Below, in pieces: positions 1 through 64,000 of a stretch of 64,000 bases of DNA. This DNA comes from Pachysolen tannophilus NRRL Y-2460 (taxonomy: Eukaryota): positions 1 to 64,000 of the forward strand of contig KV454012.1 in the NCBI GenBank assembly GCA_001661245.1. Reading direction: 5' to 3'. Position numbers and translations under genes: made by a program. Every line of letters starts with the position of its first letter. Positions within the stretch are counted from its first letter, which is position 1. The notes beneath the pieces were generated by a model. It saw only the letters and a program-made list of their open reading frames with translations, did not search any database and had not been told where the DNA came from.

Positions 1-320
1 ACTCACACCACTCACACCACTCACACCACTCACCACCACTCACACCACTCACACCACTCACACCACTCACACCACTCACACCACTCACACCACTCACACC
101 ACTCACACCACTCACACCACTCACACCACTCACACCACTCACACCACTCACACCACTCACACCACTCACACCACTCACACCACTCACACCACTCACACCA
201 CTCACACCACTCACACCACTCACACCACTCACACCACTCACACCACTCACGCCACTCACACCACTCACACCACTCACACCACTCACACCACTCACACCAC
301 TCACACCACTCACACCACTC
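1..320. repeat. Telomeric repeat tract, 9-bp unit ACTCACACC (G-rich strand GGTGTGAGT), about 35 copies
   Basis: Near-perfect tandem 9-mer from base 1 with the C-rich strand on + (expected at a left chromosome end). Two variant units: a one-C insertion (28-37) and an A>G change (251). Abrupt junction to unique sequence at ~320. Confidence 0.93.
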
Positions 321-1682
321 CCATGCTATCAAATACAGCAAAACATGAAAACAGCTTTTGTAGTACCCAAAATCAATCTCAAAGTTCTTCTAAGAAGATT
401 ACTTGCTACCTCTTCTTTCCAATAGTACAATTCAAGTGGTGGTTTACAAACAGACATACCTGTTTCGACTTTTACTTCACGATTACATACGACTTTAAAT
501 GAGATCATGCGTGATTGAGCTTCAGATCATACCTGGTCCTTTTTTTTTTTACTATGTAAGCACGTAATTCTACATTAAGGCTAATACAGACTCTGGAAAT
601 TCGGAAATTATATTCAATAAGAAAGTTGGTCCTCTTTATATATATCATCAAAGTGAAGAATGTTTGAACTTTAATAGCTCAACATATAGCTACAAGAAAT
701 TCAGATTGTAGAAAACACAGTAGAAAATATGAAAAAAAATCAATGTCTTTTCACAACGTTTTTTTTTTCTTTTAGCTTCCTGTTGTAACAATTTAGATAC
801 TTAACTCCAACTTGAAAGCTTTTGCAATTACGAAATTGATCATTGTCATTGGTAGCAAGGAAAGAAATATAAATAAACTGTAGTTGCACAGCCGCACCTG
901 TATTGTTCACCGGACGCAGTAGCCTGCAAAGTATCCATCAACAACTTTCTTGGCTTTTTTTTTTTTGAATACGTCCTGTACAGATCTTTCGGGCTTTCTA
1001 ACAACTCTTCCTGGTTTCTAATTATAATGATTCAGAGATTCTCGTTTAGATTTAAAATTGACGAAGGTCTCAGTATCAACTGCTGATGAAGCAAAGTTTA
1101 TAATCTTCACATTAATAGGCGTCATCATTAAATCTCTGAGGGCTAATTTCGAATGCCTCATAAAAATAGCACTATAGTGTAGGAACGTTAGAAGCAACTG
1201 GACCCAAAGTATTAACTGACTATTCATCCTTAATTTATGCACAGTATAGTTCTCTTATTTCGGTGCCAGTTATCAGCGTAACAGTATATTACTTATTGTA
1301 TATACCTTACCTGTATTTGATTTCGTACTCTGTACACTATTTATTTCCTATCGGTATTTCTGCATCAAATACTTCTTTGATTAGACCAAAGATCAAGACT
1401 TAGTTGACTAAAGTTTGCGAATACTGTAAAGGCCTGAAGTTAGAATCAAACTCATCTACTTTAGCATTGGTTGTCTTTAATAAATTATTGGTAACTTATT
1501 CTATATATAGAAATTTCAATTGAATTGTAATTACGTTTGCGCAAGTACTTATTTTTTACCTTGTGCCACCACCCGCCTAACTAGATTGATATACGTTGCG
1601 GAAGCTGCTGCATTTTACTTTTTTTTCTTTTTTTTTTTTTTTTTTTTATTATTTTTTGTTCTTTTGCAATTGATCTTTCTGT

Positions 1683-2240
1683 ATGTTGAAACTTGTTCCG
1701 AGATTCTTTTCCAGTATGAGTAATGCGAATCCCAAAGATGTACTAGAGTTTTGGTTTGGAAAAGTAGGCGAACCGGGGTATTTGAAAGCAAAGTCATTTT
1801 GGTACGGTAATGAAGAAGATGATAAATTAGTTGCAGAAAAATTAGGATCATATTACGAAGAAGCTAAAAATGGAGGTCTTAGTAATTGGGCAGATATTCC
1901 CGATGGTTCAATTGCACTAATTATTTTGCTAGATCAGGTTCCTCGTAATATTTTTCGTAATAAGGCTCAAGCTTACGCTACGGATAATCTAGCATTATCT
2001 GTTGCTAAAAAAATGGTTGAGAACGGCTGGGATAAAAACCAGCCAACCGTTGTAAGACGCTATGTGTATTCTCCGTTCAACCATTCAGAAAATTTAGAAG
2101 ATCAAAAGCGTTCACTTGAGTTGTTTACGGATCTTGGAGACCCTACACATATGTACTGGGCGCGCAATTTTTATGAAACAATTAAAAAATATGGAAGGTT
2201 TCCTCATCGCGATGAAATTTTGGGTCGTAGCGGTAATTGA
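1683..2240 (+). CDS. DUF924 family protein, possibly with a mitochondrial presequence
   Basis: 185-aa ORF with DUF924 hallmarks: VLEFWFG, ALIILLDQVPRNIFR, PFNHSENLEDQ, GRFPHRxxILGR. The N-terminus MLKLVPRFFSS is basic/hydroxylated with no acidic residues. Confidence 0.88.
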   Translation: MLKLVPRFFSSMSNANPKDVLEFWFGKVGEPGYLKAKSFWYGNEEDDKLVAEKLGSYYEEAKNGGLSNWADIPDGSIALIILLDQVPRNIFRNKAQAYATDNLALSVAKKMVENGWDKNQPTVVRRYVYSPFNHSENLEDQKRSLELFTDLGDPTHMYWARNFYETIKKYGRFPHRDEILGRSGN

Positions 2241-2624
2241 GCAAAAAATAAATTATTAGATGAGAAAGAGAAGTACTTTTCTTGTAGTTGACATTTTTTA
2301 AATATTCATCATTTAACGAACATAATAAAGTTCCAAATTATTCTAATGATGTATATTTAAATTCTCAACCCTTTCCAACTTGGAAAGAGGAAATAGACTT
2401 ATATTGTCTCAACTCTTATTTTATTAGCAGTTGAGAAGTTCTACAAATATCTATAATCTAATTAATTTTATTTCAAAAAAAGTTTAATCATTATCATTAT
2501 CTCTAAATTCCATCTATACAAAAGAACAATAAGAAAAATAAAAAACAGGCCCTCTCTAATCAGCAATAGAACAAAGAAAACAAAAAAATAAAAAAAAAAT
2601 AAAAAACTTAAAGAAAATTATAAA

Positions 2625-5045
2625 TTATAGCGAATAGTGACCAGGACTTGGTGGATTATCTCCAACGTCCCATTCAACTGGATCAGATCCTAAAACAAAA
2701 TAAATTTCACCTCCATTTGTGAACACATCATCATGGCTAACCCAATTTTTATCCCATGAGTCTCCATTGACCGTTACATTTTGAACAAATATATTGGTCT
2801 CACTCAAATTGTCTGCAATTACGCTGAAAGTGTTACCGTTATCCAATTCCAATGTGAAATTCGATACAAAGGGTGATGATAATAAATATGTTGTTGTACC
2901 GGAAACAGGATAAAGTCCAATTATTCCCCAAAACAACCAAGCCTGCATTGCACCAGCATCAGAATTACCAGGAAGTCCCGTTGAACCAGTAGAATATTGG
3001 TCATTAAGAATATATCTAATAGTCTCCACAGTTCTATACTGAGCGTTAACATAATTATATAAATAAGGTGTTAAGAAACTTGGTTCATTCCCAATATCTG
3101 CAAGACTATCCCCATACAACCCAAACATATCATCAAGTCGTTGTATAAAAACGCTCTCATCTCCAATAAATGATTTCAAAGTCTCTATATCATGAGGAAC
3201 TGCCCATCCATACTCTACTGGTTTGCCTTCGTATTCATCATTACTCCAATAGCAATTTCCACAAGATAAAGGATCGTAATTAGTGTAATTAAATTCACCG
3301 TTCGCATCTTTTGGTTGAACAAATCCTGTATAATTATACAGGCTTGTTGAAGCATTAAAATTCCAAATATTTTGCCAATTTGCAGAACGTTTCAAATATT
3401 TTTCATAATCTGAGGTATTATTTAATCCTTGTGCAACAACCGAAAGTGCAAAATCATCATATGCATATTCCATTGTTCTCGTAACTGAACGAGTATAGTT
3501 TCTGGTAATCCAGCCATATTTGAGCCAATCTGGAAGTGCACCTCTTCCATCTTTGGTTGAAGCGTCTGGTGCAAAACTGTCGTACCAATAAGGTGGTGTA
3601 ACTTCAGCATCTTTAACCATTGCAGCATATCCTTCAGTCCAATTAACTCCTTGACTTATACCTTTTATATACGCATCGGCCAATACTATGTCAGCATTAC
3701 TACCACCTTGAGTACGGCCATTTTGGTTAGCAGATCTTCCATCAGGCATATATCCTACATTTTTATATGTATCAATTAAACTTCTGACAAGTTCTGCTCC
3801 TCTGGTTGGGTCCATAACATTGAAAAGTGGATTAAGACATCTAAAAGTATCCCAAATGGTGAACCAATCATCGTAATATGGTTCACTTGAAGTCCAATAA
3901 GGATTTTCACCAGTTCTGTTTGAAGGAAGTAAATGAGAACCATATAAAGCTGAATATAATAATGTAGTTAAAGTTTCATTAGAATTATCCATCGAAATTT
4001 TGCCAAAAACATCATCATACCACTTATATTGTGTATCTTCTACAACATCCCAGATGTTGTAACTATTATCTGGAAAATCATCCAAAATATTTTGACATGC
4101 TTGATCAGTTGAAATAAATGATATACCAACTCTACTACGAATTTCAGTTGTTCCTTCATCCCATGTGAATATTAATCCTGCTTGCTCATCTTCAACAGTT
4201 GTGAGTGCTGAATAACTACCATTTGAATAAAATGTATAATCAGTATTATTACCAACAAATGATGAAACATCTAATGGCTCAGTATCAAATTCACCACAAA
4301 AATAAATTTTCCATGGTCCTTGATCACCCCAACCACCTTTTATAGTTGTATAACCAGTATAACTGTCTGTCAGATTATTTGGAGTTTCTATTGAGCCATT
4401 AACAGCATATTGTGTCCACCAAGGTCTGGTTTTTGAATAAAGATGATGTGTGGCATTGACCACTATATTTGGTGTAGAATTTGATGGGAATGTGTACTGA
4501 TAAATTCCAGATCTCTCAGCCGCAGCAAATTCTATTATTACATCATTTTCTAACTCAACTTTATAATAACCAACCGTTGCGACATCTTTTGTTTTCTTGG
4601 TTTGGGCTACTGATGTTGAAACATCTACATCTCCTACCAATGGAAGCTGGGCAACTACACCATACTCAGGTGCCCCACCAGTACCACTTTCATGCATCAT
4701 TGATATTCCATAGATATAACCATCAACTGCATAACCGGAATAAGCATCTCCAGCTGATGCTCCGTAAACATCGATCCCCATTTTTGCCATACCAAATGGC
4801 CTCGAAGTTCCAGGAAAGACATTTCCTCCGTTTTCTGTTCCGTAAAAGACATCAACATAATTTGTGAAATTATCAGAACCTAAAGTTACTCTAGGTATAA
4901 TGCTGCTGTATGAGGCTGTCACCGATGTAGATTTAGATATAGAGATGGAATTTGATACAGAACTCGAAGACCCTGCTTTTGATGATAATATATATAAAAA
5001 GCTGGTCAAAACTCTCTCCAATTTGGGTATTCCAAAATAAACCAT
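2625..5045 (-). CDS. Glycoside hydrolase family 92 (alpha-1,2-mannosidase), probably secreted
   Basis: 806 aa with GH92 motifs GNVFPG..PFGM, MHESGTGGAP.YG, WDTFR, GRTQGGSNAD, GNEPSF, GLPGNSDAGAM. Ser-rich N-terminal linker and many N-x-S/T sequons. Confidence 0.92.
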   Translation of the reverse strand: MVYFGIPKLERVLTSFLYILSSKAGSSSSVSNSISISKSTSVTASYSSIIPRVTLGSDNFTNYVDVFYGTENGGNVFPGTSRPFGMAKMGIDVYGASAGDAYSGYAVDGYIYGISMMHESGTGGAPEYGVVAQLPLVGDVDVSTSVAQTKKTKDVATVGYYKVELENDVIIEFAAAERSGIYQYTFPSNSTPNIVVNATHHLYSKTRPWWTQYAVNGSIETPNNLTDSYTGYTTIKGGWGDQGPWKIYFCGEFDTEPLDVSSFVGNNTDYTFYSNGSYSALTTVEDEQAGLIFTWDEGTTEIRSRVGISFISTDQACQNILDDFPDNSYNIWDVVEDTQYKWYDDVFGKISMDNSNETLTTLLYSALYGSHLLPSNRTGENPYWTSSEPYYDDWFTIWDTFRCLNPLFNVMDPTRGAELVRSLIDTYKNVGYMPDGRSANQNGRTQGGSNADIVLADAYIKGISQGVNWTEGYAAMVKDAEVTPPYWYDSFAPDASTKDGRGALPDWLKYGWITRNYTRSVTRTMEYAYDDFALSVVAQGLNNTSDYEKYLKRSANWQNIWNFNASTSLYNYTGFVQPKDANGEFNYTNYDPLSCGNCYWSNDEYEGKPVEYGWAVPHDIETLKSFIGDESVFIQRLDDMFGLYGDSLADIGNEPSFLTPYLYNYVNAQYRTVETIRYILNDQYSTGSTGLPGNSDAGAMQAWLFWGIIGLYPVSGTTTYLLSSPFVSNFTLELDNGNTFSVIADNLSETNIFVQNVTVNGDSWDKNWVSHDDVFTNGGEIYFVLGSDPVEWDVGDNPPSPGHYSL

Positions 5046-6596
5046 TGATACTATTTATTTTCAAAAAATTTCGAACCCAAACTTAAATTCAACGGGCTTT
5101 TGAACTACGGGAAAAGAGTAAATTTTTTATTTTTTTTCAAGGTAAATTCCAAACTTATATATACAATACTTAGGATCATCGATAGCTAATATACCTCTAT
5201 CTCAATTCCACGTGGATTCGAATATCAAAGAGATCAATTCAAGAAATCTAGTGCAATTTTTATATTCAGTTTCCCCCTAAAAGAAAGAAAGAAATAAAAA
5301 AAAAAGAAAAAAAGAAATTTGACCATGTGTGTTTAGAACTGGTAGATTGATGCATAATTATGCACGTTGCGGTTTGTTTACGCTAAATTCTCTGTACTTC
5401 TGATTTCTTTTTTTTATGCGTTTTTGTCCTAATCTTCTTTTTTTCGGAGGTACCCACCTACCACAATAGTGAGGATGAGCAAAAAGAAGTGAAGGGACAC
5501 AGAAAGAAATACAAATAAATCAATAGTTAATAAGAGGTAACAAATTCAATTTAAAAAAACAAATGAAAATTAAGCATAATCAGATCGATCAAATCTCAGG
5601 GTTTTTCACTGCAGAGAGATATGAATGCAGATTTTATAAAATTAATGTAAAGATTAATTACATTACATATTTTGATTTTTTTTTCTTAAAAAAAATTTCT
5701 TTACGTGCTTTAAAGTGGTACTTTTGAATTTAATATGGAGTCTGTATGCGCACAAAAAAAAAAAAACTTTAGGTAAAAAGCTAAAGGCCGCCTAAGCAAA
5801 GGTTTATTTCTAAAAGTATTTCCGAAAATGGAATTGCCACCTAGTGAAAAAGTGTCACAAGACTTGATTTTTTTTAGTACACATTCCTTGTAACTAATCG
5901 GCTTGTAGCTAGTGGTGCATAGTGCTTTTGAACCATTATATGAATTTTTTTTTTGGTATGAATACCCTTGATATAAAAAAATCTTTATATCTTAGCTTTT
6001 GCAAAGATATGCTAATTCGTGTTCGCGAAGAAAATTTTTTCATATTCGTTATGAATAGCGCCAGATATCGAAATAACATTACCCCATCAAAGTAATAAAC
6101 GGAAGAAAGTTTAAAACTTAGTTCTGCTATATTATGCATTTCTCTTGTTTTGTATAAGATAGATGTTATCTATATTACTTTAATTTGTATTATATGCCTA
6201 TTTGAGGTTCGTGTGACCTCAAAAACTAAAACAAAAGAAGAAGAAAAAAAAAAGAAAAAGAAAATACGAAAATTAAGATTTATTTTCCATGTATTATTAT
6301 GCGCCAAGCTAAATAATTCTTACTTCAAATACAATAAAGTAGTCAAATGTACGAATGGAAAAAATCGTACTAGCCGTTCCTCTTACTGTCGTTCTTTTTA
6401 TTTCTTTTGAATTTATTTTTCTTTCTTTTCTTTTGCCTTTTACGCTTCTTCAAGATAGAAAGAAAGAATATCACTAATACTAGTGTTAACTAAGCATATT
6501 AAAGTATCAATCTTTTTGTTTTTCTTTTTTTTCTTTTCAAAGATTAAATAACCTATAAACTAAGAGTATAACTATAACGCATAAATAAAAATATTT

Positions 6597-8297
6597 TCAA
6601 TGTTGAACACCAAGTAATCTTCTACGTCTTTCAATCAATTTCCAGTATCTGTCCTTGGTTTTCTTTCTCCAATACAAACCAGTGAGCTCCATAACAAAGA
6701 AAGTGGAGATACAGAAGAGACAAATGAAAGCAGCAGCAACAAATGTATTTTGTAAACCTGTGTTATCAACCCATGGTGTAATTCCGTAATCCATAGCAAA
6801 ATTCATGGTATTACGTATCATTACAACAGTGGCCATAGCTTCACAGGATAACTCGTGATAGCAATCAATAACGTAAGTCACAGCGTTTACACAACCAATA
6901 ATACATAAACCTGCCATTAACCCTAAACCAAATACAACACCAAACCAATGAATACCGTGATAAGCTCCTACTCCCCATAAGATTAAAGCAAATGGGCCTA
7001 AAATCATGTAAACGACTAATGCCCAAAGTCTGTCTTCAGCATGAGATAGCCCATTACGTCTTTTAGCAAATTTAATTTTAAGCCAATCAGTAGTCCAACC
7101 AGCATAAAAATAAATTATCAATACAAATATAACAGGAGAAACATACGCTAGGCCACACATTGAACTTGAGAAATTATAAGGTGCTGCACTTAGTACAAGC
7201 GACTCAGTACCATTTAAAACCGAATACCAGAAAAGAGAGGACCCGTAAAGAAAACCTGACCACAAAACAACAGGGAATTGCAACATGTAAAAAGGACCTT
7301 TCATGTATTCCCATAATAAAAATTTAGAATGAATACCTGATGTAAGTGACAATTTTTGCCAAAAATTCTTTGGAGGCAGATATTCAATTGGTTCATCAAC
7401 TAAAATAGCTTGATTTTCTAAATGTTCATTGACTTCCATCTCCAACTCATCAAGAGTTTGGTGAGAAGTGACATTGGTAACAACAGTTGGGGATTTTACA
7501 TCGCCATTTGTTTCCGTAGAAGAAAGAACATTGCCATCAGAATCTTTCTGAACAGACAATTTTCTTTCATAATTTGTCTCTTCCATAAAGAAAAATAAAA
7601 ATACAAAACTCATACAACAAAAAATAACCGACCAATAAATAACCCATTTCCATCCACCAACTGCCAAATTTCTACTGTTTTCATTGATGAATCCTGCAAC
7701 AAGAGGAGCAATATAATTCGAACCAAAAAGAGCTACAGCATATATCCCCATATAAGTTGCTCTTTCATGTTCGAAAAACAAGTCAGAAATTGAAATTTCT
7801 GGTAAGGCTTCAATTGGAGCAGCGAAAAAACCTGCAAGAATCTTGGAAGCAATCCATTGACCATTCGTTGTAATATATGGCTGCCATAAATTAAACATTG
7901 CAACAGCAATTGTCGAAAGTAAATATACTGGTCTTTTACCATACTGTAAAGCAATAGGTTGGAAAAATAAACAACCAATACCCAAGAATAAAAACATGTA
8001 TCCTGTTCCATCATTCAAATCTGTAACACTAATGTCTACCCCTGGTGCTTCAGATATATCTGTTAAGATAGAATAGATACATGTACCTGGAACACCAACA
8101 CCAAATGTATATAAAATAATACAGAAAACGTGCATCCATTTCCTTCCTTTGGACCAGTTAAGCGGATCATTTGGATCTTCTGAAGGTGTTGGAATCAAAA
8201 CAATCTCCTTCTTCCCTTCGGCATGCTCCACTTTTGATGATAAATCTAAGTCCACCAAATGGGTAGTCCCTGGAATAGCATCATAATCAATGCCCAT
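6597..8297 (-). CDS. Major facilitator superfamily transporter (Hol1-like)
   Basis: 566 aa, about 12 hydrophobic segments. Has the LIPTPSEDPNDPLNWS N-terminal motif, YGKRPVY loop and DLFFEHERA motif typical of fungal Hol1-type MFS proteins. Confidence 0.9.
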   Translation of the reverse strand: MGIDYDAIPGTTHLVDLDLSSKVEHAEGKKEIVLIPTPSEDPNDPLNWSKGRKWMHVFCIILYTFGVGVPGTCIYSILTDISEAPGVDISVTDLNDGTGYMFLFLGIGCLFFQPIALQYGKRPVYLLSTIAVAMFNLWQPYITTNGQWIASKILAGFFAAPIEALPEISISDLFFEHERATYMGIYAVALFGSNYIAPLVAGFINENSRNLAVGGWKWVIYWSVIFCCMSFVFLFFFMEETNYERKLSVQKDSDGNVLSSTETNGDVKSPTVVTNVTSHQTLDELEMEVNEHLENQAILVDEPIEYLPPKNFWQKLSLTSGIHSKFLLWEYMKGPFYMLQFPVVLWSGFLYGSSLFWYSVLNGTESLVLSAAPYNFSSSMCGLAYVSPVIFVLIIYFYAGWTTDWLKIKFAKRRNGLSHAEDRLWALVVYMILGPFALILWGVGAYHGIHWFGVVFGLGLMAGLCIIGCVNAVTYVIDCYHELSCEAMATVVMIRNTMNFAMDYGITPWVDNTGLQNTFVAAAFICLFCISTFFVMELTGLYWRKKTKDRYWKLIERRRRLLGVQH

Positions 8298-8445
8298 ATT
8301 TAATCAAGATACTAGCTACTATTACTACTACTTTTAGTTTTTTTATCACTTTCTAATCAGTGTCTCGGTTTTTAAACAAAATGCTATTCAACTAGCTTCT
8401 TGTAAGAAATATGTACTTCTATTTATAATGAAATTAAAATCAAAA

Positions 8446-8695
8446 GATAAGATAGACGGCTCGAGAATGTTCACATCTAAACACACATAAAAATATCTCA
8501 AGCAAATATTTATCAAATTTTAATACTGGCAACCGATATTACTTGTATTAAAATTTCCTAGTATGACAGGTGTTTACTGATAACTCTTCATTGTAGAAGC
8601 TCTTATCGTGCTGACAGATATTACTTGTCATACACTATCGGACACAATCAATTACCCTTTGCGGTATCAGTCTTCGCCAAAAAATATACGATAAG
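8446..8695. promoter_or_regulatory. Cluster of GATAAG (GATA-factor / nitrogen catabolite repression-type) sites upstream of the MFS gene
   Basis: GATAAG at 8446 and 8690 and CTTATC at 8602, all within 400 bp of the ATG at 8297. Function is inferred. Confidence 0.45.
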
Positions 8696-9087
8696 AAAAG
8701 GGTTTTATTATAATAATTAATCTAGCCGCATTTGATGACTGTTTTTGGATACCACGGTCGACAATCATGATATCTTGATGAATATATGCATGAAATAAAT
8801 TGAGTATTTTTTTTTGTACCTTTACAAATAATACTTGACTATTTACAGAAAGATTGATTAGTACCTACATATCATATCAGTTGTAGAAATTGTCTCAAAA
8901 TATTTGTTCAATTAGAACAAAAAAAAAATAATAATTAAAGAATAATTTATGAATCAACCGTATTTGGGCCTAAACTCCTTTTTTTTTTCTTTTTTTTTCT
9001 TTATTATTACATTTGAAAGGAACCAAAAAATTTTTTAAAAATATTTATCAAAATGTAACTAACTAACTAAAATTTATCTTTATTTTT

Positions 9088-11333
9088 TTATAAGCACATT
9101 TTTTCCAAGGCATCCCTATCGAACAACAAATTCCATCCTGGTGCATTTTCTGAATTCAAATCGTTTCCCCAAGCCTTTTGTAAAAAATTAACGATTTGTG
9201 TCATATGTTCCCCATGAATAAGTTCACTTAACAGAAGACATCTCATCCTAATATATTCCTTATGCACAGGAAATATAGCCGCAGCACCTGCAACTACTAA
9301 GGGCCAACCACAAATTATGTAAACAAGACTATTCGGAGGTAACCTCCTTATTCCGTTATAAATCCCAGTAACATTTCTTTGAATCATCTCATCATTTTGA
9401 AGTAAATTTGGATTCACAAGTTTTGCAACCAAAATATGAGCAGCTTTGGCAACAATATCTGCTACTAGAACGCTTTCTGTAAGTTTATGATATACTTCCT
9501 TCGAATATGAGGAACTAATATTGGTAGGTAAAACTGGTGGAACATAAAACATTAAATCTTTGAATAACTTTTGAGCTAACTTCATATTCTCATGATCAAG
9601 AGGTAGTTTGAAACAAAGCCAAGAAGCTTTTGCGGCAAACTCATACGATTCCAAAGCTGCTCCAAAAACTGGATTATTCATCCAAGATACTGGACAATCA
9701 TAAATCGGATCATAAAGCATGTCTCTAAATTGATCAAAAATTTGAAATGGCGAGGGTAAAAATCCAATTTGGGATGGCTTGGAAATTAATAAATTAACAG
9801 AATAATTGTAAAGAAAACTTTCAATTAACGTTTTCTCAGTGGGTGAAAATTCTAATTTAGTTTCACCTCCTTTTGATGGCATCATACATAACCTATTCAA
9901 GTAGTTTTTAAATTTATTATCATTATCAAGAGCACCTGCTAATACTAAATTATCAGAATCTTTGAATTCTTTTTGTTCTAAACAAATTAAATCTTTTTCG
10001 CTGTAACAGTTAACCTCTTCAATACTATGAATTGGTGTAGCAATGCTCAAATTATCCTTTAAAGATTTTGACTTTGGAGGTGATTTTAAAAATGATTTTT
10101 CAAACATAATATCCCACTCAAGTTGGGAACGATTTCTAACCTTTTCGTTTTGTCTTTTTCTTATTATTTGAAATGCCATAGTTAAATGTCCAGCAGGTTT
10201 TGAAGGCACTGTTCCAAAATGCTTATCTCTAAGACAAAGTAACAATGTTGCAATTAACATCCAATCTTCAGTTCCTTCGGTTTCAGGTGCATTTATAAGA
10301 TTTGCTAATTCATTTAAACACAGAGCATATTTGTATTGGGCAAATGATTTTAACTCGGGTCTTCTCCAACTCAAGTGTGCAGCTCCGCATGCAAAGAAGA
10401 TATGTCTTAAAACCGGACTAGAAACTCCAGGAGGAACAAATATTGCACCTGGAGTTAATTTTGGGTGTGTGAGCTGAGGCGATATAGCCAGGATAAATCC
10501 ATTTATAAATGCATGGTATAAATACGCATCCTCAGTTGACAATTGTATACCTGTAATCCATGTGCTAGAACCGTTTATAATCAGTGAGTTACTGAAAAAA
10601 AACTCATTACCACATCTCTTACTATTTACCAAATCCAATCTGTTGCGATAATTGGTTTCTAAAACTAGTTTCTCTTCAACCCGAGATTTTAATCGTTCTT
10701 CATGAGAATCTCTATCGGAAGTAAAAAATCCATCTGATATAGATGAAGGAAAATTTTTTAAAGATGGAAGTATATTTTTATCAATGCTATCGCCTTTTTC
10801 CTCTTTTGGTATATCAAGTGTCGATGATCTGAAATTATCGACTGGTTCATTAATACCCGTCCGGTTATCAAAAGACTGTATAACAATATTATTGGAATCG
10901 CGATTGCTCAACACTTTTAACACCGACTGACTACTCTCCAATGGTTCAACAGTGGGTTTTTTATTGTCAATTAACTTCTTCAAAGAGCTACCATCCGCGA
11001 AACTAACCACAAATGAAAATCTTCTATTCCCGGTTTCTTTCTTGGGAACAAATTTTGAATGGTGCGGTAACGACATGTTTCCAGCATGAGGCCAGACACA
11101 TTCCAAAGATCCAGTGGAACATCTAAGGCATCTAGGTTTTTTCTCGTCACATTTTTTTTTCTTTTGACGGCCTGTAAAACGAAACCCAAAAAAACAAAAA
11201 CAAAAAAAAAATAATGTTGGTAATTGATCCAATAAAGAACTAAAAAAATTGCTGAAAAAGACTACTCACAAGTAAAACATCCATTTTTCGATCTCTGTAC
11301 CTTCAATAGATTATTAGAATTCTTGCTAGACAT
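9088..11333 (-). CDS. Zn(II)2Cys6 transcription factor; two exons (11333-11270, 11171-9088), about 715 aa
   Basis: Removing an intron at 11269-11172 (GTGAGT...TACCAAC...TTTACAG) gives MSSKN...RSKNGCFTCRQKKKKCDEKKPRCLRCSTGSLECVW, a complete six-Cys cluster. A fungal-specific TF domain follows. The ORF-track start at 11232 lies inside the intron. Confidence 0.9.
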
Positions 11334-11779
11334 CTGCTTTAGTGAGTCTGTGAAGATCAAATTGAATTCTGAATGAATGCAATTTTCAAATATTTCAAAT
11401 CAACTAGATATTTTAATAGGAACACTGAAAATGTTAAATCGCGGAATTAAGATAAGAGATTCTCAATTAGGAACATGGCATCGGCAAAGTTTACTTGATC
11501 CTGATTAAAGAGGTTGTGGCCAACCTCATGGAAGTAAAATATGATCAGCAAAGTGGACAAAATGAAACTTTTTAGATCTGGTCTGTATTAGTCTAAAAGG
11601 ACGAAGATTATTAAAAGAATATTTATATATAAATATATATATACATGTATATAGACAGCTGTAAAAACGTGCTATGTAGGATAAAGTTTTTCTAAGTTAA
11701 TTGGCTTTAAATTTTTACTTGAGCTTTTTTTGAAAACCTTCTGTCTGTCTAGGTTATAACTTTATTCTTTATTGTCAAA

Positions 11780-13450
11780 ATGTTTGGTCCTTTTGTAAAT
11801 GACACAGAGGATCCTAAGAAATTTGCTGTTTGGGAACCTAAGGTCAAAGTTTATCGCGAGGCTTTAGCTGCTGGTATTAAAGATGAGTACAAACTTCCTC
11901 AAGAATTGATTCCAAAAGATTTTGACGTAGGAGTTGATGTTACTGGAATTCCTGCTAAAGTATTAACGGAATCAGAATTGGCTATTACAGAATCTTCTGG
12001 GTGTGACTTGGTTGTAAAAATAGCTGCTGGTGAATTGAGTGCAGTTGAAGTTTTCAAAGCATTTGCAAAACGGGCAACAATTGCTCACCAATTGACGAAT
12101 TGTGCAATGCAGATATTTGTTGACGAAGGTTTAATGAGAGCTAAAGAATTAGATGCTTACTATGCTAAAACTGGTAAAACTGTTGGACCGTTACATGGAC
12201 TACCGGTGTCTTTAAAAGAGCACTATAATTATAAAGGCAAAATAACTCATAGCGGTTATGTTGGTTACATTGATAATGTTACTGAGAACTGGAGTGTAGC
12301 AGTTGAAGTATTAAAAGAAGCTGGTGCTGTGTTCTACATTAGAACAACAGAGCCCCAAAGTTTGATGCACCTTTGTTCTTATAACAATATCACTGGTGCA
12401 TGTAGGAATCCTTGGAATACATCTTTAACCCCAGGTGGTTCTTCAAGTGGTGAAGGTGCGTTAGCTGCGATGAAGGGAAGCGTTTTCGGTTTAGGCAGTG
12501 ACATTGGAGGATCCATCAGATGCCCAGCAGCTTTCTGTGGTGTGTGGGGGTTAAGACCAACACAAAAGAGATTGTCAATGCACAATGTCACTAGTTGTTG
12601 CGGAAGCAAAGTTCAAGAATCGGTTGCCTGTGTCCTTGGTCCATTGGCTCGCTCAGCTGAGGATCTTGACTTATTTATGAAAGCGTCCATAGTTTCTGAG
12701 CCTTGGAAAAAAGACGCATGTATTATTCCGCTTCCATGGAGGACTGAATCGGTACCATCACCGAAGGAATTAACTATCGCTGTTTGCTATGACGACGGAG
12801 TTGTAAAACCAACTGCACCAATTATCCGTGCATTGAAACATGCTGTCAGCAAATTAGAAGCTTCTGGTGTTAAAGTTGTAGAATGGAAGCCTATCGCCGT
12901 TCAGAAACTTGTTGAAACCTGTTCTGCAATGTATAACGCAGACGGAAATTCTTCTCAAAAGTTAGCTTTAGCAGCTTCTGGCGAACCATTAGCTCCATTG
13001 ACACATGTAGCATTATCCTTTGGTTGTGGTGATGATGGAGTCTCAGTTGAGAAAAACCAAGAGTTGAACGGCATTAGAGATCAAGGTCGTCAAGATTACC
13101 TTTCCGCTATGGACGCTCAAGGCATAGACTATATCCTCTGTCCCACTTATGTTTCTGTTGCTGCTAAACCAGATGTTATCAAGTACTGGGGCTACACAAA
13201 TCTTTGGAATATTCTTGACTACCCTAGTGTAATCTTTCCAACTGGATTAAAAGTCAATCCAGACCTTGATGTAGTTGATAAGAGTTATAAACCCCGTAAC
13301 GAATACGAAGCCTACGAACATTTCTTGTACACTGATCCAAAAGATTTTATCAACGCTCCTATTAATTTACAATTAACTGGTAGACGTTACTTTGAGGAGA
13401 AACTTATTAAAGCATCACAAGTTATTGGAGAGATTATTCTGCAAAAATAA
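11780..13450 (+). CDS. Amidase-signature family enzyme (acetamidase / general amidase type)
   Basis: 556 aa with GPLHGLPVSLKE (catalytic Lys), PGGSSSGEG and GSDIGGSIRCPA; the Ser-cisSer-Lys triad is intact. Confidence 0.93.
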   Translation: MFGPFVNDTEDPKKFAVWEPKVKVYREALAAGIKDEYKLPQELIPKDFDVGVDVTGIPAKVLTESELAITESSGCDLVVKIAAGELSAVEVFKAFAKRATIAHQLTNCAMQIFVDEGLMRAKELDAYYAKTGKTVGPLHGLPVSLKEHYNYKGKITHSGYVGYIDNVTENWSVAVEVLKEAGAVFYIRTTEPQSLMHLCSYNNITGACRNPWNTSLTPGGSSSGEGALAAMKGSVFGLGSDIGGSIRCPAAFCGVWGLRPTQKRLSMHNVTSCCGSKVQESVACVLGPLARSAEDLDLFMKASIVSEPWKKDACIIPLPWRTESVPSPKELTIAVCYDDGVVKPTAPIIRALKHAVSKLEASGVKVVEWKPIAVQKLVETCSAMYNADGNSSQKLALAASGEPLAPLTHVALSFGCGDDGVSVEKNQELNGIRDQGRQDYLSAMDAQGIDYILCPTYVSVAAKPDVIKYWGYTNLWNILDYPSVIFPTGLKVNPDLDVVDKSYKPRNEYEAYEHFLYTDPKDFINAPINLQLTGRRYFEEKLIKASQVIGEIILQK

Positions 13451-13830
13451 AAAAATTTCTATATTTGTTTCTCGCTCGATCAATATAAATATCAGCGATA
13501 TGCAGGTATGATAATTTTGCATTTATTTTCTGTATGTATTTTTGAAAGCGCCACATCTAAAAATGTTTCAAGGCAGATCTTCTAGATGCATATGAAAGAA
13601 ACTACTTTGACCACAATTTTCAATTATCAATTCTCTTTGGCTCATATTACTTTCAAAGCTGAGAATAATAGGAAGTTGGCATTCATCTGAATTATGTTTT
13701 GACGTAGCAGTTTATATATAATAGTTCTTTGTTTTCTTGTTTTTTAATCTTTTTTTTTTCTTTTAGAAATGGAATAATTCATAAATCTCTTATATTTGAT
13801 CTCTCATATTCTTCTGGAAATCCTAGAAAA

Positions 13831-15906
13831 ATGACTTCAAGTGTTCAAATTTTAGATCAAGGTGTAGGCTATGGTATCTTAGTTGGAGTTGGAGCTCTAT
13901 TTGCAACCTTCATTGCAGTTATTACAAAGTTAATGAATAGGTATTTGCATGAGAATTCAAATTCTACTGAAATGTTTATGGTTGCAAATAGATCTGTTGG
14001 AATTGGTTTAACAGGTTCAGCTGTTCTATCGTCCTGGTTATGGGCAACCGTGATTTTATGGTCTGTTGTTATGGTGTACAACTATGGTATTGGTTCAGCC
14101 TATTTGTATGCGGCTACATCTTCTGTTCAAATTGCAATATTGACTGTAATTGGTATTGAAGCAAAATTGAAGATTCCGCATGCACACACTTCATTGGAAA
14201 TAATTCAATTAAGATATGGTAAATATACACATATTTTGTATATCTTTTTATGTTTGGTGAATAATTTACTTTCTTGTGCATCTATGATTTTGGGTGCTTC
14301 AAGTGCGATTGTTGCAATGTGTGGCATACATGTGGTCGCAGCTAATTTATTATTACCATTTGGTGTGATATGTTATACAGTTGTTGGTGGTTTGAAATCA
14401 ACTTTTTTAACCGATTATATTCATACTGTCATTGCCTTAATTGTATTTATTTATTTTGCTACAGCAGCTCTTACCAATGAAGAAATTGGGGGTATTGGAA
14501 GCTTGTACAGAAAAGTCAGAGATTGGGAATTGGAAAATAACCATAATATAAGTGGTAATTATGAAGGCTCGCTATTGACAATGAAATCACAAGGTGCTTG
14601 GTTTTTTGGTTTAATTCATAGCATTGGTGATACTGGATTATCAGTTATGGATTCATCTTTTTGGCAAAAAGCATATTCCGCAGACGTGAATGCCATGGTC
14701 CCAGGTTATATAATTGGATCTCTTACAATTTATGCTTGTGCTTGGCCTATAGGAACTATATTCGGATTAATTGCTGTGATATTGGAAGATACAAGTATCT
14801 TTCCTACTTACCCTAACAAGATGACTACTGATGACATAGATAGTGGCTACGTTATTATCTATACATTAAAAGCATTATTAGGGAAAAATGCAGTTGCTGC
14901 ATTGCTGTTGTGTATTTTCTTGGCTGCAACTTCCACAGTTTCAGCTCAAACAATTTCTGTTAGTAGTATCATCAGCTTTGATATTTACAGAACCTATATC
15001 AATCCAAAGGCAACAGATAAACAATTGATTGCTATTTCACATTTTGGGGTTATTTTTTTCGGTTTATTTTGCGCAGGGTTCTCAATCATGTTGAACTATG
15101 TTGGAGTCAATATTACCTGGATGGGTTATTTTTATTCTATGGTTATCTGTCCTGGTGTTATTCCATTGATTGCTTCTATTATCTGGAAAGATCAAAATTT
15201 ACCTGGAGTTTTTATTTCTCCAATTATCGGTATGGGTGCAGGTTTAGGTGTTTGGCTAGGAACTGCTAAAAAAATGTACGGAGCTTTGAATTTAGATACC
15301 ACAGTAGAACAATTACCATGTTTATATGGAAGTTTGACGGCATTGTTCTTACCTGGAATTTTGACTGTAATTATCAGTTTGGTTAAACCAGCAAATTTTG
15401 ATTGGAATATATTAAAGAAAGCAACACTAGTGGAAGATAATGATCAATTTTCAGAGAACCCAGAAAATTCATCTTCAGGTCAATCAGATTTTGAAAACCC
15501 AGATTTTGAAAAACAAGACTCTGATGTCTCAAAACAGCCTTTAGCTCATGTTGGATCTGTTTCCGCTGTAGAAGAAAATAGTGATGTTGGTACTTGTGAA
15601 TCACAAGGCGATGAAGATGATTACACTTTGAAAGAGAAAGAAAAAAAGAAGTTGAAAAAAATGATTCGCATTGCTTGGATTTATTGTATCGCAAATATAT
15701 TAATTACTCAAGTTGTATGGCCATTGCCATTATATAGAGACTATATTTTTACTGAATCTTTTTTTAAAGGTTGGGTCGGAGTATCTGTTGCTGTTATTTA
15801 TGCTAGTTTTATTGTTGTTGGTATTTATCCATTATGGGATGGTAGAAATGCGATTAAAAAAGTTATTTTCGGAGTTTACAGAGATTTATCTAAAAAGAAA
15901 GTTTAG
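13831..15906 (+). CDS. Dur3-like urea/polyamine transporter (solute:sodium symporter family)
   Basis: First ATG at 13831, 691 aa. Motifs LDQGVGYGILVG, EMFMVANRSVG.GL, VVGGLKSTFLTDYIHT, GNYEGSLLTMKS, SFDIYRTYINPKAT. A divergent paralogue; orthology to DUR3 is not established. Confidence 0.88.
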   Translation: MTSSVQILDQGVGYGILVGVGALFATFIAVITKLMNRYLHENSNSTEMFMVANRSVGIGLTGSAVLSSWLWATVILWSVVMVYNYGIGSAYLYAATSSVQIAILTVIGIEAKLKIPHAHTSLEIIQLRYGKYTHILYIFLCLVNNLLSCASMILGASSAIVAMCGIHVVAANLLLPFGVICYTVVGGLKSTFLTDYIHTVIALIVFIYFATAALTNEEIGGIGSLYRKVRDWELENNHNISGNYEGSLLTMKSQGAWFFGLIHSIGDTGLSVMDSSFWQKAYSADVNAMVPGYIIGSLTIYACAWPIGTIFGLIAVILEDTSIFPTYPNKMTTDDIDSGYVIIYTLKALLGKNAVAALLLCIFLAATSTVSAQTISVSSIISFDIYRTYINPKATDKQLIAISHFGVIFFGLFCAGFSIMLNYVGVNITWMGYFYSMVICPGVIPLIASIIWKDQNLPGVFISPIIGMGAGLGVWLGTAKKMYGALNLDTTVEQLPCLYGSLTALFLPGILTVIISLVKPANFDWNILKKATLVEDNDQFSENPENSSSGQSDFENPDFEKQDSDVSKQPLAHVGSVSAVEENSDVGTCESQGDEDDYTLKEKEKKKLKKMIRIAWIYCIANILITQVVWPLPLYRDYIFTESFFKGWVGVSVAVIYASFIVVGIYPLWDGRNAIKKVIFGVYRDLSKKKV

Positions 15907-16024
15907 TTTTAAAGAAATATGTTTAATTGATTTTCTAATTTTTAATATCATATCATACATTTTATCAAATAGGGGAAACAAAATAATAATTTCTAATTAA
16001 AAACTATATACTATAAACCACGAA

Positions 16025-17290
16025 TCAAGATATAGCTAAAGAGTTTTGGGAAAACTTTAAGTGCTCCTTGTCACTTTGGTGCCATCTTTCATTATACCTT
16101 CCATAAATTAAAACAGGAGTAGGTTCTTCAACAGGAGCAGAGTACAACTTGGCTTTACCAAAAAATCTGTCCTTATCAGAATCCCATTGACCAAAAGTAA
16201 TTTTTTCCCACTCTTTTGGTTTATTGTAACCTAGTCTTTTCAATTTTGGTGAATCAAGAGTTTCGGGATCAATAACAGTATATGGCGCCGGATCAGCAAA
16301 ATATATAAGGCCCAACCTCCTATGATTCTGTTGATCTTGCGGTGGCTTAACAACTCTGTGAATGGTAGATTTAAAATATGCTCCAGTTAAAAATTCGAGA
16401 GCATCTCCGACATTGCATACATAGGCATTTTCCATGTAATCAACATATTTCCAGTCACCAGTATAATAATCTCTTAGTTGTAAAGATGTCATTGGCTGTG
16501 AATAGATAAATGTGAAAGCAGTCGAATCTGAATGACCTCTTAACCAAGTATTCTTGGTTTTCTTTTCATCTTCTGATGACATACCATAATACATCATGAA
16601 TCGACCCCAACCAAATCCAGATCTTTCGATATCGCCTTCTCTAATTTTAAAAAAGTTTTCCCATAAAGTTCCTTCTGGTATTTCTAAAATAATATCACAT
16701 AAGATAGTCAACTTTCTTAGCAATTCATTATGTATATAATCATAATAAGTAATTATAGAATCCAAGTTAGCAGTAACAATTTCAGGTTGTTTATGTTTTT
16801 TCAATTCTTCCGGTTGTAGCAAATCTCTCAAGTTATAATGACAAATTGCATCTCTAACCCCAGATTGCATACCCCAATAACCTTTTGGTTTATAGCCGTT
16901 TCCTCTTTCACCACCCATATACTTGTCTCTATCTTCTTCATCTGTAGTCTTCGCACCGGCATAATATTGAATTTTTTCTTCCTCTGGAATCTCCATAACT
17001 GATTGAGCAATTGCATGTAATTTTTCATTTAAAGATTTTTCTATTCCATGACCAGTTAAGTAGAAAAAACCATAAGTTCTAATTGATTTTTCCAATTGAT
17101 CTGCCAACTTCTTCCTGGATTCAAAATTTTCACTTCCATCTTTAAATTGACTAATATCCAAGCTATCAACCTTAACTGTAGGGATATTCTCTTTAGTTGG
17201 CTTAACGTGAACAAATGGGCGAACGTTATATTTTTCGTTCACTTTTCTTTGATACTCTTCATCAATGTATGGAATCTTAGTAATTGTCAT
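16025..17290 (-). CDS. 2-oxoglutarate/Fe(II)-dependent dioxygenase (IPNS/DIOX_N-type)
   Basis: First ATG at 17290, 421 aa. DIOX_N-like LDIS...YGFFYLTGHGI; Fe ligands H-S-D (LRGHSDS) and distal H (STIHRVV); CNVGDALE; 2OG-binding Arg in RRLGLIYF. Confidence 0.88.
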   Translation of the reverse strand: MTITKIPYIDEEYQRKVNEKYNVRPFVHVKPTKENIPTVKVDSLDISQFKDGSENFESRKKLADQLEKSIRTYGFFYLTGHGIEKSLNEKLHAIAQSVMEIPEEEKIQYYAGAKTTDEEDRDKYMGGERGNGYKPKGYWGMQSGVRDAICHYNLRDLLQPEELKKHKQPEIVTANLDSIITYYDYIHNELLRKLTILCDIILEIPEGTLWENFFKIREGDIERSGFGWGRFMMYYGMSSEDEKKTKNTWLRGHSDSTAFTFIYSQPMTSLQLRDYYTGDWKYVDYMENAYVCNVGDALEFLTGAYFKSTIHRVVKPPQDQQNHRRLGLIYFADPAPYTVIDPETLDSPKLKRLGYNKPKEWEKITFGQWDSDKDRFFGKAKLYSAPVEEPTPVLIYGRYNERWHQSDKEHLKFSQNSLAIS

Positions 17291-18628
17291 TGTTTTTTTT
17301 ACTTTTATAAATATATTAATTCCATCAAAAATTGGAAGCAATAATCTTGAAGATCTTGATTTTCATTCCCCGAAACAGTTCTCTCCATTGCTCATTATAT
17401 ATATGGTGAATATGGTACAATGATATGTTAAAAAAATACTACAGCAGTTTGATGTCAACTGTGGCTTTCCTATTTGAAATTGTGGATGGACAACTATTTT
17501 TTTTAAAAGTCTTGAGAGACTCAGTTGGCAAAGACATTATATAAAAGAACTAAATTATCTCATAATTTATTATTCAAGATGATTCTATTATCGTACGTTA
17601 AATGCTGGTGTAAGTAGCTTCATATCAACATCTACACCATCATGGTGAGAGATGGATTGTGAGTATTTTTTGATTTTTTCATTTTTTTCATTTTTTTGTT
17701 TTTTTCCTGTTCTCAAATTGAGAATTCTGCAGATTAGCCGACTAGCCTAGATTCAATAGAAAATAGTCGATACGCTAAAGTGATTGATAAAGCTCTTACT
17801 TGGGTCATAGAGATTAATTGAGTCTTTAGAGATATATTGCATGAAATATATATTTAAAAAAAATCAAGTAAGAAATCATATGGCAATTTCTTCTTCTTCA
17901 TTTCTCTATTCAATTTTTTATCGCAAAGATATGAATTGGATAGATCAACTTTTTGAAATTGAAGAATCTTTTTTTTTTTTATATATTATTGTATTTGCTT
18001 TTGTTTGCTAGCTTGAGAGGGAAACAAGCATTCAAGTTTTATTCTGTAATCACAAGAAATCAAATGGTAAATGGTGCGTCTTTGATGCAATACAGAGTTT
18101 ACCACAATTAAATTTTTGTTTTGATAAAAGAATCTTCTCGCAGAATTACCTTTTTTTTTATTTTCTTTTTTTGGCAAGATTACCAATACTCTGAAAAGTT
18201 TCAACTTATTCATTCTTCTTCCACAATTACTTTCAAGAAATGATTGGTATCTTTTTACTGAAATCTACTATACTATATCTCCATTGAAATAATACTTTAT
18301 ATTTTTCAAAAAATCAGTTTAACTTCAGCCGCACATACTAAACTATTGCATATGCAACAATTTGTACAGTTTCCATACATGAAAATTTCACGCCTTGACT
18401 AATAAATGAGTATTAAAGAATGAAATAACGTTTTGAAACAAGCTATTTAGTTGGAATTTTGTATACTATTTTAGTAACTAGAATTCGAAAAAAAAAAAAA
18501 TAGAAACTAGTTACAATTAAAATTTTACTCTTAACCGTGCCAAAAATGTACCAAAAATTTGTCTCTTATCATCGAGCTCATATTCAAAAAAACCTCTACT
18601 CGTTCTCTGTGAAACTCTTTGACCTGGA

Positions 18629-18720
18629 TACCAACTGATGATCTACCAACTGGTGATCTAACTGCTGGTAATCTGCCAATTTATAGTCCGCCAAATTATA
18701 GTCTGCCAATAGTGCCAATA
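18629..18720. repeat. Degenerate 15-bp minisatellite (about 6 units) upstream of IRE1
   Basis: Units taccaactgatgatc / taccaactggtgatc / taactgctggtaatc / tgccaatttatagtc / cgccaaattatagtc / tgccaatagt... Confidence 0.7.
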
Positions 18721-19136
18721 ACTTTAATAACCAAAAGAAAAAAGACCAAAAAAAGTAGTAAAATTGCCGTGTCACTAAATCATCATCAATTTTTTTTTTT
18801 TTTCTTTCTCTCTTTCGGAAACCGCCCTAGAGGCGCATTATTTTATAAAAGAAATCTCTCGTAATATAGGAATTTAATTTAATTATTTAAATGCTTTTAT
18901 TTTTAATCAATAAGTTAAGAGTTCTCTCAAGGTGAGATTATGTTTGGATATTGAATAGGTGAAGGAAAAACAAAGGAAGCAATTTGTTGTTTTTTTTTTG
19001 TTTTCTTTTCTTTTTTTTTGTTATTTTTTTTTGTTTTTCTTTTGTTTTATTTCTTCTGATTTTCTTTTTTTTTTTCTATATTTTTCATTTTCTATCAGGA
19101 CTTTAGGACGAAGCAAATATAACGTTGTATCTGAGG

Positions 19137-22100
19137 ATGAATCGGTTCATATTGAAACTTTTATTGGTTTATTTTGTTTGTCTTTCGATTTTCTCTCTTG
19201 ATGTGCACGCTCACCCTAGTCCGCAGGAAATCAATAAACCTTTAAGAGATCAAGTAACGGCGGTACCATCAAGTAATAATGGTTTAAATTTAGATCAGAC
19301 TCTGCAGCTGCAAAAAGCATATATTTTTTCAAATACAAATAATTATAGATCGATTGATGATTTCACTGTTACAAACTTGCTATTGGCATCTGATATTGAG
19401 GGTAATATTCATGCACTAAATAGAAATACAGGGGAATTGATATGGACTTTACTAGGACATAGTTCACTTGTGGAAATAAGCAAACCAACAACAAATGTAA
19501 TTAAAGATGAACCACTCCATAGTGATGGGAATAATAATCATGATGTTAGTAATATTACTTGGATAGTTGAACCTTACAACGAGGGAAGCTTGTATTTTTT
19601 CACAAAAGAATTGGGGTTACAAAAATTATCAACTTCAATTCGTAATTTGGTTCTGCAAAGTCCTTTTGCATTAACAGGTGATGACAAAATTTATACTGGA
19701 ACAAGAAAAACATCGTTGTATAAGATAAATGCAAGAACTGGTGAGATCATTGGAACATACGGATTAACCAATGATAATCCACTTTACATGTGTGATCTGG
19801 AAGATGAAGTTAAAAACGAATTTGATGAAAATTCCGATCCAATTATATTACTAGGGAAAACAATTTACGAATTAACTATTTATTCACATAATAATACTTT
19901 ATGGAATGTAACCTATACAACTTGGGGCCAAAATAATATTGATAACGATTTAGTATTACAAAATACAGATTCCATCGATGGAGTTTATGTTGCACCATTC
20001 CATGACAATTCGTTATTAGCTATTGATTCAAATTCAAAAATTGCTAAATGGGTCTCAAATTTACCTTCTATTGCAATAAATGTTTTTGACATCTTTAAAG
20101 ATCTGAAAACTGACAATTATGTTTTGTTGCCTCATCCTTTACATCCTCATTTGAATAGAGAATTCCCCGATGATACTCACAGTAATATATTAACTGAAGA
20201 TACGTTTATTGATAAGACAAAAAATGGCTCTTGGTTTGCAATGTCAGGTTTAAATTATCCCTCTTTGGTTAAATCTGCTCCAACAGCTAAATATTGTACA
20301 AGTGACAGATGGAGACTTCCCACTGTTTTTGAAAATGAAGATTTGTTATCTATATCTATAAGTGGAGTACACAAAAATATTAATCAAGATAGAAACTCAT
20401 TAGTTTTACAAGACAAGAATACCAAATTTCCCTCAGTTATCGCAACCCTCCCTCACAATAGAAACAACGTACAATCAACTAGTTGGCTTTCATTGCCTTC
20501 TTCGGACATTCTCTCAATAGATCCTCCTCAAAATATGTCTAATATGTCATTAAAGGATAAATTGAAAAAATTGACATTTAAAATTGTTGAGCACACAATA
20601 ACAACTATCTTATTAATATTGGCTGTTGTATTATTATCGAGAATGGGAATATTACCACCAATAACGCAAATGTTATCTAAATTAGGGTTTTTCAGAAGAA
20701 CTCACCATGCCGTTGAATTGGTTGATAAATTGATGCAAGGAGATGAAAATTTTGAAAAAAGCATTGATTTAATTAGAAAAGAAAGACTACAATATATTCA
20801 AAATGAAGAAAAAGATAAAGAAAATAATCATATTAATTACAAGAACCATAATCAAGAAACTGGAATTACAGATGAAGATGACACCACAAGCTTTAATAGC
20901 AATAATATAGTAGGAGATAAAGTAGGAAAGAAAGTAACAATTATTGACAGACATACTGATGTAATAGATGGGATTGATAGTAAATACGATGATGAAAAAC
21001 TATCACCTCTGGCTCTCGAGCAAGGAACTATCAAGAAAAGAAAGAGAGGTACTCGTGGTGGAAAGAAAAATAAAAAAAATAACAACAGCAACAACAACAA
21101 CAACAACAACAATAATAATAATAATAATAATAATTTGGAACATGAACATCATGAAATAATTCCTTCGATGTCACTGCAAGCACAATCAAATTCATCAACC
21201 GCAGAAAATACACCTACAAAACAATCAAGTAATAGCAGTTTAGTGATTTCGGATCATGTATTAGGATATGGATCGCATGGTACCGTTGTTTATAAAGGGA
21301 CATTTGAAAACAGACCGGTTGCTGTGAAGAGAATGCTTATTGATTTTTTCGACGTTGCGTCACATGAAGTCGCCTTATTGCAAGAAAGTGATGATCACCC
21401 AAATGTGATCAGATATTTTTGTTCACAAGAGAGTGACAGATTTTTATACATCGCATTAGAATTATGTTCCGCAACTTTGGAAGACGTAATTGAAAAATCG
21501 GATTCAGATCCAAAGTTGAAGGACTTGAAGAACAGAATGGATACGTTACTTGTTTTATACCAACTTGTTAATGGGCTTCATCATTTACATAGCTTGAAAA
21601 TTGTGCATAGAGATATTAAGCCTCAAAATATTTTAATTGTGCCGCCGAAGAAGATTCATTCAAAAAAATCAGCAACTTCATTATCTACTGCAACCTCAGA
21701 TCTTGGCACGTTATCGAATTCATTGCCATCATTAAGTGGAGAAAATAACGAGGAATATACCCCTGTGAGAATGCTTATTTCTGATTTTGGTTTATGTAAA
21801 AAATTAGAACCAGATCAGTCTTCTTTCCGAGTTACTACTGCCCATGCTGCTGGAACTTCTGGATGGCGAGCTCCAGAATTGTTAATTGATGAAAATGATT
21901 CAATTTATAATTCTATTCAAATCTTACAGAATAGCAATAACAATTCTTCTTCAACAATAAAACAACATCAGTCTCAAGGTTCTGTTTCTGAACCTTTGGT
22001 ATTTGATTCAATATCTAATAGGAGGTTGACCAGAGCTATAGATGTTTTTTCTATGGGATGTGTATTTTACTATGTTTTAACGAATGGTTCGCATCCTTTT

Positions 22101-22667
22101 GGAGATAGATATTTAAGAGAAGGGAACATTATAAAAGGTGAATACAACTTGGACTTGTTAAACTCACGTAATGATGCTCTTGAGGCGAAGGATTTAATTT
22201 CTAAAATGATTTCAAGAAACCCAAAATTAAGACCAGACACTTCAGTTATTTTAAATCATCCGTTCTTTTGGTCACCTTTCAAGAAATTAGATTTCTTATT
22301 AAAAGTAAGTGATAGATTTGAAATCGAGAGACGTGACCCACCATCAAAATTACTTTTAAAGCTAGAAAATGTAGCAATAAATGTATTGGGTGAAGAAGGT
22401 TGGTGGTGTAAATTTGATGAAAAATTTATTGAAAATTTAGGAAAATATAGGAAATACAACCCACATAAATTAATGGATTTATTGAGGGCCTTAAGAAACA
22501 AGTATCACCATTTCAACGATTTACCAGCTGATTTACTGCAAGAAATGAGTCCTTTACCAGAAGGATTTTATAATTATTACAGTACAAAATTCCCTAACAT
22601 GTTAATGGAAATTTACTATGTGGTTCAAGAAAATCTTAAAGATGAAGATGTTTTCAGAAATATATAG
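19137..22667 (+). CDS. IRE1: ER stress sensor kinase/endoribonuclease Ire1
   Basis: Signal peptide, luminal domain, TM segment, basic KKRKRGTRGGKKNKK stretch, kinase (LGYGSHGTVVY, VAVKRML, HRDIKPQN, ISDFGLCKKL, GTSGWRAPE) and KEN RNase (DLLRALRNKYHH). First ATG is at 19137. Confidence 0.97.
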   Translation: MNRFILKLLLVYFVCLSIFSLDVHAHPSPQEINKPLRDQVTAVPSSNNGLNLDQTLQLQKAYIFSNTNNYRSIDDFTVTNLLLASDIEGNIHALNRNTGELIWTLLGHSSLVEISKPTTNVIKDEPLHSDGNNNHDVSNITWIVEPYNEGSLYFFTKELGLQKLSTSIRNLVLQSPFALTGDDKIYTGTRKTSLYKINARTGEIIGTYGLTNDNPLYMCDLEDEVKNEFDENSDPIILLGKTIYELTIYSHNNTLWNVTYTTWGQNNIDNDLVLQNTDSIDGVYVAPFHDNSLLAIDSNSKIAKWVSNLPSIAINVFDIFKDLKTDNYVLLPHPLHPHLNREFPDDTHSNILTEDTFIDKTKNGSWFAMSGLNYPSLVKSAPTAKYCTSDRWRLPTVFENEDLLSISISGVHKNINQDRNSLVLQDKNTKFPSVIATLPHNRNNVQSTSWLSLPSSDILSIDPPQNMSNMSLKDKLKKLTFKIVEHTITTILLILAVVLLSRMGILPPITQMLSKLGFFRRTHHAVELVDKLMQGDENFEKSIDLIRKERLQYIQNEEKDKENNHINYKNHNQETGITDEDDTTSFNSNNIVGDKVGKKVTIIDRHTDVIDGIDSKYDDEKLSPLALEQGTIKKRKRGTRGGKKNKKNNNSNNNNNNNNNNNNNNNLEHEHHEIIPSMSLQAQSNSSTAENTPTKQSSNSSLVISDHVLGYGSHGTVVYKGTFENRPVAVKRMLIDFFDVASHEVALLQESDDHPNVIRYFCSQESDRFLYIALELCSATLEDVIEKSDSDPKLKDLKNRMDTLLVLYQLVNGLHHLHSLKIVHRDIKPQNILIVPPKKIHSKKSATSLSTATSDLGTLSNSLPSLSGENNEEYTPVRMLISDFGLCKKLEPDQSSFRVTTAHAAGTSGWRAPELLIDENDSIYNSIQILQNSNNNSSSTIKQHQSQGSVSEPLVFDSISNRRLTRAIDVFSMGCVFYYVLTNGSHPFGDRYLREGNIIKGEYNLDLLNSRNDALEAKDLISKMISRNPKLRPDTSVILNHPFFWSPFKKLDFLLKVSDRFEIERRDPPSKLLLKLENVAINVLGEEGWWCKFDEKFIENLGKYRKYNPHKLMDLLRALRNKYHHFNDLPADLLQEMSPLPEGFYNYYSTKFPNMLMEIYYVVQENLKDEDVFRNI

Positions 22668-22935
22668 TAAATCATACTTTGTAGATATAAGCAATTAAGG
22701 TAAATAAGGTAAATAAAGTAAAATAATTATTTAACAACACTAATTTGAACCGATTATAGTATTTGATCAATTTTTCTTAGTAGTAGTCATTGATTTGAAA
22801 ATGCATACCACTAAGTCATCTTTCCTAATTTAATTTTTTTATGGCGTGCAGAAATATTTAAACTCATATTTCAGCAATTAAAGAAGAAGTAATTACAGAA
22901 TTTATACAAATAAGTACTTATAGTGCTGTAAGTTC

Positions 22936-24189
22936 ATGTCGAGAATATCAGGAATAGAAACTCCACAAACACCATCGATTCCCAATCCGAATTCAGAGAT
23001 AAATTTGAAAACTCTTGAAGATATAGAGTCTCATCAAAATTTTGATTTGGATTTGAATCCAGATCTTTCGGAGGATGACGATGATGTTGATAATGACGAT
23101 GTATTAGAACCAGCAAATGATGATGAGATTATTATGGAGACGAGTTTAGATAAACATACCAACTCTAGTTCACTGTTGGAGCAATTTAAGAAAGAAAATA
23201 AAGGAATTGAAAGTCTTGGGTCATCTACTTCATTGAAGAGTACTGTGTATCCAAATATAAGTTCCGACGGTGAATTATTAGATGATGGAGGATTTCTTGA
23301 TGTAATTGAGCATAGGAATTCTCCGATAAATCCATTCAAAGAAGTCATCAAGAATGAAGAAACTGATGATAACAAAATAAATGATGATTATGATATTATA
23401 CCGAGACAAGAAATTATTAATAATGCAAGTTCAAGAGGCTTATCATTACCACAGCAAAGTAAAATCATAAATTATATTGATGAAAGATTGCTCAAGGTCC
23501 ACAGAAAATTTATAAAGCATTTATCATATGAAGAAGATTTCGATAATGATGATAATGGTGATGATGATAAAAGTGGTGGAAATTCCCCAAAAAGCAAGGA
23601 TTATTCGATAAGTGAATTAATGAACGAATTATCTGAGATTGTCCACTTTATATGGTATTCCATATATCAAACAAAAGAGATTCCAAATGTACAACAAATA
23701 CACTCTTTACCACGGAGTGTTCATCCAGATAGAATATTTGGACAAACAAATTATCTAATTAAGATTATGGGTGATTCTGTAGATTTTATTGTGAAATACG
23801 AATTCAATAATTTGCTGGAATTATTAGTGGTTTTAACGTTTTTAAAAAATTTAGATAATTTCATAAGTATCTTGATTGATCAAAGTGAACACTCAAGAAT
23901 AAAATTGATAAACAACACAGAAAAAATAAGGATTATTAGTATAATTAATAGAACAAAAATACTTATTTTGGAGAAATTTGAAAAATTGAAATTAAAATCT
24001 TTAAAAGAAAGAAGTCCAGAACAGGAAAATGAATTAATAAAAGACCATCACCACAACAATAAGAGGGATTTTAACTCTCTTATTACAAACCACCATAGTC
24101 ATGATAATGATAACACGAACCCATTTTATATTTACGGTGAGAAAATAGGAGAGGTTTATGAAGGTATTTTGGAAAGAACTTCAATTTAG
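22936..24189 (+). CDS. Putative TFIIH subunit Tfb6-like protein
   Basis: 417 aa with an acidic disordered N-terminus. The segments LSxxQQSKIINYIDERLLKVHRKFIK and NNTEKIRIISIINRTK resemble the fungal TFB6 family as recalled; not verified by search. Confidence 0.55.
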   Translation: MSRISGIETPQTPSIPNPNSEINLKTLEDIESHQNFDLDLNPDLSEDDDDVDNDDVLEPANDDEIIMETSLDKHTNSSSLLEQFKKENKGIESLGSSTSLKSTVYPNISSDGELLDDGGFLDVIEHRNSPINPFKEVIKNEETDDNKINDDYDIIPRQEIINNASSRGLSLPQQSKIINYIDERLLKVHRKFIKHLSYEEDFDNDDNGDDDKSGGNSPKSKDYSISELMNELSEIVHFIWYSIYQTKEIPNVQQIHSLPRSVHPDRIFGQTNYLIKIMGDSVDFIVKYEFNNLLELLVVLTFLKNLDNFISILIDQSEHSRIKLINNTEKIRIISIINRTKILILEKFEKLKLKSLKERSPEQENELIKDHHHNNKRDFNSLITNHHSHDNDNTNPFYIYGEKIGEVYEGILERTSI

Positions 24190-24511
24190 GTCTAATTTTT
24201 TTTCTTCTTTTTCTTTTTCACTTAGTTATTTATTTACTTTTACTATGCTCTTTCTACTGACTAGCAGTTTATATTTATCTTTTATGTACTTTATATGACA
24301 CTAACTTGAAAATGAATGGTTAAATCATTGATTCGTCGTTAACACCACCATCTTCTTTGATATCGCTCTGTTGTTGTAGCGATGGTAAAGGTAGTGCGTT
24401 GAAGTACCGACTGTTTTAATTACCACCAAGATGATAATGAGTTAAGTTGACCAAAACTCCAACTGTTAAGTCCAGTGTTTTCGGTTAAAGTTCGGATAAT
24501 AAATTAGCAAG

Positions 24512-25264
24512 ATGGTATGGTGGCCATTTGGATCCAGTGGGAATGCCAATTCTGGTAGAATAAAGTATGATGAGGATCAAATTAGGAAAGCTGATGCGGA
24601 ATTGGCGTCAAGTATTCCAAAAGATTTAAAAGACTATTTAGACAACTATGAGCATTCATTGACAGATAGAGAGTTCAAAGAAAAAGTCCAGTTAATGAAT
24701 GATATTTCGAATTTGAATCCAGCTCCTTCGGTAAATAGAGCTGCTCATATACCAGAGGTTGAAGAAAAAAATGGATCTGTTTCTTCAGATTCTGTTATTG
24801 AATCAAATTTAAACGCAATGACCTCAATTACAAATGAAAAAGAAAATATAATACAATCCACAGAAAGACTCTCACAAGATCAGTTAAAACAGATGAGGGA
24901 AATAGATGAGTATAAACGCAAGAATCCAATGCATATTGCGATTTTAGAGAATTGTTCTGAGATACAGTATGAGTTTATAAATTGTTTAAGTAATGGGCCC
25001 TTTTTCGAAAGAATGAAAGGCTGTAATGATAAACAGAATTTCTATGATTCTTGTTTGAAAAGACAGTCAATGATATTCAAGATGTTTGATTACAACTCTA
25101 TGACTGCTATTGAAGAATTTGAAGAAATCAGAGGAATTGCTGATGATACGTTCAATAGATATTTTAAATGTAATGATGATTTTGAAGATAATGTAAAGAA
25201 TAAATTGTTTACTAAAGAATTGAAAGAAAAAAGAGAAAAATTTTATCAGAAATATGAGAAATGA
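24512..25264 (+). CDS. Conserved fungal hypothetical protein with twin CX9C motif
   Basis: 250-aa ORF with MVWWPFG N-terminus, C-SEIQYEFIN-C and C-NDKQNFYDS-C. Confidence 0.7.
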   Translation: MVWWPFGSSGNANSGRIKYDEDQIRKADAELASSIPKDLKDYLDNYEHSLTDREFKEKVQLMNDISNLNPAPSVNRAAHIPEVEEKNGSVSSDSVIESNLNAMTSITNEKENIIQSTERLSQDQLKQMREIDEYKRKNPMHIAILENCSEIQYEFINCLSNGPFFERMKGCNDKQNFYDSCLKRQSMIFKMFDYNSMTAIEEFEEIRGIADDTFNRYFKCNDDFEDNVKNKLFTKELKEKREKFYQKYEK

Positions 25265-25451
25265 TCATATTGAATTTTTATTCATTTGTATATATAATAT
25301 ATATATATCCGAGAAAGCTGCAGCTTTCATTATTTATTTACATCTATTTATTTAATTGCAGTTAGTGTAGATATTATTCTAAGAAAAGCGTTTTTAAGTA
25401 CAAAATCTCTATAAAAATCAAAGGTTTTGGGATTGACATAAAATCAATTTT

Positions 25452-28400
25452 TTAATCATCGTTATCATCCTCTTCGTCATCATCTTCATCTTCTTCATCA
25501 TCGTTGTCACTCTCATTCTCGTCACTGGAGACGTCAACAGATAATTCTTTTAATTTCTTCTTATATTTTTTATTCTTATCGTCTAACTCTGACATAACTA
25601 ATATTAAGTCATCCAACTCTGACTTGGGTATCAAGTTTTCACTCTTTTTTCTAAGTTCGTCAAGTGTTTGTTTTAGCTTTGAAGTTTCTTCAGTTTTCAA
25701 GTTATTCAGAGATTCTAAAGATTTCCTTTCCAGTTCACTATCTTTTAGTCTAGCCAAAGCATCTGAAAGCTCACTTTCAATTTTATCCTTTTCTGATTTT
25801 AAATCATTATATTTATTTTCGCTTGACGATTTCAAGCTCTTCTGCTTTTCTTCCAATTCCGTCGAACGCTTTTCCAGATTGTTAGTTCTCAAATTAAGCT
25901 CCTTTTGCAAATTTTCCCAGCTCTGCTTCAGTTCTTCAAGCAGTAGCAGTTTTGCTGCTAAGTCGTTACGTAAATCATCATTCTTCTTCAAAAGATCTTC
26001 ATTATACTTTTGCAATTTTTTTAATTGGCTATCAAATTTTGCTTTATCTTGAATGTATGTATCATTAATCTTATTCTTTGAAGCTTCCAACTCTTTCGAA
26101 CTTGCCTTAAGTTTATTCAAGTCAGACAAAGTTGAATTAAGACTTGATTTTGTATCTTCTAACTCCTTGAGATTATCATCCGATTTTTTCTTCAAAGAAA
26201 TTAATTCATCTTCTTTAGACTTGAAGTTATCACTGTTCTCAGCGATGGTTGCATTTTTTTGGATGACTGTTCTTTCCATCTCTTCATTCTTATCATTTAA
26301 CTCATCGATCTTTTCATTCAACTCCTTCTCGGCTCTCTCCAAGGAAGAAATTCTAGAGAGATAATTTTTTATAGCTGATTCTGAATTCTCACCTATGGAT
26401 TTTCTCTCCTCCTCAATTTCTTTCTGTTTCTCTGTCAAATTCTGATTTAAGGTTTTCAACTCAGCTTCATACTTGGATGTCTTCGATTTAAATAAGTTAT
26501 CTAAAATTTCGTATTTCTTGTTTAACGATTTCAATTCTTCATTCTTTGAGCTAATTTCTTTTGATAACAGTTCATTTCTGGAATTGGATTCTGTCAATTT
26601 TGAGTCGGTTTCGTTCATTTTCAAAGAAATCATTTCTAATGTTGATGAAATCGAATTTTTTTCTTCTGTAATATATTCTTTTTCTTGCTTCATTTCAGCC
26701 AAACTTTTCTTGCTTTTAGATTCAATTTCTTGTAATTGTATATTGAGTTCATTCAATTCTTCGTTTAAAGCAGCAATTTCATTCTCTTGATTTTGCAAAA
26801 GTTCTATATCCTTTTGTTTTTCTGATAACAAATCTTCAATTCTTTTTTCCATTTCTTTCTTAGAATCATTCAAGTCATTTATGGATTTTTCTTTAGCTTT
26901 CAATTCAGATTCGAAGTTTTTCTGAGTTTCGTTTTCTGTCTTCAAATCAGTTGCTAAATTTTCATTCTTTGTTCTCAATTCAGCATTCAACTGTTTAAAG
27001 TTCTCAAGTTTCGTACTTAAATCCTTGATAACACTGCTATTTTCCTCCATAGACTTCTCATGAGATTGTTTGAGGTCCTCGTGCTGTTTAGACAACTTCT
27101 TATTGTCGTCTTCAAATTTTGAAGCTTCTTCTCTAAGCTTCTTTATCTCTTTCTTAAGATCATTCATAGTTTCTTCAAGTGATAATTTAGATTCTTCCAA
27201 TTGTGATTTCAGAGTCGTCAAAACAGATATTTCCTTGTTTTGATTTTCCACTAATTTCGAAAGCTCATCTAATTGCTGTTTCATTTTGAAGACTTCGTTG
27301 TTTTTCTTCTGGTTTAATTCTTCTAATTTAAAAGTTAAATTATCCTTTTCAGTGTTTAACAGTTCGATTTTTCTTGAATTAACGTTCAATTTTTCAAGTA
27401 ACTCATTGTTTAAATCTTTTAACTTGCTTGATTCTAGTTCTGATTCAGATAGCCTGGAAGACAACAAATGTTGTTTTTCTTGGTTCGATGATAAATCTTT
27501 CATCAGCTTTGTTAGTTTTGTCTCTAACAAAACAATTTTTTCATCTCTTGCTTTCACAGTTGAGGTTAAATCTGCATTTAATTTTTTAAGATTTCCCAAA
27601 TCTTTAGTAGAAGATTTCTCTAAATTCTTCAACAGCTTTTCTACATTATCTTTCTCTCTTGATAACTTAAACAAGTCGCTACTCATCTTGTTGATATCAT
27701 TATCAGATTTAAGGGTTTTCTCTTTAATCGAATTCAATTGGGTAGTCAATTCTTTGTTTTTATTCTCCAATGACGATAATTCTGACATTGCCGATTGCAA
27801 ATCTTCGTAATATTTTGAAGATGAATTCTCCAAGTTAGCTTTTAAATCACTGACCTCGTTTAACTTAGCGGAAAGTTCATTCACTTTATTTTCTAAGTAT
27901 ATTTTTGATTCATTTAACTCATCTATTTTTTGAGTTTTTTCTGTGATTCCTTTTTCGTATTCTTCATTCTTCAAATTTAGCTCATTTAGTTCGTTGATTT
28001 TCAGATCATATGAGTCCTTGATCTCTTTATACTGGTTCAGAAGATGTAAATTGTTTTCCTCCAAGTCTTCCAAAATTTTATATGAAAGCTTTCCGATAGG
28101 TTCTGTAGATGGATTTTTCAATTTTCTAATTTTTGGGAAAACTTCATTGTTGAAAAATATTTTAAAATCATAAGTTAGATAGACTTCTGGAAGACCTGTC
28201 AAATGATCTTTCTTATAGTGAAATAAAGAGTCTTCACTTAACTTAACGACATAATCATTTTCTTTAAATTGTCTAAGTTTTGTAATATAGTTTTCCTCTC
28301 CAATTGTTTTGATTACCAAACCGTAAAAAGCACTTCTTGAAATCACTGAATCTTTAGATGTTGAATCATAAATCACACCAATCAATATAATCAATAACGA

Positions 28401-30530
28401 ATCTGTGAGAGTTAAATCATTATTCATATTGAATTTGGGTTGAGAAACATATGACATTAAAGAAATTAAATTAGAATATTCTTTCAAAAAATCATTAGTT
28501 GAATCTTTATCGTTATACAACCAGCAAATTAATAATATCATGTATCCTATTGAAACTCTCGGATCAAGCGATAATTGTAAAGAATTAAGCAATAACTCTT
28601 CTATGGACTGCAATGGTGTAATGACTTCTTCGCCTCTTACAATATCCCCTATAGTAATAGATCTTGCAATTTGTTTGAATTCATCATTTGAAGAAATTAT
28701 GTTTGTCAAAATTATACAGGAAAACCATACTTTATAAGGATTTAGTTTTATATTTGAATCATAGTCCATCAAAGTTTTAAAAATATTTCCAAGGGGAATA
28801 TTTGCTGAACGATTCATCAAAGGTTTAGAATCTATTTTCAGTTGCTGCTGCTTATCATCGATATTGTTTGAGACATCATTCGAAAGCGCAGTAGAATCTG
28901 AAGTTTCAACAACGTTATTTTCAGTACTACTTATGGCTGAAGATTCTGTATTCACATTGCCATTGACTTCTGTGGTTTCGTATTTTGTGCCATTCCCATT
29001 TTTTTCAATTTCTTCATCTCTTTTACCATTAATTGGTATACTATCACCATTTTCTTGTGGATGAGAATTATTTTCTTCCTCTTGTTTTTTTTCTCTTTCT
29101 ACATATGTTCCATTCATTCTTTCGTATTCCAGAATTTGATCATCTAAAAATGCTTTTTTAGCATCATAATTATCTTCAAAGTATGCTTCAAGAACAATTG
29201 AACTAGCAACTCTAATATCAAAAGTATGGACCGAATTACAATATAACAGCCAATTCAATAAAGCTACTGTAACTGGAATTAACTCTAATGAATCTGACTC
29301 CTGGTTGTTGTTGTTGTTGTTGTTGTTGTTGCTGTTATTAATGTTATTATTATTATTTGAATTAGGAGCTGAAGGATCAATATATGGAACATCTATCTGA
29401 GAAAAACTTAATTGCAAATCTGGATTTGATTTTATCAAATTAGCACATGCTAATAACGATTTAGATTTTATCTTATTTGGAGTTTTCATTATGAAAATTA
29501 ACCTTAATAAGCTGAATAGTATTCCATTATCTGCAAGGATTTTTTGATTTACATGATTATTATCAATTATAAATATCTCAATGATTTTTATAGATCTAAT
29601 CATATTTGCAATTTGTTGATCAGTTCTCCATATGAATTCAGGATCATTTAATGGTTGATTAATTAAATTTGATAATTTTGGAACATAATTTGTTTCTAAA
29701 AACAATGTTTGATTTGATGAATTATAATTCAATAATTCAAATATTAATTTTAAACAATCTTGAACAACAATACTACCTTCAATTCCTCCTTCTAAATTTA
29801 TAATTTGGAAAATTTTATCAAATGAATTTTCAAAAGCAATTAATTTTTGTATATTAAAATTATTTTGTGATAAATTAGTTAATAATAAAATAGATTCATT
29901 TCTAATTGGTTCATGAACATCATCCAATGTTTGAATTAAAACTGACAAATTCAAAGGAAAAGATAATAAACATTCTTTTGTTCGTACTGTTCTTGTTGAA
30001 ACTAAAAGTTCTAATACTTGTAAAACATATAATTTTATATAAAAATCATTATTTTCACTTATTAAATCAATTAAAAGATTAATATTTGATTCATTTGATA
30101 ATAATTCATCAGCAACAAACAAAGATATTTGATCAATTGGTGTTTTAATATTTGCAAATTCAGAATCTTGAATTCTAAGATTTTGATCTCTAAAATTTAT
30201 AGTAATTAATTCATCTTCATCTTCATCAGCAATATTTTCATCTGTAAGATCTGTTTTAATAAATAAAATTAAAAAAGTTTTCAAAATCGATTTTACTATA
30301 TTTAAATCATCTAATTTCTTAACAATTGAAAAAGTCGAAATTAAACCTTTTAATCCATGTGCAACAACAAATTCTCTATATTGTCGACTAAAACCTTTTA
30401 ATGTTAAAATAGCCGCCCTTTTATCTGAAAGTAACGTAGAATGGTTTAACCGATCACATATTGTAATAATAGTCTCTTCAACCGATTGTTGCTTACTATT
30501 GGTCGATAAAAACCCAGATATAGCATCCAT
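25452..30530 (-). CDS. USO1: ER-to-Golgi vesicle tether Uso1/p115
   Basis: 1692 aa. Armadillo head (QSVEETI..ICDRL.HSTLLSDKRAA, NIQKLIAFEN, IVVQDCL, NSVHTFDIRVA), long coiled coil, ELDDLILVMSELDDKNKKYKKKL and an acidic tail. Confidence 0.95.
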   Translation of the reverse strand: MDAISGFLSTNSKQQSVEETIITICDRLNHSTLLSDKRAAILTLKGFSRQYREFVVAHGLKGLISTFSIVKKLDDLNIVKSILKTFLILFIKTDLTDENIADEDEDELITINFRDQNLRIQDSEFANIKTPIDQISLFVADELLSNESNINLLIDLISENNDFYIKLYVLQVLELLVSTRTVRTKECLLSFPLNLSVLIQTLDDVHEPIRNESILLLTNLSQNNFNIQKLIAFENSFDKIFQIINLEGGIEGSIVVQDCLKLIFELLNYNSSNQTLFLETNYVPKLSNLINQPLNDPEFIWRTDQQIANMIRSIKIIEIFIIDNNHVNQKILADNGILFSLLRLIFIMKTPNKIKSKSLLACANLIKSNPDLQLSFSQIDVPYIDPSAPNSNNNNNINNSNNNNNNNNNQESDSLELIPVTVALLNWLLYCNSVHTFDIRVASSIVLEAYFEDNYDAKKAFLDDQILEYERMNGTYVEREKKQEEENNSHPQENGDSIPINGKRDEEIEKNGNGTKYETTEVNGNVNTESSAISSTENNVVETSDSTALSNDVSNNIDDKQQQLKIDSKPLMNRSANIPLGNIFKTLMDYDSNIKLNPYKVWFSCIILTNIISSNDEFKQIARSITIGDIVRGEEVITPLQSIEELLLNSLQLSLDPRVSIGYMILLICWLYNDKDSTNDFLKEYSNLISLMSYVSQPKFNMNNDLTLTDSLLIILIGVIYDSTSKDSVISRSAFYGLVIKTIGEENYITKLRQFKENDYVVKLSEDSLFHYKKDHLTGLPEVYLTYDFKIFFNNEVFPKIRKLKNPSTEPIGKLSYKILEDLEENNLHLLNQYKEIKDSYDLKINELNELNLKNEEYEKGITEKTQKIDELNESKIYLENKVNELSAKLNEVSDLKANLENSSSKYYEDLQSAMSELSSLENKNKELTTQLNSIKEKTLKSDNDINKMSSDLFKLSREKDNVEKLLKNLEKSSTKDLGNLKKLNADLTSTVKARDEKIVLLETKLTKLMKDLSSNQEKQHLLSSRLSESELESSKLKDLNNELLEKLNVNSRKIELLNTEKDNLTFKLEELNQKKNNEVFKMKQQLDELSKLVENQNKEISVLTTLKSQLEESKLSLEETMNDLKKEIKKLREEASKFEDDNKKLSKQHEDLKQSHEKSMEENSSVIKDLSTKLENFKQLNAELRTKNENLATDLKTENETQKNFESELKAKEKSINDLNDSKKEMEKRIEDLLSEKQKDIELLQNQENEIAALNEELNELNIQLQEIESKSKKSLAEMKQEKEYITEEKNSISSTLEMISLKMNETDSKLTESNSRNELLSKEISSKNEELKSLNKKYEILDNLFKSKTSKYEAELKTLNQNLTEKQKEIEEERKSIGENSESAIKNYLSRISSLERAEKELNEKIDELNDKNEEMERTVIQKNATIAENSDNFKSKEDELISLKKKSDDNLKELEDTKSSLNSTLSDLNKLKASSKELEASKNKINDTYIQDKAKFDSQLKKLQKYNEDLLKKNDDLRNDLAAKLLLLEELKQSWENLQKELNLRTNNLEKRSTELEEKQKSLKSSSENKYNDLKSEKDKIESELSDALARLKDSELERKSLESLNNLKTEETSKLKQTLDELRKKSENLIPKSELDDLILVMSELDDKNKKYKKKLKELSVDVSSDENESDNDDEEDEDDDEEDDNDD

Positions 30531-31140
30531 AATCTATTTCAACAACAAAAAATCAATAGCGCTATGAATATTATATATATATATATATTTATATATATTT
30601 ATCACTATTCCAGCTCAATTAACCTTAACTAGTTTATATATGAATCGATGATTTACGCTGGTTTGCGTGTGTGCGCGCGTGTGTGTGTGTGTACGGTGAA
30701 AAAAAAAAAAAAAAAACTCCACGTAATATAAAATTTCCCGATACCTACCCTCACTTTTTCCAATGGCAAACACTACTGTTTTCTTGCCATTACAAAGCAG
30801 AGGGTTTCGCGTTGCTATAAGTTTCCACATTAGGTACTCAATACACGCTATCGTGTTAAAAATCGTTTCAAACATTTTTTTTTGGCAGATAAGAAGATCG
30901 TTTCGGATTTGGAGCGATACCTTTGGTTTTTTTAGTATTAAGTGAAAAGAATATAAAACTAATGTATAGAAAATGTATATAGATAACTATTACATGTTTT
31001 CAATATTGAATATAAAGTGATTTTTATTGATATTCAGTATTTGAAATATGAAATAACAAAGATTTTTTGAGTTTCAAACTCGGACCAAGTAGTATTGGAA
31101 AGAGGTTTTCCTTTAACTTCTAAGAGATGAGTATCATCGT

Positions 31141-31197
31141 ACACTCACACTCACACTCACACTCACACTCACACTCACACACACACACACACACACG
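31141..31197. repeat. Compound microsatellite (ACACTC)6 followed by (AC)10
   Basis: Read directly from the sequence, in the USO1-SCC4 divergent intergenic region. Confidence 0.9.
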
Positions 31198-31384
31198 TAA
31201 AAAGTGAAAAATATAAATTTAACGCGCGTTTTCAATGCGTACATATGAAAAGTTTGTTAGTTATTTATTTATATATATATTATTTAATACGGAACTCATG
31301 ATTTTTGAACCATTGGGAATAAGTTGTTATTTTTTCTTTTTTGGTGGTAGAGGTTTGTTTGATTGATTTGGTTTTGACTTTATT

Positions 31385-33739
31385 ATGGATTCTACACAGC
31401 TGTTTTATAGTAGTCAACCGATAGGTATACCTAGTTATGCTGAAAAATCTATTTGTCAATATTTTGGTAATATTCAATCAGAAAATTCGTTTAAGATTTA
31501 TAATTTGTTATATTCATCGGATAATTTCTTAAGACTTGCTCATGAAAAAGTTGGAATAACTCTTGATTTAGAGGGGAATTTTGGAAAATATTGTCAATTG
31601 ATTAAGCTGTCGATTAAATGTCTTTTGATATTGGTTAAAAAATATCAAAATTTATTGGATCTTGAATTACAAATTCTTATTTATCTTAAATTATCCAAAT
31701 TATACTATTTTGAAACTGAAAATCATGATTTAGCAGAAGAATTTATAAATAAAGGGATTTCATTAGCTACAAGAAATAATTTAATAAATTTAAAATTTCA
31801 ATGTGAATATTTAGCTTTACAAATTTCAATAGATAATAATCAAAAATTTGGTTTAAAATATTTAAATTTAAAAATTGAAGAATTTGAATCAAAAAATTTT
31901 AAAGGTTTATCTAATTTTTTAAAATTATTGAAATTTAAATATATTAATGTCATTGAACCAAAATATTCTTTAAATATTTTAAGAGATATCTTACAAGATA
32001 GTAACGGTTTAGATTTAACAACAAGACAACTAATCTTAATTAACCAAGTTTCAATTATAATGTATAATGGTAATATGATAGATGTAATACCTATTCTAAA
32101 TGAGTTGGATTATTTACAAAAAAATGAAAATAATAATTTACCACAATTAATTTCAATGAAATTTTTTTTCCAATTATTATATCATGTAAAGAATTATGAT
32201 ATGATCAAATGTAAAGAAAAAATAACGGAAATTGATGAATTTGTAAAATTACAAAATTCTAAAAATTGGCAAGGATGGAACCTGAATGGTGAAATTATTT
32301 TACATTTAAATATTCCTTTGGAACAACTGAATAATGTTTATTCAATTCCAAAAAATGAAGGAGGTAAACAATATATGGAAATTTCTTACAAAGTCTCATG
32401 GTTAAATAGCAATGAATTATTATTAAGATTATACTTTTTAAGTGGATTAGCTTATTTGAATAAATCTTATGATGGGAAGGAAAAATCTTTAAAATTTTTC
32501 CACGTTTGCAAAACATTGATCAATAATGAATTTTCTTATTTAAATCATTTGACTGCATCTCTACAGTTTTACGAGATGAAAATTTTAACTTTAAATTATT
32601 TTAAAATTTTAATCAATTACTATGAAATTTTGGCACGATTTATCTCTAATGATTTCAAATTATATCCTAATGACAAAGATCTGGAATTTTTCAAATTTAT
32701 AGATAACTACAATGCTGGCATGTTTTCTTCTCAAGAATTAATAATTTATCATAAATTGATACCTAAAATATTGTACTTATTTGGTTGCTATTATCAACAA
32801 AAACAACGGTTCTATTCAGCTAAAAATTACTTTATAAAATTGAAGACTCACTTATCTGATTCATCATTGACGGCTCCAGTTGATCTGAGGTTCATGAATG
32901 ATCCAATAAGAGTTTCTTTGATACAGTTTGAAAATTGTATTGGCGGTGATACATCCGCTTCAAAAAATGTTGATAACGAATATTTCATATTATCTAATCT
33001 CAACTTGTTGTTGATCTTAAGTTGGGAATTGAAAATAACTAAAAGCGAAAATGAGTTCATATATAAAAACAAATTAAAAAATGAAATGTTAAATATCTTA
33101 CAAAGCTTAAATGATAACGAAAATGATAATGAAGGAGAAATCCAATTTTCGAATAAAGAAAAGAAATCAGTTCTAATTTCAAATAGTTTGTTAATCCTCA
33201 CAATCAAAATTTTACAAGTCATTTATAATTCATCGACATTATCAGAAATGTGCTCTGTAAATACTGAAAATACCGCTGTTATTAATGTTTCCAAAAATAT
33301 AAATATCTTAAGTTCAATAATTAAGTCTTCGCCAGACTTTGATAAATTGCAAACTTATTCACCAGTGTTAACCTCTGTTTTCTTTTATATATCTTCATTT
33401 TACATTAAAGAAAGTGCACGTATTGATAATAGAGAAAACTTGATTTTGCAAAACTTTCTTAAATGTTATAATTTTGCTAAAATCTCCAGAAATTCAAAAT
33501 TTCTTTTGCTATCAAGTTATAAAATTTATCAGTTAATGTCTAATAGTAGTTCTTATTCAGTTGAAGAGGTTGAGGATCAAAAACTAAAGTACTTGAACTA
33601 TTTGAAATTATATAAGCAAGAATTTTCTGGCAACTACCATTCACCACTAACCACCAATAATAAAGCTATCGCAGATGTTACGTTTGAAACAGAAGGGGAA
33701 GATTACAATGATCTTACTTCTGCTGGAGATGCGATATAA
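31385..33739 (+). CDS. SCC4: Cohesin loader subunit Scc4/Mau2
   Basis: 784-aa helical/TPR-like protein. KY..LIKLSIKCL, LSKLYYFETENHDLAEEFINKG and WLN...L.YFLSGL match the Cohesin_load family pattern as recalled. Confidence 0.75.
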   Translation: MDSTQLFYSSQPIGIPSYAEKSICQYFGNIQSENSFKIYNLLYSSDNFLRLAHEKVGITLDLEGNFGKYCQLIKLSIKCLLILVKKYQNLLDLELQILIYLKLSKLYYFETENHDLAEEFINKGISLATRNNLINLKFQCEYLALQISIDNNQKFGLKYLNLKIEEFESKNFKGLSNFLKLLKFKYINVIEPKYSLNILRDILQDSNGLDLTTRQLILINQVSIIMYNGNMIDVIPILNELDYLQKNENNNLPQLISMKFFFQLLYHVKNYDMIKCKEKITEIDEFVKLQNSKNWQGWNLNGEIILHLNIPLEQLNNVYSIPKNEGGKQYMEISYKVSWLNSNELLLRLYFLSGLAYLNKSYDGKEKSLKFFHVCKTLINNEFSYLNHLTASLQFYEMKILTLNYFKILINYYEILARFISNDFKLYPNDKDLEFFKFIDNYNAGMFSSQELIIYHKLIPKILYLFGCYYQQKQRFYSAKNYFIKLKTHLSDSSLTAPVDLRFMNDPIRVSLIQFENCIGGDTSASKNVDNEYFILSNLNLLLILSWELKITKSENEFIYKNKLKNEMLNILQSLNDNENDNEGEIQFSNKEKKSVLISNSLLILTIKILQVIYNSSTLSEMCSVNTENTAVINVSKNINILSSIIKSSPDFDKLQTYSPVLTSVFFYISSFYIKESARIDNRENLILQNFLKCYNFAKISRNSKFLLLSSYKIYQLMSNSSSYSVEEVEDQKLKYLNYLKLYKQEFSGNYHSPLTTNNKAIADVTFETEGEDYNDLTSAGDAI

Positions 33740-34076
33740 GCAGGATTTCTTAAATCAAACTGGAAGTAAATATTTACTTAGTTTTGTGAAAGATATTATA
33801 ACAATAATACTGCTACAATTAACATCTTTGTTGTCGAAACTTTTTTGCCGTGAAACTGTCAATAGTAGTATATATCTATAAAACCAACAATATAGTTATA
33901 AAACCTAATCAAAAATACTAAACTAGAATAAAAAAATGAATTAATAATGAAGTAAAGAATATAAATGTAAAAGACTGTTAAAAAAGAAAAACATTTTGAA
34001 GTGAAATAATGGGAATAAAGATCTGTACTTGATGTCATATAACTCTAATATTCAAGAACAGAACAATAAAAAGAAA

Positions 34077-36719
34077 TCATTTTCCTGATGATTTCGATAT
34101 TGAATCATTGTTCCTTTTCAAAGTATGAGCTTTGATAGCCGCTTCTGCCCTTTCACTTGATTCGCTATTCTTCAAATGGCCTCTATCATCCAATTCGACA
34201 CTACCACCTGTTTCAAAAATCGAAACTTGGCCGACCAATAATCCCAAAGTATCCAAGACTTGGTGAGAATCAGATAAAAATGCCTTGGCTACGGTTTGCT
34301 TATTAGCAGGACCAACAGTAACAGTATGGATACCGTAATTTTTGAACATGTTTTTCGGTCTATCTTCAGCCTCCCAAGTGGATTCAATCTTGTTTAACGC
34401 AGAAAACATGTCTTCATCGGTCAAATCATCACCTAGGCACAATATAAAGTCAGGAAGCTTTTCGAATGATACTTCCTGTTTGCTGTTGTCAATTGTTGGG
34501 TCTTGTTTTTGACCATGAGCCTTCAACACCAATTTTTTAACAATTTCACCTTTATTAACAAACTTGGGACGAACTTCTAGATTTGCCTTTCCAGACATGA
34601 TTTCAACGTCATATTTCAATGCGACAGTCTGTAAAAGCTCATTTTTACATTTCAAAGCCTGAAATTCACCAAAATCAGGATCAGCTTTCCTATAGTGCCA
34701 AGTAATAGCTACTTTTTTGAATTCTATAAATGCACCCGGTGTCTTATCGGTATATTTGGTGAAAATTTCTTGTACTTCTTTCTGCCATGACATATCAAAC
34801 GACTCAGCCAAATTAATCCAATTTACTTCATTGACGCCTTTCATAAAGCATCCATGTTCTGCTGATAATCCTAATTGTGGGTTTTCAGAACCAAGCCATT
34901 TATCCAAAAACAGTTGATCTCTTCCACTGATAATCCATATTTGATTTTTTGGGTCCTTTAACAATTCGTTTAATATTCCTTTAAGACGACCAGATGGAAT
35001 TGCAGCACTTGGTTCTTTTACAATCGGGGTTAACGTACCATCATAATCGAATAAAAATAATCTTCTCTGGGCCGATTGATAACTCTGCAAGAGTAAAGGA
35101 CGATTTAAATAAGGAGTACCATGGATGGAGACATTTTCATTTAAATTTTCAATTAAAGATCTAAGGAAATTTGAAGTCCAATCTTGAATAGTGTTTTTAG
35201 ATACTTCTTTATATAATTTATTTTCCAAAAAAGCTTTTGTTTCACTTTGCATTGATAAGCAATCATGGATACTCTTAGCAACTCCAACAGAATCCCAAGG
35301 ATTAACCAAAATAGCATCAGTCAATACAGCAGCGCTACCTGAAAATTCCGATAAAATTAGAGGAGAGTGATTATCTTTTTGACAAATGACAAATTCTAAT
35401 GAAGTGGTATTCATACCATCTCTAATTGAAGTGATTAATCCTAAATCTGCAACTCTTAATAAGGCCAAATACTCATCTTTTTCTATTCTCATTTGATAAT
35501 GTTGAACCGGAGTTGAATTAAGAGATCCATAAGTACCATTTATGTTACTGACAATTTCATTAACTTTTTTCTCAATTTTATTTGTATGATAAGGTGTAGG
35601 AGAACTTACCTGAATTAACACTACTTTATCTCTCCATTCTGGATACATTGAAAGAAACATTTCAAAAGCTTCAAGTTTTTGAACAACACCTCTAACAGAG
35701 TCTAATCTATCTCTACCAATAATAATTTTTTTATTTTGATTTAACTCTTTAATCGCTTTCATTTTCTCTTCAATTGTTGGTTGGAAAGCATCATGTTGAA
35801 TTTTTACTGTATCTATACCTATTGGTAAGACAACCATGGCAACATGTGCACCATAAGCAGTTATTGAATCTGGTTTAACTTCACAACCTAATAACCTGGC
35901 GCAGCAACTTACAAAATGCCTTGCAAAAGAATATGATTGAAATCCAATTTGATTAGCGCCCAACATACCATCCAATAAATGTTTTCTCTTGGCAATACAT
36001 CTGAAATATTCCGAGGATGGGAATGGAGCATGGATGTATAATCCAATATAAGCTTCAGGTAAATCCATTCTCAAAATTTGAGGTAATAATAACAAATAAT
36101 AATCATGAATCCATATAATATCACCAGGTTTATAAATACTTCTAATCTTTGCGGCATATGCTTCATTAAATTTCACATAATCGTACCACCAATCTGCTTC
36201 TGCTCTACCATTTGAAGAATCACCTTGTATATAATGGAAAACTGGCCATAGTATATTTTCAGCATATTTTGTCCATCTATTTTGATCTCTTCTTAATAAC
36301 CAAACAGGATGTATCTTGTCACTGTTATTTGCCTTATGAATCTTTTTCTCAATTTTCTGTTTATCATCATCATTCAAATATAACGGATCACTGTCCTTCG
36401 AACCAGTAGGTTTTACAGAAAAATCATCAATTGTTGTTAATTCACCAGTCCAAGCAATCAAATGGCTTTCCCAATCGGTTTGTTGTTCCAAAAAATAATT
36501 TGATGAATATAAAGAAGAATTTCCTCTAAGGTGTCTAACATTCCATTCACTTTCACAATTTTCCCTATAAATTTGATTCGGTATAGTTGTCATAACATTT
36601 AAAATTCTACCACTGAGTTTTAAAAGTTTGCCATCCTGTGGCTGAACCACCCTATTACCAGCTGGAAACGCCAAGATCTCTTCATCAACTCCTGGATTCT
36701 TAGTTATGAAATTCGACAT
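34077..36719 (-). CDS. TPS2: Trehalose-6-phosphate phosphatase
   Basis: GT20-like domain (IWIHDYYLLLLP, HAPFPSSEYFRC, RDGMNTTSLEF) plus HAD phosphatase (FLFDYDGTLTPIV, LSAEHGCF, CLGDDLTDEDMF). Confidence 0.96.
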   Translation of the reverse strand: MSNFITKNPGVDEEILAFPAGNRVVQPQDGKLLKLSGRILNVMTTIPNQIYRENCESEWNVRHLRGNSSLYSSNYFLEQQTDWESHLIAWTGELTTIDDFSVKPTGSKDSDPLYLNDDDKQKIEKKIHKANNSDKIHPVWLLRRDQNRWTKYAENILWPVFHYIQGDSSNGRAEADWWYDYVKFNEAYAAKIRSIYKPGDIIWIHDYYLLLLPQILRMDLPEAYIGLYIHAPFPSSEYFRCIAKRKHLLDGMLGANQIGFQSYSFARHFVSCCARLLGCEVKPDSITAYGAHVAMVVLPIGIDTVKIQHDAFQPTIEEKMKAIKELNQNKKIIIGRDRLDSVRGVVQKLEAFEMFLSMYPEWRDKVVLIQVSSPTPYHTNKIEKKVNEIVSNINGTYGSLNSTPVQHYQMRIEKDEYLALLRVADLGLITSIRDGMNTTSLEFVICQKDNHSPLILSEFSGSAAVLTDAILVNPWDSVGVAKSIHDCLSMQSETKAFLENKLYKEVSKNTIQDWTSNFLRSLIENLNENVSIHGTPYLNRPLLLQSYQSAQRRLFLFDYDGTLTPIVKEPSAAIPSGRLKGILNELLKDPKNQIWIISGRDQLFLDKWLGSENPQLGLSAEHGCFMKGVNEVNWINLAESFDMSWQKEVQEIFTKYTDKTPGAFIEFKKVAITWHYRKADPDFGEFQALKCKNELLQTVALKYDVEIMSGKANLEVRPKFVNKGEIVKKLVLKAHGQKQDPTIDNSKQEVSFEKLPDFILCLGDDLTDEDMFSALNKIESTWEAEDRPKNMFKNYGIHTVTVGPANKQTVAKAFLSDSHQVLDTLGLLVGQVSIFETGGSVELDDRGHLKNSESSERAEAAIKAHTLKRNNDSISKSSGK

Positions 36720-38019
36720 TTGTTACAACTTCAAGTTTATCCAAAGTATTTGAAATTTCTATAATTATTATGATGCAAAGAAAAACATAAAAACAAGAGA
36801 AAAAAAAATTCAAATGAAAGTCAATTCAACAATTTTTGAAAAAAATGAAATTTAATGAAAATTTATGGTCAATGGATATCTAAATGAGTTATTTCAAGTT
36901 TTCTAATTGCTTCTTACTATTAAAATATTAATATTAATATTAAAATTAATGTTATTATTACTATATATTGCCCAGTGCTTTTCCCATACTCATTACTATG
37001 GTGTCAGCAGACGCTTCGAAGAAAAAAGAAAAGTCGGGAAATTTCAAGTTCCGGGGTAAAGAAAAATATACCGAGAAAATTGTTTTTTCGGTAGGTGTCA
37101 CGTGTTTGTTTTGCAGGCTCTATGTTAGAACCGATAATAGTATTCCGGTGTGTCTGCATTAAAATTATCAATTAATTCCGGCCCATTTTCTGCCCTTGGA
37201 TACCCTTGGTGATTGTTTCCAATGATGGAACGATGGGAAGGTGGGACGATGGGAACTATGGGAACTATGGAACAAAGCTCAATAGTGGTTTATATATTAA
37301 ATTGAATGATTATCTTACTCTTTATGGATGTCTCTAAGAGGATCTTAATGAGCTCATACAGTTTTTTTCTTTTATTGTTGTTCTACAACTTTACAAAAAT
37401 TATTCAAGTTTTTAAGGTATATACATATATATAGGAAAAGTTTCAAAAAATTATCAGCTTTACAAGTTGATCAATAGAATAGACTTTAATAGTTTACTGT
37501 CTAAAATGTATCTTTTTTTTTTTCTTTGGAAACAAAAAAAACAAATTTCCCCCACCATTAAGTTCGCTACTTTATTAGCTTGTTAACTAGTTTGCTATTT
37601 AAGTATGCTAGTGCCTTTTAATATCTAGAGAGATGGCTCTTTCTTTCTTTCTCTCTTATCATTTTCGGAAATAAAAGAAAGAAAGAAAAAAAATACCTTC
37701 TCGAAACCGGACGGCGCAGAGTTTATCGGTACTAATTCATTAGTACTAGTTTTCATCGGCACTAGTCTTTATCGGCAAAAGAATGGTAGATAATGTAGTG
37801 GTAGCTAAGTAATATTATTGTTGTTTTCGCCTATTGGAGAGCACTTCCTCGATCAAGTAACTAATACGAATGTAATGGTGGAAAATCTTATCTGCATATT
37901 TCCACGTCCATGATTTAGGTGGAAATTTTTGTATTATAAAAAGGTTATGAAATGATCATTTTTCAATTGTTAATCATTGTTCTTTGTCATTATTTTCAAC
38001 TACTTCTCATTTACGGAAT

Positions 38020-39513
38020 ATGACTTCAAACCCAATTAAGAAAGATTCACCAATTATTGTTGTTGGTGCTGGTGTCTTTGGGCTTTCTAATGCACTACAC
38101 TTGGCTCAAAATGGTTATACTAATATAACTGTTTTTGATAGACTTGATTTTGATTCAAATAACTATACTCTATTGAAAGGTGCTGATACTGCATCGGCAG
38201 ATATTAATAAGATTTTCAGAATTCAATATGCGGATAAGATCCATTATCAAAGGTTAGCTATGGAAGCAGGTGAAATTTGGGAAAAATGGGATAGAGATAT
38301 TAAATTGTTACCTGAAGAAGAAGCTAAAAAATATACTGCCTTAACTATCTTGGATAGATGTGGAATGTTAAGATTAGATGATATTGAGGGAAATTCTAAA
38401 GAAGAAAATCAAAATTTAGCAAGTTTCGAAAAAGATGGATTAAGATCACTTCAATTTGATGCAAATAATCCTCTGGATGTTAAGAGAGCAAATGCAACCG
38501 GTTGGGGTTATAAATTAGATCCAATTGGTTTGAAAGATAATAAGATTTTAAAAGTTAAAAGCAGAGTCTTAGATTCAACTTCTGGAGTACTTTATGCCTC
38601 GAGGGCATGTCAGTATGCTAAATATTTATGTACACAATTAGGCGTTAAATTTGTATTGGGTGGTGATAAAGGTACATTCAAAGAATTTATTATGAAAGCA
38701 AACTCTGATGAAGTTCAAGGAATCGTGACCAAGGATGGTCAAACACATTTTGCAAATTTAGTCGTTGTTGCTTGTGGTCCGTGGTCTACTTCTCTAGTTC
38801 CTGAATTGGACGGTTTAAGTGCTGCTAACTCGGGTAACGTTGTAATATTCAAAGTTCCAAAACATAGAAAAGACTTGTATGAAAAATATAGTTCAAGAAA
38901 TTTTCCTGCTGTAGCTTGGAAGCTGGGTCATTCTAGAGAGAAAGAATATTTGGGTGGGATTTTCATGTTCCCGCTTATGGAACCAGAAGGTTATTTAAAA
39001 GTAATTATTAGACAAACGAAGTATACTAACCCAGTTCAAGTAAATGATAGAACTGTATCTATTCCGAAGACAATTAATTCTAGTCCACCAGCTTCTTATC
39101 TAACTAAAAATATTTTGAACCAAGTTAAAGAATTTTTAACCATTTTCTTTCCTGACTTGGTAGAAGCTGATATTAAATTACAAAGTAGATTGTTATGGTA
39201 TACAGATACAATAAATAATGACTATATTTATGATTTTGTTCCAGGAAAGAAAAACTTATTTGTTGCTACTGGTGGTTCAGGTCATGCTTTCAAGATGTTA
39301 CCTGTGTTGGGCCAATTTTTGGTTGATAAAATCGAAGGAAGAGAAAACTTGTATACAAAACTATTCAAATGGAGAGACCAAAAACAATTCGATCATGATC
39401 CAAACGGTTTAAGAGAAAATCTGAATGGTCCAAGGGTTTATTGCAACCAAGATTTATCCACTGAAAAAGATCTTTGCTTCGAACAATCTGAACAATTAAA
39501 ACACAAGTTATGA
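38020..39513 (+). CDS. FAD-dependent amino-acid oxidase (sarcosine/pipecolate/fructosyl-amino acid oxidase family), copy 1, with peroxisomal PTS1-like -HKL
   Basis: First in-frame ATG at 38020, 497 aa. IIVVGAGVFGLS Rossmann motif, ASADINKIFR, VVACGPWS, ATGGSGHAFKMLPVLG; C-terminus LKHKL. Confidence 0.88.
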   Translation: MTSNPIKKDSPIIVVGAGVFGLSNALHLAQNGYTNITVFDRLDFDSNNYTLLKGADTASADINKIFRIQYADKIHYQRLAMEAGEIWEKWDRDIKLLPEEEAKKYTALTILDRCGMLRLDDIEGNSKEENQNLASFEKDGLRSLQFDANNPLDVKRANATGWGYKLDPIGLKDNKILKVKSRVLDSTSGVLYASRACQYAKYLCTQLGVKFVLGGDKGTFKEFIMKANSDEVQGIVTKDGQTHFANLVVVACGPWSTSLVPELDGLSAANSGNVVIFKVPKHRKDLYEKYSSRNFPAVAWKLGHSREKEYLGGIFMFPLMEPEGYLKVIIRQTKYTNPVQVNDRTVSIPKTINSSPPASYLTKNILNQVKEFLTIFFPDLVEADIKLQSRLLWYTDTINNDYIYDFVPGKKNLFVATGGSGHAFKMLPVLGQFLVDKIEGRENLYTKLFKWRDQKQFDHDPNGLRENLNGPRVYCNQDLSTEKDLCFEQSEQLKHKL

Positions 39514-39988
39514 GCCTTGGTTCAAGATTGATATTTCTATTAGTTTCTATTATTTTCTTCTTCTTCTTTTTTTTTCTTTTTTTTCTTTTTTCATTTCACC
39601 TCACATCTTAATTACTTTTCTGTTATATCTTAGATAGAGATAAAAAAATAAAATCAGATCACTTCTTCTTTCAAGTTGTACATTATATTATTATTATCTT
39701 CTTCTCGTTTTGCTACTTCTTCTTCTTCTGCACCTTCGAAGCTTACCTCTAATATCCGGACTTTCCTCTTCAGGAAGTACATACGAATGCATTGCATATT
39801 TAACGTATCACTTGCCTTATTAGTGTAAGATGTTATATCATATATCAAGTGCAATCAATATTTGAAGTTTTATTTCAAAATGAGCCAGGAGGTTTCCTTT
39901 ATAAGCAGACGATATTTCCTGCTGGTTTCTAGATGAGTAAGTAACAGTTGTAAAGTATTTGAAAGAAAAAAAAAAAGAGTTGGTTAAA

Positions 39989-41503
39989 ATGAGCAAAAAC
40001 AGCCTTTACGATAAAAATTCCAAGATTATAATAATTGGTGCTGGTGTATTTGGTCTTTCCAACGCATTGAATTTAGCCCAAAATGGTTATAAAGATATAA
40101 CTGTTTTTGATCGTTTAGATATGGAACTGAACAAGTTTTCCTTATTAAATGGAGCAGACACTGCTTCTGCGGATATCAACAAGATATTTAGAGTTCAGTA
40201 TGCAAACAAAATGCATTATCAACAGTTGGCATTAGAAGCTGGTGAGATTTGGGAACAATGGGATCGTGATGTTAGATTGGTGCCTGATCGTGAAGCCAAA
40301 AAGTATACAGCGTTAAAAATTTTGGATAGGTGTGGTCTTTTAAGATTAGATGATATCCCTGGTAATTCCACTGAAGAAAAACTGAATGTGGAAAGTTTTA
40401 CTAAAGATGGTTTGAGAGACGTATTATTTGATATCAATGACGAGGATGATATTAAAAGAGCAAAAGCTAGTGGTTGGGGAAACAAGATCAATCCTTTGAA
40501 ATTAAAGGAAAGGGGTAAAGTTGAAAATTTAAGTGGAATTTTGTATTCGACTTCAGGTATTCTCTATGCTTCAAGAGCTTGTCAGTATGCAAAATATTTA
40601 TGTGTACAATTAGGTGTTAAATTTATCTTAGGTGGTAATAAAGGTACTTTCCAAGATTTCATTACATCAGAAAAAGATAGGAATGAAATTCTTGGTGTGG
40701 TTTGCAAAGACGGCACCAAACATTTTGCTGATTTAACTGTCATCGCATGTGGACCTTGGTCTACCTCTTTAGTTCCAGAGTTAGATGGAATCAATGAAGG
40801 TACTACTGGAAGCGTAGTGATTTTCAAAATCCCCGATGGAAGAAAAGATTTGTATGAAAAATACAGCCCAAGAAATTTTCCAATTATTAGCTGGAAAGGT
40901 GGGCATTCTAGAGAAAAAGAATACCTCGGTGGTTTATATTTATTTCCTGCAATGGAACCAGAAGGTGTTATGAAGATGATTATCAGACAAAAGAAATACA
41001 CTAATCCAGTAAAGTTAGAAAATAATAGAATTGTCTCTATTCCTAAAACAGTCAATTCAAATCCTCCAACTACAAAAGTTACAAAGCACATTTTAGATCA
41101 AGCAAAATCATTTTTGACCGTAATTGCTCCAGATTTAGTCGAAGCAGGTATAAAATTGGAAAGCAGAATTATTTGGTATACCGATACTATAAATAACGAT
41201 TATATTTATGATTTTGTTCCGGGAAAGAAAAACTTGTTCGTTTCCTGTGGAGGTTCTGGTCATGCTTTCAAAATGCTTCCAGTATTGGGTAAGTTTTTAG
41301 TAGATAAAATTGAAAGGAGAGAAAATTTCTACACAAACCTATTCAAATGGAGAAACCCAAAGGACTTCACAAAAGATCCAAATGGGTTGAAAGAAGGAAT
41401 TACGGGTCCTAGAGTGTACGATAAACAATCCTTACCTTCTGATGACGATTATAAATTTCAAGATATTGAAAAGAAAGTCAAAAACCTAAAACTTTATCAA
41501 TGA
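39989..41503 (+). CDS. FAD-dependent amino-acid oxidase, tandem paralogue (copy 2)
   Basis: First ATG at 39989, 504 aa. Colinear with copy 1, sharing long identical blocks (GADTASADINKIFR, LYASRACQYAKYLC, WYTDTINNDYIYDFVPGKKNLFV); ends NLKLYQ. Confidence 0.88.
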   Translation: MSKNSLYDKNSKIIIIGAGVFGLSNALNLAQNGYKDITVFDRLDMELNKFSLLNGADTASADINKIFRVQYANKMHYQQLALEAGEIWEQWDRDVRLVPDREAKKYTALKILDRCGLLRLDDIPGNSTEEKLNVESFTKDGLRDVLFDINDEDDIKRAKASGWGNKINPLKLKERGKVENLSGILYSTSGILYASRACQYAKYLCVQLGVKFILGGNKGTFQDFITSEKDRNEILGVVCKDGTKHFADLTVIACGPWSTSLVPELDGINEGTTGSVVIFKIPDGRKDLYEKYSPRNFPIISWKGGHSREKEYLGGLYLFPAMEPEGVMKMIIRQKKYTNPVKLENNRIVSIPKTVNSNPPTTKVTKHILDQAKSFLTVIAPDLVEAGIKLESRIIWYTDTINNDYIYDFVPGKKNLFVSCGGSGHAFKMLPVLGKFLVDKIERRENFYTNLFKWRNPKDFTKDPNGLKEGITGPRVYDKQSLPSDDDYKFQDIEKKVKNLKLYQ

Positions 41504-41701
41504 TAAAAAAATCAGTATGCTGAAAACAATAGTAATATGACTCTTTATGTATATAGATTTGTTCAAGTATATAAAGTAGATATTAGATCAAAATCAAAAT
41601 CAGGAGCAAAATTATTTGTTAATAACCATACAAATAAAAAAGCTGCATTTAATTTTTGAATTTGACAAATACATGATTTACAGTTTATTCTGCTTTAACG
41701 T

Positions 41702-44215
41702 TTATGATCTGTTTCGATCGGGAGATCGTGCTCGATTACCAATGGTATTCAACCTGGTACCACTTTTCTTTGATAATAATTTTCTTTGTACTAAATCGAC
41801 AAAGTTATTATTACTCTGATTTCTCACCATCCCATAATCGTCCAAATTCAAAGAATTGACTGAACCATTTTTAGAATTATATGAGTTTTCAGAGCTATTT
41901 CTTTTGCCATCCTTTTGCCTACTGCTATTAATGCTATTATTGTTACTATTATTGTTGTTATTGTTGTTATTGTTATTGCTATTAGCATTGCTGTTGTTAA
42001 TGAAACTCTTTCGATTTGGGACGTTTCCGGCTGAAAATGATTTAAAAAACGCTGGACTTGGTGATCGCAAAATTGGAGAGCTTGGCCTGTTGTTAGCACA
42101 TGCTGAGGTAGATGGTGTTCTTTCATAGCCCACATTAACATTTTGTTCGTTATTTATTCCTTGACCATTTTCATATGCAGGCGCTAAATCTCCAGTTTCA
42201 TCAATATCCTCCGTTTCAATAGCTTGATCATAAGATGGCACTTGTGATAATGCCATCAAGTCCAATTGCGATGGATAATTAGTAACTGGTGGTGACAGCG
42301 ATCTCGATATCAATCTGTCTGATGAAATTGAGGCCGGAGAATGCAACAGAGAGTTCCTAGAGGTGGGAATTTCATTCAGTAATGGTGAAGATACAGTCGG
42401 ACGATCATTGCTTACTGCAATATCAAAATAGGATTGTGGCAGATCTTGTTCATTTTGGCCACCTGGAGACAGATTCTCAATGAAGTCTGGTGATAAAATC
42501 AGAGGCGTTGCAGTTCCAGTATTAATATCATAAAGTGGGTCATAAAAATGTTGAGAATATAGCGGCGGTGCTCTATTCTCGTCGTCATCTTCAAGTGGAT
42601 TACCTAGGTATGGTTGTTCACTTGGAGATGAACCTGTAGGAGTATCAGAAGTTGCAGCTTGTCTACCACCAGTACTTGAAGTTGCGGAGTTATCAAACAA
42701 AGGAACCATTCCTGGCTTTATATGAATTTTACCATTATGATCCAAATCTATATTTCTTCCATAAATCTTATATTTTGGATTGACATATAATATGATTGGT
42801 AATTTTGCCCTTAGCTCACTAAGATGTCCATCTTCAGCATTAACTATCTTTATTTTAAATTTTAATTTATGTCTAACTTTGATAATGCCATCTTTTAAAT
42901 CGCAATCTTGAGTACAGCTTTTCAAATCTGATGGAATCACAATAGTAGCATTTATTGACCATCTATCTGATGGAAAACTATCCATAGAAATAGGTGGTAA
43001 TTCACAATCATATATGACATCATCATGGTCATATATTGTCTGGTTAGGATCTTTCAATACATAATGTTGGACAACAGCTGCAGAAATTTTACCCAATTTC
43101 AAACCTTTTTTCAATGGAACAATAACAATATTAACTGGAGTCGATCCACCAATTGGAATTGCTTTTCTAGGAATGTTCACTTCATATTGTACTCTCCCAG
43201 GCCATGTATTTTCAATTGAAACATCTTCAGATAATGCGACATCATTTGGTGATAAAGTTCTGAAAATTCTCAAATATTTGTATTTGATAAAATGATTATG
43301 CTTTAATAATGAAGAACTCTTCATTAAGCTAGCTTCAAATTTATACATCATTGAGCCAGATTGTAAACCTTCAATAGTTTCTGGTAAATTACCAGGTAAA
43401 ACGCATTTAAAAGGTAATTCGTAATTACCCTTTGGTAACACAAAGATATTAGAACCAGTAGGTGTTTTAACATTTTCAAATGGGGTATTATTGATTGAAG
43501 ATTCAGGTAATTGTAAAGTTGTTGGTGCACCAGGTCTTTTCAATCTTGAAGGTTTCTGTTTTTGACGATTATTATTATGAGACGAAACATTTGTGATGGA
43601 ATTGTTGTTGTTGTTACTATTACTAGTACTACCATTTGAAGTTGAATTTGAATTTGAAGCCGTAGTACTTTGATTCGTCAGAGAAAAATTTTGTGCACTA
43701 TTATTACTATTATTATTATTAGTAGTACTACTACTACTGCTACTACTAGTACTACTAGTATTAGTAGTGTTAGTATTAGTAGTAGAAGCGGCTGTAACAT
43801 TTTCTTCCCTGTGATTCACATCAGAAGAGTTATTATTATTATTTGTTGATAAAGCATTTTGACCGTAATCTCCTGTAATTATTGAACCTTCATTACTAAC
43901 CAATAAATTATCCCACTCATATTTCAATGTTGTCACATTCGCCTTAACCGGATTTGATGAAGTTATTCTATTATTATGTGTTAACACTTCCATAAAATCC
44001 AATTTAAAACAACCAATTAATTTCAAATTGATCTTAAATACAGACATTTGCTCAGGCAAGGAGAATACCAAACTACCTGAAAGATAAATCGACGGTGCCT
44101 CATATTCCGAACCTTTGATCAATATTATATTCTTATACGATGATTTTATTCTTATTTCAAATAAAACAGGTTGAGAATTATTATTACTCGATGAACCACT
44201 CCTTAGATGAAACAT
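41702..44215 (-). CDS. Alpha-arrestin (Rod1/Rog3/CreD-like Rsp5 adaptor)
   Basis: Arrestin N/C folds (GNYELPF..LPG.LPETIEGL, IENTWPGRVQYEV.IP.KAIPIG, IKVRHKLKF, SELRAKLP) and PY motifs PPLY, VPSY, APAY. Confidence 0.85.
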   Translation of the reverse strand: MFHLRSGSSSNNNSQPVLFEIRIKSSYKNIILIKGSEYEAPSIYLSGSLVFSLPEQMSVFKINLKLIGCFKLDFMEVLTHNNRITSSNPVKANVTTLKYEWDNLLVSNEGSIITGDYGQNALSTNNNNNSSDVNHREENVTAASTTNTNTTNTSSTSSSSSSSTTNNNNSNNSAQNFSLTNQSTTASNSNSTSNGSTSNSNNNNNSITNVSSHNNNRQKQKPSRLKRPGAPTTLQLPESSINNTPFENVKTPTGSNIFVLPKGNYELPFKCVLPGNLPETIEGLQSGSMMYKFEASLMKSSSLLKHNHFIKYKYLRIFRTLSPNDVALSEDVSIENTWPGRVQYEVNIPRKAIPIGGSTPVNIVIVPLKKGLKLGKISAAVVQHYVLKDPNQTIYDHDDVIYDCELPPISMDSFPSDRWSINATIVIPSDLKSCTQDCDLKDGIIKVRHKLKFKIKIVNAEDGHLSELRAKLPIILYVNPKYKIYGRNIDLDHNGKIHIKPGMVPLFDNSATSSTGGRQAATSDTPTGSSPSEQPYLGNPLEDDDENRAPPLYSQHFYDPLYDINTGTATPLILSPDFIENLSPGGQNEQDLPQSYFDIAVSNDRPTVSSPLLNEIPTSRNSLLHSPASISSDRLISRSLSPPVTNYPSQLDLMALSQVPSYDQAIETEDIDETGDLAPAYENGQGINNEQNVNVGYERTPSTSACANNRPSSPILRSPSPAFFKSFSAGNVPNRKSFINNSNANSNNNNNNNNNNSNNNSINSSRQKDGKRNSSENSYNSKNGSVNSLNLDDYGMVRNQSNNNFVDLVQRKLLSKKSGTRLNTIGNRARSPDRNRS

Positions 44216-44806
44216 TGGTCACTTATTCACTCATATAGAATCAACTTCTTTATTTATTCCTTTTTTTTTGTCTTTACACCAGTTCACAAATCTATAATAA
44301 ATTTGATATTATTATTTTTTTTTTTTTATTTTAAGATTATTACCGTAAAGCGGCTAATTTTGCGTATCACCGATATCTTAACAAATTCACAATTTTTAAT
44401 TAGAAAAAAAAAAAAAAATCAAGAAATTAAAACAACAAAAAAATCTTTTGAATTTCAAAATAAAATTAAACTTATTTTAAAGATCTTTTCAAAAAATTTT
44501 TTTACCTCAAAAATAACTTTAGAATTATCATTTATCTATTTATCTTTACTTTACTCCTTACTTTTCTTCACTTTCTGTAATTTTCTGTGCTCATTTAGTA
44601 CTTTTTTAGATGCTGCTGCATTTTAAATAATAACGCTATAAAATCTATACTTTCTATTTTATATACACTACCAAATTTTTTTTTTTGCTTTTACTTTTTT
44701 CCTTGCTTATCTGGGGGCTAGGAGATATGATGTGATGTGATATGACGTGATGTTAGGGATGTTAGGGATGTAATGGAGGATTCTTAAAATCCTGAAGATG
44801 TTTAGC

Positions 44807-46441
44807 TCAGTCATATTTAAAAGAATATTGCTTGATCAAGACACATTCACCTCCTCTTTCAAAAGGAATATTATATACATAAAAATTTCCTAGACTATCA
44901 GCTACCATGACGTAGCTATTATTTGAGTTGATTCCAACTACTGTTTTATAATTTGTATTGAGGTGGTTAGTACCACTTTCGATGATGTTACCATTACTTC
45001 CAACAATAGGTGATGACGATCCACTACCGGTATCATCCGGATTACCGTTGGTACCACCTTGGAGCTGTTGTTGTTGTTGTTGCTGCTGCTGCTGTAGGTT
45101 GTGCTGGTGGTGATGGTTGTTGTTGTTATAATGGTGGTGTGGTAATTTGATAAATGCAAAATCTCTTTTCGGTTCAAGCATAGATTGTACTTTAGTTGGT
45201 AAATAATTATTTAACTGGCCTTTAACATTTTTAGTTATATTTGATGATTTTGACCATAAATATTCAGATATTGAAGAAGATCTTCTCCCATTATGTTTCC
45301 CATCTTTAATATTTTTAGAATTTAAAATGTTTAGTAATTCTTGACTTTCAGATTCTGAAATTTGAGATTCTTGAGGTAAGACTCTTTCTTCTCTTTCCTC
45401 GTCATTATCGCCACCTGCAACTTCTGAGTTATTACCACCGGCTTCATCCTCTTCATTATTAGTACCTTCATCTCGTTCTTCATCACTATTAGTAGATACT
45501 TGAGAATTGCCCATTTTGAAAAGTTGTTTATTATTATTATTATCTTCATCTGTTAATTTAAAAATATGAATTGTTTCAGTTCCTGAACTAGAACATAATA
45601 AACTGCTATCACTATTGAAATTTAAAGAATGAATTGATGTACCATAAGAACCTCTTCTAAATTCATGTAATTTTTTCCCAGTAAAACAATTGAAAACTCT
45701 AATGATTGTACCTTTTGAAGAAGCTGTTGCAACTAAACGACCATCTTTTGAAAGAGCTATTGCAGCTAATGATGCCTTATGAGCTTGAATAACATTTACT
45801 GGTTGTATATTTAATGCATCAAATACAACTATACTTCCAGTAATTTGATTTGTATTTTTACCATGATTTGAATTACCACTATTATTAGTATCTGAATTAA
45901 ATGCATCTATATTTGAATTACTATGAGAAGAAGATAAATCAGAAGGAGATTCATTCCCATAAACATGAGTATTTGCAATTGATAAACTTGATGATGGGAA
46001 ACATAAAATTGAATTATCACTACTAGATAATGAAACAATAGCTTGTTTATTTGGTACAGTTTCTATAGTATGTAATAATTTCATACATGATACATCATAA
46101 ATATAGATTTGATCAAACAACACCACTATCAATCTTCTTCTATTCAATTTAACTGATAATATACTTGTTGGAAAAGTTAATTCACATATTATTGTTTTCC
46201 TTTTTGTATTTATAATTTTTAACCTTCTTATAGATGTTGATGGTTTATCTCCCAATCCAACAATGGCAATTAAAGAAGTGGCAAATAACATCTCCACAAT
46301 ACTAGCTCCACCATCATCACTCTTGATAAAACATTCTCCAAATGGATCACAATTATAAACTTTATAATTTGTTGAAGTACCTATTGCCAAACAACTAAAA
46401 TCTTGATTAAAAGTAACAGTCTTTATCGGATTATTATCCAT
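44807..46441 (-). CDS. ATG21: PROPPIN WD40 autophagy protein, most likely Atg21
   Basis: FNQDFSCL, YNCDPFGECF, VEMLFATSL, LKIINTKRK.ICELTFP, ATASSKGTIIRVF, FRRG. The N-terminal pattern and adjacency to MGR2 (S. cerevisiae ATG21 YPL100W / MGR2 YPL098C) favour Atg21 over Atg18. Confidence 0.75.
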   Translation of the reverse strand: MDNNPIKTVTFNQDFSCLAIGTSTNYKVYNCDPFGECFIKSDDGGASIVEMLFATSLIAIVGLGDKPSTSIRRLKIINTKRKTIICELTFPTSILSVKLNRRRLIVVLFDQIYIYDVSCMKLLHTIETVPNKQAIVSLSSSDNSILCFPSSSLSIANTHVYGNESPSDLSSSHSNSNIDAFNSDTNNSGNSNHGKNTNQITGSIVVFDALNIQPVNVIQAHKASLAAIALSKDGRLVATASSKGTIIRVFNCFTGKKLHEFRRGSYGTSIHSLNFNSDSSLLCSSSGTETIHIFKLTDEDNNNNKQLFKMGNSQVSTNSDEERDEGTNNEEDEAGGNNSEVAGGDNDEEREERVLPQESQISESESQELLNILNSKNIKDGKHNGRRSSSISEYLWSKSSNITKNVKGQLNNYLPTKVQSMLEPKRDFAFIKLPHHHYNNNNHHHQHNLQQQQQQQQQQLQGGTNGNPDDTGSGSSSPIVGSNGNIIESGTNHLNTNYKTVVGINSNNSYVMVADSLGNFYVYNIPFERGGECVLIKQYSFKYD

Positions 46442-46919
46442 CTTAAAAAATATTTTACAACCTCAATTCAGAATCCAATTATAGAAAATCAAAAAAGAAA
46501 AAAAAAAAATAACCAATACTAATGACAAAAATAATAATTTTTATATTAATACCCTAGTCAACTAGGCAAATATAATAATCTTATCAATTTAAGAGTTTTA
46601 CACTCTTTTTATTAATAAAGCGGTTAGATATGGTTAAAACATGTGTATATTTTCTTTTATAGATAAATATAAGAAAGAGAAATTGCTTCCTTTTTTGGTC
46701 ATTCCATACACTACTCTCCGGTTTTCTTTTCAAAAATTGAATAGCTTTTTAATTGATAAAATTCAAATAAATGTTAACATATATATATATACAAAAGGTT
46801 TAAAGAAGACAAAATAAAGAAAATGGATCAATAAGTAAGAGAATAATGAAAACGATACAAAAAAAAAAAAAAAAAATTAAAAGATTGGGTTCAATGGTAT
46901 ATGTTTTCAATTTCAAATT

Positions 46920-47249
46920 TCAAAATTTAAATTTTTTAATTTTTTTTTCAAATCTTTCAACTTGATATTTTGCCATCATTAGCGCTCTCATCTCATGAAG
47001 ATTCTTTGGTCTAAATCCATCCAGAGTATACATTCTTGGACCATTTTCTTCTTCGGACCTAATCACTGACCCAATAGACATAAATAAACCAAACGTGGCT
47101 GCAGAACCTGCAACGTACTGACCCAATGTTCTCATTACACCATTTGGACCTGGACCTTGTGTCAAGATCGCATAGCCTCCAAATAGCACACCAATAACCA
47201 CACCCACGGTTGTCTGTAAAAATTAAAAAAATTGAAAAAATTGTTAGTT

Positions 47250-47284
<35 letters not shown>

Positions 47285-47395
47285 AATATCATGACTTTTA
47301 AATTTTCTTTTTATACTTACTCCCATCATAGCTCCCATTTTAAATTTTTCAAAATTGGATTGCTGACCATACTGAACCTGCTGAACTGGAGGCAT
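46920..47395 (-). CDS. MGR2: TIM23 complex subunit Mgr2 (Romo1 family); two exons (47395-47321, 47213-46920), 122 aa
   Basis: Removing the intron 47320-47214 (GTAAGT...AACTAAC...TTTACAG) gives MPPVQ...[26 protein letters not shown]...[18 protein letters not shown]. Confidence 0.93.
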
Positions 47396-47802
47396 TTCTA
47401 ATAGCTAGTAACTTTAATTCTATTTTATCAATTTATTTAAATTATAATTATTCCATAACAATATTATTCTATAATCATTTCTATCACCAAAGTTTTTTCT
47501 CTCTTTCTCTTTTTTTGGGGGGAAAAAATTTATTTGATATTTATGTGCACGACTATTGTGTTTTTTAATTAATACTTTTTTTCTTTTGAGTGTTTCAATG
47601 GGTGAAAAGTGTGAACACAAAAAGCCAACAAGATAAATAATAGATATACATAGAAAGAAAAGAAAATAAAGAAACAAAGAAAAGAAAGGTTTAATTTGAT
47701 TTGAATTGTTTTGGAAATTGAAATTAGTTATTGGCGCTTTTTAAATTTTTGTAAATTTTTTTTCTTTTTTTCTTTGTTGTTGTGTGTGTGTGTGTTTCCA
47801 AT

Positions 47803-48663
47803 ATGTCACAATTGAGAGAACAACAAGTTCCAGTTTCAAAAGAAAAAGATCCAAATATTGAAGCTATTGCTTCTTATTTAAGGTATAATAAGATATTAAA
47901 ACAAAGACAAGGGAAATTGAATGGGGCTGCTGTTGATTTTTTCAGATTGAAAAGATGTCTAAGAGCTTTAACTGGTGAAGAATATATTAAAAATTCTAAA
48001 AAATATAAAATGCCAAATATAGATTTATTAAATAATGAAAAACAAGCTACACAAATTTTTATTCAATTAATTTCAAAACAATTAATTATACCAGTTAAAA
48101 AATTGAAAACATCAGAAGCTAAAAGACAAAATTTAAAACCAACAAAAAATTTACCATGTTTAATTAATACACAAAAGGCAATTTTATCACCAAATGAATA
48201 TTATTGTTGGAATTTTACACCACCAAACCCATGGTTACCATTTTATTCTATTTTAGGTTTAATAGTAATATTTGGTATTGTTTTATTCCCATTATGGCCA
48301 TTATTTTTAAGAAAAGGTGTTTGGTATATTTCAATGTTATTATTAGGTTTAATTGGATTATTTTTCATAATTGCAATTATAAGATTAATACTTTATTTAA
48401 TTATATTACCATTTGGTCTTAAATTTTGGATTTTCCCAAATTTATTTGAAGATTGTGGATTTTTCGATTCTTTTAAACCATTATATGGATTTGAAGGTGA
48501 ATCTAAAAAATTATCAAAGAAAAAATTACGTAAATCTAAACATCCAACAATTAATAATAAAGAAGAAGATTTAGGAAATTCTTCTGCTGTTAAATCATCA
48601 CAAAACAAAAAACTAGCCAAACGTACAAATAATGTCACTTTAGAAGAAGTTAAAGAAGACTAA
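47803..48663 (+). CDS. SEC62: Translocation protein Sec62
   Basis: ATG at 47803, 286 aa. LKQRQG, DFFRLKR..RAL, two TM segments with VLFPLWP...GVWY, FWIFPNLFEDCGFFDSFKPLY. Confidence 0.95.
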   Translation: MSQLREQQVPVSKEKDPNIEAIASYLRYNKILKQRQGKLNGAAVDFFRLKRCLRALTGEEYIKNSKKYKMPNIDLLNNEKQATQIFIQLISKQLIIPVKKLKTSEAKRQNLKPTKNLPCLINTQKAILSPNEYYCWNFTPPNPWLPFYSILGLIVIFGIVLFPLWPLFLRKGVWYISMLLLGLIGLFFIIAIIRLILYLIILPFGLKFWIFPNLFEDCGFFDSFKPLYGFEGESKKLSKKKLRKSKHPTINNKEEDLGNSSAVKSSQNKKLAKRTNNVTLEEVKED

Positions 48664-49026
48664 CTAGCTTAATCCTTTATTCTCCTTCTTTATTCTCCTT
48701 CCCCCTTCCCCCATACTCATCCCCCATTCCATCATATATAGAAAAGTGAATGAAATTTTACAAAAAAAAACAAAAAATTTATGAAGGAAAAGAAAAGGTG
48801 TGCGTTGTGTATCAAATATCTCGTTTAGGAAATATAAAATTTTTTTGTTGTTGTCCCATTTTAAATAAAATAAAAGAAATCTTTGATGATCTCTTTAAAA
48901 CTTCTTCTTGTCCTAATAATAATAATATCTTAATTGTTTCCTCTTAGTTTTCTAATCTCTGTTTTCTTTCTTTTTTTTTTCAGAGAGACTAGTTTGATCT
49001 CTTGAAGATCTGATTTACTGATTAAA

Positions 49027-51516
49027 ATGGTAAATGGTTTATCCGCTATAGTGTACGGTAATGATTCTGAAACAAATATTACAAATAAGTCTTTACCATT
49101 AGATGAGCAACTGATGAATATAAGGGTGAGTCCCAAGAAGAGGAAAAGAAGAAAGAAGAACAAAAAGCAAAACGTTGAAGCTTTGAATAATAATGATAAT
49201 GGCGGATTACTAGAAGTCGATGCAGAAGTCGATGCAGACGTCGATACAGAAGTGCGAGGCGAGCTGAAAAAAATAAATAAAAAGATAAAATTTGATTTGG
49301 ATAATAATGTTGAACCAAAAAAGAGAAATATTGATAAAGTAGATCAAAATAATGGTATTGTTTCTTCCAGTGAGATGATAAATAAGTATAGAAAGGATTC
49401 TGTTAATAATGAAACAAATTTTTTAAGGAAAATTTCAAATCATGTTAGGCTGCTGCCTAAAAATGTTGAATTTTTCAGTGATGAAGAAGATGATGAAGAT
49501 GATATAGACGATAGGTCGACACAACAGTTTTCACGTAAATCTATTGATGACTTGAAACGTCGAGCTCAAGATTTACTTAGTATTAGAGAAACGCTACCGG
49601 TTTATAAAGTCAAGAATAGTTTAATACCAAGGTTATTGCAAAATAAAGTAACCGTATTAATTGGTGAAACCGGTTCAGGAAAATCAACACAAATTCCTCA
49701 ATTTTTAATGGAACATTGTTCTAAAAAAAAGGGAATCGCTGTAACACAACCCAGAAGAGTTGCTGCCATAAATTTAGCTACTCGTGTTGCAGAAGAATAT
49801 GGATGTCTTACAGGTGATGAAGTTGGTTATTCTGTTAGATTTCAACATTTATCCAATTCTAAAACCAAACTAAAATATCTCACTGATGGTATGTTATTGA
49901 GAGAATTAATGTTAGATAAAAAATTATCTCAATATGATACCATTATTATTGATGAAGCTCATGAAAGAACTATATTAACTGATTTATTATTGGGATTTTT
50001 GAAAAAATTATTAGAAGAAAGATCAAATGATAATTTTAAAATAATAATTATGTCTGCTACTATTAATGCTGAATATTTTGCAGATTTCTTTGGAGGTTGT
50101 GAAATATTATACGTTGAGGGGAAAATGTACCCTGTTGAACAGTTTTACCTTCCAAAATCTACTGAAGATATTGTTGATACAATGGCAAAATCCATAATTC
50201 AATTAAATTTATCGGAATCTGAAGGTGATATATTGGCTTTTTTACCAGGTCAAGAAGATATCGATAAAACGGTAGCAACTTTGAATAAATTAGCCCCTGA
50301 TTTACCCAAAATTGCACCTTATATAATTGCATTACCCTTATATGCAGCGTTACCATCTTCCCAGCAGGTTAAAATTTTTCAACCTGTAAAGAAAAATCAA
50401 CGTAAAGTTATTGTTGCAACAAATATAGCAGAAACCTCCATTACAATACCAGGGATCAAATATGTCATAGATTCAGGTTTAAGAAAAATTAAGGCATGGA
50501 AACACGAATTAGGGTTATCTACATTGCTTACTGCTCCAATTTCTCAAGCATCGGCAACACAAAGAAGCGGTCGTGCTGGAAGAGAGTCATCAGGAAAATG
50601 TTTTAGACTCTATACTGAAAAAGATTATTTTAAACTTCCTGAACAAACTGATGCTGAGATCGTTAGGTCTGATATCATTTCACCTGTTTTAATTTTGAAA
50701 AAAATGAGAGTCAACAACTTATTTGACTGGCCATGGTTAGAACACCCAGGTGAAAAACCATTGAGCTCTGCAATGTTTCAATTATTATCCCTAGGTGCCT
50801 TGGACTATAATACGGGGGAAATTACGGAATTAGGAGAGAAAATGGCAGTGTTACCATTACAACCACACTTGTCGGCAGTTTTAATCACAGCCAACTCTTA
50901 TGGAGTTTTATCTCCAGTAATTGATATTGTTTCATGTTTGTCTGTAGACAATTTAATATTAACCCCTTCAAATGAAAGAAGAGATGAAGTAAACGAAAGA
51001 AGAAGAAATGCATGCCCATTGGCTAGTAGATACGGTGATTTGATAATGTTAAAAGAGTTATTTGATATATATTTGAGTATTAATGATACTCAGGAAAGAA
51101 AGAAATGGTGTAAAGAATTGGATATTTCTTTTAAAAATTTTAAAAACGTTTTACGAGTTAGAAAACAATTGAGAGAATATATGAAGACTCTTCACTTAAA
51201 GGAAAAGAACTTATTTGAAAATGAAGAAGAAAACACTCCTTTAGATATTAAATCCACGTTAAAATCGTTCTTGAAAGGTTTTATAACTAATACAGCAATA
51301 GGTATGCCTGATAGATCATACAGAACTGTTGTTGGAGGGAATTTGATATCTGTGCATCCCTCTTCTATGATTTTTGGACAAAAAAATGATGCAATCATGT
51401 ACATTGAATATGTGTTTACTACGAAAGGATACGGAAGAAATGTTAGTGTAATAGAACTAGACTGGTTACAAGAAATTTCACCAAACTTGTTGGGAACTAG
51501 AATCAGTGTTAACTAA
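49027..51516 (+). CDS. DHR2: DEAH-box RNA helicase Dhr2
   Basis: GETGSGKSTQIPQF, TQPRRVAA, DEAHERT, MSAT, ATNIAETS, QRSGRAGR. W.HELGLSTLLT.PISQASA and GMPDRSYRT are Dhr2-type as recalled. Confidence 0.88.
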   Translation: MVNGLSAIVYGNDSETNITNKSLPLDEQLMNIRVSPKKRKRRKKNKKQNVEALNNNDNGGLLEVDAEVDADVDTEVRGELKKINKKIKFDLDNNVEPKKRNIDKVDQNNGIVSSSEMINKYRKDSVNNETNFLRKISNHVRLLPKNVEFFSDEEDDEDDIDDRSTQQFSRKSIDDLKRRAQDLLSIRETLPVYKVKNSLIPRLLQNKVTVLIGETGSGKSTQIPQFLMEHCSKKKGIAVTQPRRVAAINLATRVAEEYGCLTGDEVGYSVRFQHLSNSKTKLKYLTDGMLLRELMLDKKLSQYDTIIIDEAHERTILTDLLLGFLKKLLEERSNDNFKIIIMSATINAEYFADFFGGCEILYVEGKMYPVEQFYLPKSTEDIVDTMAKSIIQLNLSESEGDILAFLPGQEDIDKTVATLNKLAPDLPKIAPYIIALPLYAALPSSQQVKIFQPVKKNQRKVIVATNIAETSITIPGIKYVIDSGLRKIKAWKHELGLSTLLTAPISQASATQRSGRAGRESSGKCFRLYTEKDYFKLPEQTDAEIVRSDIISPVLILKKMRVNNLFDWPWLEHPGEKPLSSAMFQLLSLGALDYNTGEITELGEKMAVLPLQPHLSAVLITANSYGVLSPVIDIVSCLSVDNLILTPSNERRDEVNERRRNACPLASRYGDLIMLKELFDIYLSINDTQERKKWCKELDISFKNFKNVLRVRKQLREYMKTLHLKEKNLFENEEENTPLDIKSTLKSFLKGFITNTAIGMPDRSYRTVVGGNLISVHPSSMIFGQKNDAIMYIEYVFTTKGYGRNVSVIELDWLQEISPNLLGTRISVN

Positions 51517-51522
51517 GTGGTC

Positions 51523-51561
<39 letters not shown>

Positions 51562-52078
51562 GTCATATCCTATAAGTCGTTTAAAAATGACTGAACAAAT
51601 TAGAGTCTTCAAATGCACCATTGAATCAATCACTTAACATTCCAAGCTATTTGATTAGTAAGATTTGAAATACAATCCAATGGTGAACTTTCTTCTGTAC
51701 CTTTGATTCGAGATTACCTAGTCTAATATTTGGATGGATGCTAGTGTTAGATTTCTTGCTGTCGGACAACAATTGTTCAACTATTTCCGTTAATTCCCTC
51801 ATTTTGAAGTCAAAAAGTTAAGAGGAAAGGGTTTAGCTTTTAAACAAATACGCTTTATATTTACACAAATGAATTGGATGTCTTTGATATGTTCCCGCAA
51901 AAACCTTCAGCGAAGGGACTGTGACTGTGAGTTTTTGAACAGGTAATCAAAACGTATATAATGCTGTCTTTAGCAACTCTGTGATTAATTTTTTTTTTCT
52001 TTTCGAATAATAAAACAAAAAATACGAAAAGCCAAATCACAGCTTGAAAACAAAAAGAACAAAAAGATTACTAACTCA

Positions 52079-53176
52079 ATGTCAATACCAACTTCTATCG
52101 ATAGAATCGTCATTAAAAACAGAATCTCTAGGAATGACAGCGACGTAATCATTCATTTTGGTCAAAAAGACTCGACGTTTGAATTTGTGACAGTTCCTTT
52201 TAATCCGAACTTTCTCAAACACGGTGAAATCTTGATCAAACCAATTTATTTTAGTAATGATCCAATGCAGAAATCATGGCTAGTCAACTGGTCTCCTGAT
52301 GAACTTAAAAGGTCTCCATTGCCAGCTCTACCACTTGGTCAGCCATTGATAAGTGATGGTATTGCGGAAGTTATCTTATCAAAGTCATCTAAATTTGCAG
52401 TCGGTGATAAAGTTTCTGGTCTTATGAATTGGAGTACTTATTGTGTTGTTTCTGAATCCAGTAGAATCAACAAAATCAATGAATCTTTTGGTTTACCTTT
52501 GACTTTATATTTATCTGCTCTTGGTTTGACAGGTCTTACTGCTTATTTTGGCATCAAAGAAACTTGCAAGGTCAAAGAAACTGATATTGTTGTTATCTCT
52601 GGAGCTTCAGGTGCGACTGGTTCTATTGCTGTTCAAATTGCCAAGAAAATGTGCAAGGCAAAGAAAGTCATTGGTATTGCGGGCACAAAGGAAAAATGTG
52701 AATGGGTTAAATCACTTGGTGCTGATGCTTGTATTGATTATTGTGATCCAAATTTCGAAAATAATTTTTCGAAAGAATTAGGTGATGATGAAGTTGATAT
52801 TTTTTATGACCTAGTTGGTGGTAAAATTTTGAATTTTTTATTTACTAAAGTTAAGAAACATGGTAAAATTGTCTCTGCAGGTGCGATTACTTTACTTTCA
52901 AATATTGATGAAATGAAGCTTACTAATTGGATAAATGTTATTGTCAAAGATTTTACAATTCAAGGTTTTCTTTTAAGTGATCATATGGCCAACGTATCAA
53001 CCGCTCTTATGGATATAATAGGCAGTATCAAATCAAACTTGATTAAAACAGATGATATTGTTCACGTTTATGACTTGTCTAAAGATAAAAATGATTTTAA
53101 GAAAATTCCCGAAACTTGGAATCAGTTTCTCTCTCATTCAAGCCCTAAAGGTAAGACAGTTATCAAAGTAGCATAA
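52079..53176 (+). CDS. NADP-dependent MDR oxidoreductase (prostaglandin reductase / 2-alkenal reductase-like)
   Basis: YFSNDPMQ..W, LSALGLTGLTAYFG, VISGASGATGSIAVQIAK, VIGIAGT.EKC, DIFYDLVGG. Confidence 0.9.
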   Translation: MSIPTSIDRIVIKNRISRNDSDVIIHFGQKDSTFEFVTVPFNPNFLKHGEILIKPIYFSNDPMQKSWLVNWSPDELKRSPLPALPLGQPLISDGIAEVILSKSSKFAVGDKVSGLMNWSTYCVVSESSRINKINESFGLPLTLYLSALGLTGLTAYFGIKETCKVKETDIVVISGASGATGSIAVQIAKKMCKAKKVIGIAGTKEKCEWVKSLGADACIDYCDPNFENNFSKELGDDEVDIFYDLVGGKILNFLFTKVKKHGKIVSAGAITLLSNIDEMKLTNWINVIVKDFTIQGFLLSDHMANVSTALMDIIGSIKSNLIKTDDIVHVYDLSKDKNDFKKIPETWNQFLSHSSPKGKTVIKVA

Positions 53177-53575
53177 CTTCAAACCAAAATTTCTTTTATA
53201 TGGACTACTTACTACTTTTCGATTTTTTTAATGATATTACTTATTACTTCTACGAAACAGCCTTTTCGTTGGCTTCTTTTCCTTTTTTTTCTTCTTCTTT
53301 TTTTTTTTAATTTGAAAAGAATGGTTTATTCAAAGAGACAGAATCAACCAACTAGTTGCCGTTATTCGCATTTTTATTCTCAATATATAATTTATAATCT
53401 TCATTTATTCACCTTGGATTGAGCCTATTTTCGTTATAAACCACAAAGCAAAGTCGTTTAGAATCAATCAAAATCTAGTTAAATAAGAAATTTGTTTAGT
53501 ACCACAATTAATCTCATCTTGTACCATAAATCAATAGTACTGAGTTAATTGGTATTATATAAGATAGATGTTAAC

Positions 53576-54850
53576 ATGGGGATGGTAATTCCGTTAAAGG
53601 CTAAGTTAGGTCTTGGTATAATTGTTGGTTATGCCACATATACGGCATATATTTCTATTAGGACGAATTTAGAAATCAATAGGAGATCTAAGCTATTTGG
53701 CGCTAAGGCTGAGAGAAGTTCAGATGATGACAATGAAGAATCAAATGTTCCATTGAAATTTGAAGTTTTGAATATAGGTGGTAGGTTTGAAAATCCATTT
53801 CCTGAGTATAGGCTGCAAAGCTTGTTTGAGTTTGTGCTTTCTAGAATATTGGAATTATTTGAAGGTAGATCTCGAGGTAAATTACCTAAATCCAATGAAG
53901 TTTTAAGAGAATTATTACCAGTTTATAAACCAAATTTTCAACTTTTATTTAATAATTCTGATAGTAAGGAATCGGAGTTCATTAAAAATTTACCACCTTT
54001 GTGCGATCGGTTGACTTTTACCTGGTTAGGTCAAAGCTGTTCTTATTTCCAATTATCGAATATATCATTTTTAACTGATCCAATTTTTGAAGATTATATA
54101 ATAAACAAGACCATTGGTCCCAAGAGGATCACTCCTTCGCCTTGTAAGTTGAATGAATTACCAGTGCCAGATTTTGTAATGGTTTCTCATAATCATCCTG
54201 ATCATTTGGAAGAAGCAAGTATTAAAGAAATTGGTAATAAATCGACATGGATTGTTCCACTTGGTTTAAAAAAATATTTGGCTAGAAGAGGAATATACAA
54301 GACTTTAGAAATGTCATGGTGGGAAAGACAGCCTATAGATATTAAAAATAATAATAATAACGACAAGTATGAAATTGTTTGTCTACCAGCATTACATTGG
54401 TCTGGACGCTACGTATATGATTCCAACTCCTCATTATGGTGTTCTTTTTTAATTTTGAAAAATGGGAAATCTATATTTTACCATGCTGGTGATACAGGTT
54501 ATTCTAAAGAATTATTTAAAGAAATATACAAGATTTACGGACCAACCAAGTTCTCAATGCTTCCCATTGGCCAGTATTGCCCCCAATGGCACCAGAAATC
54601 AAGGCATATTACCCCTGAAGAAGCCGTAAAGATAATGGATGATATGCATAGTGAGAAAATTGTTGGTGTTCATTGGGGTACTTTTATATTAAGTAGTGAA
54701 TGGTTCTTGGAACCAAAAGTATTATTTGAAAAATTTGCCAGAGATTTAAATAAACAAGATGATATTCTTGTTCCTAAATTTGGTGAAACTTTTTGTGTTG
54801 ATATAAATTCTTCATCAAAGAATAAGGAAGATATCGAGATACAAAAGTGA
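53576..54850 (+). CDS. FMP30: NAPE-PLD-like metallo-beta-lactamase (mitochondrial Fmp30)
   Basis: GRFENPF.EYR, TWLGQSC, LTDPIF, VSHNHPDHLE, PALHWSGR, YHAGDTGY, GVHWGTF. First ATG is at 53576. Confidence 0.88.
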   Translation: MGMVIPLKAKLGLGIIVGYATYTAYISIRTNLEINRRSKLFGAKAERSSDDDNEESNVPLKFEVLNIGGRFENPFPEYRLQSLFEFVLSRILELFEGRSRGKLPKSNEVLRELLPVYKPNFQLLFNNSDSKESEFIKNLPPLCDRLTFTWLGQSCSYFQLSNISFLTDPIFEDYIINKTIGPKRITPSPCKLNELPVPDFVMVSHNHPDHLEEASIKEIGNKSTWIVPLGLKKYLARRGIYKTLEMSWWERQPIDIKNNNNNDKYEIVCLPALHWSGRYVYDSNSSLWCSFLILKNGKSIFYHAGDTGYSKELFKEIYKIYGPTKFSMLPIGQYCPQWHQKSRHITPEEAVKIMDDMHSEKIVGVHWGTFILSSEWFLEPKVLFEKFARDLNKQDDILVPKFGETFCVDINSSSKNKEDIEIQK

Positions 54851-54999
54851 TCAATACATTAGCATTGTTTTATTCGTTTTTCAATAGAATCTATATATAT
54901 ATATATAAAATGATTTTATAAGTATTTTTTGTATGTTCAATATATTTATATATACATTAAAAGCTCTATAAGTGCTCTCTCTATTTTTTTTTTATTCTT

Positions 55000-55935
55000 T
55001 CAAATTTTAATGTCTTTTGCAGCTTTTACAAACTCTTGAAATACTTCATCTTTTATTCCGTATTCATGTTTTTTCTCAGGGTATTCTCTATTCTTAACTT
55101 CATTACCATACTTGTTTAAAGCTTCTAATCCTTTCCCATAAAAATTTTCATATTGTTTTAAAAACTTTGGAATTCTTTCAGATTCTGAACACCCTAAGAG
55201 ATCACCTTGTACTAATACTTGTCCACTTGTTGAATTTCCAGCTCCAATACCTATGGTTGGAACACTTATATTTTCAGTAATAAATTTAGCCAATTTTGAA
55301 GGAATACATTCTAATACTAACAACGACACTCCCAAACGATTTAAAAAACAAGCTTCTTTATAAATTTCCAAAGCATCCTTCAATGCTTGTCCTTGAACTT
55401 TAAAACCAGAAGTTTTGCTAAACCTTTGAGGTTTTAAACCTATGTGACCGGTAACAGGAATACCTATATCTATTAATCTCTTAATCTCTTTCTCATATTC
55501 GTATGAACCTTCAATTTTGATAGACTGTATCTTACCCAATTTCATCAATTTAATAGAGTTATCAATACATTGAGCTGTAGAGCTTTCAAAACTACCATAT
55601 GGTAAATCGCAAATCAAAAATTTCTTTGAGACACCTCTAGTAACAGCTTTCGATAAGTAATAAAATTCTTCAAATGAAATCTCTAAAGTAGAATTATAAC
55701 CTAAAGAAACCATCGAAAGTGAATCCCCAATAAGAATCATATCTATATTACTAGCATTATCTGCAATCTTTGCCGTTATATAATCATGAGCTGTAATACA
55801 TGTCAATGGAACCTTATTCTGGTATAAATTATAGATCTCTGATAAAGTTGTCTGTCCCACCCTCTGACTATGAGAAGAATACTTCCGTAATCTAGAAAAA
55901 TAACCAACACTCTTCGAAACAGAGTTCCTAAACAT
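55000..55935 (-). CDS. ECM31: Ketopantoate hydroxymethyltransferase (PanB), mitochondrial
   Basis: ITAHDY, LIGDSLSMV.LGY, DLPYGSFE, IKIEG, GHIGLKPQ, VPTIGIGAG..TSGQVLV; basic presequence. Confidence 0.95.
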   Translation of the reverse strand: MFRNSVSKSVGYFSRLRKYSSHSQRVGQTTLSEIYNLYQNKVPLTCITAHDYITAKIADNASNIDMILIGDSLSMVSLGYNSTLEISFEEFYYLSKAVTRGVSKKFLICDLPYGSFESSTAQCIDNSIKLMKLGKIQSIKIEGSYEYEKEIKRLIDIGIPVTGHIGLKPQRFSKTSGFKVQGQALKDALEIYKEACFLNRLGVSLLVLECIPSKLAKFITENISVPTIGIGAGNSTSGQVLVQGDLLGCSESERIPKFLKQYENFYGKGLEALNKYGNEVKNREYPEKKHEYGIKDEVFQEFVKAAKDIKI

Positions 55936-56142
55936 CTTCTATTCTCTCACAATAGAAATCAATTCAAACTTTTTGATCAAGTCGTTTTAAACAATGATTC
56001 ATTCGTATAGTAAATTTTTGGATCTACTGTTGAAAAGAAAAAGGTGAAAAAAAAATGAAAAAAAAAACTTGTGGTGAAAAATTCGAAAAATGTACCAAAA
56101 ACTAACGAGTTGATGATACTAACAATTCAATAAATATTGAAG

Positions 56143-57663
56143 ATGAAAGCGGTGCTAAGACTAGCCAAGAGATCATGTGCCACCAGTGTTATATTTAAGA
56201 GATGTATAAATACAGAGAGTGTATCATCTGCTTTAAAGTTTTTGTCTGGTTACATAGAATTGAAAGATGAATCATTTGTGAAAGAACTGAGTTCACCAAT
56301 ATTACAAAATTTGAAGAAAAGAGGGTTGATAGAGCAAATCACAGATGAAGTGTCTCTAAATGATAAGTTATTGAAAAAAGAGAAGCTTTCACTTTATTGT
56401 GGAGCAGATCCGACTGCTCCTTCTTTACATATTGGTAATCTTTTACCCTTGATGGTTCTTTTACATTTCAACTTAAGAGGTCATGATATAGTAGGACTTG
56501 TCGGTGGAGCAACAGGTGCTGTAGGTGACCCTTCAGGTAGATCCAGTGCCAGGACTGCCATGAGAGATGATGTAAGAAATGATAACACTGAAAAAATCAA
56601 GATGCAATTGAGTAATTTTTTAAAAACTGGTGTTAAAATTGCCAAGAGTAGGAATCCTGGTTTTCCAAGAAAAGGTGATACACAAATCGTTAATAATCAT
56701 TTGTGGTGGAAAGATGTTAACATGTTACAATTTTTAGCAGACTATGGACCACATATTAGAGTTGGAACTATGCTTGCTAGAGATTCAGTCAAGTCAAGAT
56801 TAGATACTACTTCTGGTTTAGGGTTTAATGAATTTACCTACCAAATCTTACAAGCATTTGATTTCCATTATTTGAACAAGACATTAGGAGTTAATATTGA
56901 AGTTGGTGGAAATGATCAGTATGGTAATATTATTGCTGGAATTGATTTAATAACTAGAATTGGGAAACAGGATTTAAACCATCAAAAATTTAAAAATCAT
57001 GTTTATGGTTTAACAGTTCCATTATTAACTACTTCTGATGGTCAAAAATTTGGTAAAAGTGCTGGAAATGCAATTTTTATTGATAAAGATTTAACATCAT
57101 CTTATGAATTATTTCAATTTTTAATTAATGTTGAAGATGATGATGTTGGGAAATTTTTATATAAATTTTCCTTTTTACCAATTGATTTAATTAACAATTT
57201 ATTAGAAAGACATTTTGAAAATAAAAGATTAAGAATTGCACAAAAATTTCTTGCAATTGAATTATGTGATTTAATTCATGGTGATGGTTGTGGTTTAAAT
57301 AATTTGATTATTTCTGATTTTTTATTCTCAGATAATGATAATAATAAGTTTCCAACTTCTGAAGTTATAAAAGCTTTCAAAGAACAAAAATTATTATTAC
57401 AAATGACTTCAGATGAATTAGATCAAATTGAAATTTATAAATTATTAACAAATATCAAATCTAAAAATCAATCCAATAATAATCTTTATACAAATAAGGA
57501 TTTGAAAAGATTAATATCTGGTGGTGGAGTATATATTGGCTTTAAAAGAGAACAATTTAAATCATTAGATGATAAAATAGATTTGAAAAAGCATTTACTA
57601 GATGATAAATTATTAATTATTAGATTAGGAAAGAAAGATTATCATTTAATAGAACTTGTATAA
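56143..57663 (+). CDS. MSY1: Mitochondrial tyrosyl-tRNA synthetase
   Basis: LYCGADPTAPSLHIGN (HIGH-like), VGDPSGR, EFTYQILQAFDF, GGNDQYGNI, KFGKSAGNA. Confidence 0.95.
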   Translation: MKAVLRLAKRSCATSVIFKRCINTESVSSALKFLSGYIELKDESFVKELSSPILQNLKKRGLIEQITDEVSLNDKLLKKEKLSLYCGADPTAPSLHIGNLLPLMVLLHFNLRGHDIVGLVGGATGAVGDPSGRSSARTAMRDDVRNDNTEKIKMQLSNFLKTGVKIAKSRNPGFPRKGDTQIVNNHLWWKDVNMLQFLADYGPHIRVGTMLARDSVKSRLDTTSGLGFNEFTYQILQAFDFHYLNKTLGVNIEVGGNDQYGNIIAGIDLITRIGKQDLNHQKFKNHVYGLTVPLLTTSDGQKFGKSAGNAIFIDKDLTSSYELFQFLINVEDDDVGKFLYKFSFLPIDLINNLLERHFENKRLRIAQKFLAIELCDLIHGDGCGLNNLIISDFLFSDNDNNKFPTSEVIKAFKEQKLLLQMTSDELDQIEIYKLLTNIKSKNQSNNNLYTNKDLKRLISGGGVYIGFKREQFKSLDDKIDLKKHLLDDKLLIIRLGKKDYHLIELV

Positions 57664-57695
57664 AGTAAAAATAAAAATTAGATTAAAATATTAAA

Positions 57696-58109
57696 TTATC
57701 CGCTTCCTTTAGAATGCCTAAATAACTTCATACTAATCCAACTTATAATACACCATATCCAAAGAATGACAAAATTTAAGAAAAAACTGTATACATAATA
57801 ATGTTTCAATACCATCATGTTTTTCTCTTTAAAGTTATCACTATTATTAAAATCATCAGAGAAACACCAATCATATAGATTAAATATATATCCAAAACTT
57901 ATCACAAATACAAGCCATGCCAACACTATTATCATCACTCCATAACACTTTAAAGATATCTTGGACGTAATATACTTATCTACTAATGAATCATTATCTT
58001 TGTCAAAGTGGCTATTATATTTTCTCTTGTTATAATAAACCGATGAAGATGAATTTTTCTTCTTGATTAACGGCAAGGGCCTCCTGATGCTAGCATTATA
58101 TATATTCAT
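57696..58109 (-). CDS. PIG-Y / Eri1-like subunit of GPI-GlcNAc transferase
   Basis: First ATG at 58109, 137 aa. Two TM segments and the C-terminal YY...WIWCIISWISMKLFRHS pattern. Lies between MSY1 and PNG1, as ERI1 does in S. cerevisiae. Confidence 0.7.
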   Translation of the reverse strand: MNIYNASIRRPLPLIKKKNSSSSVYYNKRKYNSHFDKDNDSLVDKYITSKISLKCYGVMIIVLAWLVFVISFGYIFNLYDWCFSDDFNNSDNFKEKNMMVLKHYYVYSFFLNFVILWIWCIISWISMKLFRHSKGSG

Positions 58110-58337
58110 TATTAGTAGCCATCTGCTACCCTCCTCCAAATATCTCTTCTCTCACGTAATATATAGCGTAGCGTTGATTTAATAACGTTGATTCAATATT
58201 TAATATTAAATGTGTTGATATTTTTTTACAAGTTAATAAAAAGAAAAATTAAAACCTAATAGATTTTATAAAATATATATAAATAATTAAATAATTAAAT
58301 AAATAAACGATTTACTAATGGATCAATATAAGTTATT

Positions 58338-59432
58338 ATGAATATGGAAATACCTAGAGAAAGGCTACTGGAATTGGCTACAACTTTGCGGATGGAGTTT
58401 ATAAATAGTGAGAAAAGAAGGATTCAAAAATTTCTTGATGAGAACTCTAGGATCTTTGAGTTAACAAGAACAAATAGTTTGGTAAGATCAGTGGTAAATC
58501 TTTCACTTAATGTCTTACCAACTTATAAAGATACTTTTAATCAGGAAAAGGCGTTAGATGTATTGGATTATAATATTTATAGTAATGTTGATAAGAGAGA
58601 ATTGGAAGGAAAGCAAAAGGGGGAGGAGAATGGTGGTAATAAATTAGGTTATACAGATTATTTGGTATTAGAATTATTACGTTGGTTTAAAGAAGAATTT
58701 TTCACTTGGATTAATAAACCACCATGTGAAATCTGTTTTAATAATGATCAAAATAAGATTCAACTAATTCGTCATGTTCTGCCATCGAATCTGAATGAAT
58801 TGAATGGTAAGACATCAGTAGTTGAAATTTATAAATGTTTAAAATGTTCTTCTGAAATTAGATTTCCTCGTTATAATAATGTTCTGACTTTATTAGATAC
58901 AAGGAAAGGTCGTTGTGGAGAATGGAATAATTGTTTTTTAATATTTTTAAATGCATTAAACATTAAATCTAGATATTTATGGAATCAAGAAGATCATGTT
59001 TGGTGTGAATATTATTCTGAATCTATGGGTAGATGGATTCATATAGATTGTTGTGAAAATTCATTTGATAATCCATTATTATATAATAGAGGATGGGGGA
59101 AAAAAATGAGTTATGTGATTGCTATAGGAGATGATTATATTATTGATGTTAGTGATAAATATATTCAAATTGAAAATAACAAAATTTCAAGAAATAAAAT
59201 AAGTGAACTGGATTTAAAAAAATTTATAAATTGTTTTAATTTCAAAAAATGGTTAAATTTAAAAGATGATGAAAAATTTTATAAGATTTTTTGCAATTAT
59301 AATATTGAACTTAGACAATTGCAAAATAAAGATAATAATAGTACTCTGACAAGTAGTTTAAAATTTTTAAAACCAAGAGAAAGTGGGAAAGGTTTATGGA
59401 CAAAACAGAGAGGTGAAGATGGGTCGTCATAA
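58338..59432 (+). CDS. PNG1: Cytoplasmic peptide:N-glycanase
   Basis: LLRWFKEEFFTWINKP, CxxC pairs (CEIC, CLKC), RFPRYN, GRCGEW, EDHVWCEYY, WIHIDCCE, GWGKKMSY; the Cys-His-Asp triad is intact. Confidence 0.95.
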   Translation: MNMEIPRERLLELATTLRMEFINSEKRRIQKFLDENSRIFELTRTNSLVRSVVNLSLNVLPTYKDTFNQEKALDVLDYNIYSNVDKRELEGKQKGEENGGNKLGYTDYLVLELLRWFKEEFFTWINKPPCEICFNNDQNKIQLIRHVLPSNLNELNGKTSVVEIYKCLKCSSEIRFPRYNNVLTLLDTRKGRCGEWNNCFLIFLNALNIKSRYLWNQEDHVWCEYYSESMGRWIHIDCCENSFDNPLLYNRGWGKKMSYVIAIGDDYIIDVSDKYIQIENNKISRNKISELDLKKFINCFNFKKWLNLKDDEKFYKIFCNYNIELRQLQNKDNNSTLTSSLKFLKPRESGKGLWTKQRGEDGSS

Positions 59433-59693
59433 ACTGACTGTTATAATTATTTTGTTGAGGATAATTGAATTGAACTGAAATAAAAAAAAAAAGAAAATTG
59501 AAATAAAGGAAAAAGACTCATAGATGGAAAAATTAAGACACAAGGTACAATAGCATAATAATAATAATAATAATAAAATCATGAATTTGAAATTTTCAAA
59601 GTCATAAGCATAATAATACCTTACTTCTAAAGTATGGAAGAAAGAATTAACAAAAGAAAAAAAANAAAAAAAAAGTAACAAAAAGAAAAGAAT

Positions 59694-60578
59694 TCAAGAA
59701 TTAACCAGTGCCTCGATATCTTCTTTTGTACTTGTTGGTCTAATAGCACCAGGCATAAACCAAGGTTTTATGATGAAATAGCTATTTGAGTCATCAGCCA
59801 TACCAGCAAAAGCGTTATAAAAGCCTAATAGACCAGCTAAAAAGCAAAAAGCACCACCAGCTTTACTAACGTTTGTATTACCAGTATAAGTACCAATATC
59901 CAACAATAGGATAAAGAACCAAATGTCGAAAAATAACAAGAATAAAGCCCAAGTGGATTTAAAAGTACAAAGCCAAATTAAGATACCAAAAATAACATAA
60001 GCAGACAAGAATAAACCCATTGCACTATCAAATTCATCAGTAGTTGTATAAGCTGATTGTATTCCAAAAGCATCAGTTAATATAGCACCATAAGAGGTCC
60101 AAAATCCGAAAAAAATTAATAAAACTGTACCTGCCCAAGTATTTTCAACAATAAGGCACCAAATACCAGCAATACCTTCAACAATACCAGCAGAAAAGAA
60201 AAAAGCACCAACTAAAATAGATGGATTAGAAACACTTCTAGCACCTGCATCAATTAAACCCAAGGTAAAACAAGCCAATGAAAAAGCACATAAACCAGCA
60301 GGAACTGGATTACCAAATTTTCTTTCTGGAATAGTTTGAAGACCAGGATTTAAATTACCACCAAACGCATACATAAAATCATCTTTATTGATTGGAACAT
60401 CATTAATATAAATATTATGTTTATCATGATAAAATCTAGTTGCAGTACTATTCAGTCTTTCAGTTGTATGATCAGTAATCTTTTCAGTACTATTACCAGG
60501 ACTTAATTGATTATTGATATCATTTGGACCACCTGGGGAAATATTATTAGTATAAGCTGTTGCGGCGTCGTCAGACAT
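59694..60578 (-). CDS. Gpr1/Fun34/YaaH (ATO/Ady2) acetate/ammonium transporter, copy A
   Basis: 294 aa with YAFGGNLNPG, FGNPVPAGL, VENTW, FGFW, GFYNAFAG; six TM segments. Confidence 0.92.
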   Translation of the reverse strand: MSDDAATAYTNNISPGGPNDINNQLSPGNSTEKITDHTTERLNSTATRFYHDKHNIYINDVPINKDDFMYAFGGNLNPGLQTIPERKFGNPVPAGLCAFSLACFTLGLIDAGARSVSNPSILVGAFFFSAGIVEGIAGIWCLIVENTWAGTVLLIFFGFWTSYGAILTDAFGIQSAYTTTDEFDSAMGLFLSAYVIFGILIWLCTFKSTWALFLLFFDIWFFILLLDIGTYTGNTNVSKAGGAFCFLAGLLGFYNAFAGMADDSNSYFIIKPWFMPGAIRPTSTKEDIEALVNS

Positions 60579-62278
60579 TTCCGTTTCGCTAATTTTGTAA
60601 TAAAAAGAAAGATTACCAAGATATAATTGATCCTATAAGAGAGTGATTAATTTTCAACTGAATTTTTCCATCAACAAGATAAGAAAATAAAAAAAAAAAA
60701 AAAAAGATTATATTAATATATATATATATTTATATTATTATAATTTTGAATTATTTTCGATTACCTCATCTTAATTCAATTTCAAAACATATTATTTCTC
60801 TCCATTTCATATTCTCCATCTTTATATTTTTATTAAGAAAAATCGATCATTTACAAAATTACTGTCCACAAAAGAAGGAAGGAAGAATGGAAATATTCTA
60901 AAGAAGGAAGAAGGGATTTTAAAAGTTAAATAGTTTAAACTCTTTTAACTATTGTTTTATGATTCCATTTAGCCGCCAAAAGCAATTACATTTCTCTTGT
61001 ATAAAACCATAAAATAAAGAAAAAAGTTGTTTTGGTAAACATTGAATTGCTTTTAACCCTTCCAAGAGGGGTGGAGAGAGAGAGGGTGATTCAAATGATT
61101 TCTTTAAATGGTGTGGGGAATAATTATTTTCAAATTTTTCATTACTTGAATTCTTCGCATTTCCTAAAGAGGAAACACCAGGATTTTTTTGAATAATAAA
61201 ATGAAATAAAATGAAATAAAAATTAATTTTGTCCCGTACATAAAGAATAGATTGAGAAAATAGAAACTCCGAAGTTAAAAAGTGAAAAAAAGTGAAACAA
61301 ATGAAAAAAATGACATGTTAGTGTCCCATCTTGTTTGATATGAGTTAGGAAATAATTATCGTTTAAAAAAAAAAAAAAGAAAAAAAGAAAAAAAATTTTT
61401 TTTGGGAAAGTCATCTGTTCGCCGTACAAGGTCCGTACGTAGGGCTGAGTGATCATCTATAATTAAGTTTATGTGGTGCCTATAATACGTGTGGTGCGTA
61501 AAGTACTTGTATTACTTGTGGTGCGGTTAAATGGTTTTAGGTACCCTTCTTTCTTTTAAAGTCCGTAAAAAATTTAATTTTTTCTTTTCTTTCTTTTTTT
61601 TGCTTTTGCTAAAAAAAATTCTGCTTCCACTTCTGCAGTTTCTTAATGCACGGCTGTATCATGCCCGCAAAGTGAACAATTATTTCATAATATAGATCAG
61701 GCAAGTTTTTTTTTTTTTTTTTTTGGCTGGTAACTTTTATAGTTATGAGTTTAAAAATCCTTGGAAAGTGATGATTAATTTAGTACATATTTATGCGATT
61801 TAATGATGAATTAACTAAGATTTTTTGTTGGCTGCGCTTTACTCGTGCACATTTTTTTTTTTTTTTTTAATAAAACATCAGATTTATAAAAGCTTAATAC
61901 TAATAATAATAATAGTTTGTAAAAGTGTATATTTGTGTTTTTTTATTTCTTTTCTTTAAAGTTTTAATTCCGATTCCGATGCCCGAATAGTTAATAAATA
62001 CTTTTGTATAATGAAAAAAAAAATAGAACAACAACTTTTACTTAGTTTGATGAGCATTTCATAGCATGATTTTTATCAAAATTAGATTTGAAACAGTTAC
62101 CGTTAGAGACATCTTTCGATGTATCTATCCATCAATTTATCAATCTCTCGGTAAATATATAAATGTCTTTCAAGTACTTGATTCAATGTAAATTTTTTAT
62201 TTTATTTTATTTTATTTTCATTCAATTCAATTCAATTCATCATTTTTAGATATATAAATATTTTTTATAAATTACATA

Positions 62279-63163
62279 ATGGCTACTGACAATTCAACTG
62301 CTGATAACGACATTCATTCTGTCAAGAGTGATAATCAGGAAGGAGAAGATAAAGAATTTAATCCAGAAGATGATTATAGAAGTTTACCTAAAATTAATAA
62401 GACTCAAACAGGTGCTTCTACAATTCGTCTTGATAGAGATAATATTTATCTTAATGAAATTCCAATTCCAAAAGAAGATTTTCAAAATATGGTTTATGCA
62501 TTTGGTGGTACTTTAAATCCAGGTGCTAGAAGAGCTCCATTAAGAGAATTTGGTAATCCTGTTCCAGCTGGTTTATTTTGTTTTTCATTGACTTGTTTTA
62601 CTTTAGGTTTAATAGAATGTGGTGCAAGAGGTGTTACTGACCCTTCAATTTTAATTGGTTCATGTCTTTGTTCTTCTGGTTTAGTTTTATTTATTTGTGC
62701 TATTTGGTGTCTTATTGTTGAAAATACTTGGGGTTCTGTTGTTTTATTTGGTTTTGGTGGTTTTTGGAGTGCTTATGGTATTATATTATGTGATACTCTT
62801 TTCGGTGTTAGTTCTGCTTATGAAACAACTCAAGATTTTAATAATGCTGTTGGTTTATTATTTGCAGGTTATGTGATATTCTCATTTTTACTTTGGGTTT
62901 GTACTTTTAAATCAACAGTTCCATTTTTTCTATTATTTTTCTTTGTTTGGTTTTTCATATTATTATTGGATATTGGTATATTTACTGGTCATACAGGTGT
63001 TACTAAAGCTGGTGGTGTTTTTTGCTTTATCACAGGTATCTTAGGTTTTTATAATGCTTTTTCAGGTATGGCTGATAAAAGTAATAGTTATTTTGTTGTT
63101 CATCCTTGGTTCATGCCAGGTGCTGCAAAACCAAAAGATATTGAAATGGAAGAAAGATTATAA
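62279..63163 (+). CDS. Gpr1/Fun34/YaaH (ATO/Ady2) acetate/ammonium transporter, copy B
   Basis: 294 aa with YAFGGTLNPG, FGNPVPAGL, VENTW, GGFWS, GFYNAFSG; close paralogue of copy A. Confidence 0.92.
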   Translation: MATDNSTADNDIHSVKSDNQEGEDKEFNPEDDYRSLPKINKTQTGASTIRLDRDNIYLNEIPIPKEDFQNMVYAFGGTLNPGARRAPLREFGNPVPAGLFCFSLTCFTLGLIECGARGVTDPSILIGSCLCSSGLVLFICAIWCLIVENTWGSVVLFGFGGFWSAYGIILCDTLFGVSSAYETTQDFNNAVGLLFAGYVIFSFLLWVCTFKSTVPFFLLFFFVWFFILLLDIGIFTGHTGVTKAGGVFCFITGILGFYNAFSGMADKSNSYFVVHPWFMPGAAKPKDIEMEERL

Positions 63164-63605
63164 ATATTGTTATTTTTATAACAATATTTTACTTTTCTTT
63201 TATTAAATTTATTTAACCACTTTTTTATTTTTATTTTTTGTCCAAGAGACTCAACTACATATATACTTTCAGAATAATATTTTGTTTTTTTAAATCACAT
63301 TATAACTTCTTCCCAGTAATTTCATCTATTTAAGCACATTTCAAGTCTTTTCCTCACCAACATAGAAACATCTTAAACTTTTTACTGCTATAACTTCAAC
63401 AATCCGGGGTCAAATTGAAAACATCTATTTTTTTTCAAATGCATGATTATGCAAGTAAATCGTAGTAGAGAAGACACTAGATAACTAATTATCTATATCT
63501 ACCATCATTACAATCAAAAAAAAAGAACAAAAGAAAGAACTCAAATCAAACTTGAAACTACCCTTTTTTGAACTACCAACTTAAATAGAAAATAATATGT
63601 ATTTT

Positions 63606-63637
<32 letters not shown>

Positions 63638-64000
63638 ATCTGTATATAATAACAATCTTGTACATAGAAATAGAGATAATGCATGAAATAATAGTTAGTT
63701 ACTATTACATTATGAAGGCGAAAATATATATATATTAGGAGCGTGAGCGTGCTCGCGCGCACACAACTACTATCTATCAGTGCACACAATTTGGTACTAG
63801 CAAGTACAAGTACGCACTTTTCCTACCGCACTTTTAATCTCAAGTGCTGTACCGCATTTGACTTCGCACATAAGAGTTTTAAAAACTTATAAGCGCACGC
63901 CCACATATACGCATTATAGTGTTGTTAGTGTGTACGCAGATAGAAAAACTAGTAAAGAAAAAATTACCCCCACATGTGCGCATTGCCACACACAAAGAGC

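What the first reader, a model, noticed from the sequence alone, without database searches (positions are those of the whole stretch)
6597..17290. Subtelomeric five-gene catabolic cluster: MFS + Zn2Cys6 regulator + amidase + Dur3-like symporter + 2OG-Fe(II) dioxygenase
Seen: five consecutive genes with no housekeeping gene between them; the regulator and amidase share a 446-bp divergent promoter; catalytic residues are intact; GATAAG sites lie upstream of the MFS gene (three) and in the TF/amidase promoter (11451). Known: yeast nitrogen-scavenging clusters such as DAL and NAG/nitrate clusters combine permeases with enzymes, often with a dedicated regulator. Inference: this is a self-contained uptake -> oxidative (hydroxylation/N-dealkylation) -> amide hydrolysis pathway for an unidentified nitrogenous substrate (amide, substituted urea, or amine/polyamine derivative). 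I do not recognise it as a described pathway, and it is the best candidate for a new system in this window.
Basis: partly seen in the sequence, partly recalled or inferred. Interest (0 to 1): 0.8.

Follow-up and report, generated by a model that had tools for sequence, protein, structure and literature searches.

The report
Sulfur-scavenging pair beside an amidase unit
Five intact genes at a yeast chromosome end look less like one nitrogen pathway than like two neighbours: a regulator-plus-amidase pair that many yeasts share, and a transporter plus an oxygenase of unknown substrate that probably help the cell get sulfur when it is starved of it.

Summary
The five genes, the 446-bp divergent promoter, the catalytic residues and the GATAAG sites are as described. 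The single nitrogen pathway is not supported. Only regulator + amidase travel together elsewhere (12 of 22 regulator relatives share a contig with an amidase hit); the dioxygenase does not travel with them. The right half points to sulfur. The dioxygenase promoter holds AACTGTGGCT, the Met32 motif; of 14 other intergenic AACTGTGGC[TG] sites in this genome, 8 lie before sulfur genes. Its Candida albicans relative (49% identical) rises about 500-fold in sulfur starvation, depends on Met32 and is bound by it; the C. parapsilosis relative depends on Met4. The symporter falls in the DUR7/32/35 clade, all induced by sulfur starvation in C. albicans, not in the urea-transporter clade; its promoter has a Met32-like site and no GATAAG. 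Best reading: an amide-scavenging unit (MFS probably nitrogen-controlled) beside two sulfur-starvation genes, the dioxygenase probably cleaving carbon-sulfur bonds with an IPNS-type rather than TauD-type fold. A joint pathway for a compound with both amide and sulfur is not excluded. No substrate or expression was shown for this locus.

The parts
1..320 (.). Telomeric repeat (ACTCACACC)n; the five genes start 6.3 kb inside
   Evidence: same repeat at left ends of C5, C6, C8
6597..8297 (-). MFS transporter, 566 aa (HOL1-like by recall); closest paralogue in G000 (35-37%) is divergent from an Amidohydro_3 gene
8446..8695 (.). Three GATAAG sites in the MFS promoter (8446+, 8602-, 8690+); no TGTGGC
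9088..11171 (-). Regulator exon 2 (rest of Zn2Cys6 motif, Fungal_trans_2 domain)
11172..11269 (-). 98-nt intron GTGAGT...TACAG splitting the zinc cluster
   Evidence: spliced product has the length of record P0121; no RNA evidence
11270..11333 (-). Regulator exon 1
11334..11779 (.). 446-bp divergent promoter: one GATAAG (11451), one weak Met32-like GTTGTGGCC (11515), two CGG triplets
11780..13450 (+). Amidase-signature enzyme, 556 aa, K146/S221/S245; nearest solved structure C. albicans amidase 6KVR (E 8e-159)
13550..13555 (-). Met32-like site (AGATGTGGCGC) about 280 bp before the symporter; this promoter has no GATAAG and no CGG
   Evidence: compare C. albicans DUR4 site AAATGTGGCGT
13831..15906 (+). 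Sodium:solute symporter, 691 aa, DUR7/32/35 clade (clade IV), 37% to the genome's DUR3-type gene
16025..17290 (-). Fe(II)/2-oxoglutarate dioxygenase, 421 aa, IPNS/ANS/T7H fold class; family of C. albicans orf19.1366
17457..17466 (+). AACTGTGGCT, full match to the Met32 motif, 167 bp before the dioxygenase start
   Evidence: motif AAYTGTGGCT from PMC13170222

Best explanation
Two units sit side by side in a subtelomere. Left: a Zn2Cys6 regulator and an amidase that yeasts keep together; the regulator probably switches the amidase on when its amide substrate is present, the amidase frees ammonia or an amine, and the GATA-rich MFS gene probably imports an amide or amine under nitrogen limitation (linkage shown; regulation, substrate and the MFS's membership inferred). 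Right: two genes of the sulfur-starvation (Met4/Met32) regulon. The DUR7-clade symporter, a urea-transporter paralogue, probably imports a small organosulfur compound; the dioxygenase probably hydroxylates the carbon next to sulfur so that the C-S (or C-O-S) bond breaks to an aldehyde plus sulfite, sulfate or a sulfinate/thiol, as TauD/Jlp1 do, but on an IPNS-type scaffold (clade, motifs and induction of relatives shown; chemistry and substrate inferred; that the symporter feeds this dioxygenase I put at about 0.4).
For: Linkage: 12 of 22 regulator relatives share a longest-contig length with one of 119 listed amidase hits, three with locus tags (Priceomyces 5031/5032, Ogataea polymorpha 2408/2409, O. 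philodendri amidase and regulator merged in one model); G000 has a second divergent regulator+amidase pair with an aldehyde dehydrogenase. Only 1 of 22 regulator and 2 amidase contig lengths recur among 119 dioxygenase rows, all on contigs over 1.3 Mb, the tagged case 60 genes apart. Motif: TGTGGC in 3 of 25 intergenic regions of the window, all three in this cluster, against 5 of 74 elsewhere. Of 26 AACTGTGGC[TG] sites in G000, 10 are inside ORFs, 2 precede dioxygenases of this family, and 8 of the other 14 precede sulfur genes (sulfate permease, MUP-like permease, MDE1-, MRI1-, CYS3-, JLP1-like, gamma-glutamyltranspeptidase, a Met32-like zinc finger) (gene names by Pfam plus recall). 7 of 8 ascomycete relatives with upstream DNA have TGTGGC before the dioxygenase (two are one species). 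C. albicans orf19.1366 (49% identical, same 58-row clade, SH-aLRT 100): log2FC 9.1, 9.7, 2.0 in sulfur starvation, -5.0 in met32, Met32 peak. C. parapsilosis CPAR2_407220: 4.8, lost in met4. Neighbours of relatives: SOX1-type monooxygenase, SEO1-like MFS, FMO. Symporter groups (98) with a paralogue and a Komagataella protein listed in clade IV of a published tree; C. albicans DUR7/32/35 rise log2FC 5.5-7.7 and carry the motif, while DUR3 falls; the paralogue is divergent from the genome's only luciferase-like monooxygenase, 63% to SOX1. C. albicans HOL1/HOL4 are flat in sulfur starvation. The amidase is not sulfur-poor (4.1% Cys+Met against 0.2-1.5% for five JLP1-like proteins).
Against: No expression or binding data for this locus. 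The motif was chosen after seeing the sequence; the symporter and amidase sites are 6-7-base cores, not full matches. The window dioxygenase is a paralogue, not the orthologue, of orf19.1366 (the C8 copy is nearer), and the C8 copy's promoter has no TGTGG. It is not sulfur-poor (2.85% Cys+Met; family median 1.9%). C. parapsilosis clade-IV gene CPAR2_801110 was not induced in wild type (0.47, p 0.75) and CPAR2_700990 is not in the list. Symporter and dioxygenase are not neighbours in C. albicans or Komagataella, and 0 of 14 metagenome loci had a Dur3-like gene within the flank held. The amidase promoter also has TGTGGC, as does that of the second regulator+amidase pair, and a C. albicans amidase, orf19.5169, rises 1.7-3.1 log2 in sulfur starvation, which blurs the split. 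MFS linkage to regulator+amidase outside G000 was not tested.
Confidence: 0.6

Rival explanations
1. One joint pathway for a compound that holds both an amide and sulfur (for example an N-acyl-taurine, an N-acetyl-S-alkyl-cysteine, a sulfonamide or sulfamate derivative): two transporters import it, the amidase removes the acyl group, the dioxygenase frees the sulfur, under mixed GATA and Met32 control.
For: TGTGGC in the amidase, symporter and dioxygenase promoters and nowhere else among 25 intergenic regions of the window; rough joint chance 1e-4, post hoc. C. albicans amidase orf19.5169 is induced by sulfur starvation and has a weak Met32 peak. One metagenome locus (L076) holds dioxygenase + SEO1-like MFS + an amidase with a full Met32 site between the last two.
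Against: The dioxygenase does not share small contigs with amidase or regulator hits; the L076 amidase is of another clade (35%); orf19.5169 induction does not need Met32 (-0.3, p 0.25) and I could not tell whether it is the C. albicans amidase nearest to this one; the amidase is Cys-rich; no GC-containing word of 7 or more bases is shared by all four promoters, and the symporter promoter has no CGG.
Confidence: 0.18
2. One reading: a self-contained nitrogen-scavenging pathway (uptake, oxidative dealkylation, amide hydrolysis) under the local regulator and GATA factors.
For: Three GATAAG sites before the MFS (P about 0.006), like the nitrogen genes of this genome (3 each before DUR3, lamAB, formamidase and PYD3 symporter loci). 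Other Dur3 paralogues of G000 sit beside nitrogen-catabolic enzymes.
Against: No GATAAG before symporter or dioxygenase; both belong to sulfur-induced clades; the symporter is outside the clades that hold the nitrogen-linked paralogues; five-gene linkage not seen elsewhere.
Confidence: 0.08
3. Apart from regulator + amidase, the genes are unrelated arrivals in a subtelomere; the Met32-like sites of this copy are relics or chance, and the dioxygenase has drifted to another job (for example detoxifying a plant compound).
For: All five left contig ends examined carry such arrays; transporter-dioxygenase neighbours differ at every paralogous locus; the window enzyme forms its own three-row clade and is not sulfur-poor.
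Against: A full 10-base motif 167 bp before the start, of a kind that marks sulfur genes at 8 of 14 other intergenic sites; G000 pairs this dioxygenase family with a Dur-type symporter twice, with symporters only 28% alike.
Confidence: 0.14

Closest known systems
Candida Met4/Met32 organosulfur regulon: orf19.1366 / CPAR2_407220 dioxygenase, SOX1, DUR4/7/32/35 (PMC13170222, PMC11502921)
   Same: Same dioxygenase clade (49-50% identity), same symporter clade as DUR7/32/35, same promoter motif.
   Different: In Candida the dioxygenase lies beside SOX1 and the DUR genes are on other chromosomes; here symporter and dioxygenase are neighbours and SOX1 lies beside the symporter's paralogue. No substrate was found in print for any of them.
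TauD / Jlp1 / AtsK sulfonate and sulfate-ester dioxygenases (PF02668)
   Same: Fe(II)/2-oxoglutarate chemistry, sulfur-starvation control; the proposed model for the reaction (PMC5857272).
   Different: The window enzyme is PF14226 + PF03171, with no TauD hit and an IPNS/ANS/T7H fold. PMC11502921 lists CPAR2_407220 with the dioxygenases it describes as PF02668.
Plant AOP2 (PF14226 + PF03171)
   Same: Same Pfam pair; converts methylsulfinyl into alkenyl glucosinolates, so this scaffold can break a C-S bond (PMC9992552, passages).
   Different: Biosynthetic, plant; no sequence comparison with AOP2 was made here.
Dur3 urea/polyamine transporter and the DAL-type nitrogen clusters
   Same: SSF family; permease beside enzyme.
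   Different: 37% to the DUR3-type gene of G000, another clade; no GATAAG; C. albicans DUR3 falls in sulfur starvation while this clade rises.
Fungal amidase-signature enzymes (C. albicans 6KVR, 8WV2; A. nidulans AmdS with regulator AmdR, recalled)
   Same: Ser-cisSer-Lys triad, full-length match to 6KVR; a Fungal_trans_2 regulator controlling an amidase recalls AmdR/AmdS.
   Different: Natural substrate unknown; AmdR and AmdS were not compared by sequence here; the linked regulator+amidase pair was not found described.

Membership tests
Conserved five-gene cluster | The five families recur as neighbours in other genomes | tested here: not met
   Only regulator+amidase recur (12 of 22). 0 of 14 dioxygenase loci hold the symporter, MFS or regulator (many flanks short). 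MFS relatives were not searched.
Conserved five-gene cluster | Co-expression and control by the local regulator | not testable with these tools
   No RNA holder listed.
Nitrogen-catabolite-repressed (GATA) cluster | Clustered GATAAG in each promoter | tested here: not met
   MFS 3, regulator/amidase 1, symporter 0, dioxygenase 0 in 800 bp.
Met4/Met32 sulfur regulon | Met32 motif in the promoter | tested here: met
   Dioxygenase: full AACTGTGGCT. Symporter: core ATGTGGCG only. Amidase: weak core. MFS: none.
Met4/Met32 sulfur regulon | Induction by sulfur starvation, dependent on Met32/Met4 | not testable with these tools
   Shown only for Candida relatives, with one clade-IV exception.
DUR7/32/35 clade (clade IV of PMC5997356) | Groups with clade IV members | tested here: met
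   SH-aLRT 98 with the C3 paralogue (record ODV96343.1) and P0321 (cluster of ANZ73839.1); both are listed under clade IV in the text of S5 Fig (labels read, branches not seen). C. albicans sequences were not in my tree.
Dur3 urea transporter (clade I) | Groups with DUR3 | tested here: not met
   37% identity, separate clade.
TauD/Jlp1 dioxygenase | PF02668 domain | tested here: not met
IPNS/ANS-type 2OG dioxygenase | DIOX_N + 2OG-FeII_Oxy, HxD...H triad, 2OG-binding Arg, fold | tested here: met
   pLDDT 91.9; best matches 16-23% identity; the usual RxS reads R325-L-G
IPNS/ANS-type 2OG dioxygenase | Substrate and reaction | not testable with these tools
   No characterised close relative; no structure above 23% identity.
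Amidase signature family | Ser-cisSer-Lys triad and signature | tested here: met
Zn2Cys6 regulator | Six-cysteine cluster | tested here: met
   after splicing; record P0121 carries PF00172

The most novel reading that the evidence does not exclude
The orf19.1366-type enzymes are a second, non-TauD family of fungal desulfurising dioxygenases, fed by urea-transporter paralogues (DUR4, DUR7/32/35) that have switched to organosulfur cargo; at this locus the pair, perhaps with the amidase, is a compact route for a sulfur source whose fungal enzyme is still missing (sulfoxides, sulfate esters without a sulfatase, sulfamates or N-acylated sulfur compounds).
Probability: 0.3. Interest if true: 0.72.

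Novelty: new variant of a known kind. Interest (0 to 1): 0.45.

Why it matters
A 2018 review (PMC5857272, passages) names Jlp1 as the only verified fungal enzyme that desulfurises aliphatic sulfonates and says the sulfamate enzyme is unidentified. Two Candida studies list this dioxygenase family and the DUR4/7/32/35 'urea transporters' among the strongest sulfur-starvation genes without a function. A locus where one such symporter and one such enzyme are neighbours, in a harmless yeast, gives a direct two-gene test of what they carry and cleave. The conserved regulator+amidase pair is a separate, smaller lead. As a five-gene nitrogen system the finding does not hold up.

Tried and rejected
Earlier findings of the scan could not be consulted. 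RNA runs: no RNA holder listed, so no reads were laid. A shared site for the local regulator: no GC-containing word of 7-9 bases common to all four promoters; TCGGCAA is shared by the two regulator/amidase promoters only, one word among many chance matches. CUG reading from alignments: inconclusive (one position aligns with Leu in 7 of 9 rows, the others are variable); record P0121 reads CUG as Ala; each gene has 0-4 such codons, none at a catalytic residue. Genome-wide count of AAYTGTGGCK is barely above the reversed control (53 against 43): the signal lies in where the AAC- sites fall, not in their number; the 27 AAT- sites were not examined. Fold and atlas searches gave the family only. NCBIfam gave no family over its cut-off for amidase, symporter, MFS or dioxygenase. 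The careful dioxygenase tree did not finish; all three trees are quick trees with SH-aLRT only. Literature searches that found no description of the cluster or of the enzyme's activity: 0 papers; 0; only an open-access library was searched. Horizontal transfer was not tested; GC of the five genes (0.34-0.40) is near that of neighbours. No complex was predicted, since no binding is claimed.
Full report
Observation. The window is the left end of contig C2 of G000, starting with a telomeric repeat. Two of its proteins' identical or near-identical public records are labelled Pachysolen tannophilus (P0121; P0571). The regulator needs a 98-nt intron to complete its zinc cluster; the spliced protein has 715 aa like record P0121. 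The 446-bp gap, the amidase triad K146/S221/S245 and the dioxygenase triad H253/D255/H311 with R325 are present. Runs of transporter and catabolic genes are the rule at the five other left contig ends examined, so adjacency alone says little.

What travels together. Regulator relatives: 22 rows besides the window's own. Amidase relatives: the best 119 of 968 were listed. Dioxygenase relatives: 119 of 135 listed. G000 itself has a second divergent regulator+amidase pair with an aldehyde dehydrogenase 80 kb further in. The dioxygenase shares a contig length with 1 regulator row and 2 amidase rows, all over 1.3 Mb, 60 locus tags apart where tags exist. In 14 metagenome loci around dioxygenase relatives, none had a hit to the window's MFS, regulator or symporter; 1 had an amidase of another clade; 3 (two species) had a luciferase-like monooxygenase and 2 a SEO1-like MFS (SEO1 label recalled). 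Relatives of the MFS were not searched outside G000. So regulator+amidase is a conserved unit and the five-gene set is not shown to be.

Promoters. GATAAG: MFS 3, regulator/amidase 1, symporter 0, dioxygenase 0 in the proximal 800 bp; nitrogen-type loci of G000 have 2-3; background 0.45/kb. TGTGGC, the core of the Met31/32 site (recalled, then confirmed as AAYTGTGGCT in PMC13170222), occurs in 3 of 25 intergenic regions of the window: before amidase, symporter and dioxygenase. Background: 5 of 74 regions from 20 stretches that I picked at round coordinates. It precedes 5 of 10 TauD-family genes (three of the five without it look like carnitine or xanthine enzymes, by recall). Of 53 AAYTGTGGCK matches in G000 I examined the 26 that begin AAC: 10 inside ORFs, 2 before dioxygenases of this family, and 8 of the remaining 14 before sulfur genes, among them a Met32-like zinc-finger gene; 6 precede other genes. 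The motif therefore marks the sulfur regulon in this genome, and the dioxygenase has a full copy. The motif was chosen after seeing the sequence; the symporter and amidase sites are cores only.

The dioxygenase. AlphaFold model pLDDT 91.9; fold of the IPNS/anthocyanidin synthase/thymine hydroxylase class at 16-23% identity; not TauD. It lies in a 58-row fungal clade (SH-aLRT 100, quick tree, 65 rows) with the C. albicans protein of locus L072, 49% identical. That protein is orf19.1366: its neighbour clusters with C2_09860C/SOX1 and the promoter motifs with their flanks match the paper's table up to strain differences. In PMC13170222 (seen: passages, sections 6, 7, 12, rows of supplement 2, which is cut in storage) it rises log2 9.1, 9.7 and 2.0 against three sulfur sources, falls 5.0 in met32 and has a Met32 peak. 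In PMC11502921 (seen: passages, first part of section 9, supplement rows, part 2 of 3 of supplement 1) the C. parapsilosis orthologue rises 4.8 and needs Met4. Seven of 8 ascomycete loci with upstream DNA carry TGTGGC. Against: the window copy is a paralogue in its own three-row clade, the nearer C8 copy lacks the motif, and it is not depleted of Cys+Met. Invariant basic residues beyond the cofactor ligands (K134, R230, R251, K373) would suit an anionic substrate; this is inference, I did not inspect the pocket.

The symporter. G000 has seven Dur3-like genes. The window's groups with the C3 paralogue (53-56%) and a Komagataella protein, apart from the DUR3-type gene and from those beside lamAB, formamidase and PYD3 (35 rows, 28 of them picked from 150 hits). 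The paralogue's record and the K. pastoris member are listed under clade IV (DUR7/32/35) in S5 Fig of PMC5997356 (seen: passages and the figure's text, part 1 of 2). All three C. albicans clade-IV genes and DUR4 rise log2 5.5-7.7 and carry the motif; DUR3 falls. In C. parapsilosis DUR4 rises 3.9, but one clade-IV gene does not and the other is not listed. The C3 paralogue is divergent from the only luciferase-like monooxygenase of G000, 63% to SOX1, next to an FMO; the C8 dioxygenase is divergent from another Dur-type symporter only 28% alike.

The left unit. The amidase matches C. albicans structure 6KVR over its length and is 60-75% identical to amidases of Priceomyces, Ogataea, Brettanomyces, Kuraishia and Metschnikowia. 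It has 4.1% Cys+Met, unlike the sulfur-poor JLP1-like proteins. The MFS promoter is GATA-rich, as is that of its nearest paralogue, which faces an amidohydrolase gene; C. albicans HOL1 and HOL4 do not respond to sulfur (the HOL label is recalled). One of two C. albicans amidases does rise in sulfur starvation, without needing Met32; which of the two is nearer to this one I could not determine.

Mechanism. Shown: gene anatomy, regulator-amidase linkage, clade membership, motifs, behaviour of Candida relatives. Inferred: under sulfur limitation Met32/Met4 turn on symporter and dioxygenase; the symporter imports a small organosulfur compound; the enzyme hydroxylates the carbon beside sulfur and the product falls apart, as described for Jlp1 and AtsK (PMC5857272, passages); plant AOP2 shows that this Pfam pair can break a C-S bond (PMC9992552, passages). 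Separately the regulator induces the amidase and the MFS imports its substrate. Confidence 0.6; joint amide-and-sulfur pathway 0.18; unrelated arrivals 0.14; nitrogen-only pathway 0.08.

Novelty. The sulfur response of these families is in print as expression tables; ten searches of an open-access library found no substrate, no description of this cluster and none of the regulator+amidase pair; subscription papers and closed supplements may hold more. PMC5534208 (first third read) and PMC5857272 leave the sulfamate enzyme open; nothing here ties this locus to sulfamate beyond possibility. Verdict: real genes, wrong nutrient and probably two units; a new variant of known scavenging modules with a testable orphan enzyme. 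Interest 0.45.

Noticed in passing
window 1683-2240 (+): DUF924 gene next to the telomere; Pfam calls the family bacterial and the nearest atlas clusters are 89-100% bacterial. Possible transfer from bacteria; no tree was made.
   Followed up: partly
G000:C2:94183-101014 (L030): Second regulator + amidase pair, divergent, with an aldehyde dehydrogenase behind the regulator; its promoter has one TGTGGC and one GATAAG.
   Followed up: partly
G000:C3:1339526-1347077 (L034): Clade-IV symporter, SOX1-type monooxygenase, zinc-binding dehydrogenase and FMO in two divergent pairs, three TGTGGC sites: a cleaner candidate for an organosulfur cluster than the window's.
   Followed up: partly
G000:C8:1291-15761 (L011, L012): Subtelomeric run: SDR, Dur-type symporter, orf19.1366-type dioxygenase, Zn2Cys6 regulator, MFS, D-glutamate cyclase, copper amine oxidase.
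   Followed up: partly
G000:C5:1031-5576 (L013): Dioxygenase paralogue divergent from a SEO1-like MFS across a full Met32 site, followed by an Asp/Glu-racemase-like gene; the dioxygenase-MFS pair recurs in L073.
   Followed up: partly
G000:C1:7025-14683, C3:8793-13484, C5:1047095-1053566: Dur3 paralogues each beside a different small-amide enzyme (lamA/lamB-like, formamidase, PYD3-like M20 hydrolase), all with GATA-rich promoters.
   Followed up: no
window 38020-41503 and 59694-63163: Tandem duplicates: two FAD amine oxidases (sarcosine/fructosylamine oxidase-like) and two GPR1/FUN34/ATO transporters.
   Followed up: no
G000:C3:1-60 (L043): Terminal repeat reads ACACCTCTC, one base off the ACTCACACC of C2, C5, C6 and C8.
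   Followed up: no
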